Source of the DNA: Perkinsus chesapeaki ATCC PRA-425
Lineage: Eukaryota; Protista; Perkinsozoa
DNA: 64,000 nucleotides
Assembly: GCA_013115145.1 (NCBI GenBank)
Contig: JAAPAO010000066.1
Location: 1-64,000, forward strand
Reading direction: 5' to 3'
Each line of letters opens with the position of its first letter. Positions within the stretch are counted from its first letter, which is position 1. Position numbers and translations under genes: made by a program. The notes below the pieces were generated by a model that was not told the origin of the DNA, ran no database searches, and was given only the letters and a program-made list of their open reading frames with translations. Positions 1 through 64,000 of the stretch are shown here, one piece after another.

Positions 1-349
1 AAGTGTGTCTTTATTCTGCTCTCTTCTATTGTGCTGCCTTTTGTGTATTCCATTACCTTCGAGTTGAGTTTGTCATATTCAATTTGTTTCTAGGCAGTGA
101 CACCCTGGCTTTCTCGGTTGATGAGTAATCGTGACGGCAAAGATTGATCAGTGCATAGCCCAGCTATTGTGACACAATAACATTTCCACAAAGATTGTTC
201 CCTCGTGCCCGTTTACGGTACGGATCTAGCTCTGGAGTAGCTGGGGAGCTCNNNNNNNNNNNNNNNNNNNNNNNNNNNNNNNNNNNNNNNNNNNNNNNNN
301 NNNNNNNNNNNNNNNNNNNNNNNNNNNNNNNNNNNNNNNNNNNNNNNNN

Positions 350-476
350 TCACTGTTCTGGCTTTCAATGGTATAGGCTCACTGTTCTGGCTTTCAATGG
401 TATAGGCTCACTGTTCTGGCTTTCAATGGTATAGGCTCACTGTTCTGGCTTTGAATAGTATAGGCACACTGTTCTG
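350..476. repeat. 29-bp tandem minisatellite (TCACTGTTCTGGCTTTCAATGGTATAGGC), 4 full copies plus a partial, next to an assembly gap (252-349)
   Basis: Direct head-to-tail copies with no spacers; the last full copy has 2 substitutions. Confidence 0.95.
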
Positions 477-1598
477 TTAACGCGCACCGCTTGCGGCGGC
501 ACATTTAGTTGGGGGAATCTCACTGTGAAAGTTGATGTCGGCGATTCAGCCGAGCTTTGATTGTCATCTTTCTCGACCGAGCACATACCCAGTCTTGACG
601 AGCTTGCTCAAAAGAGGGAGAATCAGCTCGTGAGATGTTCAATAATATCGAGTTGGCATTTCTCTGATCGTAATGTACGTTTTCCGTGATACGAGCTCAC
701 CTTCCCATTCTACACAATGGCAAGTTAGCGAACGTATTCCTAACCAAAGAGTTCCTTCATCCAGGGCGTTTGTTCCTGGTGGAACGACGCGGTGGGTAGG
801 CGTTTTCCAGCACCGGCCAGTGTAAAGGAAAGCACCGAAATACCAGTTGAGAAAAGAGTAGCTATCAGCGAAAAAAGTAGGACATCCGCGACGCGAATTC
901 CGCGTCACAAAGACACGTACAGGGTAGGACAGCAGAGAGTTTCGGCGTCTCTAGCTCAGTTTGGACCGCGGGGTACGTGCCAGTCGACCCTCGCTCGTTG
1001 CACATGGGAGCTGGGGCGGCTTGAGTGAGTCTCGCTCTCTCACTCGCGGCCGCGGTACGGCCAGGCCAACAAGTATCGTTTACTCGGGTCCGATAGCAAC
1101 CTCAGAAATTGTACTCAGTCCTCCAGCGCTTCACTTTCTCAAGCTTCTACTGTATGGAATCAATCGCTCAGGTTCATTGTGAGGATTGCTTGCCGTGTGC
1201 AACGACACAACGACACAATTGATATCGCTGAACTACTTAGTAGAAAGCCTAGTAGGCTTAGGCGTACTAGCCGTAGGGCAGTAGGCTTAGCCTTCTGCCA
1301 TACGACAGCGCTTATTGCGATTGCGCTGTCGGTATAGTAGGAATTATTCTACTGACGAATTGGGAAACGAAACTAATTAACGAACAACTCAAAAAAAGAA
1401 ACTCAAAAGAATATCGGGTGATTCAGAATAAACGGAGAAAGAGTGGAACCCACTCAGTGGATGAATGGTAAGGAAAATCAAGTACTGATGACGCGTTAAA
1501 AACCAGTTGCTGCATCACCAGCTAACGAGTAGCTCCTTCGGTATCAGAGCTATCGTACCTGAGCCCATCATTTCAACAAAAAACAAGTGACCAAAGGC

Positions 1599-3899
1599 CT
1601 ACCAGTATTTCCTTCGAAGAACAAGAGCGGCGGCGGCCAACGCACCAGCGCCCCCAACAGCGAAGGAGGCCGCGTCGCTGCCGACAAGAGCATTGAAGGG
1701 ACCTCCGAGCTGAGACATGATGTGGCGCAATACAAATGAGAGCAGTGCCTACGATAGCAACAAACACTTGGGGAAGGCAGATGGCCAGGTTGAGGGTGCC
1801 CATGTACGTGCCAGGCTTCACAGAGGCTCCGCGCGCTCGCTGTGCGATACGACCGGTGAGGGCGAACGGGATTGTCATCGACAACGCTCCACTGAGACGC
1901 GAATTGTATGGGATGTCAGGCATGGTCGTGACTGGCAGCTTACGCTGGGCCAACTAAGGCAAGCCAAACTTGTACACCGGCAACAGTCCCAGGCAATACT
2001 TTAGTGGCAAAGAAAATGGAAAAAAGGAGAAGTGCGGCAAACCAAACAAGAGACACTCCCCATATTAGCCAAAGCCGTGGGTTAATAAAATGAGGCGGAT
2101 AAACCTGATAATGGAGGCTGTGCGCCGAGGAGCTGGAAAGATCTATTTTTCCTACTTACCCCAAGTAGGAAAAATAGAAGTGACGTTGAAGCGGACAGGA
2201 TGGAGCCGTAAAACATTCCGCGCGCAGCCAGCTGTAGGTTAGACTCATAGACCTTATCATCATCGAAAGGATTGGGGAGGACCTAGCAAAGAAGGAAGGG
2301 CATACACATGAAGGTGTACATAGGAAGGATTATAGCAATACCGAAATAGAAGTGACCAAAACCAAGGAATGAAACTAACTGGGTCCACCCCGTAGGGCCA
2401 GCTCTACTGGGGAAAAGAGGGATACAAGCGGAACATGAAAGTAAATGGCAGTAAAGCTCAAGAATAAGAATCATATTGAGTCTTGACCCCGTTGTCACCG
2501 GGCCGTTGATGAAGACCCAGCAAAGGATGTAATAAGAGCAAGTTCTCACCTCGACAGCCACAAAGTGAGATCTATAGATGGAGGCGGTAAACCAACCAAA
2601 CCAGGAAAGGCCCATAGCCCACAGAACGGTACGGTAAGCACGTGGAGCCGCTCGAACTTCTCGCCAAAGCGCGGCACAGTCCGCAAATGGATAATGGGGT
2701 CTGTCGTTCTGCCAGTAAAGAGATGGAGTGAGTTGTTCACAGCACCCGTACATGCTCCTCATCCGACATCGGCACGGCGCTATAGCGACCATTAGCGGCA
2801 GGCCGTCCAATCTTCATAGCAGCCACTGCTACTGCCGCAGTAACGAGGACAATGTAGGCATCGATAAGCACAACAAAGCGGAGCCCATAGCATCCAGCGA
2901 CATACCCTGCCGGGCAGCCTTCTGGTGGACACTCTCGAGGACATATCTGAATTAAGGAAAATACCTGACTTCTTCGACGAGGAGAGTTGTCTACATCCGA
3001 GCCGAGATTGATTGCCGAGGCCTTGGACCAATTCTGGCTGGCGATTACTCCTGCACACAGACCACCAAGTTCGCTTCTAAAAGGAGGGAGCGGTATGCCG
3101 ACGATAAGACGACGATCCTACATGAAGGTTTGTGTGAAGAATCCAGTGGAGACCTGCTGTGGTGGGGATATGTCAACCAAGCCGGATCTGCTGACCACCA
3201 TCACAACGTTGGCAGCAGAGTCATAAACCCAAAATATGATAATGAATATTACCAGACCAGCGGTGTGCGATGAACCTGAACTGGTAAATGAAAAGCCGAG
3301 GTAAGCGCGTTTGGAGTCCAAGCCTTGGACATATCACTACGAGATACACTTATAGAAAAATCAAGTTTGTGACAAGAAAATAAGTCTAAAAATGCCGGAC
3401 AGTCGCACAACACTTGCCTTTATCTCCTAGGAGCTCCCCAATCTCCACAGCATATCCGATGATGATGGTGGAGAGACTCAATATGATAGCCCCTGTGACC
3501 AGGAAAGGCGCTCTGGTTCTTCTCATTCCCTTGGAGACATACGCATCCGACCAACGACCTATTATCGGCTGCACCACCATACCTGATAAACGCACAAGTT
3601 CGCCTTAACCGAAAGCTGAAAACGGTTCACCTGTGATAGGTCCACACAACCATATAAGGCTACTCAAGGCTTCGGAGAGGCCCATCTTGGTGGCAAACGG
3701 AATGGACAGAATCCCCCTAAAAGTGATGGAAAAGCCACGCAATATTATTCGCTTACTGGAGACCCATCGAGCAGGATGTGGCGAAGATGGTGAATCCAAC
3801 CAAGCAAATGCGGATCCATCCCAGGATCGAGATACCGTCGTGCTCTCTACCAGCTGAGCTCGACTTGTTGCTCACATCTTCTTCCCGGTCGTGGTTCAT
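1599..3899 (-). CDS. Sucrose/H+ symporter-like MFS transporter (GPH; SUC/SUT/SLC45 family), multi-exon
   Basis: Exons read MNHDREED...GWIRICLVGFTIFATSCSMGLQ, LSSLIWLCGPIT|GMVVQPIIGRWSD...RAPFLVTG, FWVYDSAANVVM, LSWFGWF, GTYMGTLNLAICLPQ and LGGPFNALVGSDAASFAVGG...RRKYW*. These match SUC/SUT motifs (WLCGP.SG..VQP..G..SD, G..MG.LNLAIVIPQ). Confidence 0.9.
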
Positions 3900-4199
3900 G
3901 GAAATGATGGAATAAAAAGTAATTTTGACTTTCCAACTGAACAATTGCGATGTGCTCTTAAAACGAGCAGTTCGAGGTGTACCACGCGTAAAGCTCTTTC
4001 GTACTGAAGTGTCGCAGCTAGCACTCCCTAGGATTCTACTGATGACCGTGGGAAAGCAATACGTGCGTTGCAATGAAGCCCGACGGCCCCTCCGTGACCT
4101 ACGCCGCGTAGGGCGGCATTGATCAGATCGGGGGTGACGTGACATAGAACATGACACCATGGAACGCGAACAGAGAAGAACAGAGAAATTCATGTTTAC

Positions 4200-5342
4200 A
4201 ATTCAACAATGCTACCACTTTCCGACACAGCCTTTGTTGCAAAAGCTTTGTGTGATGACAGTTTCATGGACAAGCTAGTTCCCCATTGTGCAGCGTAGCC
4301 GATCACATCTCAGCCTTCGGCTGTTACAGGGTAAAGGAGGCATCCGAAGTACACTTGAGAACATCTCTGACCACCTGGCTTCGCTCTTGTTGATGCTATG
4401 AGAAGTTCCGGACGTTCTAGCCCTTTTTAATCATCGGCTCGAATGTTATTCAGTTCGGTGATAATGACGATGCCATCACCACGGCAGTGGTAGTTTCAGA
4501 AACCACTTTTGGAAGGGTTTATAGTATATGACAAGAGGAAGAACGGTCAATGCTAAATTGCCCACTCATGCGCGATTCCATGAGAACACCACCAATGCCT
4601 GATATATAACTTATATATAACAAAACCAGATGTATAATTTCAGGTTTGAGGTCTTCTGAAATAACTTTGGTTACTGAAAGATTCGATATGTACGACGATC
4701 CCTGTGGTTTCCTATCACTGTCAGTAATACTAGACCTTATGAACCGGGCTGCAATGTAATAACACAGTATGCAAGTAGAAGTGATACAGTATAATAACAC
4801 ACATATAGCTCTTATATCGCCCTGTGACGGACAACTCCATAACCAACACATTTGCACCAGAAACCAAGGTTAACACGGCATGGCAGCTTCATTAGGACCA
4901 CCGCAGGTCCAAAGGGATCTTCTCTTTGGTAACCTTCCTCGTCGAAGGATCTCTGACGATTCTCTCCATACTGCCTGCCCAGAGATTAAAGCGATTAGGC
5001 TTGAAGCTAGACTTATAGTCCTGAAAAAGATACCACTACAAAGTAGTGCCACTGGATCGATGAGCTCCTTAATTATTGATGGATACTTCACTTCGGACAT
5101 TCAATCGATGGCGTGTATTATGACTCATCCCATCCTCGAAAGCATACCGATAAGCAAAAATCGGCTGAACTCGAACCGTTGGAACGGGAAAACTTGAACC
5201 CGCTATTTCTGGTAAAGTCCGCTATGTTCCTCAGACCAGACTGGAGGACCCGCGAGAGGCTCACCCATTTATATTCGACATTCTTCCAACGCATAACATC
5301 TTCACTTCTGTAGCCAAACCTTTTGCAGTGCTTGTCCATCAC
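4200..5342 (-). mobile_element. Decayed LTR-retrotransposon pol fragment (RNase H end to integrase zinc finger), tentative
   Basis: MRWKNVEYKWV...SGLRNIADFTRN resembles the RNase H end motif RW...Y..G..N..AD.LSR. A CILC CxxC follows in a later broken frame. Stops and frameshifts throughout. Confidence 0.3.
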
Positions 5343-6790
5343 GCCTTCCGGCTAATATAAGAAATCATTAACGCATGTGATGGTAAAGGTTATCTGGTAA
5401 TCAGGTAACTCTCAATGTAAGCTGTAATCTTATTATGGCATTCCCTTCAATCTTAGTAAGATTTATCTAGTAAGGATTAAGATTATCTTACTAAAGATTT
5501 ATTCAACTTTTTCGGGTAGGGTCGAACCATAGTAACCTGCCCGTTCGCCATCACCGATATCCGATACTCACCTACAAGTCTGATATCCGAATCTGCACGC
5601 ATGCACATCACTCACTTATTCTCGGTTTGATGTTCGGATGTATCTCCGGTGACTTCATTATCCTTCTCGTAGGACGTCTGGGGACAAAGATGAGCCATCA
5701 GCCCACAGCCACACAGCCGAGATCATCTATAGTCGGAGTTATTTTCCGCTAAAATCCCTTGGAAAAATAATTACTTTATATGAAAGAGCCTAATGCTAAA
5801 TTTAAGGTCCCATTTTATATAGTTCGGAAGAACAGAACGTCATCGCTTCAGTAGTTTACCCCATTGTTCTGGTTTACATTTTAAAAATGTAAGGCTATTC
5901 ATACCGCACAGTTCGCTATATAGCAATATAATGGAGAGTTGTACGGCGTCTGGAACTTTGGCACCGATGCGGATGCTGTCAATAATTGAAGTCGGAAATT
6001 TCCCTGATAAAATCTTACGGAGATTCTAAAAAAGGGAGTTCTTACCACCAGCACAAACTCCAGTGAGAGGAATGGTCACCAGAAGTGATATAATTATTTA
6101 CTTCTGTCATCCGAAAGGACTGTCAAATGGCTCCCCCAGTCACTTACGTAAAACCACAGGTTCTTTTAGGAGTGGTAGGTATAAACCTTCGAGACTCCAT
6201 CGCAAACTGATGTCGAATAGGAGGCAATGCGTATACAGACGTACAAGAAAGCAACAAACCGGTCATAACAGAAGATAACTACAGGAACGGATCGTTGTAG
6301 TGTTGGCTATTGGAATGCAATCGCTGGGTCGATAATGTCTGCCACGAGGCTAACATCATTCCGCTTGTCCCTTCGAGCCATGGAGGAGATATTCTATATG
6401 CTCGCATTTAGCTGTTATGATGTTGTAGAGAAGGAAATGTTCACAGACAGCAAGGTTGGGCACCTCTCACCTACCCACACCCATCTGAGGTGGACTTGCA
6501 TTGAGATCTCAATGATCTTGGGAATTTTAGAGTAAAGTCAGCAAACCGGCGAATTAGACTTTGCCAACTGTATGAGACACAGTGTGTACCTTACCCCTCA
6601 CACGTGGCATAGTACAGCACACCACACAAAGGAAACGGATGAAGTCCCGACAGCCCCGATCGAAATTGAATAAAACAACATCTTTGTTGAGAAGAAACCC
6701 GGTAGCGAGGAATGCTGATTGACAGTGAGCTCAGAAATCGACATTCGTTTCGACAAAACTGCACAACATGTCGCGCTTCGCTCCGCCTGT

Positions 6791-9283
6791 TTACTCGGTC
6801 TTCTTGTCGAAGTATGACTTAGCATTGGCGAGGTCAGACACAGGAATGTCTATTTGTACACGAGCCTCCGAGTCGCCTGCAATAAAATAATAAGGAATGC
6901 AACTATTAGTGAACCTCACCTGTTCGAAGATCCTTAATGCGGACCTTACCATCCTCCCATTCACTGGGCGCTACAAAGGCTATCTTATCAGCACCAACAC
7001 GATCAGCGTATCTGGGGAGACAGTGACACAAGTATTTTGCACGCATGCGCAATGCATCATACCTGAATTGCTTGTCCACGCGCTTGCCAGCCTCCAGCAT
7101 CATATCAACGGTCGCACCACCCGACCTAACCGAGGGAGAATCAGCTGACACAAGAATACAAGGCGAGCTACCTAAGACCACTGGCGACTTCCAGTGCCTG
7201 TCCGTACATGCCTTTGTATGCTGCTACGACAAAGTCAACTCTGTGGGGAATTTCGGGAAGAAGACCACGCTCTGATAAACGGCTGTGTAAACATGGGACA
7301 CGGAATAGGCTCCTTACCTAAGAGAAGCTCGTAGATAACACAGTCTCCGAAACCAAAGCCAACGCATGGTATTTCTGTAGGGGCACCGTAAAGTGAAAGA
7401 AGCCTGAAGGAGGATAAGTTGAGATCGGCAATGACCGCTACTAGTATGTGTTCACCTGTCATAACGGCCACCACCAGCAATAGCACGAAGCTCGCCACGT
7501 CGATCGAATGCCTCCCAAACTATCCCTGGAGGAACAGCAGTTAACAATCTTAAAGGTCATCAACTTGCCTACCTGTGTAGTATGCCAAACCTCGAACCAC
7601 CGATGCGTCGAAGACCAACCAGTCCGCGAATCCATAGCTGTTGGCAAACTCGAAGAGCCTTTCAACATCAGCGACATCTGAAACCACCACTGTCCGCCTA
7701 AGTCGTGGCGAATCAACCCACCTTCAGCGCAGCTTTCACCAGCGATCTTTTTGAACTCTTCGATCGACTCAGCAGCAGTAGCATCGACGACGCGCTCTGA
7801 CACAAAAAAGTAGTCGAATGCCTATCAGATTTCTTCAACCAAGCCCTGAAATATTACCACCGGAGATCAACTCGTTAATGACAGAAGTTCAAAAATCGTC
7901 CAAGATTTTCCCAAATTTCCTCAGAATTTTCCCTTTGCGACGTCTGCAGGCGAGCCCACGAATCAATCCCATTGCTGAACCCAAAGTCGAGCTTACCTGC
8001 GACGGCAGTCTCCAAACCGATATCCTCGACCATCTGCCTTACCACCTGAAGTGAGCTTATATTGACGAATATAAAAAGGGGACTTTCACCTCTTCACGGC
8101 CAACCTTATCAATCTTATCTACCACAACACATACTTTAGCAAACTCATCAGCCCCAACACCAGATGCCTTCAATACAGATTGTAAAATGGCACGAGAATT
8201 AACTCTGAGATGGTATCATTAAAATAATGTTAAGATAATATATTATTACTTAATACCAACATCAGCACTGGTAAGGCCAACCTTCTTAAAGAAGCCAACC
8301 ATAGTTGCCAATAACTCGAGCTCAGCGGTTATGTCAGCAATACCGACGATATCGCAGTTCCACTGATAATGCTCACGCTTACGGCCTCTCTGAGTGGTCT
8401 CAAATCTCCAACATTGTGGAATTGAAAACCATTTTAAAGGTAAAACCTGTAGTGAATATTAATAATAAATTATAAATAAATGTTAAATACTTCAGCCATC
8501 TGTGCTGTTGCATTATGACTTCCTTCAGCACTCATTCTAACTCTTGATAATACCATTCTCGCCAGTGTTGGTGTCATCTCTGGTCGAAGCGTTACATTAT
8601 GTCCTTCCTTATCCACGAAGTTGTACCTACACCATATTCGCTTTCAATAGTTTCCCAATCACCACGTCATCGGAGCTTGCCTCTTCCCATTCGATTCAAG
8701 TAACTTCCATCTTTACATGTTCAACGGGAGAAGTACACATGATAAGATTGACAGAAGAGGGTCAGCGTGCCCAGACTCCCTTTAAGATGGCGCGCATTTT
8801 AGCGTCTTGAGAGCTAGGATATAGATCCGCCAAGCTTGTATGATTCCCGATATTACATTTGCTCTACTATTTCTTCACCAGCTTTCCTTTTATATAAATC
8901 CTCATTCTCGAGAACTGGAGCATCATATTCCGAGAAACCAAATTGAGCTGATACCGATCGCCATTGACTAAATAGCCAATTCTAAAATAATAATAATATA
9001 TAAGTAATATTATTAACTTACTCTAACACGCATATCTTCTGGGAAGAAATCCCGAGTGCCACTTGGAGGATCGAATGAGATAACTGATCAAGGGTAAGCC
9101 CCTCATACCCCGACCCCCCCCCAGATAACTACCATTCTCAAACTCCGGCTTTCCCCCCTTCTTAGCGGCTTTCTTCGCCAACTTCTTCGCTTGCTTCTTC
9201 GACATACCCTCAGGAACGACAAGCTTGGTGGCGTCCGCCTCGATGGCGACCTCAGGGGCAGCAGCAGCAGGACTGGATGACAT
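6791..9283 (-). CDS. HARS: Histidyl-tRNA synthetase, copy 1 (Lys-rich N-terminal extension, presumed cytosolic), multi-exon
   Basis: [12 protein letters not shown]...[14 protein letters not shown]|[74 protein letters not shown]...[19 protein letters not shown]...[23 protein letters not shown] introns are traceable. Confidence 0.95.
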
Positions 9284-9982
9284 TGTGGATAAGTAAACCA
9301 GGCTGATTGGAAGCTACTCTACCATGCACGGTATGAATATTATAGAGATGCCCCTACCCGGAATTGAACTCACGCCCTTTTCACTCCAGTAAGCATCAAA
9401 TTCTATTATAGCTAAGCGCCCGAGGCCATCTGCCCATATTCCATCCTAGCAAACAGAAATTTCCCTCCCAAGAATTCCTTCGGGCCGCCCTCTTGGTCCG
9501 AACTGAGCAACCAATGCCTCTGCACTTTTCTCGGCCATACCTGTCATTCCCGCTGCCTTCGCCTCTTTCCCAAAAACACAGACGAGAGACAATCGATTAG
9601 CTTGGCGTACGCAGCATCAGAGATTACCGTCACACAATGCCTGTCCCCTTCGCAAATGGTTATTGCCGGAAAATGAGAAAATTAAAAATGCTCTCACCGG
9701 GTATCGAACCTGCGCCACTTACATGAATCAGCCTCCTATGTTAAATGTATATGGCCATCTCAGGTTGCTAAATAGCTTCAGTGTTGACACCAACTGCATT
9801 CGATATCCTCCGTCAAGGACGACTGGAAACGCGCTAGGGCGAGGAGCAACCAATGACTCGATTGTAGAATGCCCAACAACGCAATACTGGTATAGCAAGA
9901 AACGTGCTCGGGAACGACTATGCCATTTACACATGTATAAATTGAGGAGAAAACTGCACATGTCGCGCTTCGCTCCGCCTGT

Positions 9983-12900
9983 TTACTCGGTCTTCTTGTC
10001 GAAGTATGACTTAGCATTGGCGAGGTCAGAAACAGGAATGTCAATTTGTACACGAGCCTCCGAGTCGCCTGCAATAAAATAATAAGGAATGCAACTATTA
10101 GTGAACCTCACCTGTTCGAAGATCCTTAATGCGGACCTTACCATCCTCCCACTCACTGGGCGCTACGAAGGCTATCTTATCAGCACCAACACGATCAGCG
10201 TATCTGTGTAACACACCAACGAAAAGAAGGAAGAAACAAGTTGCGCGCATGCGCCGCAGCAGACGCCATCTTATCGTACTTAAACAGTTTATCAACGCGT
10301 TTTCCGCTCTCAGGCATCATATCAACCGTTGCGCCACCAGACCTGGCAAATGTTAATTGGCGTTCTTTTTGCTTTTCGACTAATTGCAAGTCCCCACATT
10401 TGTCAGATATTTTCCTCGCTGCTAACTAAACTGCAGTAGAAGACAACCCTCATGCTGTGATGCTCCTACTACCACAGGTAGAACTTTTGGTGACGCAGAG
10501 CCATGATGGTATTGCCGAAACACAGCATCCCGAGGAAGGATACATCAACAAATGTCTTGCTTCTAGACAGGCAGTTCCGGACTCTTCCCGTGATTGGTTG
10601 TAAAGCGTGCTCGCCCTCTAGTAATCTAGTAGCCTCAAGCTAGTAGCCTGCATCTTCATGACATCTATTCATGTAATGACATCTTCGTGGTTACATGACA
10701 AGTAGGAAAATCTTCGTTAGATCTAGCCGGTAAGCCAACGTTAAGCTGTTGATCAACTTCGTGCTCCACTCCAATGGAGTCCACATAGCAGGAAATGGTC
10801 ATATGCAACGTTATGCAACGACTCTGTAACTGTCATCGACTCGTCCCTCTCCTTCTGTGTAACCGGACTCCATCCGTTTCTCGTAAATCGAGCAAGGTGT
10901 TTCATTATCTGAAATCAGTTGTAACAGCGTTAGCTGACCATCATTTGCTATTAAACTCGCACCGTCCGCAGGATGCAGAGTCTTGAAGGCCGCAGTTTCA
11001 TCCGTTGATTCTCCAAGACTCAGTGAAGGAGACGCTCATATGTAGATATGTGGTTGCTTCCGTAGCGGATAACCGCTAAGGGTATCCCTAGACCGAGGCT
11101 CCGTAGCAAACAATGTCGAGAACTTGCGACTGTTGTCACAGTTCACCAACTGCAGGGTCGCTCAGGGCTACTTGCTTCAATACACGCCATGTGTGAAAAC
11201 GGTACGTAGAATTATCCCGTGGTCCCTTGAAGGGGGTCCCTTTAAGGGGCCTCTTCAACACACTGCGTTTGTCATGACTCATGAGTCTTGTTCGGATCGT
11301 TCCTTTGGCATCCTTCAAAAAAACCAAGATACAGACTGCATCATACAGTTCGCATCATACGAGCACTGTTACTAACAGGCTGTTCATGAACCACTGGTTC
11401 AGAACCAGGCGCCCCCTTGGCATCAGCTTGCAAAACCATTATTGTCATACTAAGTTTGCAAAGAGCTTACAACAAAAAATAATTTAGGATGGCCCCGCAA
11501 AGAGCACACAAAGCATTTCCCGCAAAGAGCACACAAAGCATTTCGTACAGAATGTTTGCGAAACCATACCTAAGACCACTGGCGACTTCCAGTGCCTGTC
11601 CGTACATGCCTTTGTATGCCGCTACGACAAAGTCAACTCTGTGGGGAATTTCGGGAAGAAGACCACGCTCTGACAAACGGCTGTGTAAATATGGGAGATG
11701 AAATATGCTGCTTACCCAAGAGAAGCTCGTAGATAACACAGTCTCCGAAACCAAAGCCAACGCATGGTATTTCTGTAGGGGCACCGTAAAGTGAAAGAAG
11801 CCTGAAGGAGGATAAGTTGAGATCGGCAATGATCGCTACTGGTGTGTGTTCACCTGTCGTAACGGCCACCACCAGCAATAGCACGAAGCTCGCCACGTCG
11901 ATCGAATGCCTCCCAAACTATCCCTGGAGGAACAGCAGTTAACAATCTTAAAGGTCATCAACTTGCCTACCTGTGTAGTATGCCAAACCTCGAACCACCG
12001 ATGCGTCAAAGACCAACCAGTCCGCGAATCCGTAGCTCTTGGCAAACTCGAAGAGCCTTTCAACGTCACCGACGCCTGAATTTAGCAATGATCAATCGGT
12101 AACCCAAAATGGCCCTACTGCTCACCAGCCATGCACTTTGCCCCGGCGATCTCCTTGAACTCATCAAAAGAAGGAGCAGCCGTAACATCTACGATCCTCT
12201 CTAACAAAAGAACGATAAGCTCACTAAATACCACAAATATCGCTACAACGACACACCGCAGAGGAGCTTGCCGATACTAAAATCACTTGGTGATTATCAC
12301 TCAGTCCAGTGCACAGGAAACGAAGGTTAGTACAAAAGGAAGCGAACCTACCAGCTGTTGTTGTTTCCACACCAACGTGAGTTTCCAATAGATTTATAAC
12401 CTGAAGATCAAGAACGAGAGGTGCGGAACTTCGGCACTCTCTATTCACCCACCTCTTCACGGCCAACCTTATCAATCTTATCTACCACAACACATACTTT
12501 AGCAAACTCATCAGCCCCAACACCAGATGCCTTCAATACAGATTGTAAAATGGCACGAGAATTAACTCTGAGATGGTATGATTAAAATTATGTAAAGATA
12601 ATATATATTACTTAATACCAACATCAGCACTGGTAAGACCAACCTTCTTAAAGAAGCCAACCATAGTAGCCAATAACTCGAGCTCAGCGGTTATGTCAGC
12701 AATACCGACGATATCGCAGTTCCACTGATAATGCTCACGCTTACGGCCTCTCTGAGTGTTCTCAAATCTCCAACATTGTGGAATTGAAAACCATTTCAAA
12801 GGTAAAACCTGTAGTGGATATGAATACTAAATTATAAATAAATGTTAAATACTTCAGCCATCTGTGCTGTTGCATTATGACTCCCTTCAGCACTCATTCT

Positions 12901-13811
12901 AACTCTTGATAATACCATTCTCGCCAGTGTTGGTGTCATCTCTGGTCGAAGCGTTACATTATGTCCTTCCTTATCCACAAAGTTGTACCTACCAGACACC
13001 ACTTACTCTAACGGTACCCCTGCCACTATGTAAACCGATCCCACGGAACGCCTTCTTTGTACACTGGTTCAATTACAGTCTACAAACAAGTGCTGTTGAT
13101 ATGAACCACGTACCATATACCCCGATAACATGTATTCAGACAAGTGTTCTCATAAGCACCTTGTGGGACGGCCCAATCGAGTGCCCAGCTTGTATGATCC
13201 CGTTATTACATTTGCTCTACTATTTCTTCACCAGCTTTCCTTTTATATAAATCCTCATTCTCGAGAACTGGAGCATCATATTCCGAAAAACCAAATTGAG
13301 CTGATACCGATCGCCATTGACTAAATAGCCAATTCTAAAATAATAATAATATATAAGTAATATTATTAACTTACTCTAACACGCATATCTTCTGGGAAGA
13401 AATCCCGAGTGCCACTTGGAGGATCGAATGAGATAACTGATCAAGGGCAACTCAATCACGGTGCGGCAAGCGGGTGAGAGTTCAGTCACCCCCGCAGGTG
13501 GTCTGGGCAGCACTGTCATCACGGCAAGGTTGGCAAAGGAAAGACTAAATCTCACTGGCCAGCTAATAGTAGTACACAGCGAGCCCTGGTACTACACGTA
13601 CAACACTGCAACAGTTTTGAAGGCAGCGTCTGGGAAAGTGTCAAACTTGTGTAGCGCGCTGATATTCTTGAATTTCGCGTTGTCAAACTTGGCTGGGAGA
13701 AGGTGTAGTCGGTTGACTAATACGTCGCCGGAAACAAAGAAGAGGTAACTCCGCCGGACGGGTGAACCGCCTGTTGGTAATGCTAGCTAGCGCCTTAGCC
13801 GCCAGTCCCAT
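9983..13811 (-). CDS. HARS: Histidyl-tRNA synthetase, copy 2, with a different putative N-terminal leader; 5' exon junction uncertain
   Basis: Same exon set and intron positions as copy 1 from ISFDPPSG (about 13435) to the stop at 9983. The upstream ATG at 13811 opens [29 protein letters not shown], with a phase-1 GT donor able to join the shared exon. Confidence 0.85.
10343..11569. other. About 1.2-kb expanded intron of HisRS copy 2 (about 46 nt in copy 1), possible retroelement remnant
   Basis: Alignment of the two paralogues by eye. Contains a direct repeat AAAGAGCACACAAAGCATTTC (about 11499-11545) and a weak RNase H-like VLQADAKG on the minus strand. Confidence 0.55.
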
Positions 13812-14285
13812 TTCTACCTTTCCCTTTACTAGCCCGGCCAACACTCCTCGTAAACAATACCGCTGAAGACTTTAAACGCATCGGCAGCTCGCTCCGGTGA
13901 AATGAAAAAACCAAACTGCCACCAAGTGAGCCAAATCTAACACTGAGCTTTCTGATCCACTGATTTCGGTGTCTTATGAAAAGATACACTTTCCTCCCAA
14001 AGAGTCTTCGAACTCCTCCGCGCAATAAGTTATTGCGAACAACTCCATTGAAATTTCATTCTTTCGAAAATTTCCTGCTACTCATTATTTTACTATTAGC
14101 ATATCCGCATTCGACTCTCGCTTCCACTTCCAGTTTGTCGGTGAAACTCGAGTGTCAAGAAGCTCCCCTGTAAAATGCATATAAATACAAAATATTCCAA
14201 TACACTCCCCCTCTTCGACTACGTCAGCCCCTCCATTAGTCCCACTCGAACACAAACGATTTGCCATTAATGAACGTTCGCTGCA

Positions 14286-17200
14286 TCATCCATCTTCAGC
14301 AAATGCTACATTCGAAACTGCCCTCTTCACGCCATCCCAGGCGGCGGAGCGTTCAGATTGCCCATCATTCCCGGAGGCGGCGCGTGAAGACTTCCCGTTC
14401 CTCCGCCATACTTCCTAGAGCTTTCCGCAGCCGCAATTTCAGACTCCACACGAACTTGGTCCTTTGGGATGAAGAGACGCTGAACAGAAAAACTCATTCA
14501 CCAAGGTTCGAACCCACGCCCTCCCGAATAGCGAACATGAACCTTACCTTATTCACCTTTGCTTCCAGTTGAACATACACCTTCGTATCAGTGACATCGA
14601 TAACATTAGCCACCTGCCCCTTATATATACCTAATACCACACATAGATTCAATGCTGGAAAAACCTGTCTTAAATTTCAGCTAAATTTTGAAGATTCGTT
14701 CCACATAATCTTCTCAATTAAAGCTCTCAATTGTCCTTCTCATTACATCACTTACCACCCAATCACCAAATACAAAATATCTACCAAATTGGTAGTACCA
14801 ATCCCTAACCACTATCAATTCTCCAAAAATATATAATTATTTCTACTCTCTTTTCTTCCACTACGCTCTCCAACTATTTATATTGCCTATTACGTATATG
14901 ATAACTATTACTTCACAATTGATATAATCATCATACTTATTAAACTTAAGGCCCAACACAGCCAATCCCGTCGCCCCACCGCCTACCTTTAATAATACGT
15001 ATCCTTTTCCCCACCAATCTCGAGTCCCCCTTTCCTCCTCCTTTCCCTCCTCCGCTATGATAGCTCCCTTTACCTCCACTTCCCTTGTCATGATGCCCTC
15101 CACCACCACCCCACGAAGACCCCCCGCCAGAATTCCATCCCCAGCTCTTATTGCCCCCGCCACTGCCCCACTGGGAGCCCCAGCTGCTTCCAGATGACTG
15201 ATTGTGCTGCTGCGTATCACCACCACCACCTCCAACTTCTGGGGCGAAATCGTCTGCTCGAACCCCGCCTCGACCTAAGATATTATTATATTCTGCAGTT
15301 GTTCAATTTCAAAAAGCACGAGTAACTTTTGGTGGGAAGTGAGCGAGAAGTGGTGAGAAGTGAGCGAAATACTCAGAAAAAATAATAACACTGCCCGATA
15401 AAGAAGATTAAAAGAATTCAAAATATATACATTACACCGTTTCAAGCGTTTCTCAGGTTGTATATCTTGGAAGCTTAAGATTTGTCCAGGCCTTCTCTGC
15501 ACCCCCCCAGAAGACCGCAGGGTAACAGCAAAAAGAATCTATTTAATAGTAATATATATTCTGACATATCTATCTCCGCATCAACTTGGGGATAGATGGC
15601 ATCCTTAAACGCCTAAAGTAACGACTCTCATAATTGGTCATGTACTATTATTAAACATTATCTTCATCAAACTATACATTATAAAATGCCATACCATCCA
15701 ATGAGGAAAGTTAAAGCCGTCCTCCGGAATTCCACCATCCTTACCTTTGCCTTTTCCTCCTTTCCCTTTACCACCAAAAGTACGATTCGCCACTAGCTCC
15801 ACTTGATGCCCAGTGATAGCGACAATCCCCCCATCTTCAAGACGGTCATTAACCTATGCCATAATCGATCAACTGGGCGCGCGCTAATCGATCAATTACT
15901 TTCACCCAAGCAACGTTGTTCATAATGTGCTTCACTTGAGCACCTTTCCCTGCTAGGGGATGAGGAGGTAGGATTTTTAATAACGCCCTAAATGCCGTAA
16001 CCAGGAATTGAACCCACGACCTCCTGCATGACAGCCCTGTCTCACCCTGGTTTGAAAGGATTGTTGTTAACATCCATAAGAAAGACAACGTTGGTGTCGC
16101 GATGTCTACCCAGACTTCCCACAGGTACATTGCGAGCCCTGTTATCATTTCCTATTATTTTCGCGGTAGTCCCTGAGATAACGACAAACATTACCCATAC
16201 CCCAAATCAGGGTAAACGGTAAATATTATAGGTCGCCAATGTCTTAATATACAGCCCTCCCCAATGAAATAGAATATTTCGTTTTTTAACTATTTCTCGT
16301 CTGCTACTGTGTGTACGACCTTAAAATCTTGTAGCATAGTACTAGAACACACAGCAAGGAAGAATATACGTATAAGTGCTCGCCTACTCATGTTGGTCGC
16401 GAAAATTTCGAGACATCCCCTCTCATTATCGACAAGTGTACTAGAGAAAGCGGATTGGTGAGGAGTGATTGACGAAATCACGTGACTAAGATAAAAACCA
16501 ATCATCATTTTGGAGTGAAATATCCCATCTGTTCATAGGATTTGGTGATGGATGGTTGCAGCGCTCATTCACTGCTAGTATTCAATAATTACCCATCATA
16601 CTATATACTACCGATACCCTATAAATTTGCTCGAGTACAATACTAGAGACGGTGGGCACTATAGATGGGCAGCAGCAATGTTCACAACCTCCCTCAAGTC
16701 TCCGTCGCTTGTGCCGCCGGCAGCAAGTGCCATTGAAGTCAATAATCAGTCACTTTACGTTCACAAGTGACTGCTCCTACGTATTGATACCATCCACGCT
16801 CTCCCTCCCCCTTACCGCTCGCTGCAATACTAACAATAACTCCTACACCAGATGAGCCACTAACGTTAAGTGTTACCAAATCACCAACTTTATATTGACC
16901 AATCCTGAGCGAGTGTGAATAACTTGATCCTTATCAAACCATATCAATGTTATCATGATTCTAAAATTTACAATTTTGTTATTCTATCAGAGCAATAAAA
17001 TTCCTTTCTGTTATTACTCATCTCTTCATGTGCCAGATTTCCCCATCAAAGCATATATACGCTTTCTCATCTCACCGCAATCTCCATCCTCATATATGCG
17101 CTTTAATAGCAAGTCTTCCAAAATCTTTCTACGCCCTAGCCTTCGCCCTTCAATACTCCCCCTTTACTTTTCAATGCCTTTCGACACCTCCGCTGTCAAC

Positions 17201-20200
17201 TTCAAATTAGAACTTTGACATTTGACTTCTCGCGGCTCATTATCAGTCAATACAGTAGCAACCGATCCACTCACTTTAATAACCGTACCAGTGTCACCAG
17301 CTGAAGCACCTGAGGTTGAGAATATTACCGAATTAAGAGGGATAGAAATATATTCAAAAACTCGTTAACATGAAGTGAAAGATTCAAAATTATGTTAGTT
17401 GCCTATCAAACTGGTACATACAGTAAATTACTGTATGTATCAGTTTGATAGGCAACTAAGTTAGTTGAACTAACATTACTGTCAGTAATAATACCGAATA
17501 ATGAAACCTCCACGTTACCGCCCCTTTCTTATTACCATCCAATATCTTAACATGATCACCCATATCGAAATGCTTGCTGAGATCCTTTATAGCCACAGTT
17601 ACGTGACCTTTACCATGACCGACTTCAATGCTAACACGCTTCCTATCGGTGTCGATGGTCACCTAATGAGAATTGATTTTGGAAGTAATGAACGCGGCAT
17701 CTAAAGTGTAGACTGATAATGTTAGATAAAGCGAATTTGAACGAATTAGAAAAGACGGAAAAACGTTGATGTGATTCAGTATCGAAATGCGCAAAACTAG
17801 GAAGGGAAAAAAGGCGTAAACTAAACGGAAAAAATTGAAGGGAAGCAATAAGAAGGCCCAAAAAGGGAAAGTAAAAGACGTAAAAAATCCTCAAAACAGC
17901 ACTAAAAAGTCGTAAGTAGAAAACCTAGAGCGGCAATACGTTAATAAAGAAGAGGCGTTGTGGGGCGGCGCGACAAATATGTCTTATCTCTTCCGCTCCG
18001 ATCGTTGCCCTTTTTATTACCACTTTCCCTCGAAGATTCTTCATATCGCCACCAGTGACTACTACAGCATCACCAACAGACAGCGCGGCAGCTGCCCGAC
18101 TGCCCGAGGCTTCAGACTAAACACACTAAATAATACCGTATTTCCTACAAATCAGGTCTGCCGGGTAACCTATTGAGAGTTGTTGTGAAGATAATGTTGA
18201 TAAATCATTGCTATGACGCCCACTTGCTGACAATAGCCATATTTATAGGTTCTATTACACTGGGCTTTAATCGGCTCGACTAGTTAGAAACGTTTGATCA
18301 ATTGGCTCAACATAATTCTATGTTAACTAAGGTACCTTTATGACGGACCACAAAAGTGAAAAGAGAGAACAATCTCATCAGCTTCATATCACTTCTATCG
18401 AACATGATCCGCTTCCCCGCTGTCCTTCAGTTCCGAGATTCGAGTTCCCGTACGGAGATTATCAAGCCAGTTCCCGAACGAGCAGCTAGAATGTCGCATT
18501 ATTATTCATACTCATTTTTTCGACGCTTTTCAATCATATATTACAAAATTTACTTTACCTAATTTCCTATACTTATAATAGGCAATACCACTCCTAGTGT
18601 GCTTCAGATAATACTTATACTTGCCTTATTATACTTATACTAGTATTAATACAAGTACACTATTCATATACTTGCCATGCACATACAACTGCGACAGCTA
18701 TTTTCCCAACTATATATAATAACAATACGTCCCCAATAACATAATCACATTCAATCATCCGAAATAAAAGCCTTCAAATATCAACTACGCTTCATGCAGA
18801 TTCGCAATATTATTTCCTGCCGGCTTTTCACAGAACCTCCTTTCCCAGGTAACTTACCATAGAAGCCGCCGCAGCAGCTAGTAATGCTTGCCCCTCCCCG
18901 CCTAAATACAATTACGATTTGACAGAAATACGGTATGATTAAAATCACTCACCAGCCGCAGCGCTCCCCAAGAACTCTGAGATCTCCGTAATACTCGGCT
19001 GTACATCATCTCCCGTAATCAACGCATTCCGCTTAAACCGTCGATAAAGGTAGCCGTCCTTATTACAGATATTTATACCAAATTTCCCACAACTCATCCC
19101 ACCTTATATCTCTCATTTCTGTACTGGTCGAACACCTCATTAGGGTTTGTGGCCGTCCTATATCGGACACGCTCAACAGTTCCCTGACCTGAGCGAAAAC
19201 AGTTTCGGAAAAAATCTGGAAATTTCCACATCAGCGATTTTCCCGCACAAAAGATGCGACTAAGCGGGAAAATCCCACAGAAAATTTACTCGATTTCCCC
19301 GTCAATATGACATCTAATAGATTCCTAACTACTTCATCGTATTCCTCTTTATGAAGTAAAAAGCCATTCTTCTTCCTATTTTCAAGTGAGTTTCAATATT
19401 CTCTATTAAACAGTGTTTTAAATACTCAATATTTCAAGCCACGACGCATCTTCCACACTATCACCAGAGACTGCTCACCCGGATTCTTTCGAGTGCGCAT
19501 TCTCCTTGGTATCCCAAAGATTCCCATATAACTTCCACACAATTCCTGTCCCCTTTTACTACCCCCTCGATTCTCAGCTTCGATCGGGTCAAAAAAGCTC
19601 GCATGCGGTCGAGGCTTCTTTCCCGTTCTCCTTCCAAACAAAGCTGAATGCGTCTCTCTATCATACCATAAGAGTCACGCGCCATAAAATTATTTCCCCT
19701 TTACCTCGAATCCTCATCATAATTGATCCTTGGACGTATCTTAACTTCAACATCCATATCGAAGCACTCCACAACTTGGGCCAGATCATTCTGAAAAATA
19801 TTATCGTTCATCAGATACTTGAGAGAAAACATACAAAATGTATAACGACAAAAAATATGATTATATATACAGTAATAATGTAGCTATAAGTATGATTATA
19901 TATATCAATATGGTGTATACAGTCGGTATCAATAAAATTAAAATGAATATAATTAGAACCAAAAATAGCATATTCAGGAAGATGCAATTGGCCCTCCTGA
20001 GCCCTCCCCTCCCTATTACACTATAAGTTGGATGCCTCTTTATCCTCACCCACTCCCCCATTTTAAGTGGCACAAACCGTCCCTTAGCCGCCTCCTGCGC
20101 CGATCGGAACACTCCTAGCATCTCACTTGCTGGTACAACTTTCACCGAGTTACTGAAAATAACAAAAATAACTAAACCCGAGAAATATCGGCAAAAATGA

Positions 20201-22530
20201 TACAGAAGTATTTTTGATGTAAGCTGTGATTTCTTTATTTATCGGACAGCACAGTTCCCCTTGCGACGTAAGAGGAACAACACTTGTCGAGATATGATCT
20301 ATATAATAGATTTTAGTAATAATACATAATGCACCCGGAATCTCAACATTATCGATTTTTTCTCAGATTCTTACGAAAACGTCCTTCCTTTTTCTATTTT
20401 CCCTTTAATATTTCCTTCCTTTTTATATTTTCCCTTTAATATTTCCTTCCTATTACCCTATATGTATTCCCCCTTTATTTTATCCATTCCCCATACCCTT
20501 ACGCATTAATCTGCCTTATTCCCGTCACGAACCGTTTAATATGGTTAACACTCTTTCCCTCAACGTAAATATAACCCTTCAAATTGTCGCTAGCAAACGC
20601 CGATAGTATACCTACAAATCGATCGCCTGATCGATTATGCCACCCTATGCTATTACCAGTTTTAACGCCCTTCTTTCGGAAGTGTTCGTACTTGCTACTC
20701 AATCGCGTAATGATCTCCCTCTCGTGCCCGATATCAAAACATTTCACCTGCGACAAATCGATCACGTGATCGATTTCGATATTGCAACGTTTCTCACCAA
20801 GAAAAGTTTCGAATCGGAAGGTTCTGGCAGCGGCCCAGCTTCCGGCAACTCACCCAAAGAATCTAGAAATCACAAAATTTCCAGCGCGCCACGAAATTGT
20901 CCTCACCGTAACCGCCCTCATCAGCCGACGAATACATTGGCTCAGACGGAGGAGGGGGAGAAGGGGATGCCGTAACGCTGATCGAAAACCGTAATTCATG
21001 AAACACTTCGCTCCGCCTACCTTCCCGATTTCCTATGCCTTTCCGCTTTTTTACGCTCCCTACGTTCAACATCCGAAGGTGACGGAGAGCTTGCTGTACC
21101 GGAGGACTTCTGAGATGTTAAATTTAATAAACACATAGAGATTTAATAAGTATAAAATATATCAGATTGCGTCATAACAATATAAGTTAATATACTTGAA
21201 TTGATGCACGTTGAAGGCCATATCCCTAGACCTTCGCCATCGAGCAGCGGAGCTCGCTCAACCTCTGAATCTAATTTCTAATCTTTCATTAAATGTATCA
21301 TTTCACTTTCCAAAGACCAACCCCCTATCGCTTCCTTCTCACGTGTTCCCTCCCTCTCCTATCAGCCCTCCTTTCCTCATGCCTCCTACTTCCTTCACCC
21401 CGTCTGCTAGGATGGACAACCTTAGCCGCTGCTGCCGCTGCTGCAGCTGCTTGTCGCCTAACAATCCCCTTTTCTGACACCTCTAGCTACCCTTTCCTAC
21501 CTCGCCTCTATTTCCCTTCTTTGCTGCGCCACTTCTCTTCGTTGTTCATGTTCAGCCGCAGCATGCTCGGCCTGCTGCTCTTCATTCTTTGCGCGCTCTT
21601 CCCACCTTTGAGGAAAAATCGGTATAAATTTATGGAAAAATCGGTACGAATTATAGGGAAAATCGGTATGAATTCATGGAAAAATCGGTACGAATTATAG
21701 GGAAAATCGGTAAGAATTTATGGGGAAATCGGTATGAACTAGCACGCTCACCTTTGTATGAGATCGCCAAATCTCTTCTGTCCCCTATTTGGTCGACTGG
21801 CCCAATCTTCCTGCTGATGCGCCGCTCTACCTAAATGGCATCATAATTACCAATAATGAGTTAAATTGAGCTGTAATATCAACGCCTCAAGTGACAGAAA
21901 TGAACGAAGATTAAACATATTAAATGATTAATCGATGTGTGTAAAAAAGTTGAAAAGATGAAAGAAATATAAAAACGTAATATGAGAAATGCGAAAAGCA
22001 AGAAATAGATTAAAAAAGCAAATATAAAATATCCTATCTGCAGCTGTTGTCCCCCCCCGGCATACTACCCTTCCTAGCGGCCCCTTCCTCCTCAAACTCT
22101 TCCTCCTCATCAGAGTCTTCCTCGCCTGCCTCCAAATCGAGGAACTTATACCTTCCACCAAAAATACCAAAACACACAGAAACATGCTACTATCTTTTAC
22201 GCTTTCGACTTTTTCTTTGGTCGCTCGTTTCGACTTGGTGCGCTCGCGGGAGCCTCCTTGCGCTTTCGCTGTGCAGCCGCTTCCTGAACGAGATAATCTA
22301 CTCCAGTAGTCAAGACAGACGGCTCAGAACCTTTCGGTCCTCGGTTCGATTCCCAGGACCTACTTTCGCAGCTTTTTTCTTCCTTGCCGCATCTCTCCTA
22401 CGAGTAGGGGAAGAATCCTCACCGGACGACGAACCCTCCGAGCCGCTGGAGGCGGAGGCGTCTCTGAGAATGAGCTTAAAGCGCGAGGCTTAGATGGTCG
22501 AGAGCAAGTGATAATAATGATGTTATGAGA
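14286..22530 (-). CDS. SPT5: Transcription elongation factor Spt5 (NGN + KOW domains), many exons; 5' end approximate
   Basis: NGN: VKCFDIGHEREII...SAFASDNLKGYIYVEGK. KOW1: GEWVRIKR; DGYLYRRF. KOW3: KHFDMGDHVKILDG; IGQYKVGDLV. KOW5: LVGKRIRIKG|IYKGQVANVIDVTDTKVYVQLEAK. Acidic/charged N-terminal exons lie at 21.2-22.5 kb. Confidence 0.9.
21615..21740. repeat. 22-bp degenerate tandem repeat (AAAATCGGTA core), about 6 copies, intronic in SPT5
   Basis: AAAATCGGTA recurs every 22 nt. Confidence 0.85.
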
Positions 22531-25522
22531 TACCCTCTGATGATGACTAAGAAATTTGTGACATTTACTTCATTTCCCTTTTCAAACAGTTTGTATAAAT
22601 TAATAAATAACCTCATATTGTAACACAGGAGAATCTTAAATCAGTAGAAGATCCTCGCTTCAAGCTCTATTGGGGGTGTGATGAAAGTGAGATTTCCTAC
22701 TACGCAAGTCGCCGTCGAGAAATTTCAAACATATTTTCTGATAGAAAAATAGGATTATACGTTCTTGCAACGAGTTCACTAAATCGCCGTAACCCCAAAC
22801 CACGATTGATGATGATGATCGCCCTAAAATCATCAAAGCCGCCTGAGCGTTAGAGTTGTTCTATAACAGCGCCGGATGGAAAAGATTATTTATTATCAAA
22901 AAACAGGGTAAACGAGTACCTTGGTTTCGAAGAGATCCAAATGGGGGTATGTCGATTTCAAGTTGGTAAGAGGAAAGAGCGGTATGAGCTTTCATAAGGC
23001 CGGAGAATATGGAGTCTAATTCCTATGGGGATTTAGAACAACGTCTTTGCGGGCAATAACTTGGTTTTAAAGTGGAGAGCGCGGTATGAGAAATTGAATG
23101 TATTATCCCTTTTATAAATCAACCACTGGGGATTCTCATACCGATTTTTCCTCCAACTTCCGTTAGCATACCCCCCCGTATTACGATGATGAGTCATTAT
23201 CAGACCCCTCACTGGCAGATGACACTTTATCCTCTTCCTCTCGTGCCATTTGATAACCGACTCCACTCAAATCTGATAACTACTAATTTCGAGGCGCGCG
23301 ACTCTTATAATTGAGAAAATATAAGAGTGCAAGATTGTACTGATTGCACTTCCTCAAATCCGGATGTCAGAATGGTAGCAAGAAGTTGTTGCCCAACTCC
23401 ACCTTCATCACCCGCATCGTTGCCATTAACACTAGAGGATAATAGTGTCACTCAAGCCCTTAAAGAATCTGCAATAAGGGCTGAACAATGTGCATGCGTG
23501 CAGCAACCGTTTCATCACCTTAAAGTATTATCGTAATGTAAGGAAAGCCGATGAGTGGTCACTCGATGCTCGCGGTCCTGATTAAGTCGTGCTTTCCCGA
23601 CAGTTACGTTATACCAGCATTGTCAGATCAATTAAAATGATTATTGGATTTTATTCTCCATATCGTATAGCTAACCTAGATAATAAAATATAAGGATTTT
23701 CTCCAAGTGATGATGCTATGAATTCTTCGATGAGCTTTCATTTCCCCTTTGAAATTCGGTTCTTCCAGGTTTGTATTGAAATGTCGGAGCACGGATCAGC
23801 TAACGAGCTTCGTGTTAAGCATGAGAAGGCTATCAGTGCAGCACACCAAGTGCACGGATATAAGCTAGATTTCTCTGCCTACATACTTGGACATGATCCT
23901 CAGTACTTGGGGGTCAATGGAAAGGTAATATAAAAGGGAAAGAGAATTATTGTGGTGTTATTCCAACAACTTCTCATTCGATTTCAAATGAAAGTCTTCA
24001 TAAACCAATTAGTAGTATGGTAGTTTGGTATGCTATATGTGACGGATTCGAGGCACGGCTGCTTTCAAATTGGACATTCGACCCGACCGCTTGAAGATTC
24101 CTACCAGGTTTAAGTTTACTAATATAAGATCGCAGGAGAGGCCACTTTAATGAGAGTGAATGCATCGGTTTAATGATAGCAATCGTTGTCCTTCCTGGGT
24201 TGGCGTTCCCTCATTTTTACCGTCTAAATAGAGATTGATTGTTATTATCGGCATCTGATCTCTAGTAGCTAGTCTAGTAGAGGTGACTAGCTACTAGCTG
24301 AAATTGAACGATAGAAGAATGTGACCAAGGCAGGTTTCTGTGTGCTCAGATTCAGTACGGTAAGCCGTACGCAAATGATTCGTCAAATGTGCAAGCTGTG
24401 CTGAATGCTCCTGGCTACTGGAGCAGGGTCTACTACAGAGGTGGCGGCAATGAGGAGTAGGGTGGCTAATCACATATTAATGAAGGTGTAGTGGCAGGTC
24501 TAATAAGAGGGGGATGGAACGGACGCAAAGTGAAGGGTTGATAGAAGGTAGGAGTGAGATAATGATGTTATAAAATACATAATAATATATGCACTGGTAA
24601 ATATACAATATGTTGATAAAATGAGTAGCAGGTTCGATATTTCATAAAAAATGATAAGTTATGAAGCCATTAAATATTCGTCACACTTAAGGTTACTGGA
24701 CACAAAAACTGTCTCCCTTTTGGCAGGAGGGGGTGCCTGTGAAGCTTATGAGGGTATAAAGGAGAGGATGAAAGGCTTCGTGGAAGGGTATAATAAACCC
24801 AAGCTCAAGTGGGCGCCGACCAGCGAGAAATTTCGAGGCGAGCGAATGTAGTAGATTGTCGGACTTGGGGAAGGAAAGGCGGTTCGGACTTTTAGACGGC
24901 CAGTCGACAATGGGAGGCTGACCTTCCATAATACATTGAGTCATATGAAGGTCACTACATTTAATGATAAGGGATCGGATTTGGGAGCGCCGGGGTTGGC
25001 GTCATCGAGGAGCTGTGTCGATCTGTTTGCTGGGGGCAAGGGAGGAAGGTATTGCCAGGAGGCACATAGGTAGTTGTTGGGGGGCAGGAGGAAACAAATT
25101 GTGGAGATTGGAATATTGATTTTATGATTGTAACTCTGTGTGTTGGCAACAACCAACGGTATTGTAATGAAATCTGGGATGGGTTGGGGTTCGCCTGCTC
25201 TGCACACCGAGATGTGCTGGTAGAAATATCCCTGTGATGACGAAGGTATATTAGGAGTTTGGTCCTAATGTTAACTAAATGTGGTCCTCGGGAGATCACC
25301 AGTCGCTGTTCCTCCAGTCAATGATATTCACCGTGCTCGCTTACGTGCGAATGGAAGATGTCTTCGCCGCGATGTTGTCCGCGTGGATTTAGGTCCCGAC
25401 CGTCTGAAGTTGCTCACATCTCGAGTATTTACTTTCGAAGGGATAGAGATCTGATAAGTTTGCCAGCTGTGAGTGAATGAGATTACAGCCTAGAACTTGA
25501 AGAATAATGTTAAAATTCATTA

Positions 25523-25595
25523 GCCCGTCTAGCTCAGTCGGTAGAGCGCAAGGCTCTTAACCTTGTGGTCGTGGGTTCGAGCCCCACGGTGGGTG
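25523..25595 (+). tRNA. tRNA-Lys(CTT)
   Basis: GCCCGTCTAGCTCAGTCGGTAGAGCGCAAGGCTCTTAACCTTGTGGTCGTGGGTTCGAGCCCCACGGTGGGTG folds as a 73-nt cloverleaf with anticodon CTT and a G1-U72 wobble, followed by TTTT. Confidence 0.97.
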
Positions 25596-26995
25596 TTTTG
25601 CTTTTCATGTTCCTGTAATCCCTAGTGCTTACTGCATGCCTTCATTATTATGGTGTCTTTTACCCCACTTGCTTTTGAGTTTTCCCCGCGTCTCTTAGTT
25701 GGCACACGCTCCTGCTCCACTACATCCGACGTGTCCCCTTCACCGACTTGGTCGTTTTCAGCCATTACACTTCGTTATTTATGACAACATTATCATCGTC
25801 CATGTTTCTCGTATCGGTTTTCCTCCTCCTTCCGACGTCTTCAGCTTACTACACTGGTGGAGTTGACGATGGTCGATCATCGAGCACGCCCGGACAGTTG
25901 TCGAAGGGTGTTAAAAATGAGGTCAGCGTGCCTCAGAATAGCGCTGTAGCGCCAAGTGAGGAATTCCTATCGCGTCTACTTCAAACAGAGCCGGTCAGGT
26001 CCTGTCGAATCGGAAGGCTTGGGGCCGCTAACTGTCGGTATGGCGCCGAACCTTGCGAGAGAGTATCCTGAAGGAACCTTTGAGAGTGAAGGGGAATCAC
26101 CAAAGTTCAGCGTCAGCGATATGTTAGGTAGGCCGTCTACATGTTGGCTTTTGTGTCGGGAAGCTTCGATGTGTTGATTAATGGCCGCCTAAACGCATTG
26201 GTGAGGGAAGGTTGTTTTGAGAAGTCTTTGTCGGCTTCAAACGCCTAAGAGCGCATTTACTTTGGTAATTCGGTGAAGTAAATTTGGTGGTGGCTTCACC
26301 GACGTTGCCAAACGGTTATTAGGGCGATGCTGGCAATGCGGAGATGTACCTACTGCAGGTGTTAAAGTCCCTTCGGGATCGAGCAGCGTTATGTCAACTC
26401 AATTGGGAGGCGCCCCGGCTACTCACTACGGCATGACATTGGAGCAATGCGCTCAGAAGGTTGAGAAAACCGTTGGAGAGTAAGACGGGTTCGAATCCCA
26501 GGCGGTGCATTTTGATTTGTTAGGTTCGACACGTTCAAGGAGGGTGTTGGGAGGCTCCACTCCCGCGTTCTACAGGTATGCCGGAAAGTGTCGTTCATAG
26601 AGAAATTGAACTTTACATTCTTACCTGCCTAAATCAAGCTGCTTTACAAACAATGGCGGGAGAAATTTTGCAATGAAAAATAGTTGAGGGCAAAGTGAGC
26701 GTATAAGGAGTTATTGTTATATATTAATATACTTATTATTATAATATTGCTAATGTTGGATACGGTCGGCGGCGGCCTACTACTGTAGGAGTAGCGCTGC
26801 CTGAGTGCAGTAAGAGGCCGATATAACCTAGGCCTTAGGAAATAATATGACCTCTATTTAATAATACAATACTAACGCGGAAGAAAATAGGACTCTATAT
26901 TACTAATATAACTGCTGTTGTGATTCGTGCAATATCATCTTTATGTAAATTAATAAATAATTATTACTTTTCCAACTGCGGCAGTTGTCAAATAA

Positions 26996-27899
26996 ATGCT
27001 GCTGAAACATGGTATTTTGAAAGAGCCCGCATCGGTGCGAGCGTGCATTTACCGTCGACCTTGGATTTGTCAGTCTGAAGAAGCCTTGAAGAAAATAGAG
27101 ACGAGAACCGACGGATACTCTACACGAGAAGCCAATTTTGCTGCGGAGCTAACAAAGCTCTTCACATTAGAGCAAGAGGTTAAAGCAAGGTGAATCGCAC
27201 TATAAAGGATACGCAAAGATACGCCGGTCGCATCAGGGCTGGAGTTCTGAGCAAATGGATGGCAGACGAGAAGGTTGTGAGAGATCAGCTTTCGAAAGTG
27301 TAAGGAATTTCGTGGCGCGCGGTCCGTTAATAACTGAGCACCAGGTACCGTGATTTGGATACAAAATCGCTAATGCAATCTGATAAGTTGCTGACGATGA
27401 GCTCGGTCCTCCGCGCCGCCCTAACCAAGATGCAGGCCATCCACGATCATGTCAGCAAAGTGATCACAGCAGGTCAGCCGCACCCGCTGACCCTCCTCGG
27501 GACATTCCTGTTTAGTTGGCGAGGCCGAGTCTAGTATGTATCAGTGGGCATACAACGTAACGAGCAAAGTTAACTTTCATACCACACAGATCGTCACGGT
27601 GAGTTGGTGTTTTTAAAGAAGATCAGATGGCTGCAATCTCTCAGTTGGCGCAAAATCTAGAGTTCAGAATAGCCCAGAGCAAGGGGATGGAGCTGGAAGC
27701 AAGGCGAATGATGGCTCTCTATCAAAAACGTATGCGGGGGAAGAGGTCGCGAGTTCGATCCCGGGTCGGTGCATTTCAGTTGAGGACAAGTATGGCAAGA
27801 GCCCCGATTTCCTGGCGGTTGCGCGAGCGATTCTCGAAGAGAACGGCAACAAACTTCAAAGTGAGCTGCCCAGTTCGCCATCCCCAACACCTCGTTTAG
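26996..27899 (+). CDS. Hypothetical coiled-coil protein, fragmentary exons
   Basis: Heptad-like charged segments (EEALKKIETR...LTKLFTLEQEVKAR; ISQLAQNLEFRIAQSKGMELEARRMMALYQKR). The exon chain was not resolved. Confidence 0.3.
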
Positions 27900-27979
27900 G
27901 CACCTCCGTATCGGACGGCATTCATCCAGCGCTGACAGCCGGTGCCTCGTCTGTCGGTCCCACTGTCGCATGATAAGCG

Positions 27980-28819
27980 GTGTTGTCCCTTATTGCCAGT
28001 GCTGTTTGTTGGGTTATAGTTGCGTATAATTACTTACCGTCAGTATTCGTCTGGTTTATGGCAGTGTGGTGGTATAGACTGGTGTCTGATGTCCGAAGGT
28101 GCGATCCCATGGTGACACTAAATGCCATCGAGTTCGCCGTATCACTATCGGTTTTGATTATGGGAATCTATATAAGTATATCTCCTCTGAAGTGTATGAT
28201 GGAGCCATGGGTTCAATGGTGCATATGTCTTTATGCAACAGCTCTCTTGCTGACATCGATCATCGGTTGCTCTGTTACCTCTCAAACTGGGGCGACCTGG
28301 CATGGCGTCTATGCGTTACTCAGCGGGCTCCTACTGCTCGTCAGTTTCGCCCTCATTACGGTGTTATTGCTGGACCTATTATCTTTACAAAAGACTGCCG
28401 GCTCAATCTACAGCTTCTATAAGCGTGATTGGGAAGCAGCTGGATGTACCGGTGGTGATTGCACAGTTGCTGGTTGCCCGACTCCTCTGACATTCAACGA
28501 CATTAGTTGTGACTCTTGGGACGTTAAATCTGCGCTGATGCAATTCATGTCCGATCCTCCAGATTCTATTATTCTGGGCTGTGCTGGGGAGGACTTATCT
28601 GGCCTTAGATTGGCGTGGTGCAGATCCGAGGAAAATATCGCAAGCGAGCTGGAAGCATTTATCAAAATAACTTTGTCCTTTATATTAGCCGCTGCTTTAC
28701 TGCAGCTATTTTGTATCTTTTTGAACCATATCTACCGTTTACGTCTGGAGTCAAACGAATTGGATGATGCTGTCACTAGTGACCGGATGTGTCATGGTTC
28801 GGCGTCACGCCCCTTTTAG
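27980..28819 (+). CDS. Tetraspanin-like 4-TM protein, intronless (true start may be MVTLN, codon 44)
   Basis: TM1-short loop-TM2 ending IIGC, TM3, a large loop with 6 Cys, TM4 containing LLQ, then a short tail. Confidence 0.7.
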   Translation: MLSLIASAVCWVIVAYNYLPSVFVWFMAVWWYRLVSDVRRCDPMVTLNAIEFAVSLSVLIMGIYISISPLKCMMEPWVQWCICLYATALLLTSIIGCSVTSQTGATWHGVYALLSGLLLLVSFALITVLLLDLLSLQKTAGSIYSFYKRDWEAAGCTGGDCTVAGCPTPLTFNDISCDSWDVKSALMQFMSDPPDSIILGCAGEDLSGLRLAWCRSEENIASELEAFIKITLSFILAAALLQLFCIFLNHIYRLRLESNELDDAVTSDRMCHGSASRPF

Positions 28820-29783
28820 ACCGGACAGTCGTCACACTCGGCACGTTGATTTTCCTGATGTTCTCTCGATGATATACGGTGCGCTTTCTCTGGAGCATTC
28901 CAGCTTTGTGTTGACTTCAGTGAACTACATACCGAACTCGACATGGCAAGTGTTCATGAGGAACAACACGGAGCAGTGTGAGACTGGTGAACTATGGAAC
29001 AGTACAGAAGGAAGCCCCTTAGTAAACCCGATCGTGAGTGTCACTGCAAGCTGTAATGGTGTGCAGTGACAAAACTACCCGTTCATCAATCCCGTCCACT
29101 ACTGCTGAGGTGTTGGTCTTTCACATCACATGTGCTGCTAATAACATCGAGGGGTGAACAACTTCGACAAGCCGGTGGTTACCCATCTAACCTCAGCAAT
29201 GAAAAGGGCTTAGGGTCACACTCGTTGTTTGGTAAGTAGTATAGCGTCGTTATTTTCCCGCATCACTGTCCATGATTTTCGTTTCCACTATCATCAGCAT
29301 CTACTCCCTGATTATCACACCGGCGGTATAAAGTCTCATTTAGCCTTCTTAAACTCAAGGACCTCCTTCGTCCCAGCTTTTACAAGAACAAGCGCTCCGT
29401 TGGTTTCGAGCGTACGGGTGAGATAAATAAATGCCTGTGCCAGGGGAAATGGTGCTCTACTTCACCGTTATTCTCCCGTGGTCTGGCTGAATCAACTCAA
29501 TACGGTATGTCCAGCCGGTTGCCTCTAGTTCACCCATCTACTTCCGAGGCTGAGACGGACCTATTGCGTCTGCTCCGCTCAGAAGCCGAGGGCTACATAC
29601 TGTCAGGAGCCTTCTGTTTCATTTGATATGCTATTTACGATAAGGCTAGACTTTGCCTAAAGCACGTCTTGAAGCCTATCACATGGCGTCAGAGACGCTG
29701 TGCCCTTCGCTACTGACCACGGTCATCATTAATACATTATTATGGTTTGTTCACTAACTGTCAAACGCAAGGTCTGGTAATTG

Positions 29784-32700
29784 CTACTGTAGAGGAGGAA
29801 CTATGGAACAACTACCAGCGATAGACTGTTGAGTAAGCCAAGCACCGGTAGTAATAGGATAATCACCGACAATCCCGGCAGATTCATGACCACCTTTACG
29901 TATACAACGGGAGGATGCTACCCTTATACAACCATAAATTAAACCAATAGTGGGGCGGCGGCGGCAGAATGGGCCGATGATGAAATTATACCGTATTAAC
30001 AATAATTGCAAATAGTAGTGATGATGAAGCAGTCAGCAGTCGTAGTAGTAGTCAACAGATAAGAATAAAAAGACAGTACAGAAAATTAACTATTCGTCAT
30101 ATTGATCATACAAACGACCGCAGTTGCATCAGACTTACGCCATTCGACGTAGTAATAACAACAAAATCACAGCAGTTTGGGACTGGCACACTGTAGAGGG
30201 CAATCAGTGGTGTTGTTGCTGGGCATGAGCAGAGTCCTGTTCATGATTCTGGCTGCTGACTAGATTTTGTAGTTCAGCAAACAACGCATCTGAGCTTCTA
30301 GTGTCATCATCATGACCTGAACCAAGGTATCATATTCCTTACCGTTGTGATCAACTTACCATGCATTGCCGGGTCAGAACCAGCTCTTGGCCGAGAGGAT
30401 TCTCCTACGGATGCCAGCAGGCTCGGGAAACAACTAAATAGAGATATTTATGGTAGGCCAAACGACAATAGTAGATACTCGGCATGCTTTTGATAATGAG
30501 TGTCATATAAAAAAATGAATAATATAATACTTAACGTTGAAAATTAATACAAGTCGAATAGTATTATATAATATCTACTCTGCAGCACTGCTCCCTTCAC
30601 CAGGTAAAAGGCGCCCGCCATAGCTGCAAGGATGTGACTAGGTGGTCAGATGAAGCGGCCAAGTAATGGTATTAATATCAAACGGCACCAAATGCCTGCT
30701 GGGCACAAATAACGATCTATTATAGTTTTAATAATAAGGATTGAATACAAATATGACTTGGTGATAATGTTAATACAGATTCCCATGCTACTTGAAGCTC
30801 GCGCTCTGTGCGAGGCCTCCTAATGAATGATGACCGGTATTATTTGCCTTAGATGATGACGTGTGGAACGCTGGGGAAGCCAGCCCGGCTTGTACAGAAG
30901 GGTCCTGGCTGTACAGTTCCGAGAGCGCTCCAAATTCAGCAAACTCTGCCTCCTCCTCGGCGCTGAGGGGCTCTGCTTGATTAGCGAGACCTGATACAGG
31001 AAATAAATGTAATGAGGAAGTGGAGGCTTAATAATAATATATAAATGTAATGATGAAATGGAGGCATAATGATAATATATAAATGTAATGAGGGCCATCG
31101 TTGAGTCTATCATTACCAAGTAACGAGCCAACTGTGCACAAGGCAGGGCTCGAGGCGAAGGCCTTCATAAGATTACTGGTACTAGCCATATCACCATCAC
31201 CATCGTCATCATTAAGATGTGGTTGAGGTATGCTCATACTGGCAACATGCCTTAGTCCAGATCCACCCCCCAATATAGCAGCTGATGATTTAATATTAGG
31301 CAAAGGTGCTGCAACATCACCGAACTCGGTAACACTGGCATCGGTGGCAGTTCCAGATGCCAAGTCAGTTAAGCTGCTCGATGACGGATAGTCCTGCATA
31401 GCGTGACCTTCGCTTCCGGGAGTCTCCACACTAACAGGATAAGACGCCATGCTGCCATTCAAACGACCCGGGTTCGATTCCTCCCCCTTCCCCTTACGGA
31501 GCGTGTATAGTAACCTGTTGGTCAGATGGGATGGACATTGCTATCGAGGAGGAGCTGGTGTCATCAGCGTTCTAACAAAAACATACCGGAGAATCATGTA
31601 AATGGCAATGTACCTCCGATGAGCCTTGCAAACGGGAAGCGCTTGTCGAAGTGTGTAGAGAATGTCCGGCAGGTTCGCTCCGTCCAGTTGCTTGACCACT
31701 CTTCTGGGCTCCATATTGTTGCTGCTGCTGCTGGACGTACTGGCCATAATGTTGGTCCTGAGCGCAGGTTCAAATCCCAGTACCTCCATCTTTAATACCT
31801 GCTGTTGTTGCTGCCTCTGTTGTTGAGCCATCTGTTGCTGTTGCCACTGCTGGGCGGCAAGAGCAGCTGCAGCTTGCTGTTGAACGAACATTGCTTGTTG
31901 CTGCTGGGCGGTGTACGATAGGTACCTACCGAAGAAGGACATCAACAAATATTTCTCATTGATATCGGGAAATATAACTATACTAAATAATATAGTATAA
32001 ATTATAACTCCCTCAGTTCCACCAAGCTAATCTATATTATTAATAATAATGTTGATACAGGTCAATATAGTATTATCCCTTCTTGCGACTTCGATATGTC
32101 CGCCAAGGAGGGGAAAAAGCGATCGTTGATTTCATCCTTAGTCATGTCATCAGCGTGTTCCCAAGGCGACAATGAAATTGGATTTTCGTAGTAGGAGTCT
32201 TCCTCTATGACTCCCTGGTATCAACGAGCAGCAGGTCTGTGAGCTATAGCAGCTTTCCCTGCCAGAAGGATCATGTTACGGAAGTGTCCCCAAATGGAAT
32301 GCATTCTGCCACTGGAGTTTCACGAGGAACATCCTAGATCTAGCTCAGCTGCCACCTAGCCAGAGCGGTGGCAAAAGGATGATATGATACAGCCAAACCT
32401 AAAACCATTACATCTGTTGCATTGCAGCTTGCTGATGAAGTGATCGTGCAGCAGCCAAACTAAGGTTCTGTAGTTGAGCCTGAACAGTAACAAAAACCTA
32501 CTGGAATTGAACCCTCTCCTTTCCCCTACCGGTGTTGGTTCGAAGCCTCCAGCGATCGACGCCACAGCTGCCGTTGCTGCCGTTGCCGCCGCCGCTGCAA
32601 TGGCCCATTGTTGCTGCTGTTGAGCCGCGTAAGCCTAAATGTGCTTTAGGAATGGTAAGACCTCATTGCCTATTACTGCAGGGTCCTGTGTTGGTCTCTG

Positions 32701-34047
32701 CTGCATAGCAGCCGCCTGAGCCGCGGCAGCGAGCGAACCGGAAAGAACAGTGGCGAATTGGTTCTGCTGGTACTTCAAAACCTCAGCTGGACTCACAGCT
32801 ACCTCTGGTGGAGGAGTGAAACTAAATAAAACTATACATAGTCAAGTACAAAGGATATTTACATATTAGATGCCGGTCCCCGGGATTGAACCTGCGACCT
32901 AGGCATACCCTCATTGGAAGGATAAGCCCCCGCAGGCATAGAGGCAGTCTGATCGAGGCTTCCTCTGGTGGGCTGCTGCTGCTGCATTTGAGGAGGGGTA
33001 GGCACATGTGATACCGGAGGTAGATCTTCCATGTGTTGCAACCCCGGTGGGCTGCTTGGTCGAGACCCCTCACCAGAATGGATAGACCCATTTTCCCCTT
33101 CCTGAGAAATATCTTAATGCACGCGTGCGCAAGGGGACCCTACCTCACTGACAGGATTCTGCAAAGGTGTGGTACCAGGTGTTATGGAAACGTCTTCAGG
33201 TCCAGAAGGCACACCTAAAGCTACTCATCTTTAAGCAATACTAAAATCCGATCCTACTGGGGCGCTGCAGTTCCGCTTCCCCGTGTGCAAATCGGCACTT
33301 GTCACCCATATCGCATTTGCCCTTCTGCCACCAACTGCACAGAACCTACAGCGACGACCCTCCTCCTAATACGGCGACTGCTGCTATCTAAGTTCTACAG
33401 TCTTAAAGAGGCCTGGAGTGGCCTTGAGATCCTCAGTGGAGTGAGCGAACTGGCAGTCCTCTGCCTTATACGGACACCTCCCCTCAAGGTTAGCCTGGCA
33501 CATCTTGGTCTTACGAAGATCTGGTCTAACTTGGATCTGGCTGTAGTCATGAGCGTATGTACCTGATGATGATGACGGTCCCGATGAAGCCCCCACCCTA
33601 GTAGACAGTCTTTACATTTATCACCGTATAGGCAACACCCGCGAAGGAAATGCTTGCATAGCTTTGTTCGTAAAAACTGCTTCCGAACTCCCGGAGCAAC
33701 TGCACAATAAATCCATCGTGAGCATCCTTCTGACCAATTGTTGGGCCCTCACCTGCACTGTCTCCCTTGGGGCCATTGCTTGATGTAGGTGTGACAGCCC
33801 TGAAACGAACTAATGTGGCCGATCTTCGTCCCTCATCGGCTTACATTCCATTTCCTGACACCGATCTAGGATGATGATTATGCTTATTGCCTCCCTTCTG
33901 CCCCTCATGGTGTCCCGAATGTCGAGGGTGGTAGGGGGCCTGCAGCTGCTGCTGAGGCATGCCCCCATCAACATAGGGTACAGTGCCAGTCTCAGCGGCG
34001 GTGACCATGGGTCTGTTGGCGGCGCTATTAGTGTCCCAGGTATTCAT
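29784..34047 (-). CDS. Tandem CCCH zinc-finger RNA-binding protein (TIS11/TTP-like) with Q-rich low-complexity regions, multi-exon; 3' end approximate
   Basis: RKTKMCQANLEGRCPYKAEDCQFAHS and FKT|VLCSWWQKGKCDMGDKCRFAHG (C-x8-C-x5/6-C-x3-H with KT lead-ins). PolyQ/polyA exons lie at 31.5-33.0 kb. Confidence 0.8.
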
Positions 34048-34499
34048 TTAGTACATAAACTATAATAAGGGAAATTCTGAGACGACCGTCAGCAGCATAT
34101 ACACGGTAGAGTCCCCCATGTGAAAATCACCGTCCTCCGGCAACTTCTTCCCCTCCCCCTTGGTGAGGCAGACTAGTACACAACAATAACACGTATAGCA
34201 TCACATTGCCGAATAATATACAGCATCCTTGTAGCTCCGCATGGAGTCTTCGAATCCTCTGTTCCTCGGCGGCCAGAAAAGCTAAAGAGGGAAAACAAGA
34301 CAAACATTGGAAGTCATCGCCACGAGCCAAGTAATAAGCTGACAGTCTCTGGAAGCTGCCCCCCTCCTACTGCCATCGACAAGGAGATGTTGGAATCACA
34401 CTTTGCCAACCCAACACGGCATGTTCCGATAAAATCGACGGAGCGAAGCGACGCACGATGGCTGATTTTAGACGAGGGCGTTGCGAGTTACAAAGTGCG

Positions 34500-35480
34500 C
34501 AAGATCTATCAAGCAACTTTGGATCGTTCCGGAAATTCATGCGTGCTAGCATTCGAAGCCATATCAGTGATGAGCGTGGGGTGAACACGGACGGGCGTGT
34601 CCGGAAAGGATATATTCTCGCTCGCCCACATCCGCAGTTTGGAAACGGCCGAGGAGAACGGCTCAGGGAGCTTTATGAAATGAGAAGTAAACTGATAACT
34701 GTGATAACGTCGTTTTTGCCGCTTATTAGACGGTTGGAACAACATTACCAAAACAATATTAGCTGAGTATCGTTCTGGTAAATTACCAGGGGTAATGATG
34801 CTAGGTATTATTTAGTATCTCAGAGACTGCGTAACAGCAGTATGTTGTGACAACATTGTTGTCAACAAAACCGATTCTCTAGATCGCGATAGCATCTTAT
34901 GTCATCCCCTACTAACAAGCTACTACAGTAGTAGTAACTACAGTAGGTAGTAACCAGCACGCTAACAACCCCGAAGGAGATTGGAGATCGACCCCAAGCA
35001 GAAATTTAACGCCCGCCCTACCCCCAGTAACCCCAGTAGCTTTCTCTTTTGACTGGTCTCCTACGATAGAAGTCATCGGAGTGTCACCGGTCTCAGAGGC
35101 CTTCCATTTTTCGACTCTTCTTCAACATTTCTCGGATGATGCACCATGTTTTTACGTGACTGCAACGCACAGATAGATTTTTAAGGAATAGAAGAGAACA
35201 TAAGATATTAGCCTTAGGAGGCCAAAGCTTAGCTCGCACAGAGGGGACAGTGTACGAAAGTGACGCACCGGGAATTGAACCTGAGCGTCTTGCAGAGGAA
35301 TCTTGTGTTCAAATTTTATGGCACAAGTGGCGCTTTCTTCCAAGCACCAAGGTGCAACCGAAAATCCATATGGTAGAGCCAAACATCTATAGGTCTTGAA
35401 CACGTTGCCGGCCGTTGTGAAATCTTGGACTTAAAATCCTGGTTTTTCTCAGATGATAGTAGGGTGAGTTTTTGCCATAT
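34500..35480 (-). mobile_element. Decayed retroelement remnant (RT motif and possible integrase core)
   Basis: TDMAK...YRCLALPYGFSVAPWCL resembles the RT D..AF...LPFG...AP motifs. PTLITDMASNASTHEF resembles the integrase P..I.TDNG..F motif. Frames are broken. Confidence 0.4.
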
Positions 35481-36759
35481 CGGTTCTTGTTATTATGGTT
35501 ACTGATAGTAACTTACTATCGTACCAACCCCAGCCACGCTGAGGATCTCAGCCTGAGATGTGGTTTCTTCTTTATTCGAATTACCACCGTCTCCAGTATC
35601 ATGATCGTTGTTGTTCAAATTGGTATCGGTACAAACAATGTAACAGTTCTTAAGGGGGAGCATTTCGGCCGGTTCAAAGTAGGGGAGGGGGTCGGGATGC
35701 CTACAGACCGTCCAGCAGCTCCCGGTTTCTTAAAAATGATTGAAACGAAATTTGTTTGACGAATCACGTTTATATGAGTATACCGATTCTATTAATTTCC
35801 GCAGGGTGGAAAAATTCATCAATTTTGATCAGCGCAGGGTTTCCGCTATTTTGGCAGGCTAGCGTACTAGCCACAAGGTGTTGTGTTTGTGTACCCGAAT
35901 TGGTTTCCTCTTTTTGTGTAATTTCACTCTCATCGTTTCCTGTACAAAGGATCATTTTCACAACTCGCACACACTGTGTACGCTATTGCGCAGGCATCTC
36001 GCCTGGTTCAGTGAGACCAGCACTGCTGGTCCAGCAGTGAAAGAGACACGGTGTCTCAGACACCTACGTTAGCGTGAAGGTGCGAAGTGTCGTCGTAGCA
36101 ATCCTACGACCAACTGTCGGTGACAGCTTTGACGAGACGGGAAGAGCCACTTCGTACGTGAGATAAATGTCGTGCGCGATAACAACGGAGATGAACCGGG
36201 TTCATTGAACCCGCATTGCGTGCTCTGCAGCCATGCGCACAATGAAAAGCGCGAATTGTGCGAGGTGCGATACTTTTACTGCACTTGACTCATTGGGAGA
36301 AATTGCGCGCACTGCGTGAAATGCGAAGTGCGTTACGTGAAATACGCTACACGTGCAAAACACAGTCTTCTCTGCGCGCTAATACACGTGCAAAAGTACG
36401 CAAAAGCAGGCATTAGTGCTAGACTCATGGAATAATGTGTAGCAAAAAACTATCGTCGCAACCGGGAATCGAACTCACGACCCTCTGCAGATCGAAAAGG
36501 ACAGCAGGTAATGGAGGAGAAATAGACTCTAGGCTCTAGAGTAAATTCGAGTTCTCAGGTCATCCTGCGCTGGAGACTGTGTATAAAAGTTGATCATATA
36601 TCACATAATACTATTTATATTCGACATTGGCGTCACTGCGAGTCCCATGATTGGGTGATTACGTATTATATTTCATAACCATGTTGTGTATCAGTCATAC
36701 AGTATCGCCGCGCAGGATAGCAATACTTCCAGCCTGCCGCCAATAACTGCGATTATTCA

Positions 36760-39740
36760 GCTCAAGGAGCCATTGACAAGGGCTATATTAGTGTATATAG
36801 AGGTAGCGATATACCCTGGGACACCACACCCACTTTCGTTAATTGGCAAACGCAAAACTCTACATCGGAATTCGCTCCATTTCCATGCTACAAAAAGGTG
36901 CAAGATGAAAGTAGTAGCTCTCGAGTCGAGAGCATGACAGTGATGATAACGTTCTAACATTTACATCATCGGAGTTGAGAAATAGAATTTCTGTGGCGAT
37001 CTAAACAAGCCGTGAGCCTGAGAAAAACATATCTTTTTACGCTCAGTGCGGGACTTCAATATCCACGGCAGCCTCACCTCCCAATGAGAAGCGAGTAGAT
37101 GGCATGGTTGTTGGAATGCGCTGCCAATATCAGTGGCGACTCGCCTCGGCGGTTACGCACAGAAGGATTAGCACCATACTGATAAGTAACAAGAATTTAG
37201 TAATTCCTAATACGAGCACCGTAGCTTTTGGGCTCCTACTACTCGAGCTACTGTCTCAAGCCTGCGGTTGGGATTACCCCGAGAAGCAATCGAACCATTT
37301 GAAGATCTCCTCTCCGTACGGCCTGCATCAAAGGTGTATCGCCATCGGAGGGGCGTACCGCATTGACCTGCAAGCAAGCCCACTTTGAGGCAGCTCGACG
37401 GTGGCAAATGAATCACTTACGTCGGCTCCGGCTTCCAAAAGCAAAAGAGATACCTGCGGTTGATTCGACTCGAGCAAAAAGCTCGCAGTAGGTGGCCCAC
37501 TGGCTCCCTCTGGATTTGGTCGGCAGCCAAGTTTCTGACCAAGATTGGTGTCAAGACACTGTCGAGTCGACAGTATGCACTTCCAATACAGCGAAGTGAA
37601 CTAGAAATCACAGTTTCGCGTCTCACATACCGCGGTTGTTTGAGAATATTATCTAAACGCTTCCGGAATGACAGTTTCACTGACAGCCTATCATTTCCCG
37701 AGCTCCGGGAAAGTAGTACAGGTTTGCCTACGACCTACCAATAGCTTAGATACACGCTGGTGATCACCGGCTCGAACTGCACGCAGTAGTTCCATCTCAA
37801 GCTCTCTGAGTACTCCCGGCGATGGAAGAGGAGTCTTCAGTGTGGAGTTGAAGTTGAGCAGCTCAGACTTTGCCGTCATCGGCGTCGTACCAGACTCAAA
37901 CAGCTCAGCCGATACACCTCGTGTATTGTGCCCTGATCATTCGCACCCGTTCAGCTTCCATGATTATCGTATCTACTCATTACTCAAAACTAGCTTGTCC
38001 GATGGACTGCAATTGACCTCTGGCATGCTCGAGTGTCGCTCGACTCGCCCGCCACCATGGGGGAGCCTAACTGCCATCTTGGGTGTCGAGCACGACCCTG
38101 ATAAGTAGGCAGCGTCATGGTGCTTCATGTAAGGTATCGTATGGGTCGAATAGTCAAATGGAATGCCATAAAACTCGAGCCTATCACTGCGACATAGTAG
38201 GGAGGAACTATATGGCTATATCTAAGTTTCTAAGTTTCAACTGGTCTAAGTCTTATGTTGATAACCACATCGTACCTAATATAGGTAGCCTACCCGGATC
38301 AGATCCAGTAGTTCTCGTGAAAGGGCCAGTTGAGTCTGCCAAACTGTCATCATCATCATCCTCTGCAGATCTGATAGCCTCCCTATACGCTGTATGCAAG
38401 CCAGACTAAGAACGATATAGCGGTTCATATTAAAATATTGATATATACTGATATAATGATACTATTATTCGCAGATGTTAGTCTCGCATCGGCTAACCAA
38501 GATAATTCTCTCCTGGCCCAGGTGTTCTAGGTAATAGTAACCCAGATTTAGTCCTACAATTGCCTCTCAGAGCCGGTGATCAAATACTCTAAGTTAGGGT
38601 TAGAGAGTCTAACTCATTGCAGAAATAGGCCGCAATCTCTGGAGATCTATTCAAGACCTTACTCGCCGACATACACACATAGTCCAATAGCGACCCCCTC
38701 CTCACTTTATCCTCTCCAGTAGCTCTCATAGTGTTAATTTTCCTTCTAGTCACCTTCCCGCGTGCCGTTGAAGACGTCGACAATGAGCTCCAAGGTGACC
38801 GAAAGCACGATCCGCAGCCCGGCGTGATATTAACGCTGTATTCGTTGGCTGCCTGCCCAATGTGAGTCCCTTGCGATGATGAAGTCATGATTGAATAATT
38901 GAGCCTTCTGCAAGCGACATAGTACTCAAATTTTCGGAATAAGTCTATCCCAAATTCGAACCCGCTACCGGACCGGTACCGGCTATCTTCCGCGGATTCG
39001 CCGAATCGGCTTGCGTAACCATGCCAAGTATTTACAAGCCCTCTGCATTCGATAGACACATCCTACTACTATTGTTTGAGGCTGCACTATAACAGTATTA
39101 AAGTATATTTGACCATAAGCTATATATCTCCCAAAAGCAACACTAGTAGCAACTCCGATGAGGGAATGTTCTAGCCTCTGGGACAGTAGCTACTCCTAAC
39201 ACGGTAATGCAATGGAAGTTCGCCGAAACCGAAGGGAAACATTGCACACATTCCTCCGAGGAAGACTTGAATCAAGTCACTTGACGTTCTTTTATATGTC
39301 TCCTCGACCCATCCCAACTAGTCCCCTCTCTCATTAACATCACTCCAACATAATACTACCCTGCGTCCATCGACAAGCCTGCTAGCAGCAGCATCATCAT
39401 CATGCCACCCACATGCCTGGATCATAATTTCCTTCCATCTCAGCAGCCTCTCTGGCCTTCCTTTCCCTTTCCTTTTCCTCCTCAGCTTTAACAAACCTCG
39501 AATACTAAAGTACAAAAGCAATCCGATAATTCAACCGACCATATGAGGTTTACTCTGCCGTAAAGGACGAAGCTGGAGCCTCCGAGCATCAGCGTGGCGA
39601 AGACTGCTAGGTAATAGCAGATACTCAACCTGAAGGAACGCCCATCGAGCTCCTCATACGGTACAGAACCAGATATGCATAGGGTTATCAGGTCTGCAGA
39701 GCTACTACTCCGGTGTGATAATACCAACTTTTTCTGAACC
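36760..39740 (-). CDS. Ankyrin-repeat protein, multi-exon; outer boundaries uncertain
   Basis: Exons LLRAVRAGDHQRVSKLL (about 37.75 kb), DGDTPLMQAVRRGDLQMVRLLL (37281-37350) and YGANPSVRNRRGESPLILAAHSNNHAIYSLL (37087-37190). Confidence 0.7.
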
Positions 39741-40490
39741 TACCACTCCATCCGACCTACTGGCTGCTACATTACACAAATATGCGATAATGCAATACAG
39801 TGATTTAACCTCCGTTTGATCTACTATAGACTGGAACCCATACGTTAACTACTCATAAATCACTTAAAGGGAAACTATTGTTAGCAAACGCTTAGAGATT
39901 CCTAATGCAACTGCACCACACTCAACTTCACTAACTCGCACTGTAAAAAGGGGATGTTGGAAAACGAATCAGCAAGAGCAAAAATCAACTCGCTATCGGC
40001 GGCGTAAAAAATATTATTTGATCAACCGCAAAAATATGATGGAACATTCCAATTTTATCTTTCATTTAAATGGGCTTGACTTCTCCCATCGAGGCGCGGA
40101 TTGCCGAGGAAACCCAAGCGTCAGCGGATTACAACAGACTAATGCTGTACCATTCCCCCAGAATGGGTATTACGTGGGAGAGGGATAGTATCCATATTGG
40201 TTGAACTTCTTGTACATCACTACCGAGTAGAGACCGTAGGTAGCAACACCAAACGCAGCTGCTACACCACCAGAGGCGCACATAGTGAAATAAAGAAAAC
40301 GATCCTTTTTACGCCTGAGAAGGACAAGAACGCTGCTGGCGTGACGGAGACATTTATCTTAAGAAATAGGATCCTCCGGAAAGTGAAATGCAGAGGGTTT
40401 CATGAAGATGACGTAGCGCTGTGAAGCTTTTCGATGGTGCCTCAGCTTAAGCCTTGCGTCAGTTGTCAAGATAGAGGAATAAGCCTACCG

Positions 40491-40807
40491 CTCACTAGTA
40501 AGGATAGGCTTATCTCTCACTAGTAAGGATAGGCTTATCTCTCACTAGTAAGGATAGGCTTATCTCTCACTAGTAAGGATAGGCTTATCTCTCACTAGTA
40601 AGGATAGGCTTATCTCTCACTAGTAAGGATAGGCTANNNNNNNNNNNNNNNNNNNNNNNNNNNNNNNNNNNNNNNNNNNNNNNNNNNNNNNNNNNNNNNN
40701 NNNNNNNNNNNNNNNNNNNNNNNNNNNNNNNNNCGCTTATCTCTCACTAGTAAGGATAGGCTTATCTCTCACTAGTAAGGATAGGCTTATCTCTCACTAG
40801 TAAGGAT
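40491..40807. repeat. 25-bp tandem minisatellite (CTCACTAGTAAGGATAGGCTTATCT) spanning an assembly gap
   Basis: Identical head-to-tail copies on both sides of the N run, with no spacers. Confidence 0.95.
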
Positions 40808-41058
40808 TATCCCTCACTTAAAGTGTCCCTTATTACTCTTTTATTATCAAAGGCATTATTGATGCTATCAATGATGTAAGTGGCCCCAGGACAATCAGCG
40901 CCGCTATCAGAAAATTAAGGTAAAAGAATATCCTATAGAATCGGCATCTGAAATGACCATCATTAAGAGCACCGATACAATATCACAGTACCTTAAATTT
41001 AGCTGATAAACACAAAGCGGGGGACAGTCTGAGCCAGTCGCGGTAGAGAGAAGGCTTC

Positions 41059-41397
41059 CTACCGATTGCTTGGGTAGACCTGCCAACCATAGAGCGTTTC
41101 CGTCGGGCATGACGGCACACCTTGCTTTGCCATGGCAATGTCACAGGTGTTGCTTTGAATCTGTTTCCAAGTTAAATCGGCCGCTATTCTAAGAACTGGG
41201 GTGTATTTGCCGGAGGCTTTAAAAAGGCCGATATTCCTGAAAATGCTGGGGTCCCTCGAGATTTCAAAATTGGATGCATACCTTTCGGGGAACTTAAGGA
41301 CAGATATCATCGGATTGTATTGCCAATACGGAATGAAGACTAAGCACGCCATAAGACATAGACCTGATATATCGATAAAAGATTCAAAATAGGTCAA
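41059..41397 (-). CDS. Hypothetical membrane protein exon
   Basis: 112-aa ORF with one hydrophobic segment (GLCLMACLVFIPYW) and protein-like composition. No family recognised. Confidence 0.3.
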   Translation of the reverse strand: MTYFESFIDISGLCLMACLVFIPYWQYNPMISVLKFPERYASNFEISRDPSIFRNIGLFKASGKYTPVLRIAADLTWKQIQSNTCDIAMAKQGVPSCPTETLYGWQVYPSNR

Positions 41398-41949
41398 GTT
41401 GCCTACTCAGGAAGTTTATGATGAGAGCGAGATTTACCGCTCCATCATCCTTGTGTTTGGACTTCTTGCCCATTTACAATAATAGCTACAAAGATTCCAC
41501 CATCTCATCGATTCGACTTTCCCTCGACCATCCTGCGCCGTCCCTAAGCCCACCTTACAACTTCTTACCTTTCCTCAACGCTCATACATATATCGCACGC
41601 CCTAATGCCTCACGCATTCGGTCACATGTCACACGAATGTGTGAATCCGAACAATCTCGCCAGTTTGATCTTACAAGATCGTATCCAATCCTCCTCGCAG
41701 CTGGGTCTCCTCAAAAGAGACGGCTCATTTTGTCAGTAGAATGAGCAGTTCCGTATCACACGAGTTTTGACCATCGGTCTTTTCTCTGCGGTGGATAGGC
41801 CCATACCTCCTTTCTGTTTTGAAGGCGTACTGTTTCTAAAACTTTGACAGTTATACTTCAATTTTCAATGTTGAATTTTCTTCATAATAGCACGGCAAGT
41901 AATGGGAACCTTGACCGTAGTCAGCTCACTATGGTAAATGATGGTTCAA

Positions 41950-44900
41950 GTCAATGTTCATGTTGTTGTGCCTGGTAGGTACCAGAGGACCTTCCGTCCA
42001 TATCGTTCCGACATACCTTCGTTTTGATAGGGCGTGCCACTGTGTACTGCGAATTCGTTAAAATGGTGTGTAAAAGCAAAGCAGCGCGTTTCGCAATGTG
42101 CCAAAAAAGCCAGTATTCTATACGAGCCAATAATTCCGCCTGTGGTTCGAGTCGGTCGGACGTAAGCCAGGTGTCGTCCAGTAGCAGTCTTAATTTGGCC
42201 GCGCGACGTAGCGCAGCTAAACGTCAGCAGCCTGTCAGACGGACGAGTGATTCGTCGTTCAAGTAGGCAAAGGTTTGTGAGAGTGTTGAGGGTTGCTTCG
42301 ACAGAATATCCACCCATGAAGGCGTATAGTTAATGTATAACGCGATACTTGTAATATCTATGGCAAACTGATGCAATGCTGAGCTTCATGTTTAGCAGTT
42401 CTAGAGTCGATTTAAGAACATTTGCAATCGTGATGAGATCATCGTGGAACTTTAGATGATTTCAAATTATTGCTTGACAGACTCTCGTTAAACTAAACAT
42501 GTGGTACTCCTCATTTTGAGTTTCGCGAATCCTGGCAGTTTCAAGCTTCAAGAATCTTTCCGTTTCAGATGCTACTGCCAGATAGAAACTGCCAATATCC
42601 AGCGCTCGGCTTCCCGTGGTGGTTCTCAGCTATTATCAATCCAGCGATCAGCATCTAACCTATCCCCTGAAGCTCGCTGTACGGCCTCTAACCATTCGAC
42701 GCCTGTTTGCCGTTCGATATCGAATTCAATTTCCAGACAGCGTTTGACCGGCAATGTCCTTATCAGCCGAGTTTGCTTCGAAAATGTAGGACAACTGCTA
42801 CAAATTATTATTGTATGTCTTCCTCTGCCAGGTATCCTACAAATACTCATCCTACATCCCCCGGCTCAGCTGCTCCAATGCGGTGCTCAATACAGCATTC
42901 CTCTTCCTTCTACCGTTGGACCCGCCCTCCAGTAAAGAAACCGTCGTGGCAGGTTCTTGCGCTAACTGTTTTAATATGTTCACTATCACCGATTCGTCCC
43001 GACAGACGCGTTCCGATCTCCTGGTAAGTTGACCTCGCTCGCCCCCTTCAGCTTCTTCTGCTGTTTTGATCCCTTCGCGCCACGTGCTTCCGAAATCGCT
43101 TTGTTCCTTTTCATTTAAGAATACCCTCATGCTTTCAGAAGGAAGATATCAACATGCTCGATCTCCGGTTGCGGCAATGCCAAAGGATGATCCAGAGTTG
43201 GGGTAAACGTTACGGTGAACCCTTGGTGACGCTGGTTGTTCTGTCTGATGACTACTCTGGTCGTAAGCCCTCTTATGGTCGACAAGAAGCTCGAGCAGCA
43301 GTCGAGGGTTTATGGAAGAAGTGGGGCCCTAGCGGTGAAGGCGTCCTTAGCGAGAGGTTCGACTATGAGTGGGATGGCGACCGATTGCACACTCTGGTCA
43401 CCAACTTGTCCGAGATGCTCACGCAAAACTGGCGGACTAATAGTGTCAAGTCCCATTAGTGTCGCCTTCGTCACCTACTAGCTTGAGACTAGTCAAGGTG
43501 TTTGGATAGCTGTCAATTCTGTTGTTCAACCTGCACCATTGGTTTGACCATTCTTATGGCGTTTCCGCCAAGTGACGTGTGTAGGCGTTTTAGTCATTAA
43601 CTGTAACACAACATGATTGTCTCCTCGTTAGAGCTCATGCCTTCGCCGTGCGCTATGATCACATTTAATAAAAGCCCTTCGTCGTTCAGCATCGACTTCT
43701 CCCGGTTCCAGAGGGCGATCGGCGTAGATGTCCTGGTAGCAGATGGGGGAGATACACCTGTCAATGGCGAGGAGAAAGGGAATGTTTTGTGTGAATGTTA
43801 AAGCACCTGTCAATGCAAGCCTCCATGTGATCGTTGTTGTTGAGGTTACGACACTCTGGTGAGCGAGAGCAGCGAGAGCGTCGTTGTGTCCAACTTCGGG
43901 ATAGAACGCAGCATGGTGTGATGAGGAGGAATATTAAGAGGTGTTGGAATAATACGAACATTAGGACAACTGAGTGACAGAGGGAGGAGGAGACTTGTTG
44001 CAATCAATAATCTGATAAATGGATGGAATGAAAAGGTCATCTTTTATGGGATAATGAACGATGAATATTTGAATCTGATTAAGATGGTTTGAAGTTACAT
44101 CCGACGGTGACTGTTCCCACGTAGATGGTTTAATTGACAACGAAAGAGAGCAAGGGTCAACCAATAGAAATGGCAAAGTGCAAAAAAGTCAGAGGTTGAC
44201 GGTAGTGTGACGAATAAGACAATTGGAAGTGCATTGCCGCATCAAGAAGCCTCGAGCTCCTCCGAAGTCATAGCTCTGCTCTCGATTATTGGTGTGAGCG
44301 TCCCATTAGTAAACGGTGATGAGGCTTTGTTGCTGCCTGGGTGGCGTTTCTTCGCCTTGGGAGTTGGCTTGGAAGTGCCACCGTAAATCCTGAGAGTACC
44401 AGAATGCAGAAGGTATTGCTCATCGAAGATTCTCACCATTCAAGCTTATCCAGTCCATGGTTTAAACCGGTCCGACGTTCTTGACGGCGGAGTCCGCAAA
44501 AAGATAACAACTTCAACCATCGTTCGTTGAACGATTCACCGTGTCCAACTTTCCGGTCAGAGATTTTCCGCTCTGAAGAATGAATCGAGTTGTGAGCATT
44601 AGTACCCGAAGACGACTCACCGCCTTGCTGGAGGCATCCCATACAAGGGTGGATACAACGGGAGGGAAAACAATAATAGCCGGATGGCAGTACGTCACGT
44701 TCTTGCTCTCTTACCAATCTTGCTTTTCCTCAACTATGTGGACGCGTGCAACTTTCTGTCACCTTTGGTCCTTTGCCGACTGCTGGAGGGTACATGTCAC
44801 ATACTTCTCGCTGCGTGGTATATAATAACGAATCGATATATCAACAATGTTGTTATATACACACTCGACTTCTCCATTAACTCACAAGCTTGGGAAATCA

Positions 44901-45250
44901 CAAGAACTGCTTTGGGGAAGAACTCGGCGGTGTAGCATCGAACAGCAGCCGAATCTTTCGATTAAATTTGATAAGTGAACGTTTACCATAGCCAACGCGT
45001 CATCGAGGTTATATTGTGCTGGGAAGCCTTTTCCTAGGGTGTATCCCACTGCACTTTGACACCTTACGTTGCCGCTTGCTTGATTGTGAATGAGAAGGAG
45101 CATGCCATATTAAAGATTATCGCGAAGGCTTCCGATTGCTATAGGTTCCATCATCGAGCTCAGGATGCAGAGACATTCAATATTCTGCACTCCAACACAA
45201 CCGGCTTCCCCGGAGACGCCATTTCACAGCACAGCAATTGTCCCCAGTGC
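41950..45250 (-). mobile_element. Decayed Ty3/gypsy-like LTR retrotransposon pol (order RT-RNase H-integrase)
   Basis: On the minus strand in order: YNLDDAL (RT YxDD-like, about 45.0 kb), LVWDASSKAV (RNase H TDAS-like, about 44.65 kb), CSSCPTF (integrase zinc finger, about 42.8 kb) and VHSGTPYQNEGMSERYGR (integrase core PY.PQ.NG..ER, about 42.0 kb). Many stops; no LTRs identified. Confidence 0.55.
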
Positions 45251-45345
45251 TAAGATGCCTGTCTAGCGCCGATTAATCTGTGGAGCCACTTGACAGGTGT
45301 TCATGTACACTGTTTGTTAGTAATTGTTTTATTTAATTTACCAAT

Positions 45346-46310
45346 ATGAGTTCTCGTGTTGTAGTGAAGTTTCACTTCAAGTCGGAAATACTCCGAATAA
45401 GAGCTGTTGCAGAGGACTTTGATTCGATCGACAAGGTCCGAGAATACGTGGCTGACTGCTGGCCGGAGCTTCGTGGTAAAGACTTTGAGATTCAGTACAA
45501 GGACTACGGTGATGTTAAGAGAGTTCTCAACGAGCATTCGATAGATCATGCTTTTGATGTCGCCCACGATAAGGTCCGAAAAGTCACTCAGATCCCCTGT
45601 GTTGATTTCTTCGTAACGGAGAAGGTCAATGTTGCTGATAACAAGCAGGGTGAGGCTAAGATACCAGAAGAAAAGAAGCAACAAGAAGCTGCTAAGGAGG
45701 GTACCTGCCCTGCTATGAGCAAGTGCCCTTATATGGCTGCTAAGGAAGGTACCTGTCCTGCTATGAGCAAGTGCCCTTATATGGCTGCTAAAGAGGGTAC
45801 CTGTCCTGCTATGAGCAAGTGCCCTTATATGGCTGCTAAGGAGGGTACCTGTCCTGCTACGAGCAAGTGCCCTTGTATGGCTGTAAAGGAGGGTACCTGT
45901 CCTGCTATGAGCAAGTGCCCTTATATGGCTGCTAAGGAAGGTACCTGTCCTGCTATGAGCAAGTGCCCTTCNNNNNNNNNNNNNNNNNNNNNNNNNNNNN
46001 NNNNNNNNNNNNNNNNNNNNNNNNNNNNNNNNNNNNNNNNNNNNNNNNNNNNNNNNNNNNNNNNNNNNCCTGTCCTGCTATGAGCAAGTGCCCTTATATG
46101 GCTGCTAAGGAAGGTACCTGTCCTGCTATGAGCAAGTGCCCTTATATGGCTGCTAAGGAAGGTACCTGTCCTGCTATGAGCAAGTGCCCTTATATGGCTG
46201 CTAAGGAAGGTACCTGTCCTGCTATGATGTGTCACTATGCAATGGTCTGTCCACAGAACTACTGTTGTTGTTGTCCTTGCCCATATTGCTGTCATTACTG
46301 CAGTTGTTAA
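45346..46310 (+). CDS. PB1-domain protein A with tandem 16-aa Cys-Pro repeats and a poly-Cys tail (spans an assembly gap)
   Basis: N-terminal VVVKFHFKSEILRIR...CWPELRGKDFEIQY, then (AAKEGTCPAMSKCPYM)n with at least 9 units visible (48-bp repeat), ending CPQNYCCCCPCPYCCHYCSC*. The frame change across the gap is attributable to the arbitrary N length. Confidence 0.85.
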
Positions 46311-47238
46311 GCTACTCAATTCCCTCCAAATCAGTAGTTACTCGCGTATTCGCTTTCCGTTAATCTTCATTTGTTTGAAACTCTAAAAGACCCGTTTATT
46401 TCACATTTCGTACGTCGTTGAGTTGCCTAGTTGAGGCGAGATGATTTTTAAAATGGTGGATGGTTGGGGAGATGGAAAAAATGAAATTTGAAAATGTGCG
46501 AAATTATTGTTTCTCCATCTTTTATATTTATTGAGGTATTAATAGAATATATGATGATGTACATTTCTTTCTCGAAAGATGTCCTGGTTTTTACCAGGAC
46601 ATATAGCAGTAAATTTGATATCGATCAAGGAGCTTCTCGCAAGGAGGCCAATTAGAGAATCAAAACAACGTTTGGATAGTTCCTGTTTGTGACGAGCGCA
46701 TGAAAAGTGAAGTAGACAGCATTTGTGTTGCGCATAATACATGTGCCTCACATCGCGCTGAAGAGCGCCCACTACCGAGACTGCTACGGGAATGAGCGTT
46801 GCTACCAGCAGAAACTTGGTAGATTGTGATTTGAGCTCAAAAGCTTTGAAAGATCCCCCTAGTCACTTTCTCACTGCACAATTAAGACTTTCATCATCAT
46901 TATCTTTCACTTGGTGTAATATGGCGCATATCTTTCTACATCTTCTTGTTGCACAGCATCACCTGCCCAACACAATACTTTATAACTTATTGTGAAGTGC
47001 GCTTACCCTACATGTGGTAGATAGTTGCCTAAGAACATAATTTCCTACCCGTCCTTTGTGTGAGAGGATCTTTCTCAGCTTTGTGTGAATCTGTCTCTGT
47101 GTCCGTCGGAATTTCTCAACAGACGCTAAACATTACTACTTGGTGTAATGGGCCATTTCCTCTTTGTGAACTTGTTTGCCATGTTGTCATGGGTTGCTCT
47201 TCATCAGTTGTATAAGTTATTCTTTCTTCTAAGTTGTC

Positions 47239-48459
47239 ATGTGTGATCAAGTCGTTCTAAAGTTCCATTTCAATTCGGATATCGTCCGCGTGCGTGCCAG
47301 TCCCAGCGACTGCGACTCTGTAGCGAAACTGCACGAGTATGCAGCTGACGCCTGGCCAGAGCTCAGAGGCAAACACTTCGATATCGTCTTCTGTGACGGT
47401 CTAGGTGCGAAGGACATCTTGGATGAGGAGAAGCTCGGTAAATTGTTATCAGAGGCATCTGGCTCTGATAGCACTTCGAGAAACATCGGCCTATTCGTGG
47501 AGGAGCGCGCTGATGATGATGAGGCAGCAGCAGCAGCAACTGCTGATGAGAAACCCGGTACTACTGCTGATAACGATGGTGCATGTCAGTGCCCAATGAA
47601 GGGTCCTTGTCCATGTATATGTATGTGCCATCATATGATGGGTTGCTGTCCTGCTATGGCCAAGTGCCCCTATATGGCAGGCAAGTGTGGTGATGCTTGC
47701 AAGTGCACTGNNNNNNNNNNNNNNNNNNNNNNNNNNNNNNNNNNNNNNNNNNNNNNNNNNNNNNNNNNNNNNNNNNNNNNNNNNNNNNNNNNNNNNNNNN
47801 NNNCTCTGGCAGGCAAGTGTGGTGATGCTTGCAAGTGCCCTGCTATGATGGGTTGCTGTCCTGCTATGGCCAAGTGCCCCTATATGGCAGTCAAGTGTGG
47901 TGATGCTTGCAAGTGCCCTGCTATGATGGGTTGCTGTCCTGCTATGGCCAAGTGCCCCTATATGGCAGGCAAGTGTGGTGATGCTTGCAAGTGCGGTGAT
48001 GCCTGCAAGTGCGGTGATGCCTGCAAGTGCGGTGATGCCTGCAAGTGCGGTGATGCTTGCAAGTGCGGTGATGCCTGCAAGTGCGGTGATGCCTGTAACA
48101 AGGCATCTTCAAGCTTATCGGGCTTGCCGGTAATGAGATGCCATGGCATGTTGGTCTGCCCTGTTATGAGACACCACGGTTCAGTTTGCTGCCCCATGCG
48201 CAAGTGTTGCAACCCTGCTGCTGTCGAGAAGCCCGCCTCTGAAGGTTCCCAGACCCCAGACGCTTCTCAGGAGTCTTGCTGCCAGAAGGAGCGTTCTTCT
48301 TGCCCTTGCTGCTGCTTCTGCCCAGCTGCTGCCATGGAATGCCCCTACATACACCGTGCGTGCATGTGCCCTATTATCCGATGCCACCTAATGATGATGA
48401 TGGCCAATTGCCCTGCCCACTGTTGCGCTCCTGTTGCTGAGACCGCAAAAGAAGACTAG
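47239..48459 (+). CDS. PB1-domain protein B fused to a metallothionein-like Cys-rich region
   Basis: VVLKFHFNSDIVRVR...AWPELRGKHFDIVF, 26-aa repeats MMGCCPAMAKCPYMAGKCGDACKCPA, then 7 tandem KCGDAC units and a Cys/Met-rich tail. Single ORF through the gap. Confidence 0.85.
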   Translation: MCDQVVLKFHFNSDIVRVRASPSDCDSVAKLHEYAADAWPELRGKHFDIVFCDGLGAKDILDEEKLGKLLSEASGSDSTSRNIGLFVEERADDDEAAAAATADEKPGTTADNDGACQCPMKGPCPCICMCHHMMGCCPAMAKCPYMAGKCGDACKCTXXXXXXXXXXXXXXXXXXXXXXXXXXXXXXXXLAGKCGDACKCPAMMGCCPAMAKCPYMAVKCGDACKCPAMMGCCPAMAKCPYMAGKCGDACKCGDACKCGDACKCGDACKCGDACKCGDACKCGDACNKASSSLSGLPVMRCHGMLVCPVMRHHGSVCCPMRKCCNPAAVEKPASEGSQTPDASQESCCQKERSSCPCCCFCPAAAMECPYIHRACMCPIIRCHLMMMMANCPAHCCAPVAETAKED

Positions 48460-49351
48460 GCAAATGGTATTCATACTTTTCTCTGAAGAGTGTTATTAAA
48501 GACAATTAATCGTCGAGATGATCTCCGCGTTCATTATGAACGAAATACCACTTTTAAGGTAACGATATATTACCCTTACTTTGCCTAAAGTTGTTGCTGT
48601 TTACGCATAGCTTTTTCCAATCTCAATTAATGTTGTGTTCTTTCCAAATTGAATGTTTTCTACTATTCGTATTTACAGCCTTAGATCGAACATTCCCAAA
48701 TACTATCTTTCCCTCTGCGGTTGGACTGTTATTATTCGGTCACTAGGTTTCTAGGGGTGACGTGGGCCACTATGGCCATTTAACGAGTAGTTCGAGTTCT
48801 GCAGCTATGTGTTTTACCAAGATAGTTCTATCTGTTGGTATGCACTGAGTCCGCATATATTAACAGCGTCGCTGTAACAGCGATCCTGATTATGTTACTT
48901 CCTAATAGCACAATAACAGCTATCATGTGCTGTAGTGGCGTCGTAGATACTGTTGGCTTATATAATGTATTATTAAGTCACCGGCTTTAGGAGTTGAAGG
49001 AGTTATATTCTTCCTGCTTGCAACAGCAGCACAACGCTATTCGTGGGTGGCTCTACTTTGCCGTGTGTGTGGGAGTTTATAGTCTAACGCCGAATAGGGT
49101 TTAGTTGGACTATCCATTCTGTGTCGTGTCGTTATGATGCCAGAGCTACGTAGTAGAGGTTGTACCATTTTTACACAATGTGGGACATGTTGTCCCCCTA
49201 AGCTAGTGAGCATCTTGTGGTAGGCATCGCGGAAAGGTATCTTTAGGTCAAGCGTGCATGATACAAAAAAAGTCAGAGTAGAGCCACCACATGAGCGCCC
49301 ATCAAGATCATCGTTTTTGGCAGTTATTATTAATATACCTGATTATAAACT

Positions 49352-51424
49352 ATGAGTGACCAAATAGTTCTGAAGCTTCATTTCAATTCGGAGATCGTCC
49401 GAGTAAGAGTCGCATCTTCTGAATGCTCCTCCTACTCTCAAGTGTGTTCTTACATAACCAGCACTTGGCCCCAACTGGCTAGCAGCGACTTCGCCGTCTA
49501 CTACGTTGATGATGAGAATGATAAGTGCCTGTTGAACGATCGTTCCCTTGCTGATGCCGCTGAAGTGTCTAAGGAGATCGCCGCCAATAACAACAAGAAG
49601 ACTCCAAGCATCGACTTGTACGTCGAAATCGCCGCCAGAAAGGCCGAGGAGAAGGAAGAGCCCAAGCCCGAGCCCAAGCAGCCTGCCGATTTCTTCGGTA
49701 ACGTTGCCAGCTGTGACGTCTGTGGTCAGTACCCTATCTTTGGAATGAGGTACAAGTGCCAGACTTGCCCTGACTACGACATGTGTGAGACTTGCTACGA
49801 TAATCGTACTTCTGAGACTCACGATCCCTCACATAAGTTCACTCAGCTGCCCGGTGTCCAAGTCCCGCCGATGTTCCCTTGGTTCATGATGAATGGTGGC
49901 TGCCCGGTTGCCGGCAAGGGCAAGGGCAAGGGCAAGGGCAAAGGCAAGGGCTACTGTGGCGACCGTGCTGCCGACGGTAGCTTTCCCTTCAACGCAATGT
50001 TCTTTGGCGGCAAGGGCAAGGGAAAGGGCAAAGGAAAGGGATGCTGCAGTGAAGATTGGTTGAAGAACCTCTGGGCCCAAGGGAAGGCCGCTGCTGACCA
50101 GTTCGCTATGGCTGCTGGGATTCATCCTGGAGTGACCTGTGATGGGTGTGGTGTCAGCCCCATTGTCGGGCTGAGGTGAGTTTGCTTCCCATCACTCTCG
50201 CTTAACATTGCGCATGTTCAGGTACAAGTGTCTCACCTGCCCTAACTACGACCTTTGTTCCAAGTGCTACAACAACGACAAGATCGTTCATGATCACCCT
50301 AGAGAGGACTTCTGGGGGATGACTCCCGAAGATACCATTGACCTGAAGAATGGTGATGAGCCGCCTAAGTCCCCATCTGCTGCTGCTGCTGACCAGCAAG
50401 AGCGGGAGAAGACCCCTGAGAAGAAGCAGCCTGAGCAGCAGGAGGCCTCTGAGAAGAAGCAGCCCGAGCAGCAGGAGGCCTCTGAGAAGAAGCAGCCTGA
50501 TCAGCAGGAGGCCTCTGAGAAGAAGCAGCCTGATCAGCAGGAGGCCTCTGAGAAGAAGCAGCCTGAGCAGCAGGATGCCTCTGAGAAGAAGCAGCCTACT
50601 GAGGAGGATAAAGGTAGGGTTAGACAATTTTGTTGCTGTTGTATTGCCTGTCCTTCTTCGCCCCAGATACTGCGTCTGATGCTGGAAGCTGGACTCATGT
50701 CGATTCTCAAGCAACTCAACAACAACAACAACAACCTTCATGCGCCCAACTTGATGCGCAGCAAGATGCCTTAGAGAAAGAGGACGCCGTCAAGAGCTCA
50801 GCCAAGGATACGGAGGCAGTCTCTGACTCCAAGACTGACAACAAGTCCGCCGAGGTTCCGGAGACTACCCCTACGCAGACCCCCGGAAATGCAGCTGTCC
50901 CTGCCGAGTCTGCGGATGGCGCTGCTCAAGAGGCTGGCGAGCCGAAGGCAGCCGAGCCACGCTCTCGCGGCGGTGTAGAGGAGCCTCAGATCTCTGAAGC
51001 CCCAGCAGCGGCGCAAGAACAGAGCCAGCCTGCTGCTGATGGACAACAACAGGTGGGTTGTGTGGCGCTGCATTTCGGTAGCGTATTTTCGTGTCTTTTT
51101 TAGGGAAGCGGGGAGTCCACCGTGGAGACTATCATGAACTTGATGACGAATCTCGGATTGGTTCAAAACAGGGACGCTGCGGGGCAGTTCGTCCGTGATG
51201 TGGTGAGTCACTTGAACTGGCGGGTTTTGTTTCATTGTGGATTTCAGATGAGCACAAGCCAAGACATCACCAGTATGGTCGACCACTTCCGTACCCACGC
51301 CGAGGCCGTCCAAAACCAAATGAGACAAGCCCAGGAGCAAATGAGGCAGGCACAGGAGCAACTTCACCAAGCTCAACAACAGCAACAACAGCAGCAGCCG
51401 CAGCCGCAGCAGCAGCAACCCTAA
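49352..51424 (+). CDS. p62/SQSTM1-NBR1-like selective autophagy receptor: PB1-ZZ-ZZ-LIR-UBA-like, multi-exon
   Basis: PB1 with basic K (LKLHF) and OPCA (YVDDEND). ZZ1 CDVCGQYPIFGMRYKCQTCPDYDMCETCY...HDPSH. ZZ2 HPGVTCDGCGVSPIVGLR|YKCLTCPNYDLCSKCY. 11-aa EKKQPEQQEAS repeats. SDAGSWTHVDS (W-x-x-V). C-terminal LMTNLGL helical segment and polyQ. Confidence 0.85.
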
Positions 51425-51634
51425 GGAGTGAACCCGAAGAGTTTGAGCAATTATGATGATGCTTTGAAATACTCCTAACAAAGACGTTGAGATCTTTTTA
51501 AGTCATCCAGAAACCCTTTCCTTTTGTTATGGTCACCGTCGAGTGAATTCTGTTAGAAACAGGGGAATACCAGATAGCTGTTGCGTTATCGAGTACACAA
51601 AGATTGTCTCCTCCGAAGAGTGTTGACTCTGCAA

Positions 51635-52114
51635 ATGCCAGTCTTCATCAAGCTCAAGTTCGACTCAGAGGTAGCCAGGTGGCGTATTTTCTATGTGCCA
51701 GCTCTCGCGGACGTCCGCCGATGCCTCTACGAAAAGTGGCCGCATCTGAGAGAGGACGCCAATGTTAAGTTATTCTACACCGACGAGGACGGTGATAAAT
51801 GTCTGTTAAACGAGGACTCCCTGTTCGATGCGTGGGAGCTGGCTAAGCACCGCGTAGAGCACCAGGATGCTAGATCGCCGACTCTGAACCTGCTCGTCGA
51901 GCGTGGTACCTCTGCTATACCTCCAGCCGTTCACAGCCTATCTGGTTTGAATCTCAAGGGCTGTCTCTATGTGATACTGCCCATGTCTTATTATAACAAG
52001 TTGCTCGGCGACTCTATTATCAAAAATGATGTTGACGGAGGTAACCAGCTTCTGCCATCGCCATTCATGATAGTGTGTGCTGTATTGATTAATAATATGA
52101 TCATTCCGAGGTGA
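51635..52114 (+). CDS. PB1-only protein D
   Basis: MPVFIKLKFDSEVARWR...KWPHLRE...FYTDEDGDKCLLNEDSL has both the conserved Lys and a canonical OPCA motif. Confidence 0.75.
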   Translation: MPVFIKLKFDSEVARWRIFYVPALADVRRCLYEKWPHLREDANVKLFYTDEDGDKCLLNEDSLFDAWELAKHRVEHQDARSPTLNLLVERGTSAIPPAVHSLSGLNLKGCLYVILPMSYYNKLLGDSIIKNDVDGGNQLLPSPFMIVCAVLINNMIIPR

Positions 52115-52587
52115 CCCCCTAAGGGAAACTGTAGCGAGGATTAGCGAGAAGGATAATGATAATAGAAATAAGTTGTACATTGTATGCATCTAAAAGTCAT
52201 AGTAGATATTGATAACATCTAAATGAGATATATTATAAATGATCCCTTGCTGCTATACTATATGCTATGTGACAACGGGTGGTATCTTACCGTTACCTTA
52301 ATGAGGAGCCTGAGCAATGCAAAAGACCACTAAATTGATCCGGGAATTACGAAATTTGATCCATGGGATATTGTGGGCATTCACGTACATCGGAATCATC
52401 ACTGCTCAAAATTGCGACCATGACTGTTGCCACGTTCACTGGATACCTGCGAGGATGGGATAGCGGCTATCCGATAGCCAAGTGCTGCTTATTCTGTACA
52501 AACTCCTTATGGGTTTCTGTGAGATAATGTCGTTGAAGGAGGCGTAGCCTTGTAGGTGTTGTTGTAATAACGGGTTATTGATCGTCG

Positions 52588-52659
52588 GGGCGTGTGGCTC
52601 AACGGTAGAGCATCTGACTCCAGATCCGACGGCTGTCCGTTCGAATCGGGCCAAGCTCA
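52588..52659 (+). tRNA. tRNA-Trp(CCA) with two stem mismatches (functional or pseudo)
   Basis: 72-nt cloverleaf: GCTC/GAGC D-stem, loop CTCCAGA, T-loop TTCGAAT, A discriminator, TTTT terminator. G5.A68 mismatch in the acceptor stem and a U.C mismatch in the anticodon stem. Confidence 0.85.
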
Positions 52660-53327
52660 TTTTAGGCAGTAGGTCTGGTATAAACCCGGTCTTTTCAGAT
52701 ATCGCAGTCCTCGACTCTGCGTCCGATTCTGGCCACACCAGCTGCAGCAGCAGTGGAAGCTGGTTGAATGTTCCCGCTGAATCATTCTGACACCCCTAGC
52801 CATCCTCGTTGAACCTAAACGGGTTAGTCAATGGCCGTTCTTTGTTGTTATCTTCTGCGGTTCTCTTCGTGTACGTATGCTTTGTTCGCTGCGTTTAGAT
52901 ATCGGTTTGTCCGCTTTTCGTTATGCCGCCTGCAACCCACGCCCTTCTGAATGTTAATCCCCTACCGTAACTATTCGACTACATTACAATTTATTTCATC
53001 TGTGTGAGCATACCAACAGGTTTTTATCTCACCTGGCTCATCCACAGTTTGCCTCAAAAGATGCAATGTTTCGTTCATCTGCAAGTGAGGAAGAGTACAC
53101 TCGTTCTTCTCGCCATCCTCAGCAATTGGCCGTGGTCCTGTTTTTTCTATCTTCGACCCACAAGAAAACGTGCCCGGCTCTAGCAGCCAGACCTTTCCAA
53201 AGTTCCTGCAATCCTCCCGTCGCTGCCATAAATGGTCGCAATATCGTACTTGGGCCCTAGGATGCCTTTTCCGTGATGAGGGAAATCTTTAGCATTTTGT
53301 TGTGTCGAAAACTGTCCCCCGGTATCC

Positions 53328-53750
53328 ATGCCATTTGAACACATATTGCTGAAGCTCTATTTCAAGCAAGAGTGCATGAGGACGCGGCGCTCCTTCCAGA
53401 AGGACTGTACTTCGCAAGGTGCCGGAGTGTTGGGGAAAATAAAATCGTTAGCCGTTCTGGCCTGGCCGGAGCTGACCGAGAAGTCACTGAGATTTTACTA
53501 TTGCGATGATGAGAATGACGATTGCGTGCTGCTCCCCGAGACCTGGGATGATGCGGTCTTAACTGCAGCAGCCGTCGGAGATAACAAAGGCGAGGACTCC
53601 GAACACCCGGTTGTCATTAGGGTCACCGTCGTCGTAGAAGATGATATTGTTGTTGCTGATGGATACGGCCAAGTGGCTGCCAAGACCGACACAGCGCGTG
53701 AGAGCGGTGGCGGGATTAATCGACGGCCTCGATTCGACGGTTCCCTGTAG
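53328..53750 (+). CDS. PB1-only protein E
   Basis: ILLKLYFKQECMRTR...AWPELTEKSLRFYYCDDENDDCVLL has the conserved Lys, the WP.L motif and an OPCA motif. Confidence 0.75.
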   Translation: MPFEHILLKLYFKQECMRTRRSFQKDCTSQGAGVLGKIKSLAVLAWPELTEKSLRFYYCDDENDDCVLLPETWDDAVLTAAAVGDNKGEDSEHPVVIRVTVVVEDDIVVADGYGQVAAKTDTARESGGGINRRPRFDGSL

Positions 53751-55692
53751 TGGAGGGTTGGATAGAACAGCTTGGAATGAAGACATGCGCTAATTTCCGT
53801 ATCTTTTGATGGAACCGATTTCCCTTAGACTTTTTTTTATTTTTCCGGAAACTCGGTGAAATTCCGGCAGATCTTAGCGTCCCTAATTATAACAGTGTGT
53901 GCGAGTTTATGGTCCAACACCAAAAATGGCTTAGTTGCACTATGTCTTACTGCTGCTGGCCGAGTTCATTACTTATATTGCTCCGTCACTGTATGGTTCA
54001 CCCAGAAAAATGTAACTGGTGTTGAGAGATTCTACTATAGTGCCCATCTCCTATAGCGACTCGAGGCGGCGAGGAGAGCTCTGCTGAGGGAGTCACACGA
54101 GCGATGATATCATTAATAGATATTAAAACAGACACTCAATTCATCACAGACAGGCATTACGATAAGGCGGTGACCGGATCTATAAACCTGTTGGGGGTAC
54201 AAACCCTTCACTTCGGAAGATTTTAGTCGTCAAACTTCGCAGAATTTTGGTGAAAAAATTCGCGGAAGATAGCATACAAAGTATCGCGTAGATCTGTACA
54301 AATGATGACACTATCGGTTGTGACATAGATTCCACAAAAACAAGTAAACATCTCAGTTAAGGAGGCGCGTCAGGAAATTTAGAAAGTTTTCTCATTTTGC
54401 TCAGTTATCAACAGTCATCAGCCCAGTAAGGTCGCCAAGCGACCTCGTCGAGTATCTTCTGTTCTGCCTACAAGGATCACTTCAACGCCGTTCGCTCGGC
54501 CCAAGCAAGGCTCCTCGCCTTCTGCGTCTTTCACCGCCGCCACGAATGGGGTTGCTCCGTTTGCAGGTAATTGGGAATGCACTCAACCTTGGAACTGCTA
54601 CGGAAGGTTTGGACGCCTTGATCGGAACAGCTAGCGCATCTTCCAGAAGAATTAAAACAGATCGTCTCGTCGAGTCTATTGTTGACGTCTATGTGTTCTG
54701 GAAGGGGTCTCGGGAATGCAGGTGTTAGCGAGACTTCATTCGGATAAATTTTTACATCGTTTGCAGTGCAAACGGCTTCTTTCCACTTCACGCGCTACAA
54801 CTCTGCGGACTTCAATGAAAATTCTATAGCCCAGGGCTTCTCCGTCGACAGGTTCGACCGTGCCCCTTCCAGCACCGCCTTCAATGAAGACAACCGAAAA
54901 TAACAGGGAGATTGACCTGGAAGCCGCCGACAACCAAAGTATTAAAGTTTACTTTTCGGGGTCATTGATTTCGGTAGGTAAATCTACAACGGAAGAGAAT
55001 GAAGTGCAGATGGAAATCGACAAGACAGTCGAGGATAAAGTTTAAACTGAGTTCCTCATGTTGTTATTTTCTGACACCTCTAGCTGTTTAGTGGGGTTAT
55101 TCTGTGAAGGCTGGAATCTATCTAGCCTCAGTGAGATGAATTCCTCGGTGGTATAGTATACCTAGGTATAGTAAAATAGTCCTAGTGCGGATAGTCTAGA
55201 TAGTATGGATAGTCTGACTAAGCCAATTTCGGCGTTGGACTATAAACTCACACACACACGAATAAACTCAAATATGTTCCGAGAGCAAAGAGGGCATTAT
55301 GGGCTTCCCCTCTAGGGCCTCTTTATGCTGCCCCTCTGTAACTCCTCGGCTGGGAGCTCGGTTCACACAAGCGAACAGCTGCGAGTTGCGACCATGATTC
55401 TTAACATCGTACTTACTCCCTGTGAGTTCTCATGGAGTAGTTATCTTGTCTAGGACAGGTTCTCTTTGACATCAGTTTGGGCGTCAAAGCTGTGCCCTAA
55501 ATCGACATCCTCGAATTTTTCAACTTTCCACCACTGAGTGGTTCGCATTATATCTTTTATTCAAATTCAACGATGAAAAAGTGCCTACTTTCTCTGAATC
55601 ATTCAAGTCCGTTTTCTCGCTTCAAATTTGCTGCTAAAAAACGTCCAGTCATCTTCAGATCAAGTCTTCAATTCGGCAGCGTTCCATTTCAC

Positions 55693-58600
55693 ATGTCCTC
55701 CGACAGCGTGTCTGAAGATGGCATGGAGCCCGTCCTGGATGAGACTGCTCGTAACGTCGACGTTGTCATAATCGGCACCGGTCTCACCGAATGCATTCTT
55801 GGAGCGTCTCTCGCGGGGAAGGGGAAAAAGGTGAGCGAATTGGTGGGTTATTACAATTCATGTTTCTGAGATTTCTGAATGCACTTTGATACCGTCCGAG
55901 AGCATTACAGGATCGTCGGTTATACCAGGCCAACTAAACGGCCTGCCCTAGCACCGTTGAGCTCAAACCTCTCTCACACTTTGACTTGTAGTTGATGGAA
56001 TTTCGTGAGACATATAAAATGTTTTTTCCACCACTGATGTGAAGTTCAGATTGTGGGCAGACCGTGGGGGTTATCAATTTCCTGGTCACACTTCTTTTAC
56101 AGGATCGATTCTCGTGGCGCAACCAACGCCTTAGGTTCTCCATCTGGACTCCAATAACTACTATGGCGGATCGTCAGCGTCTTTGTCATTGAAGGACCTA
56201 AAGCAGTGGGCGATGGAGAAGCAGTTGGATGGCGATTTCGTGGCGCGTGACGATAGCAGTGAACCGAGTAAGTTGTCATCAAACCATTCTGAATGTGCAT
56301 GAATAGTCGCTCAATGGTAATTTTTTCGCATGCCTTGCTCATCGATATATCGACCGTCATAAGAAACGCGAGGCGAAAAATCTACACTTTATTCTCAGGC
56401 GTAAGTCGGTGACTTAAGGACTTTGGCCTAAATCCTGGGCTTTCGTCCACAAACTATGGCTGCTTCAACCCGCTAACTCTGAAGTTTCCCAGAGAGGCCA
56501 ATATGTTTGCTAACCGCCATTAACGAATTCTTGAATTGCAGATATCACTGATAACTTGTCACTCATTTAAGCTGAAATAATGAATTTCCAAAATTCTTCA
56601 TTTTCTACCAGCCATTTTGTAATCAGAAATGTCCCTATACGGAATGAATCTAGACGAATTGGATTCGTTAGGATCGGAATGAATCGACGAGCAATCACAG
56701 AAATAAACCCAAAGAGGATTGCAGCCACGTTGCACGAGGCAACGATTGAAGTTAATGCTGCAAGGCAACTTTGTTCCTTGGATGAAGACCAACAACTTGC
56801 TCGAAAGTTTCGAGTCGAAACGGCACTGTTTGCCAGTCTGGCGCCAGATATTCTATCGCTCTCATGAAGGTAGCCCAAGATTTGATGGGACAAGATTGTC
56901 GCCTATGTGTCTCAATCGTATGCTCGTCCAAGCGCTCTCAGAGGCTCTCAGACGTGTGGAACCAACGGGAAGAGTGATTGGTGGTCTGTGCCGAGTCACG
57001 AACGTCCAGCACGTCAGGCTGACACAGTTCAGACTCGCGAATCGTTCCCTCATTATTATTATCATCATTCCTCACTCCCCTGGGGAATTAATGTCTGATG
57101 TCGTTCGTCCGTGTTTGCTCGCGCAGAGGTCGCAGAAAGCGGTCCGCGAAAACTTGGCTATAGCTTATGGCGGTAAAGCAGGCATCACTATCACATACAG
57201 GTTGAAATTGATGGTATCGATTTGATAGTGAGCCACAAGTCTCAAATTGAGACTCTCAATGGGCACTTAGCAATTGAAAACATGACACAAATGTGTACTG
57301 GTGATTATTGATTTCATTGAACTCATTCCAATGATTGTTGGATTCTCCTTGCCAAATGCGGCCTGCAATCCAGGCTTCAGGCCCTGGATACGAAGCTATG
57401 TGCATTTTATCCAAAAATTCATAGGTTTGGTGATGTGGCTTTTATTCGCGAAAGATACTTTCAGACTTCTTCTATCAATGTGGCATATGTCATACCATGA
57501 GTATCGCCGCTATCAGTTACGAATCTGGTCCGATGTCACCAATGGTACATGGTGGATCGCTCCCTGGAGGTGACGGATGAAGAGGCTCTCAGGGGTGATC
57601 TTGAAAGATACTCCAGCAGGTTCACTATAGACCTCAATCCAAGGATGCTGTAAGGCAGAGCCTGCCCAGCAGTTGGCAGCGTGAAACAATGGACGGATGA
57701 GCGTTGCCGATTGCCTGTCTTGTCAGATACTGTAAAAGCAAAATGGTTGATGTTCTACTTGAGAGCGGCTGTGCGACTTACTTGGAGTTCCAAAAACTCA
57801 AAGATACTTTGATGATTTGGACGGAGCCGACAGACGATGCGAGCTTGCGCGTCTCGGATACGCTGACGGTTCCGGTAACTCGCCAGCAAATATTCAAACA
57901 TAAGGGATTGTCGTTGCTCGAAAAACGCCAGTTGATGAGGTTCCTCACCTCCTCTGCAAATTTGCCGCCAACATTAGCATTCCAGAGCGCTGCAGCAGTT
58001 GGCACCGACACTTATAATAGCGTTGAGGAAAAGCAAGATAGCAAGATTGTTAACGAGGCATCGGAGCTGGACCTTTCCAGCTTGCCAAAGAGGCTTTTGG
58101 ATGGTTTCAAGTATGCAGTGTGTCTAGATGTAAACGAGGACGACTGGCAGAAGAATAAGAGCCGAGAACTTCATCAAAGATTAATACAGTTTGTGGAATC
58201 ATTGCGGGTTTATGACAGCGACGGGTAAGCCTGTGGATTAAATGTCTCACAATATCGATTCAGGTGCGCTCTACTGATCCCCTCGTATGGGACTGGGGAT
58301 ATTGTTCAAGCCTTTGCTCGGCGGTGCGCGGTAGAGTCCGGGATCCACGTCCTGAGATGCTCTCCGAAGTGTGTCCATTCAACATCTGGTGGTGTGATTG
58401 AGGTCACTACTGAAGGTGGTCAAACCATCACATGTCATCGCGCTGCTATATCTGCCGACTACTTGCCGCCCTCGATCCCTGCAAGCCGTACCATTTCGTG
58501 GCGTGCAGTTTACTGTACAGACAAGCCTTTACTTCCCAGTGATGTCCAGGAGCTTCCCTATAGATTTGGTGTGATGTCCCTTCCCTCTACTGATGCTCCT

Positions 58601-58957
58601 TCGATCGTCTCTGTCCTCCAAACTGTCGTTTCCTTAACGAATGCTGGCAAATGGTGGGTTACATGTTTCTCAGAAGAAGGAATTGATTCCTCCATTATTA
58701 ACGTTACAAAGGCCGCCAATGCCCTATTAGCCGATGCCAATGCAACGGTGCTTTTTAAGCTTAGTTATCGGTGTACCGGTACAGATAAAGAGGATGATGT
58801 AGAGGAGCTTTCCCCTGGTGTCTTTAGAGTGCCACATGTGTCCGACTTTGACATTTTGGCTTCTGATGGTTACACGGAGGAAATTGCAGCGAAAAGGGTG
58901 TTAAATAGTGTGATGGGAGAAGATGATGTCAAGTTGTTTGATAAGGGGGACGAGTGA
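55693..58957 (+). CDS. Rab escort protein / Rab-GDI family (REP/CHM-like), multi-exon
   Basis: DVVIIGTGLTECILGASLAGKGKK, RYSSRFTIDLNPRML|YCKSKMVDVLLESGCATYLEFQ, VPVTRQQIFKHKGLSLLEKRQLMRFL, and LLIPSYGTGDIVQAFARRCAVESGIHVLRC. The expected VLH.D..YYG exon is not cleanly in frame. Confidence 0.85.
55934..57070 (-). mobile_element. Decayed non-LTR (LINE-like) reverse transcriptase remnant, antisense in intron 1 of the REP gene
   Basis: IPILTNPIRLDSFRIGTFLITKWLVE resembles IPIPK...YRPISLL..K.LE. VDISMSKACEKITIERL resembles LDISKAFD.V. SPSPTALG lies downstream in the expected order. Frames are broken. Confidence 0.45.
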
Positions 58958-59105
58958 GTGTATTATTGAATGTTTCTCTTTTTTCGGGTTTGGTTAACTT
59001 GAGTACTGGTAAACTAAACAAGACATCTCCGAACTTTTGCAATGCTTTAAGACAATTGATAAACGTGTCAATTATAGACGAATGAGATAATGAAAAGGTG
59101 AAATG

Positions 59106-59849
59106 CTATTGTTGGACGCATTGTTCGTCGCTGCTGTTATCTTCCGTAATATCTCCGACACGCCCTCCCAAAGGGAATCGCCTTCGCAGGTCGTCTTCGT
59201 TCACCAAGCCTCCCCCTGGCCACGACGGCTCTACCGTAGATAAATTTATCTTCTTGTCGTCCGCTTCTAAAAGCAACAGCTGAAGGGCTCTCTTGGCGGC
59301 ATCTTTAAACTCTTCAAGCGTCGATCTTCGTGGTGTAGCATCATCATCGCCCGAGGCGGTTGTAGTCGGCGTTTGACCAGTTAAGGGTGTACTTGGTTGA
59401 ACTGTGAGCTCGTCCTCAAGGCAGATAATTCGCGGAGTTCCTTCCACTGGTGAGGAGAACAGCAGTCCCAACGGGCAAAAGCTAGGCTGGGAACTACTGA
59501 AGGGCACGTAGCATTCTATAGAGACGTCGGGGCCTCCAAGAGCGTCCATGAAACGGCGGGCTAAAAGATCACCAGATTTAGCTAAAACAAAGGTAGCCGC
59601 TGCAACCACTGCTGAATGTCTCGTTGCAAAAATGCAAACACCAGCTCGGCCGTGTACAGTAGCGAAGAGCCTGTGCTCCGACACGGGGCCGAACGCCTTT
59701 GCCATAATGTAACAGAATCGGGAGCTTGTTAAGGACTCTCTGATGCCCTCAACATAGACACACCGATCGAAGGGATTGTCGACGCTTGTCGATATGTTAT
59801 CGGGGAGAAGCTCGGCGAGGGACAGAATTTTACTGGTCATCATCTGCAT
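59106..59849 (-). CDS. RRM-domain protein (paralogue 3), intronless
   Basis: RCVYVEGIRESL...KAFGPVSEHR...AGVCIFATRHSAVVA (RNP2/RNP1-like). Confidence 0.65.
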   Translation of the reverse strand: MQMMTSKILSLAELLPDNISTSVDNPFDRCVYVEGIRESLTSSRFCYIMAKAFGPVSEHRLFATVHGRAGVCIFATRHSAVVAAATFVLAKSGDLLARRFMDALGGPDVSIECYVPFSSSQPSFCPLGLLFSSPVEGTPRIICLEDELTVQPSTPLTGQTPTTTASGDDDATPRRSTLEEFKDAAKRALQLLLLEADDKKINLSTVEPSWPGGGLVNEDDLRRRFPLGGRVGDITEDNSSDEQCVQQ

Positions 59850-60044
59850 AGAACATCACAGAAAGACTGAAAGACGAAGCAGCGAGATGTCGTGAACGCA
59901 AGTCGGAGGATAATTAGTGCAGTTGCGGGTTTTAATTCTAGTGAACTGCTGCCGCTGCTCCATGCATAAATGACAATAGAGACACCATATGGTGGAAAAA
60001 GATTGGAATGATACTGCCATGCACAATACGCTTAACAACAACAA

Positions 60045-61292
60045 CTATTGCTGTGTGCAGTCAGGAACCGAAGCTTCGATCTCTTCAACCGTCCTTCGGG
60101 GATGGTTGCGTCTGTTGTGCTTCAAGTGAGCAGCATCGTTGTTATGATGACTAGGCTCCATTTTAGGGCTCGGCAGATGACTAGTTCGCGCACTCGAATC
60201 TGCAGTTGAACCGCCGAGTGATGGCATGTGGCTGCTGAATCGTACACTCGAGCGGGCAGCTAAACCTCCTACTGAGGGCAACTGTCCTACTTGTGTTGCG
60301 TTGTAGGCTTCCAACGGAGGCAAATTGAGGGCTTTTTGCAAGCACAAGAAAGGTGGCTCTTCAGCACCCGCTGGCAGTAAAAAGGGAATACCATTTACCA
60401 CACCATTGGATAGAGCCATCTCTAACGATATAACCGACGGCTGCTTCCCTTCGCCGACACTTGGACGATTTCTTCCTTTTTTCCCGCTACTAGAATCAGC
60501 CTTTCTCGATCCAGCAGAGGGCTTCTTCGGGGTCGGCAGAAGCCCTCTGGGTTTTTGCTTGGGTTTATCGGCCTCGCCCTTCTCGGAAGCTAAACTTGCC
60601 ATATAATAGGACATCAGTTGTATGCCCATCGAGGAATGATAACGCTCGATTCTGGGATCGTCACCAAATGCCTTCATTTTCACCAAGGCCATCTCAACAC
60701 CCAATCCAGCTGCTCGACTGGTGCACAATGCCAAGGCGACTGTGTTCTGGCTAGCGAACGTGCAAAAGCCCGAAAGCAGGCCATCTGGACCTTCCCCTTG
60801 GGGACGGCCAACAACACATCCGACAACAGGACCGAAGGACTTCTCCATGAGCGCCTTCAAGCGATCGTTGTTGAAGACGCTCCTCAAGCCAGATACGAAG
60901 ACAGTTCGCTCGGAGATGTCGTCATCCTCGGCAGAGCCATCCACCTCTACCAAGCTCGCGTGAGTTAGACAGTTCGCTCGAGGCCATCGGAAACATTCGA
61001 ACGCTTTCACCATGCGCTTGGCGGCTTCGCGATTGTTGCACAGGACAACGGCATCGAAACCACCTTCGGGCTTCCTGAGCTTCTCAAATGAGGAGTAGTC
61101 GCCGTTCGGACCAGAGATGAAATCTCGACTGGCGAGAGCCTCGGTGATGCCATCGTGGTTGACGGTTGCCGGTACGCCGTGCAAGCGAACCTTAACAGGC
61201 TCCTCCTCGGGGGCGGGGGCACCTTGGGGATGCTTCATTATTAGTAAAAAATGAACGACAATAGGAATTGAGGAGCTACTATAACACTGCAC
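60045..61292 (-). CDS. Two-RRM protein (paralogue 2), intronless
   Basis: VRLHGVP...AKRMVKAFECFRWP, then RTVFVSGL...KSFGPVVGC...SGFCTFAS. Confidence 0.75.
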   Translation of the reverse strand: MQCYSSSSIPIVVHFLLIMKHPQGAPAPEEEPVKVRLHGVPATVNHDGITEALASRDFISGPNGDYSSFEKLRKPEGGFDAVVLCNNREAAKRMVKAFECFRWPRANCLTHASLVEVDGSAEDDDISERTVFVSGLRSVFNNDRLKALMEKSFGPVVGCVVGRPQGEGPDGLLSGFCTFASQNTVALALCTSRAAGLGVEMALVKMKAFGDDPRIERYHSSMGIQLMSYYMASLASEKGEADKPKQKPRGLLPTPKKPSAGSRKADSSSGKKGRNRPSVGEGKQPSVISLEMALSNGVVNGIPFLLPAGAEEPPFLCLQKALNLPPLEAYNATQVGQLPSVGGLAARSSVRFSSHMPSLGGSTADSSARTSHLPSPKMEPSHHNNDAAHLKHNRRNHPRRTVEEIEASVPDCTQQ

Positions 61293-61446
61293 TGTAGCAT
61301 TGAAGGAGACAGCGGAGCAGCTATCTGGCTTTCACATCACACTAATAACATGTATACGGCATGGGTATAATATGGCACCACCCTACTACTCGGCCTCGGT
61401 GAAATTCTACTCCTTTGTATAATATCATACATATTTGCTGCATTTA

Positions 61447-63291
61447 TCATAGGAATGTCATCTGGACATAACCAGGCCACGCGGCCATGCACTTTGGAGC
61501 ATCCTCACGCTTTCTGTACCCACCACACCACAACACTCTCATAGGCTCCTCCACCGTACCCTTTCCGCCAGGGTCCTCCTTCCAAATGCCTGGTGGAAGT
61601 CCGGTTTTACTTTGCTCCACTGTGGCATCACTGCCCTCCACTGAGCCACGTGCAGATGAGTCGGTAGAGGGGACGGTTGTGCCGCTGCCCGCCATGTCCG
61701 CCTCCTCTGGCTCATCAAAGCGCGGACGCCTTTGGTACCAAATACCATCATCCTTCTCTTCGATCATATAAACGTTCGGCAGCTCCTCAGCATAGTGGTG
61801 AATTTGGGGCGCGTAAAAGTTCCCTATTGGTCGATAAATCTGGTCGAGGTAGCCAAGCACCGGCGTGAAGGTCCACGCGTGCATCTGACGCTTCTTACGA
61901 TTACCGTCGATATACCACCGATTCACACACAGCCACGTAAGGCTCTTCACCCTAACCCTTGGGCTCAGCTGTGATAGTATCTTCCGATGGGGGCACTCGG
62001 GCACCTGGTCAGGAGGGGTTCTGCCGGCATTGAGAGCCAGCACCGCAGCAGCTCGGTGAGCGAAGTGACAAAAGCCGTAGAAGAAGACACCGCCAGCTCC
62101 GATATGAGCCCGGAGGAGGACCCGCCGGACTTCGCCGAAATGCGACATAACGTTGATGAAATCACTGCGGGTGATCTGGTTGGACACATTGGTCGTGACA
62201 ATTGTTTTGTTCGTATCTCGATTCCAACAGTTATCCATTATATCGAGGAAGCTATTGTCTTTTTTTTCGTCGATTATCTGCAGGAAGCCGTCGCCTAGCA
62301 GGGCCGGGAATGACTCAACGGTTGCCCTCAAGGCATCTGCCTTCTCCCAGGTAGCACAGTGAATGTAGGCAGTGAGCGTGGCATCCTCATTGACAATATC
62401 ACACCCTCTATAGGGCGAATGCGGGCCGAATTCGATCCCATAATTCGACATAGTCTTCGCGAGCCTCTCAGGAGTGCATCTGTCTGGAACGTAATACCAT
62501 ATCAATGTTGCGCTCGGCTCGGGGATGGCCAGAAGAGTGTCGAGATGGCCAGCGCCTCTGGTGGCCGCCGATCGCGGACTGCTGTCATTTGAAGAGTCGT
62601 CCCAACCAGTAGAGTCGTCATAATTCCATGTACTTTCTATATTTTTAGCGAGGCCAGGAGGGTCCCTGTCGTGATGGTGACCGAGCTTGTCGATGCTCTC
62701 GTCTCTATGAGGCTCAATCCAAATCGGGCTTCCAAGCGAGCTCAGCAATTTCACCGATGGTCGGTTGCCTTGACGCGCCATCCGACTAGCTTTCAGCGCC
62801 GCGCGCGCCGAGCCAACATTTGCGAAGGTACAAACGACCAGGCGGTTTGAGCGACCAGTCCGCGAGCAGCTAACAACTTGCCCAAAAAAGCTCTTCAAAA
62901 AGTTCTGAAGCCTACCGAGACTGAAGCCCTGCGGCAGTCCTCTGATCACCACAGTCGAGCCGCCAGGTCGACGCCACTCGCCCGGGAGCGCGTCGATCCT
63001 CTCTGGAGACCAGCTCACTTGGCTACCATTTTTGGAATCAGGAAACCTATGGTTCCGAAAGGTCTGGATAAATTGTCTCGCCAGATCATGGTTTTCAAAA
63101 CGAATTATCGCGCAGCCCTCCGCAGAGCCCCTCTCGAATGGCCAGTTGATAGAGCGTACGTTGCCACCGTAGTCGAAACCGCGGTGACGCATAAGATCAA
63201 TTAAAGACGCCATGGTGACGCTCTGAGGGATACCCTCCCACTTCACTGATCTGCATTCGGTGGTGGGTAAGGGTTCACTGATGGCTTCCAT
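61447..63291 (-). CDS. Four-RRM protein (paralogue 1; duplicated two-RRM module), intronless 614 aa
   Basis: SVKWEGIPQSVT...GCAIIRFENHDLARQFIQTFRNHRFP + TVVIRGLP...FGQVVSC...VCTFAN, repeated as LIWYYVP...AYIHC + TIVTTNVS...FGEVRRV...YGFCHFA. Confidence 0.8.
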   Translation of the reverse strand: MEAISEPLPTTECRSVKWEGIPQSVTMASLIDLMRHRGFDYGGNVRSINWPFERGSAEGCAIIRFENHDLARQFIQTFRNHRFPDSKNGSQVSWSPERIDALPGEWRRPGGSTVVIRGLPQGFSLGRLQNFLKSFFGQVVSCSRTGRSNRLVVCTFANVGSARAALKASRMARQGNRPSVKLLSSLGSPIWIEPHRDESIDKLGHHHDRDPPGLAKNIESTWNYDDSTGWDDSSNDSSPRSAATRGAGHLDTLLAIPEPSATLIWYYVPDRCTPERLAKTMSNYGIEFGPHSPYRGCDIVNEDATLTAYIHCATWEKADALRATVESFPALLGDGFLQIIDEKKDNSFLDIMDNCWNRDTNKTIVTTNVSNQITRSDFINVMSHFGEVRRVLLRAHIGAGGVFFYGFCHFAHRAAAVLALNAGRTPPDQVPECPHRKILSQLSPRVRVKSLTWLCVNRWYIDGNRKKRQMHAWTFTPVLGYLDQIYRPIGNFYAPQIHHYAEELPNVYMIEEKDDGIWYQRRPRFDEPEEADMAGSGTTVPSTDSSARGSVEGSDATVEQSKTGLPPGIWKEDPGGKGTVEEPMRVLWCGGYRKREDAPKCMAAWPGYVQMTFL

Positions 63292-64000
63292 TGGTCAACC
63301 GATACTGTAAATCAACAGAGGTGATCAATACAGGGGATACAGCGTCGGAACATCTAAACGCATCATCCTCAAAATAAGGGTCAAGGCAAATTCCTCATCG
63401 GCGTGCAAAGTATTCATAGAGATTCTATAATTAAGATGATATGATCCCTTCGAAGCCGATACAGATGCACTAGCAGACCGTAACTTTGTCAACAATTTTT
63501 CCCTTCGTGCCAACATATGTGGCAACTTACCACACTGAAGATAAGTGGAATTCTATCAGTCGACTCCTATTTCCGATCAGCACAGTCTCTGGCCATATGA
63601 GCCGCCACGGGGGCGTATTTAGCGTGAATTCTCCCGTCTGCCCACAACGATAAGTATGCCCCTAGACCTCCCAGAAACCGAAGACAAACTATGAAAAAAT
63701 TGAGCGACCGAAAAGGGAGTAAAAAAGGTACACATGCCAAAAGTGAATCATTCAGACTCCATATCTTCTAAATAAAAATGTCAACCACAATTTCAATCGA
63801 ACGGAAAGATGTCGGACTGGCATGGAGAATCTTCAGCTACCCATGTTTCGATCGTCCACTAGTTTCAAATAAAACCACCCGCCCCGTAAATCACGTTAAT
63901 TCCATATCTATCTCGAAACCCGAAATGGCCCCTCTCTTAGCTAAAGCATTTAATTGATGACTCAACTCATATTTGGAAATAGAAAAGATATCTTTATAAT

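What the first reader, a model, noticed from the sequence alone, without database searches (positions are those of the whole stretch)
45346..53750. Five-gene PB1 array: a candidate co-polymerising autophagy and metal-sequestration system
Seen: five consecutive + strand genes start with a related PB1 domain (shared K.[HYK]F...R..R and WP.L motifs) but carry different C-terminal cargo. A has Cys-Pro repeats, B has metallothionein-like repeats, C has ZZ-ZZ-LIR-UBA-like, and D and E have essentially nothing else. Established: PB1 domains polymerise head-to-tail through Lys/OPCA contacts, and p62/NBR1 filaments deliver cargo to ATG8. Inference: a local duplication of a p62-like PB1 produced interchangeable subunits of one filament, so Cys-rich metal or heme sponges could be recruited by the LIR-bearing member into condensates or autophagosomes. 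I do not recall such a PB1-plus-metallothionein cluster being described.
Basis: partly seen in the sequence, partly recalled or inferred. Interest (0 to 1): 0.88.

Follow-up and report, generated by a model that had tools for sequence, protein, structure and literature searches.

The report
Perkinsus PB1 gene cluster with cysteine-rich members
A clam parasite (Perkinsus chesapeaki) carries five neighbouring genes that share one protein-docking domain (PB1) but have different tails: two very rich in cysteine and methionine, one resembling the autophagy receptor p62, one with only an ATG8-binding-like motif. This combination has not been described, and its function has not been tested.

Summary
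The core observation is real. The window is Perkinsus chesapeaki. It holds exactly five PB1-family domains, all on the + strand within 8.4 kb.

- **A and B:** PB1 fused to tandem repeats with 17-22% Cys and 9-13% Met.
- **C:** PB1-ZZ-ZZ, a conserved SWTHV motif, and a three-helix module that no test here identified as UBA.
- **D:** not bare. A spliced RNA contig joins 52040 to 52699 and adds a conserved C-terminal SWLNV motif. The 658-nt intron holds a tRNA-Trp.
- **E:** has at least one further exon, starting at 54405.

Both assembly gaps lie inside in-frame tandem repeats. P. olseni has the same architecture in one uninterrupted ORF.

The cluster is syntenic in P. olseni and P. marinus. The PB1 of B is under purifying selection (pN 0.10, pS 0.67). 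All five keep the basic Lys/Arg face. A and B have a degenerate acidic OPCA face, so they would dock or cap rather than act as interchangeable filament subunits.

The five are not shown to be one clade; the family has at least eight Perkinsus subfamilies.

D and E are transcribed and carry a spliced leader. No RNA was found for A or B. Metal binding, co-assembly and autophagic delivery remain inference. No homologue or paper describes such a fusion.

The parts
45346..46310 (+). Gene A. PB1 (45346-45624), linker, at least 9 units of the 48-bp/16-aa repeat AAKEGTCPAMSKCPYM (45688-46227, broken by the assembly gap 45972-46068), and a poly-Cys C-terminus (46228-46310).
   Evidence: ORFs; repeat; sequence and gap phase; PB1 profile hit 9e-30; tail 17% Cys, 10% Met.
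47239..48459 (+). Gene B. PB1 (47239-47508), acidic linker, Cys/Met/His-rich region with 78-bp units (gap 47711-47803 inside them), an 18-bp KCGDAC run (47969-48095), and a Cys/Met-rich C-terminus.
   Evidence: ORF; repeats; AF2 and Foldseek give a PB1 fold; tail 22% Cys, 9% Met; gap phase; pN/pS 0.10/0.67 against P. olseni.
49352..51424 (+). Gene C, about 625 aa. Exons 49352-50175, 50222-50613, 50667-51052, 51104-51202, 51248-51424. Contains PB1 (49352-49633), ZZ1 (about 49700-49825), (GK)n, ZZ2 (spans intron 1), five 33-bp repeat units, the LIR-like core WTHV (50690-50701), and a three-helix module (51104 to about 51330).
   Evidence: Pfam PB1 and two ZZ; GT..AG model gives an open frame collinear with P. 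marinus P0002; motif conserved in three species. Introns are modelled here, not read-supported.
51617..52790 (+). Gene D, about 165 aa. Spliced-leader acceptor AG at 51617-51618, exon 1 51635-52040 (PB1 51635-51904), intron 52041-52698, exon 2 52699-52790 with the LIR-like core WLNV (52761-52772).
   Evidence: Contigs of X1 and X4 at 100% identity, preceded by the spliced-leader sequence; X6 contig joins 52040 to 52699; translation; orthologues end SSGWQEV / SSWQEV.
52588..52659 (+). tRNA-Trp (CCA) gene inside the intron of gene D.
   Evidence: ARAGORN; intron borders from the spliced contig.
53291..54566 (+). Gene E. Spliced-leader acceptor AG at 53291-53292, exon 1 53328-53697 (PB1 53328-53657), intron 53698-54404, exon 2 from 54405. 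Its 3' end and any later exons are unresolved.
   Evidence: X1 contig at 100% identity with the spliced leader at its 5' end; its loose 3' end maps to 54405. The annotated model P0001 uses a different 3' exon.

Best explanation
This is an old, conserved gene cluster of a Perkinsus-specific PB1 family. One oligomerisation handle has been joined to different functional tails.

- C is a p62-like selective-autophagy receptor candidate: PB1, two ZZ fingers, a p62-style SWTHV LIR-like motif and a family-specific three-helix module.
- D is a minimal PB1-plus-LIR-like adaptor.
- E is a PB1 protein with an uncharacterised tail.
- A and B are cytosolic proteins. Their long tandem-repeat tails (about 20% Cys, about 10% Met, some His, core motif KCPYM) most likely act as high-capacity ligand arrays for soft metals (Cu(I), Zn, Cd), in the manner of tandem-repeat metallothioneins.

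A and B keep the invariant Lys/Arg face but have a degenerate OPCA face. I infer that they cannot polymerise head-to-tail by themselves. Instead they would dock with their basic face onto the acidic face of an OPCA-bearing PB1 partner. The neighbours C, D and E are the most obvious candidates. That would place the metal-loaded tails in PB1 assemblies that C and D can link to ATG8.

Shown here: the genes, the PB1 fold, the motifs, synteny, purifying selection, and transcription and splicing of D and E.

Inferred only: metal binding, hetero-oligomerisation, ATG8 binding and autophagic delivery.
For: - Five PB1 paralogues lie in a row; B's domain has a PB1 fold.
- Only 52 proteins among 1.84 billion representatives match the family profile. 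Every top-28 hit whose source was looked up (20 of them) is from Perkinsus.
- Synteny: P. olseni has upstream gene, B-like, C, D, E, GDI. P. marinus has upstream gene, AB-like, D, E, GDI. The same upstream gene lies in the window at 43154-43447.
- The PB1 plus Cys/Met-repeat fusion is present in all three species with a shared KCPYMAAKE core.
- B's PB1 has pN 0.10 against pS 0.67.
- The K/R/R basic triad is invariant. OPCA acidic positions are 2-3 of 6 in A and B against 5-6 in C, D and E, and B's degenerate form is conserved in P. olseni.
- W-x-x-V motifs after Ser/Asp/Gly-rich stretches are conserved in C and D of three species.
- D and E mRNAs carry a spliced leader, and D's second exon is transcript-supported.
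- Tails are 17-22% Cys and 9-13% Met, and PB1 starts at Met1, so no signal peptide is possible.
- From my own knowledge, not tested here: bivalve haemocytes, where Perkinsus lives, accumulate Cu and Zn; Cryptococcus uses large repeat metallothioneins against phagocyte copper.
Against: - No RNA run holding A or B was listed, and the laid runs show no reads on B's last 360 coding bases.
- No interaction was predicted or measured.
- The tails have no significant similarity to any metallothionein or other family. Pfam gives none, the Atlas score is 0.57, and a snail Cd-metallothionein scores only E 2.1.
- Each Cys in A's repeat is followed by Pro and a hydrophobic residue, which fits heme-regulatory motifs equally well.
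- The PB1 family has at least six further subfamilies elsewhere in the genome that could be the real partners.
- In P. marinus, C lies on another contig, so linkage of C to the rest is not obligatory.
- Tandem paralogues in eukaryotes usually reflect their duplication history, not joint function.
Confidence: 0.38

Rival explanations
1. The cluster only records its duplication history. The five proteins work separately. A and B are self-contained thiol-rich buffers, for metals or as sacrificial Cys/Met sinks for oxidants from the host haemocyte burst. Their PB1 binds some other partner, or none, and has no link to autophagy.
For: - The family has many members elsewhere with other tails (three-helix repeats, OB fold, LCPC).
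- The five are not resolved as one clade.
- C is unlinked from the rest in P. marinus.
- There are no co-expression data.
Against: - The order AB-like, (C), D, E is kept in three species although synonymous sites are saturated.
- A PB1 with a conserved basic face but a degenerate OPCA face, under purifying selection, implies an OPCA-bearing partner.
Confidence: 0.35
2. A and B are heme buffers. Their KCPYM / CPAM units are arrays of Cys-Pro heme-regulatory motifs that bind labile heme reversibly, not metal ions.
For: - There are 17 CPxM motifs in A, 9 in B, and 46 in the P. olseni orthologue.
- In A every repeat Cys is followed by Pro and a hydrophobic residue.
- From my own knowledge: the motif pattern Lys/Arg-Cys-Pro-hydrophobic is that of Hap1, ALAS and Bach1.
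Against: - B and the P. olseni and P. marinus orthologues add CC doublets, CxC runs (KCGDAC, CCCCCCC) and MM pairs. These are typical of metal-thiolate clusters, not of heme motifs.
- No heme-related gene was seen among the neighbours.
Confidence: 0.15
3. A and/or B are not functional genes: decaying copies, or repeat-driven assembly or annotation artefacts around the gaps.
For: - Both genes contain assembly gaps, and A's frame as written is shifted.
- No RNA evidence was found.
- Neither is found as a predicted protein by the word-index search.
Against: - Long open frames lie on both sides of each gap in the same repeat phase.
- The same architecture is read through without assembly gaps in two independently assembled species: one ORF in P. 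olseni, two overlapping ORFs in different frames in P. marinus.
- The PB1 is under strong purifying selection.
- The word-index search also failed to find the P. marinus protein with itself as query, although that protein is in the collection. Its blanks are therefore uninformative.
Confidence: 0.04

Closest known systems
p62/SQSTM1 (metazoan selective-autophagy receptor)
   Same: Gene C has an N-terminal PB1 with both the basic Lys/Arg face and the OPCA face, a ZZ finger, a LIR-like core W-T-H-V (p62 has W-T-H-L) after an acidic/Ser stretch, a small helical C-terminal module, and no FW domain.
   Different: C has two ZZ fingers separated by (GK)n. No TRAF6- or KEAP1-binding regions are recognisable. 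The C-terminal module is not detectably UBA. p62 is reported as confined to metazoans (PMC9582228), so this would be convergence or an independent loss of FW.
NBR1 (including plant AtNBR1)
   Same: PB1 plus ZZ plus LIR layout. AtNBR1 PB1 is the best structural match of the family's PB1. NBR1 homologues are reported in Alveolata (PMC9582228).
   Different: The FW (four-tryptophan) domain used to define NBR1 was not found by Pfam in C or in its P. marinus orthologue.
p62-NBR1 PB1 hetero-oligomer (a one-sided PB1 docking on a two-sided polymer)
   Same: A and B look one-sided and C, D and E two-sided. That is the logic by which NBR1's PB1 joins p62 assemblies (own knowledge; also PMC9582228).
   Different: The polarity is reversed: A and B keep the basic face, whereas NBR1 keeps the acidic face. 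No interaction was tested here.
Tandem-repeat metallothioneins (Tetrahymena, Cryptococcus Cmt1/2, mollusc metallothioneins)
   Same: About 20% Cys in CxC, CC and CxxxC patterns, built from rapidly homogenised tandem units. The KCGDAC run weakly resembles a snail Cd-metallothionein (6qk5).
   Different: There is no significant sequence similarity (E 2.1). The tails have 9-13% Met and one Tyr per unit. The proteins are at least 300-600 aa. They are fused to a PB1 domain, which I found described nowhere.

Membership tests
PB1 domain (Pfam PF00564) | Ubiquitin-like beta-grasp fold of about 80-90 residues | tested here: met
   The AF2 model of B's domain has the order beta-beta-alpha-beta-beta-alpha-beta (pLDDT 81.6). 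The top Foldseek hits are PB1 domains. The other four align to it at 24-41% identity.
PB1 domain (Pfam PF00564) | Score above Pfam's gathering threshold | tested here: inconclusive
   Met for C (27.8 bits) and D (31.7). Not met for A (13.7), B and E. All five score 85-121 bits against the family's own profile.
PB1 domain (Pfam PF00564) | Conserved Lys on strand 1 (type B face) and/or acidic OPCA motif (type A face) | tested here: met
   K8, R17 and R19 are present in all five. OPCA acidic positions: 5-6 of 6 in C, D and E, 2 in A, 3 in B.
p62/SQSTM1 | PB1-ZZ-LIR-UBA architecture without an FW domain | tested here: inconclusive
   PB1, ZZ (two copies) and a conserved W-x-x-V motif are present, and no FW is found. 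UBA is not detected by Pfam, a PDB profile, Foldseek or VIA-align.
p62/SQSTM1 | Orthology within the metazoan p62 clade | tested here: not met
   The PB1 belongs to a Perkinsus-restricted family. p62 is reported only in metazoans (PMC9582228).
NBR1 | FW (NBR1-like) domain together with PB1 or ZZ | tested here: not met
   No FW/N_BRCA1_IG hit in the exon products of C or in P0002 at E up to 0.01-1.
LIR/AIM-containing ATG8 binders | Core [W/F/Y]-x-x-[L/I/V] preceded by acidic or phosphorylatable residues | tested here: met
   C has DAGSWTHV and D has SSGSWLNV. Both are conserved in P. marinus and P. olseni.
LIR/AIM-containing ATG8 binders | Binding to ATG8 | not testable with these tools
   Needs a binding assay. 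The presence of ATG8 in Perkinsus was not checked here.
Metallothionein | High Cys content in CxC / CC / CxxC patterns | tested here: met
   Cys is 17% (A), 22% (B) and 20% (P. olseni). B has 17 CxC and 9 CC.
Metallothionein | Sequence membership of a described metallothionein family; small size; few aromatic residues | tested here: not met
   No Pfam hit. The best metallothionein in the PDB scores E 2.1. The proteins are at least 300 aa. There is one Tyr per repeat unit.
Metallothionein | Metal-thiolate cluster formation | not testable with these tools
   Needs recombinant protein and metal analysis.
Heme-regulatory (Cys-Pro) motif proteins | Cys-Pro followed by a hydrophobic residue, often after Lys/Arg | tested here: met
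   KCPYM and CPAM: 17 CPxM in A, 9 in B, 46 in the P. olseni orthologue. Heme binding itself is not testable here.

The most novel reading that the evidence does not exclude
Perkinsus has built a modular, PB1-based 'sequestosome'. Polyvalent thiol/thioether-rich subunits (A, B) capture Cu, Zn, Cd or heme from the metal-rich host haemocyte. They dock through a one-sided PB1 onto polymerising PB1 subunits with LIR-like motifs (C, D). The load is condensed and delivered to the vacuole by selective autophagy. This would be a route of metal detoxification by autophagy receptor filaments that has not been described in any organism.
Probability: 0.15. Interest if true: 0.85.

Novelty: new variant of a known kind. 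Interest (0 to 1): 0.6.

Why it matters
PB1 scaffolds, p62-like receptors and metallothionein-like proteins are each well known. A PB1 domain fused to a Cys/Met-rich repeat array has not been described, as far as the searches here reach. Nor has its conserved position beside a p62-like receptor and a minimal PB1-plus-LIR-like protein.

If the parts assemble, the locus would link metal or heme handling to selective autophagy in a parasite that lives inside metal-rich bivalve haemocytes. It would also show a p62-like layout arising outside animals.

The hypothesis is directly testable: one-sided against two-sided PB1 faces, and two conserved LIR-like motifs. Even without the functional link, the locus documents a Perkinsus-specific expansion of PB1 proteins with exchangeable tails. 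It also corrects the gene models of D and E.

Tried and rejected
- **Word-index homologue searches** with B and with the P. marinus AB-like protein returned nothing. The second did not even find itself, although the protein is in the collection. These blanks are uninformative, probably because of the low-complexity sequence.
- **Tail relatives.** An ESM Atlas search with B's tail gave a best score of 0.57, with no meaningful relatives. A PDB sequence search with B's tail gave only chance-level hits; a snail Cd-metallothionein scored E 2.1. I therefore rejected any claim of homology to mollusc metallothionein or of host gene transfer.
- **UBA.** A profile of 16 three-helix modules against the PDB, an AF2 model (pLDDT 85) searched with Foldseek and VIA-align wide, and Pfam on all 16 modules gave no UBA match. 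I keep only 'three-helix module with an LGF loop'.
- **3' exons of E.** Enumerating GT/AG pairs to finish the model gave many open combinations and no decision.
- **Monophyly of the five.** The AU test gave p 0.072, which neither supports nor rejects it.
- **RNA for A and B.** No run was listed.
- **Literature.** Searches for Perkinsus + metallothionein, PB1 domain + metallothionein, Perkinsus + PB1 domain, and the P. marinus locus tags found nothing relevant.
- **My first model of D's intron** (donor at 51906) was replaced by the transcript-supported donor at 52041.


Full report
**Organism and setting**

The predicted protein of gene E is identical over exon 1 to KAF4674301.1 of Perkinsus chesapeaki, from a 95-kb contig. 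The window is therefore from this alveolate parasite of clams. The region has short GT..AG introns and about 46% GC.

**Assembly gaps (checked first)**

- The gap in A (45972-46068) interrupts a 48-bp tandem repeat. The gap in B (47711-47803) interrupts a 78-bp tandem repeat.
- On both sides of each gap the same unit continues and translates to the same peptide.
- If only repeat units are missing, the missing length is 21+48n bases in A and 42+78n in B. Both are multiples of three, so the reading frame is kept.
- As written, the 97 N in A shift the frame, which is meaningless for an estimated length.
- P. olseni encodes the same architecture in one uninterrupted ORF of 603 aa. In P. marinus a 492-aa ORF carries all but the extreme C-terminus, which lies in an overlapping ORF in another frame (9144-9440).
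- The number of repeat units in A and B remains unknown.

**The observation**

- The five N-termini align at 29-39% identity with invariant K8, F11, R17, R19, W39-P40-x-L42 and D53.
- A family profile finds exactly these five domains in the 64 kb, all on the + strand.
- Pfam calls PB1 above threshold in C and D only.
- An AlphaFold model of B's domain (pLDDT 81.6) matches the PB1 domains of AtNBR1, human NBR1, PKCiota, Par6 and p62 first.
- The only PDB sequence hits of the family profile are six PB1 domains, all weak (E 0.06-0.5).

**Gene models**

- **C** has five exons and about 625 aa. The model is collinear with P. marinus PMAR011080 (P0002). Its order is PB1, ZZ, (GK)n, ZZ, five 11-aa repeats, DAGSWTHV, a low-complexity stretch, and a three-helix module.
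- **D and E in environmental libraries.** In two marine metatranscriptomes made by RT-PCR, contigs 100% identical to the window start at 51616 (D) and 53291 (E). Both are preceded by CCGTAGCCATTTTGGCTC(A). That is the dinoflagellate-type spliced leader; P. marinus uses a close variant (PMC9399869). The TTTT form may come from the library primer. Both junctions sit on AG dinucleotides 17-35 nt before the start codons. D and E are therefore transcribed and trans-spliced as separate mRNAs.
- **D's second exon.** A contig from a run labelled with the same species joins 52040 to 52699 with GT..AG ends. The spliced form shows that the run holds RNA. D is thus about 165 aa and ends ...SSSGSWLNVPAESF. 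This matches the P. marinus orthologues, which end ...SSGWQEV.... The 658-nt intron contains a tRNA-Trp gene.
- **E** is spliced from 53697 to 54405. That differs from the deposited model. Its 3' end could not be settled.
- **C** is covered only by short contigs, some of them divergent. B's last 360 coding bases had no coverage, and no RNA run holding A or B was listed.

**Family and evolution**

- Among 1.84 billion representative proteins, only 52 match the PB1 profile at E up to 0.001. Every top-28 hit whose source was looked up (20 of them) is from P. marinus, P. olseni or P. chesapeaki.
- They form subfamilies with different tails:
  - ZZ-ZZ-LIR-like (C);
  - LIR-like only (D);
  - E-type;
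  - Cys/Met repeats (A/B);
  - an OB fold;
  - a short LCPC-type Cys tail;
  - others.
- In the tree, A pairs with B and its P. olseni orthologue (93/94). E pairs with the LCPC group, which is encoded elsewhere (94/84). The backbone is unresolved.
- Forcing the five and their orthologues into one clade costs 9 log-likelihood units (AU p 0.072).
- The array is therefore not shown to be one exclusive local burst, and its members predate the divergence of the three species.

**Synteny**

- P. olseni: upstream gene, B-like, C, D, E, GDI.
- P. marinus: upstream gene, AB-like, D, E, GDI. C lies in two copies on another contig, each behind a copy of the upstream gene.
- The window has the same upstream gene at 43154-43447.
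- B's PB1 against P. olseni has pN 0.10 and pS 0.67. This is strong purifying selection at saturated synonymous sites.

**The tails of A and B**

- They are 17-22% Cys and 9-13% Met, with some His and no Trp.
- PB1 starts at Met1, so the proteins should be cytosolic.
- The unit differs between species, but the core KCPYMAAKE is shared. This points to concerted evolution under constraint on the motif.
- No Pfam, PDB or Atlas relative exists.
- 'Metallothionein-like' therefore describes composition and Cys spacing, not membership.
- The Cys-Pro-hydrophobic pattern fits heme-regulatory motifs as well. The CC, CxC and poly-Cys runs and the Met pairs favour soft-metal binding. I rate metal above heme, but neither was tested.

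**PB1 faces**

- The K8/R17/R19 triad is invariant in nearly the whole family.
- At six canonical OPCA positions, D has 6 acidic residues, C and E have 5, B has 3 and A has 2. B's degenerate form is the same in P. olseni.
- From established PB1 biology, two-sided domains can polymerise head-to-tail, while a basic-only domain binds an exposed acidic face and ends the chain.
- I infer that C, D and E can polymerise and that A and B dock or cap. They are not interchangeable subunits.
- A conserved one-sided PB1 implies a hetero-partner. Its identity is unknown. The neighbours are candidates, and so are the other subfamilies.

**Comparison with known systems**

- NBR1 is defined by the FW domain, and p62 is reported only in metazoans (PMC9582228).
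- C has no FW and no detectable UBA.
- C therefore works like p62 on paper but is a member of neither family.
- No paper in the held library links PB1 with metallothionein-like tails or describes these Perkinsus genes.

**Verdict**

- The array and its unusual architectures are real, conserved and undescribed.
- Interest is moderate to high because the hypothesis is new and directly testable.
- The earlier notes of this scan on the same stretch gave the leads for D's LIR-like exon and the intronic tRNA. Both were checked here.

Noticed in passing
window 52588-52659 (+): A tRNA-Trp(CCA) gene lies in sense orientation inside the 658-nt intron of gene D. The intron borders (52041-52698) are supported by a spliced RNA contig.
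   Followed up: partly
window 51616-51618 and 53291-53292: Contigs from marine metatranscriptomes made by RT-PCR are 100% identical to genes D and E. They carry a dinoflagellate-type spliced leader at AG acceptors just upstream of the start codons. P. chesapeaki-identical mRNAs therefore occur in environmental spliced-leader libraries. The short same-strand spacers (about 190 and 500 nt) would allow co-transcription of C, D and E.
   Followed up: partly
window 53697-54405 and 54979-55045: The deposited model of gene E (KAF4674301.1) joins exon 1 to a distant exon near 54979. The RNA contig instead splices 53697 to 54405. The true 3' part of E is unresolved.
   Followed up: partly
L002 (P. marinus GG676694) 7130-20186: In P. 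marinus the C gene is on a different contig from AB-like, D and E. It occurs twice (PMAR011080 and PMAR011078), each time behind a copy of the gene that precedes the cluster in the other species. This is a segmental duplication or an assembly of haplotypes.
   Followed up: no
P0007, P0009-P0015, P0018, P0019, P0021 (Perkinsus proteins): [quoted passage not shown] No Pfam or PDB match identifies the module. One source names a member a 'UBA domain-containing protein'.
   Followed up: partly
P0006, P0016, P0064 and P0017, P0020, P0022: Further family members fuse the PB1 to an OB-fold region (one is misnamed '60S acidic ribosomal protein P1') or to a short tail with LCPC..CC motifs. The latter group is the closest relative of E's PB1.
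   Followed up: no
window 49913-50040 and 50416-50597: Gene C holds a (Gly-Lys)n stretch between its two ZZ fingers and five 33-bp units encoding EKKQPEQQEAS. RNA contigs from the species-labelled runs match this gene at only 90-95% in places, which suggests a divergent allele or a second copy.
   Followed up: no
window 25523-25595 (+), 252-349 and 40637-40733: A tRNA-Lys(CTT) gene, and two further assembly gaps outside the finding.
   Followed up: no

Follow-up and report, generated by a model that had tools for sequence, protein, structure and literature searches.

A PB1-domain protein of Perkinsus chesapeaki with a cysteine-rich tail of Cys-Pro-x-Met repeats that may bind soft metals or heme

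Cryptococcus CMT1 and CMT2 are large modular fungal Cu-metallothioneins that shield the pathogen from host copper. They have one idea in common with the Perkinsus chesapeaki gene described here (gene B), namely an enlarged, repeat-built, Cys-rich protein in a pathogen inside copper-loading phagocytes. CMT1/2 are not homologous to gene B, have a different Cys spacing and lack a PB1 domain. P. chesapeaki is chiefly a clam parasite, and P. marinus is the oyster parasite. Large ciliate and mollusc metallothioneins (MTs; PMC1808422, PMC7826182) typically grew in modules, through internal duplication. The family 7 MTs of Tetrahymena, also an alveolate, resemble the tail of gene B in being unusually long, in the hierarchical duplication of short Cys modules and in placing Lys next to Cys (CKC; PMC1808422), and they are cytosolic, as predicted for gene B. 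However, Tetrahymena MTs are built on C2X6, CxCxxCxCCK and CKCxxCKC motifs, have few Met and lack both PB1 and CPxM. Bivalve and gastropod MTs (PMC7826182; Helix pomatia CdMT, PDB 6qk5) share with gene B the [CxC]x3[CxC] spacing, in which Gly/Lys separate the cysteines, and multi-domain MT expansions akin to the gene B tail occur in some molluscs (PMC7826182). These mollusc MTs are 66-78 aa long with 26-32% Cys (PMC7826182), whereas the gene B tail exceeds 260 aa, has 22% Cys, is rich in Met and Pro, and is fused to PB1.

Two further groups of proteins are relevant. The heme-regulatory motif (HRM) proteins HO-2, Hap1 and Bach1 (PMC2742820) resemble the tail in their basic-CP-hydrophobic motifs, which lie in disordered regions and are sometimes clustered; they carry far fewer motifs per protein than the tail and have no CKC runs or poly-Cys clusters. 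NBR1, p62/SQSTM1 and Par6/aPKC share the PB1 fold with gene B, which keeps the predicted basic-face Lys and differs from them in a degenerate OPCA acidic face and in lacking ZZ, UBA and LIR. In the literature searched, we found neither a PB1 protein described with a Cys-rich repeat tail nor a Perkinsus MT or any comparable buffer for metal or heme. The architecture of PB1 plus Cys-rich tail and the CPxM module appear to be new.

We analysed a 64,000-nt stretch of P. chesapeaki DNA (the window) in which five PB1-domain genes lie in + strand tandem between 45346 and 53750, with starts at 45346, 47239, 49352, ~51635 and 53328. Gene B is the second of these, and its start aligned with the start of 12 paralogs. 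The third gene (49352) encodes two ZZ zinc fingers and GK-dipeptide repeats and is NBR1/p62-like. The features of genes A and B are given in Table 1. The original prediction that a PB1 domain is joined to a repetitive tail rich in Cys was borne out by the ORF, the fold match and the repeats. It had also guessed that the DNA came from Perkinsus as an oyster parasite. The genus was right, since P. chesapeaki KAF4671592.1 is identical to a paralog encoded on a different contig; the species is P. chesapeaki and not P. marinus. An exact look-up of the gapped gene B product returned no record.

Table 1. Features of gene B and of its upstream PB1 paralog, gene A (window positions)
Feature	Positions	Strand	Remarks
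Gene A (upstream PB1 paralog): PB1, 16-aa unit in 9 or more copies, poly-Cys end	45346..46310	+	
Gene B: intronless ORF, 406 codons including 31 X	47239..48459	+	stop 48457-48459
PB1 domain (aa 1-92), beta-grasp, gene B	47239..47514	+	AF2 model, Foldseek, paralogy
Acidic Ala-rich linker (aa 93-113), gene B	47515..47577	+	read from translation
Cys-rich head (aa 114-132), gene B: CxC, CPC stretch, HH	47578..47634	+	
First 78-nt (26-aa) unit; 76 nt visible, cut at unit position 76 by the gap	47635..47710	+	
Assembly gap, 93 N, inside the 78-nt array of gene B	47711..47803	.	missing length predicted as 39+78n nt
Partial unit (from position 38), then two 78-nt units, the last merging into the hexapeptide array	47804..47994	+	
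18-nt array, 7.1 copies = KCGDAC x7, [CxC]x3 periodicity	47969..48095	+	
Non-repetitive C-terminal 120 aa: 20 Cys, 10 Met, 6 His, 7 Cys-Pro, CC/CCC clusters	48097..48456	+	

An AlphaFold (AF2) model of the gene B PB1 domain, built on the paralog alignment, had a pLDDT of 83 and the element order bb-a-bb-a-b, as in the beta-grasp. The modelled region thus has the ubiquitin-like beta-grasp and the length (~80-90 aa) of a PB1 domain. The best Foldseek matches were the PB1 domains of NBR1 (plant and human), aPKC/Par6 and p62 (E 5e-5 to 1e-3), and the top matches also included p40/p67phox and MEKK3 (probability 1.00, TM 0.6-0.7). Residues 1-92 were 36% identical (E 1e-17) to the next gene, which has Pfam PB1 and ZZ matches. 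Pfam PB1 (PF00564) did not match gene B at E ≤ 1; it matched 4 of 13 aligned paralogs (best 4e-08). The assignment needed a fold comparison because a profile of the 13 paralog PB1 domains found nothing among PDB sequences.

We observed that Lys8, on the basic face in strand 1, is invariant across the 13 paralogs. The OPCA stretch of gene B (FCDGLGAKD...DEE) keeps Asp53 and the later DEE and has G, L and A where the paralogs are acidic; the P. olseni ortholog shows the same reduced pattern, and the acidic stretch is well formed in several gene B paralogs. We take the Lys8 and OPCA positions to map onto the corresponding p62 residues. By analogy with established PB1 biology, the gene B PB1 would be mainly basic-type (type B) and dock onto acidic-type (type A) partners. 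The retained Lys and the degenerate OPCA face suggest that it likely docks on OPCA-bearing partners and does not self-polymerise.

The assembly gap interrupts the 78-nt array of gene B. The last unit position before the gap is 76 and the first after it is 38, and all visible 78-nt units start in phase 0 of the ORF. Assuming that only repeat DNA is hidden in the gap, the missing DNA amounts to 39+78n nt. This length is divisible by three for every n, so the frame is kept at any copy number. We infer the continuity of gene B across the gap from this repeat register rather than reading it, and the divisibility of the 93 N by three is a coincidence. Gene A contains a 97-N gap (45972-46068) whose nominal length breaks the frame. 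Its register predicts 21+48n missing nt, and gene A is therefore probably a single ORF.

Tandem Repeats Finder (TRF) and in-frame reading confirmed the 26-aa repeats and the seven tandem KCGDAC units of the original prediction. TRF reported a 78-nt unit x2.4 (47807-47994, 98% matches) and an 18-nt unit x7.1 (47969-48095, 96% matches). The tail has at least four copies of the 26-aa unit, and KCGDAC occurs 10 times in gene B, seven of them in tandem. Over the known tail, defined as the 261 residues from residue 114 onward, we counted 58 Cys (22%), 24 Met (9%), 23 Pro, 8 His (3%) and 5 aromatic residues (1.9%). The motif counts were 17 CxC, 9 CC, 15 CxxxC and 2 CxxC. The clusters of CC and CxC that had been noted earlier are thus present, and the claim of CxxC clusters is weak because the tail has only two.

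Cys-Pro was the motif that stood out. It occurs 17 times in the known tail, nine of them as CPxM, and the following residue is hydrophobic or Ala in 15 of the 17. Shuffling the non-repeat C-terminal 120 aa showed that Cys-Pro is enriched (7 vs 2.0 expected, P ~0.0008), as is CPx[MIL], and that CxC, CxxC and CxxxC do not exceed their shuffled frequency. This enrichment, together with the conservation of CPxM in P. olseni and in gene A (below), identifies Cys-Pro-x-Met as the family hallmark. In sequence, this hallmark is HRM-like; it also supplies a thiolate and, at a distance of three residues, a thioether, a pair that might serve as a Cu(I) site. A single-sequence AF2 run of the tail gave no confident fold (pLDDT 35), which is weak evidence given the single-sequence input and may be compatible with a ligand-dependent or disordered tail; a metal-binding tail in its apo state would be expected to look this way. 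A search of the ESM Atlas with the tail gave no usable match.

We identified two partial P. olseni proteins, FOL46_007536 and FOZ62_016455, as orthologs of gene B. In both P. olseni assemblies, the contigs end inside the Cys-rich repeats (L015:10001-10647 and L016:5731-6110), which is why the ortholog is annotated only as a partial protein. Gene B therefore breaks three independent short-read assemblies and is in consequence missing or truncated in current Perkinsus proteomes. The PB1 domains of the two species are 84% identical, with dN/dS ~0.07 and dS ~1.4 (near-saturated synonymous sites). PB1 is under strong purifying selection, and this is good evidence for a real gene. The P. olseni tail (22% Cys, 13% Met) uses the same words in another arrangement: CGGEACKC, HGMMG and CPAMNKCPYMAAKEG with CC or CCC. 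The other P. olseni strain has KCGDEACKC in place of CGGEACKC. Every Cys-Pro of the P. olseni tail is a CPxM (10/10), and KCPYM is visible three times in each species. Because the ortholog combines a constrained PB1 with the same tail vocabulary, we regard gene B as real and constrained. As far as sequence can tell, it is a Perkinsus-restricted gene of predicted expressed type. Protein homology searches revealed no P. marinus ortholog, a word-index homology search found nothing, whether run with all 406 aa or with residues 1-110 alone, and Pfam found nothing in the P. olseni orthologs or the gene A end.

The module is shared with gene A. Each 16-aa unit of gene A (KEGTCPAMSKCPYMAA) contains two CPxM and no other Cys. 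A CPAMxKCPYM module matched ten times in 41.7 Mb of P. chesapeaki, in genes A and B only; a reversed control matched nowhere, and a metagenome scan for the module gave no match. Both CxC and CC are absent from the gene A units, and in its spacing the shared ancestral module is therefore unlike an MT. On L015, the 5 kb upstream of the P. olseni ortholog contained no ORF for a PB1 protein resembling gene A. At least 18 paralogous PB1 N-termini occur in the P. chesapeaki genome, and most other gene B paralogs have acidic helical tails with few cysteines. This PB1-headed family (at least 18 proteins of ~350-390 aa) has acidic, helical-looking tails with repeated 'DxLxDxGFV' segments, and its genes cluster head-to-head and in tandem on contigs C1261, C1962, C1489 and C365 (loci L005-L014).

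We searched the Cys-rich region against MT families, as the original prediction had proposed, using Pfam, PDB and HMMER, and found no significant MT match. Membership of the tail in the MTs was not upheld: Pfam gave no MT family for the gene B protein at E ≤ 1, NCBIfam gave chance collagen-like matches only, and no published MT Cys pattern fitted. The bivalve alpha, beta1 and beta2 and gastropod beta3 Cys patterns (Table 1 of PMC7826182) each had 0 regex matches in the tail, where only the generic [CxC]x3[CxC]x3[CxC] sub-pattern was present, within the hexapeptide run. Tetrahymena C2X6, 7a CxCxxCxCCK and 7b CKCxxCKC (PMC1808422) likewise had 0 matches; the gene B spacing is CKCx3CKC. No sequence similarity to Tetrahymena MTs was detected by Pfam or by an exhaustive HMMER search. 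A six-frame genome search for PF00131 and PF01439 returned nothing, and is uninformative since its controls were equally silent. The tail does show the broad MT features (high Cys, few aromatics, CxC/CC), yet it has 3% His and 9% Met and no motif enrichment outside the repeats other than the Cys-Pro described above. On sequence comparison, we place the tail in no known MT family.

The proposed likeness to mollusc MT fared no better. The best MT among PDB sequences was snail CdMT 6qk5 (E = 2.1, bias 24, a high compositional bias). The exhaustive HMMER search of 1.84 billion representative proteins yielded 49 matches at E ≤ 0.001, all aligned on the hexapeptide run only; no match extended over the 26-aa unit or the C-terminal 120 aa. 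We inspected 14 of the 49, and these were bacterial repeat proteins, including Hexapep (Pfam), six-residue-period repeat proteins and a few small bacterial CKCGD-repeat proteins; none was a mollusc MT. The matches were thus confined to the hexapeptide and bacterial where inspected, and the mollusc-MT likeness is therefore a short periodicity that also arises in unrelated bacteria. A hexapeptide beta-helix reading was rejected: the match reflects G-D-A-C periodicity over 42 residues, and gene B has no Hexapep match in Pfam. The original prediction also cited a presumed oyster MT peptide very close to CKCGDACKC, which was not found in the literature searched.

Four small bacterial or metagenomic proteins (P0019, P0043, P0050 and P0026) carry a CKCGDxCKCGD-type repeat, and one comes from a Phycisphaerae MAG. 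P0019, P0043 and P0050 have a hydrophobic N-terminal leader, and all four have weak or borderline Pfam Metallothio_2 matches only. They may possibly form an unannotated secreted MT-like family.

The origin of the KCGDAC run could be traced within Perkinsus. The hexapeptide is already present inside every 26-aa unit, the 18-nt copies differ at synonymous third positions only, and in P. olseni a CG(D/E)ACKC-type element occurs once or twice at the array head. Because the element is in each 26-aa unit and in P. olseni, the run is a recent in-place expansion and not host DNA. Acquisition of the run from a mollusc host MT gene, which the original prediction had allowed for, is effectively refuted by this local 18-nt expansion of an element shared with P. 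olseni (CGGEACKC / KCGDEACKC). It is true that the bivalve alpha domain contains the [CxC]x3[CxC]x3[CxC] spacing too (PMC7826182) and that snail CdMT matched weakly; however, that match is composition-driven, the tail lacks any full mollusc domain pattern, and none of the 49 HMMER matches extended beyond the run.

We consider soft-metal binding, MT-like and tethered to PB1, the single most likely function of the tail, a tentative assignment that falls somewhat short of an even chance. It is favoured because the tail has CKC runs, CC/CCC clusters and few aromatic residues, grew in modules as large MTs do, and belongs to a parasite in a copper-rich host setting. Bivalve (oyster) phagocytes store copper in granules, and intracellular vibrios need copper resistance there (PMC12064177). 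The Cys content counts against a metal reading (22% vs 26-32% in bivalve MTs; PMC7826182), and Cys-Pro, the enriched and conserved motif, may point as much to heme as to metal. The main rival accordingly takes the Cys-Pro dipeptides as HRMs that would bind ferric heme through the Cys thiolate, making the tail a PB1-tethered heme sponge or sensor. The tail agrees with the published HRM description, and the three visible KCPYM have its CP core, basic N-flank and hydrophobic C-flank (PMC2742820). The density of Cys-Pro in the 261 tail residues, its being the sole motif enriched in the non-repeat end, its invariable CPxM form in P. olseni and the gene A units that contain no other Cys all speak for heme, and HRMs usually lie in disordered regions, consistent with the unfolded tail prediction. 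However, an HRM model does not account for the KCGDAC run, the CC/CCC clusters or the CxC motifs, and known HRM proteins carry few motifs, not dozens. Cys-Pro also occurs in some metallothioneins. We judge a heme array to be unlikely, if a serious contender.

Readings without a specific ligand were also weighed. The tail could be an S-acylation substrate, anchoring the protein in the manner of a cysteine string, or a Cys/Met redox buffer that is sacrificed to the oxidative burst of the host. Genes B and A both have CC and CCC clusters near the C-terminus, Met is high in both species (9-13%), the protein is predicted to be cytosolic with no transmembrane segment, and Pfam and the exhaustive HMMER search found no homologous ligand-binding family. 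Yet the regular, conserved CPxM and CG(D/E)ACKC suggest a specific geometry over bulk thiol, and typical acylated strings lack the hydrophilic, Lys-rich character of these repeats; we hold such a role to be distinctly improbable. It is more doubtful still that the tail is fast-evolving low-complexity sequence that expanded without a function of its own, leaving PB1 alone to matter. The 96-98% identity of the units implies recent expansion, P. chesapeaki and P. olseni arrange their repeats differently, the paralogs bear quite different tails, and neither the exhaustive protein search nor the metagenome scan found a relative outside Perkinsus. Against this, the motifs persist in P. olseni despite near-saturation of PB1 synonymous sites, the frame is kept over >290 codons, and Cys and Met abound in the non-repeat end too.

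Under soft-metal binding, the gene B product would be a two-part protein, putatively cytosolic. Its 92-residue PB1 may dock onto an OPCA-bearing PB1 partner, for which the adjoining PB1-ZZ (NBR1/p62-like) gene is a conjectural example. The remaining 290+ residues would form a disordered Cys/Met/Pro-rich tail, built by repeated local duplication of the CPAMxKCPYM module and the CG(D/E)ACKC element. Since the N-terminus is non-hydrophobic, the tail cysteines would be reduced in the cytosol. The tail could coordinate soft ligands through thiolates and thioethers, with Cu(I)/Zn likeliest and Cd possible; Cu(I) is favoured because of the mix of Cys, Met and His. It would then act like a metallothionein of large, modular build anchored to a PB1 scaffold, MT-like by convergence, with a putative role against host metal. 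A fuller scheme, which we put forward as very unlikely in its entirety, is a PB1-addressed sponge: the tail would load Cu(I)/Zn or heme, PB1 would join filaments of the neighbouring PB1-ZZ protein, and the cargo would be condensed or disposed of autophagically, aiding survival in copper-rich phagocytes.

The haemocytes of bivalves stock copper, and it is inside these cells that Perkinsus species, parasites of economic importance, live. Should the tail bind Cu/Zn or heme, it would represent a new module for handling metal or heme that evolved independently, and the first on a PB1 scaffold domain, tying ligand buffering to PB1 assemblies. Gene B is also a clean case of a Cys-rich protein made de novo, by tandem duplication, from a 13-aa module and a 6-aa element.

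The window contains four N gaps of 93-98 nt (252-349, 40637-40733, 45972-46068 and 47711-47803), and both of those that we examined (45972-46068 and 47711-47803) sit in coding tandem repeats. A tRNA-Trp (CCA) gene lies at 52588-52659 on the + strand, within the region of the fourth PB1 gene.
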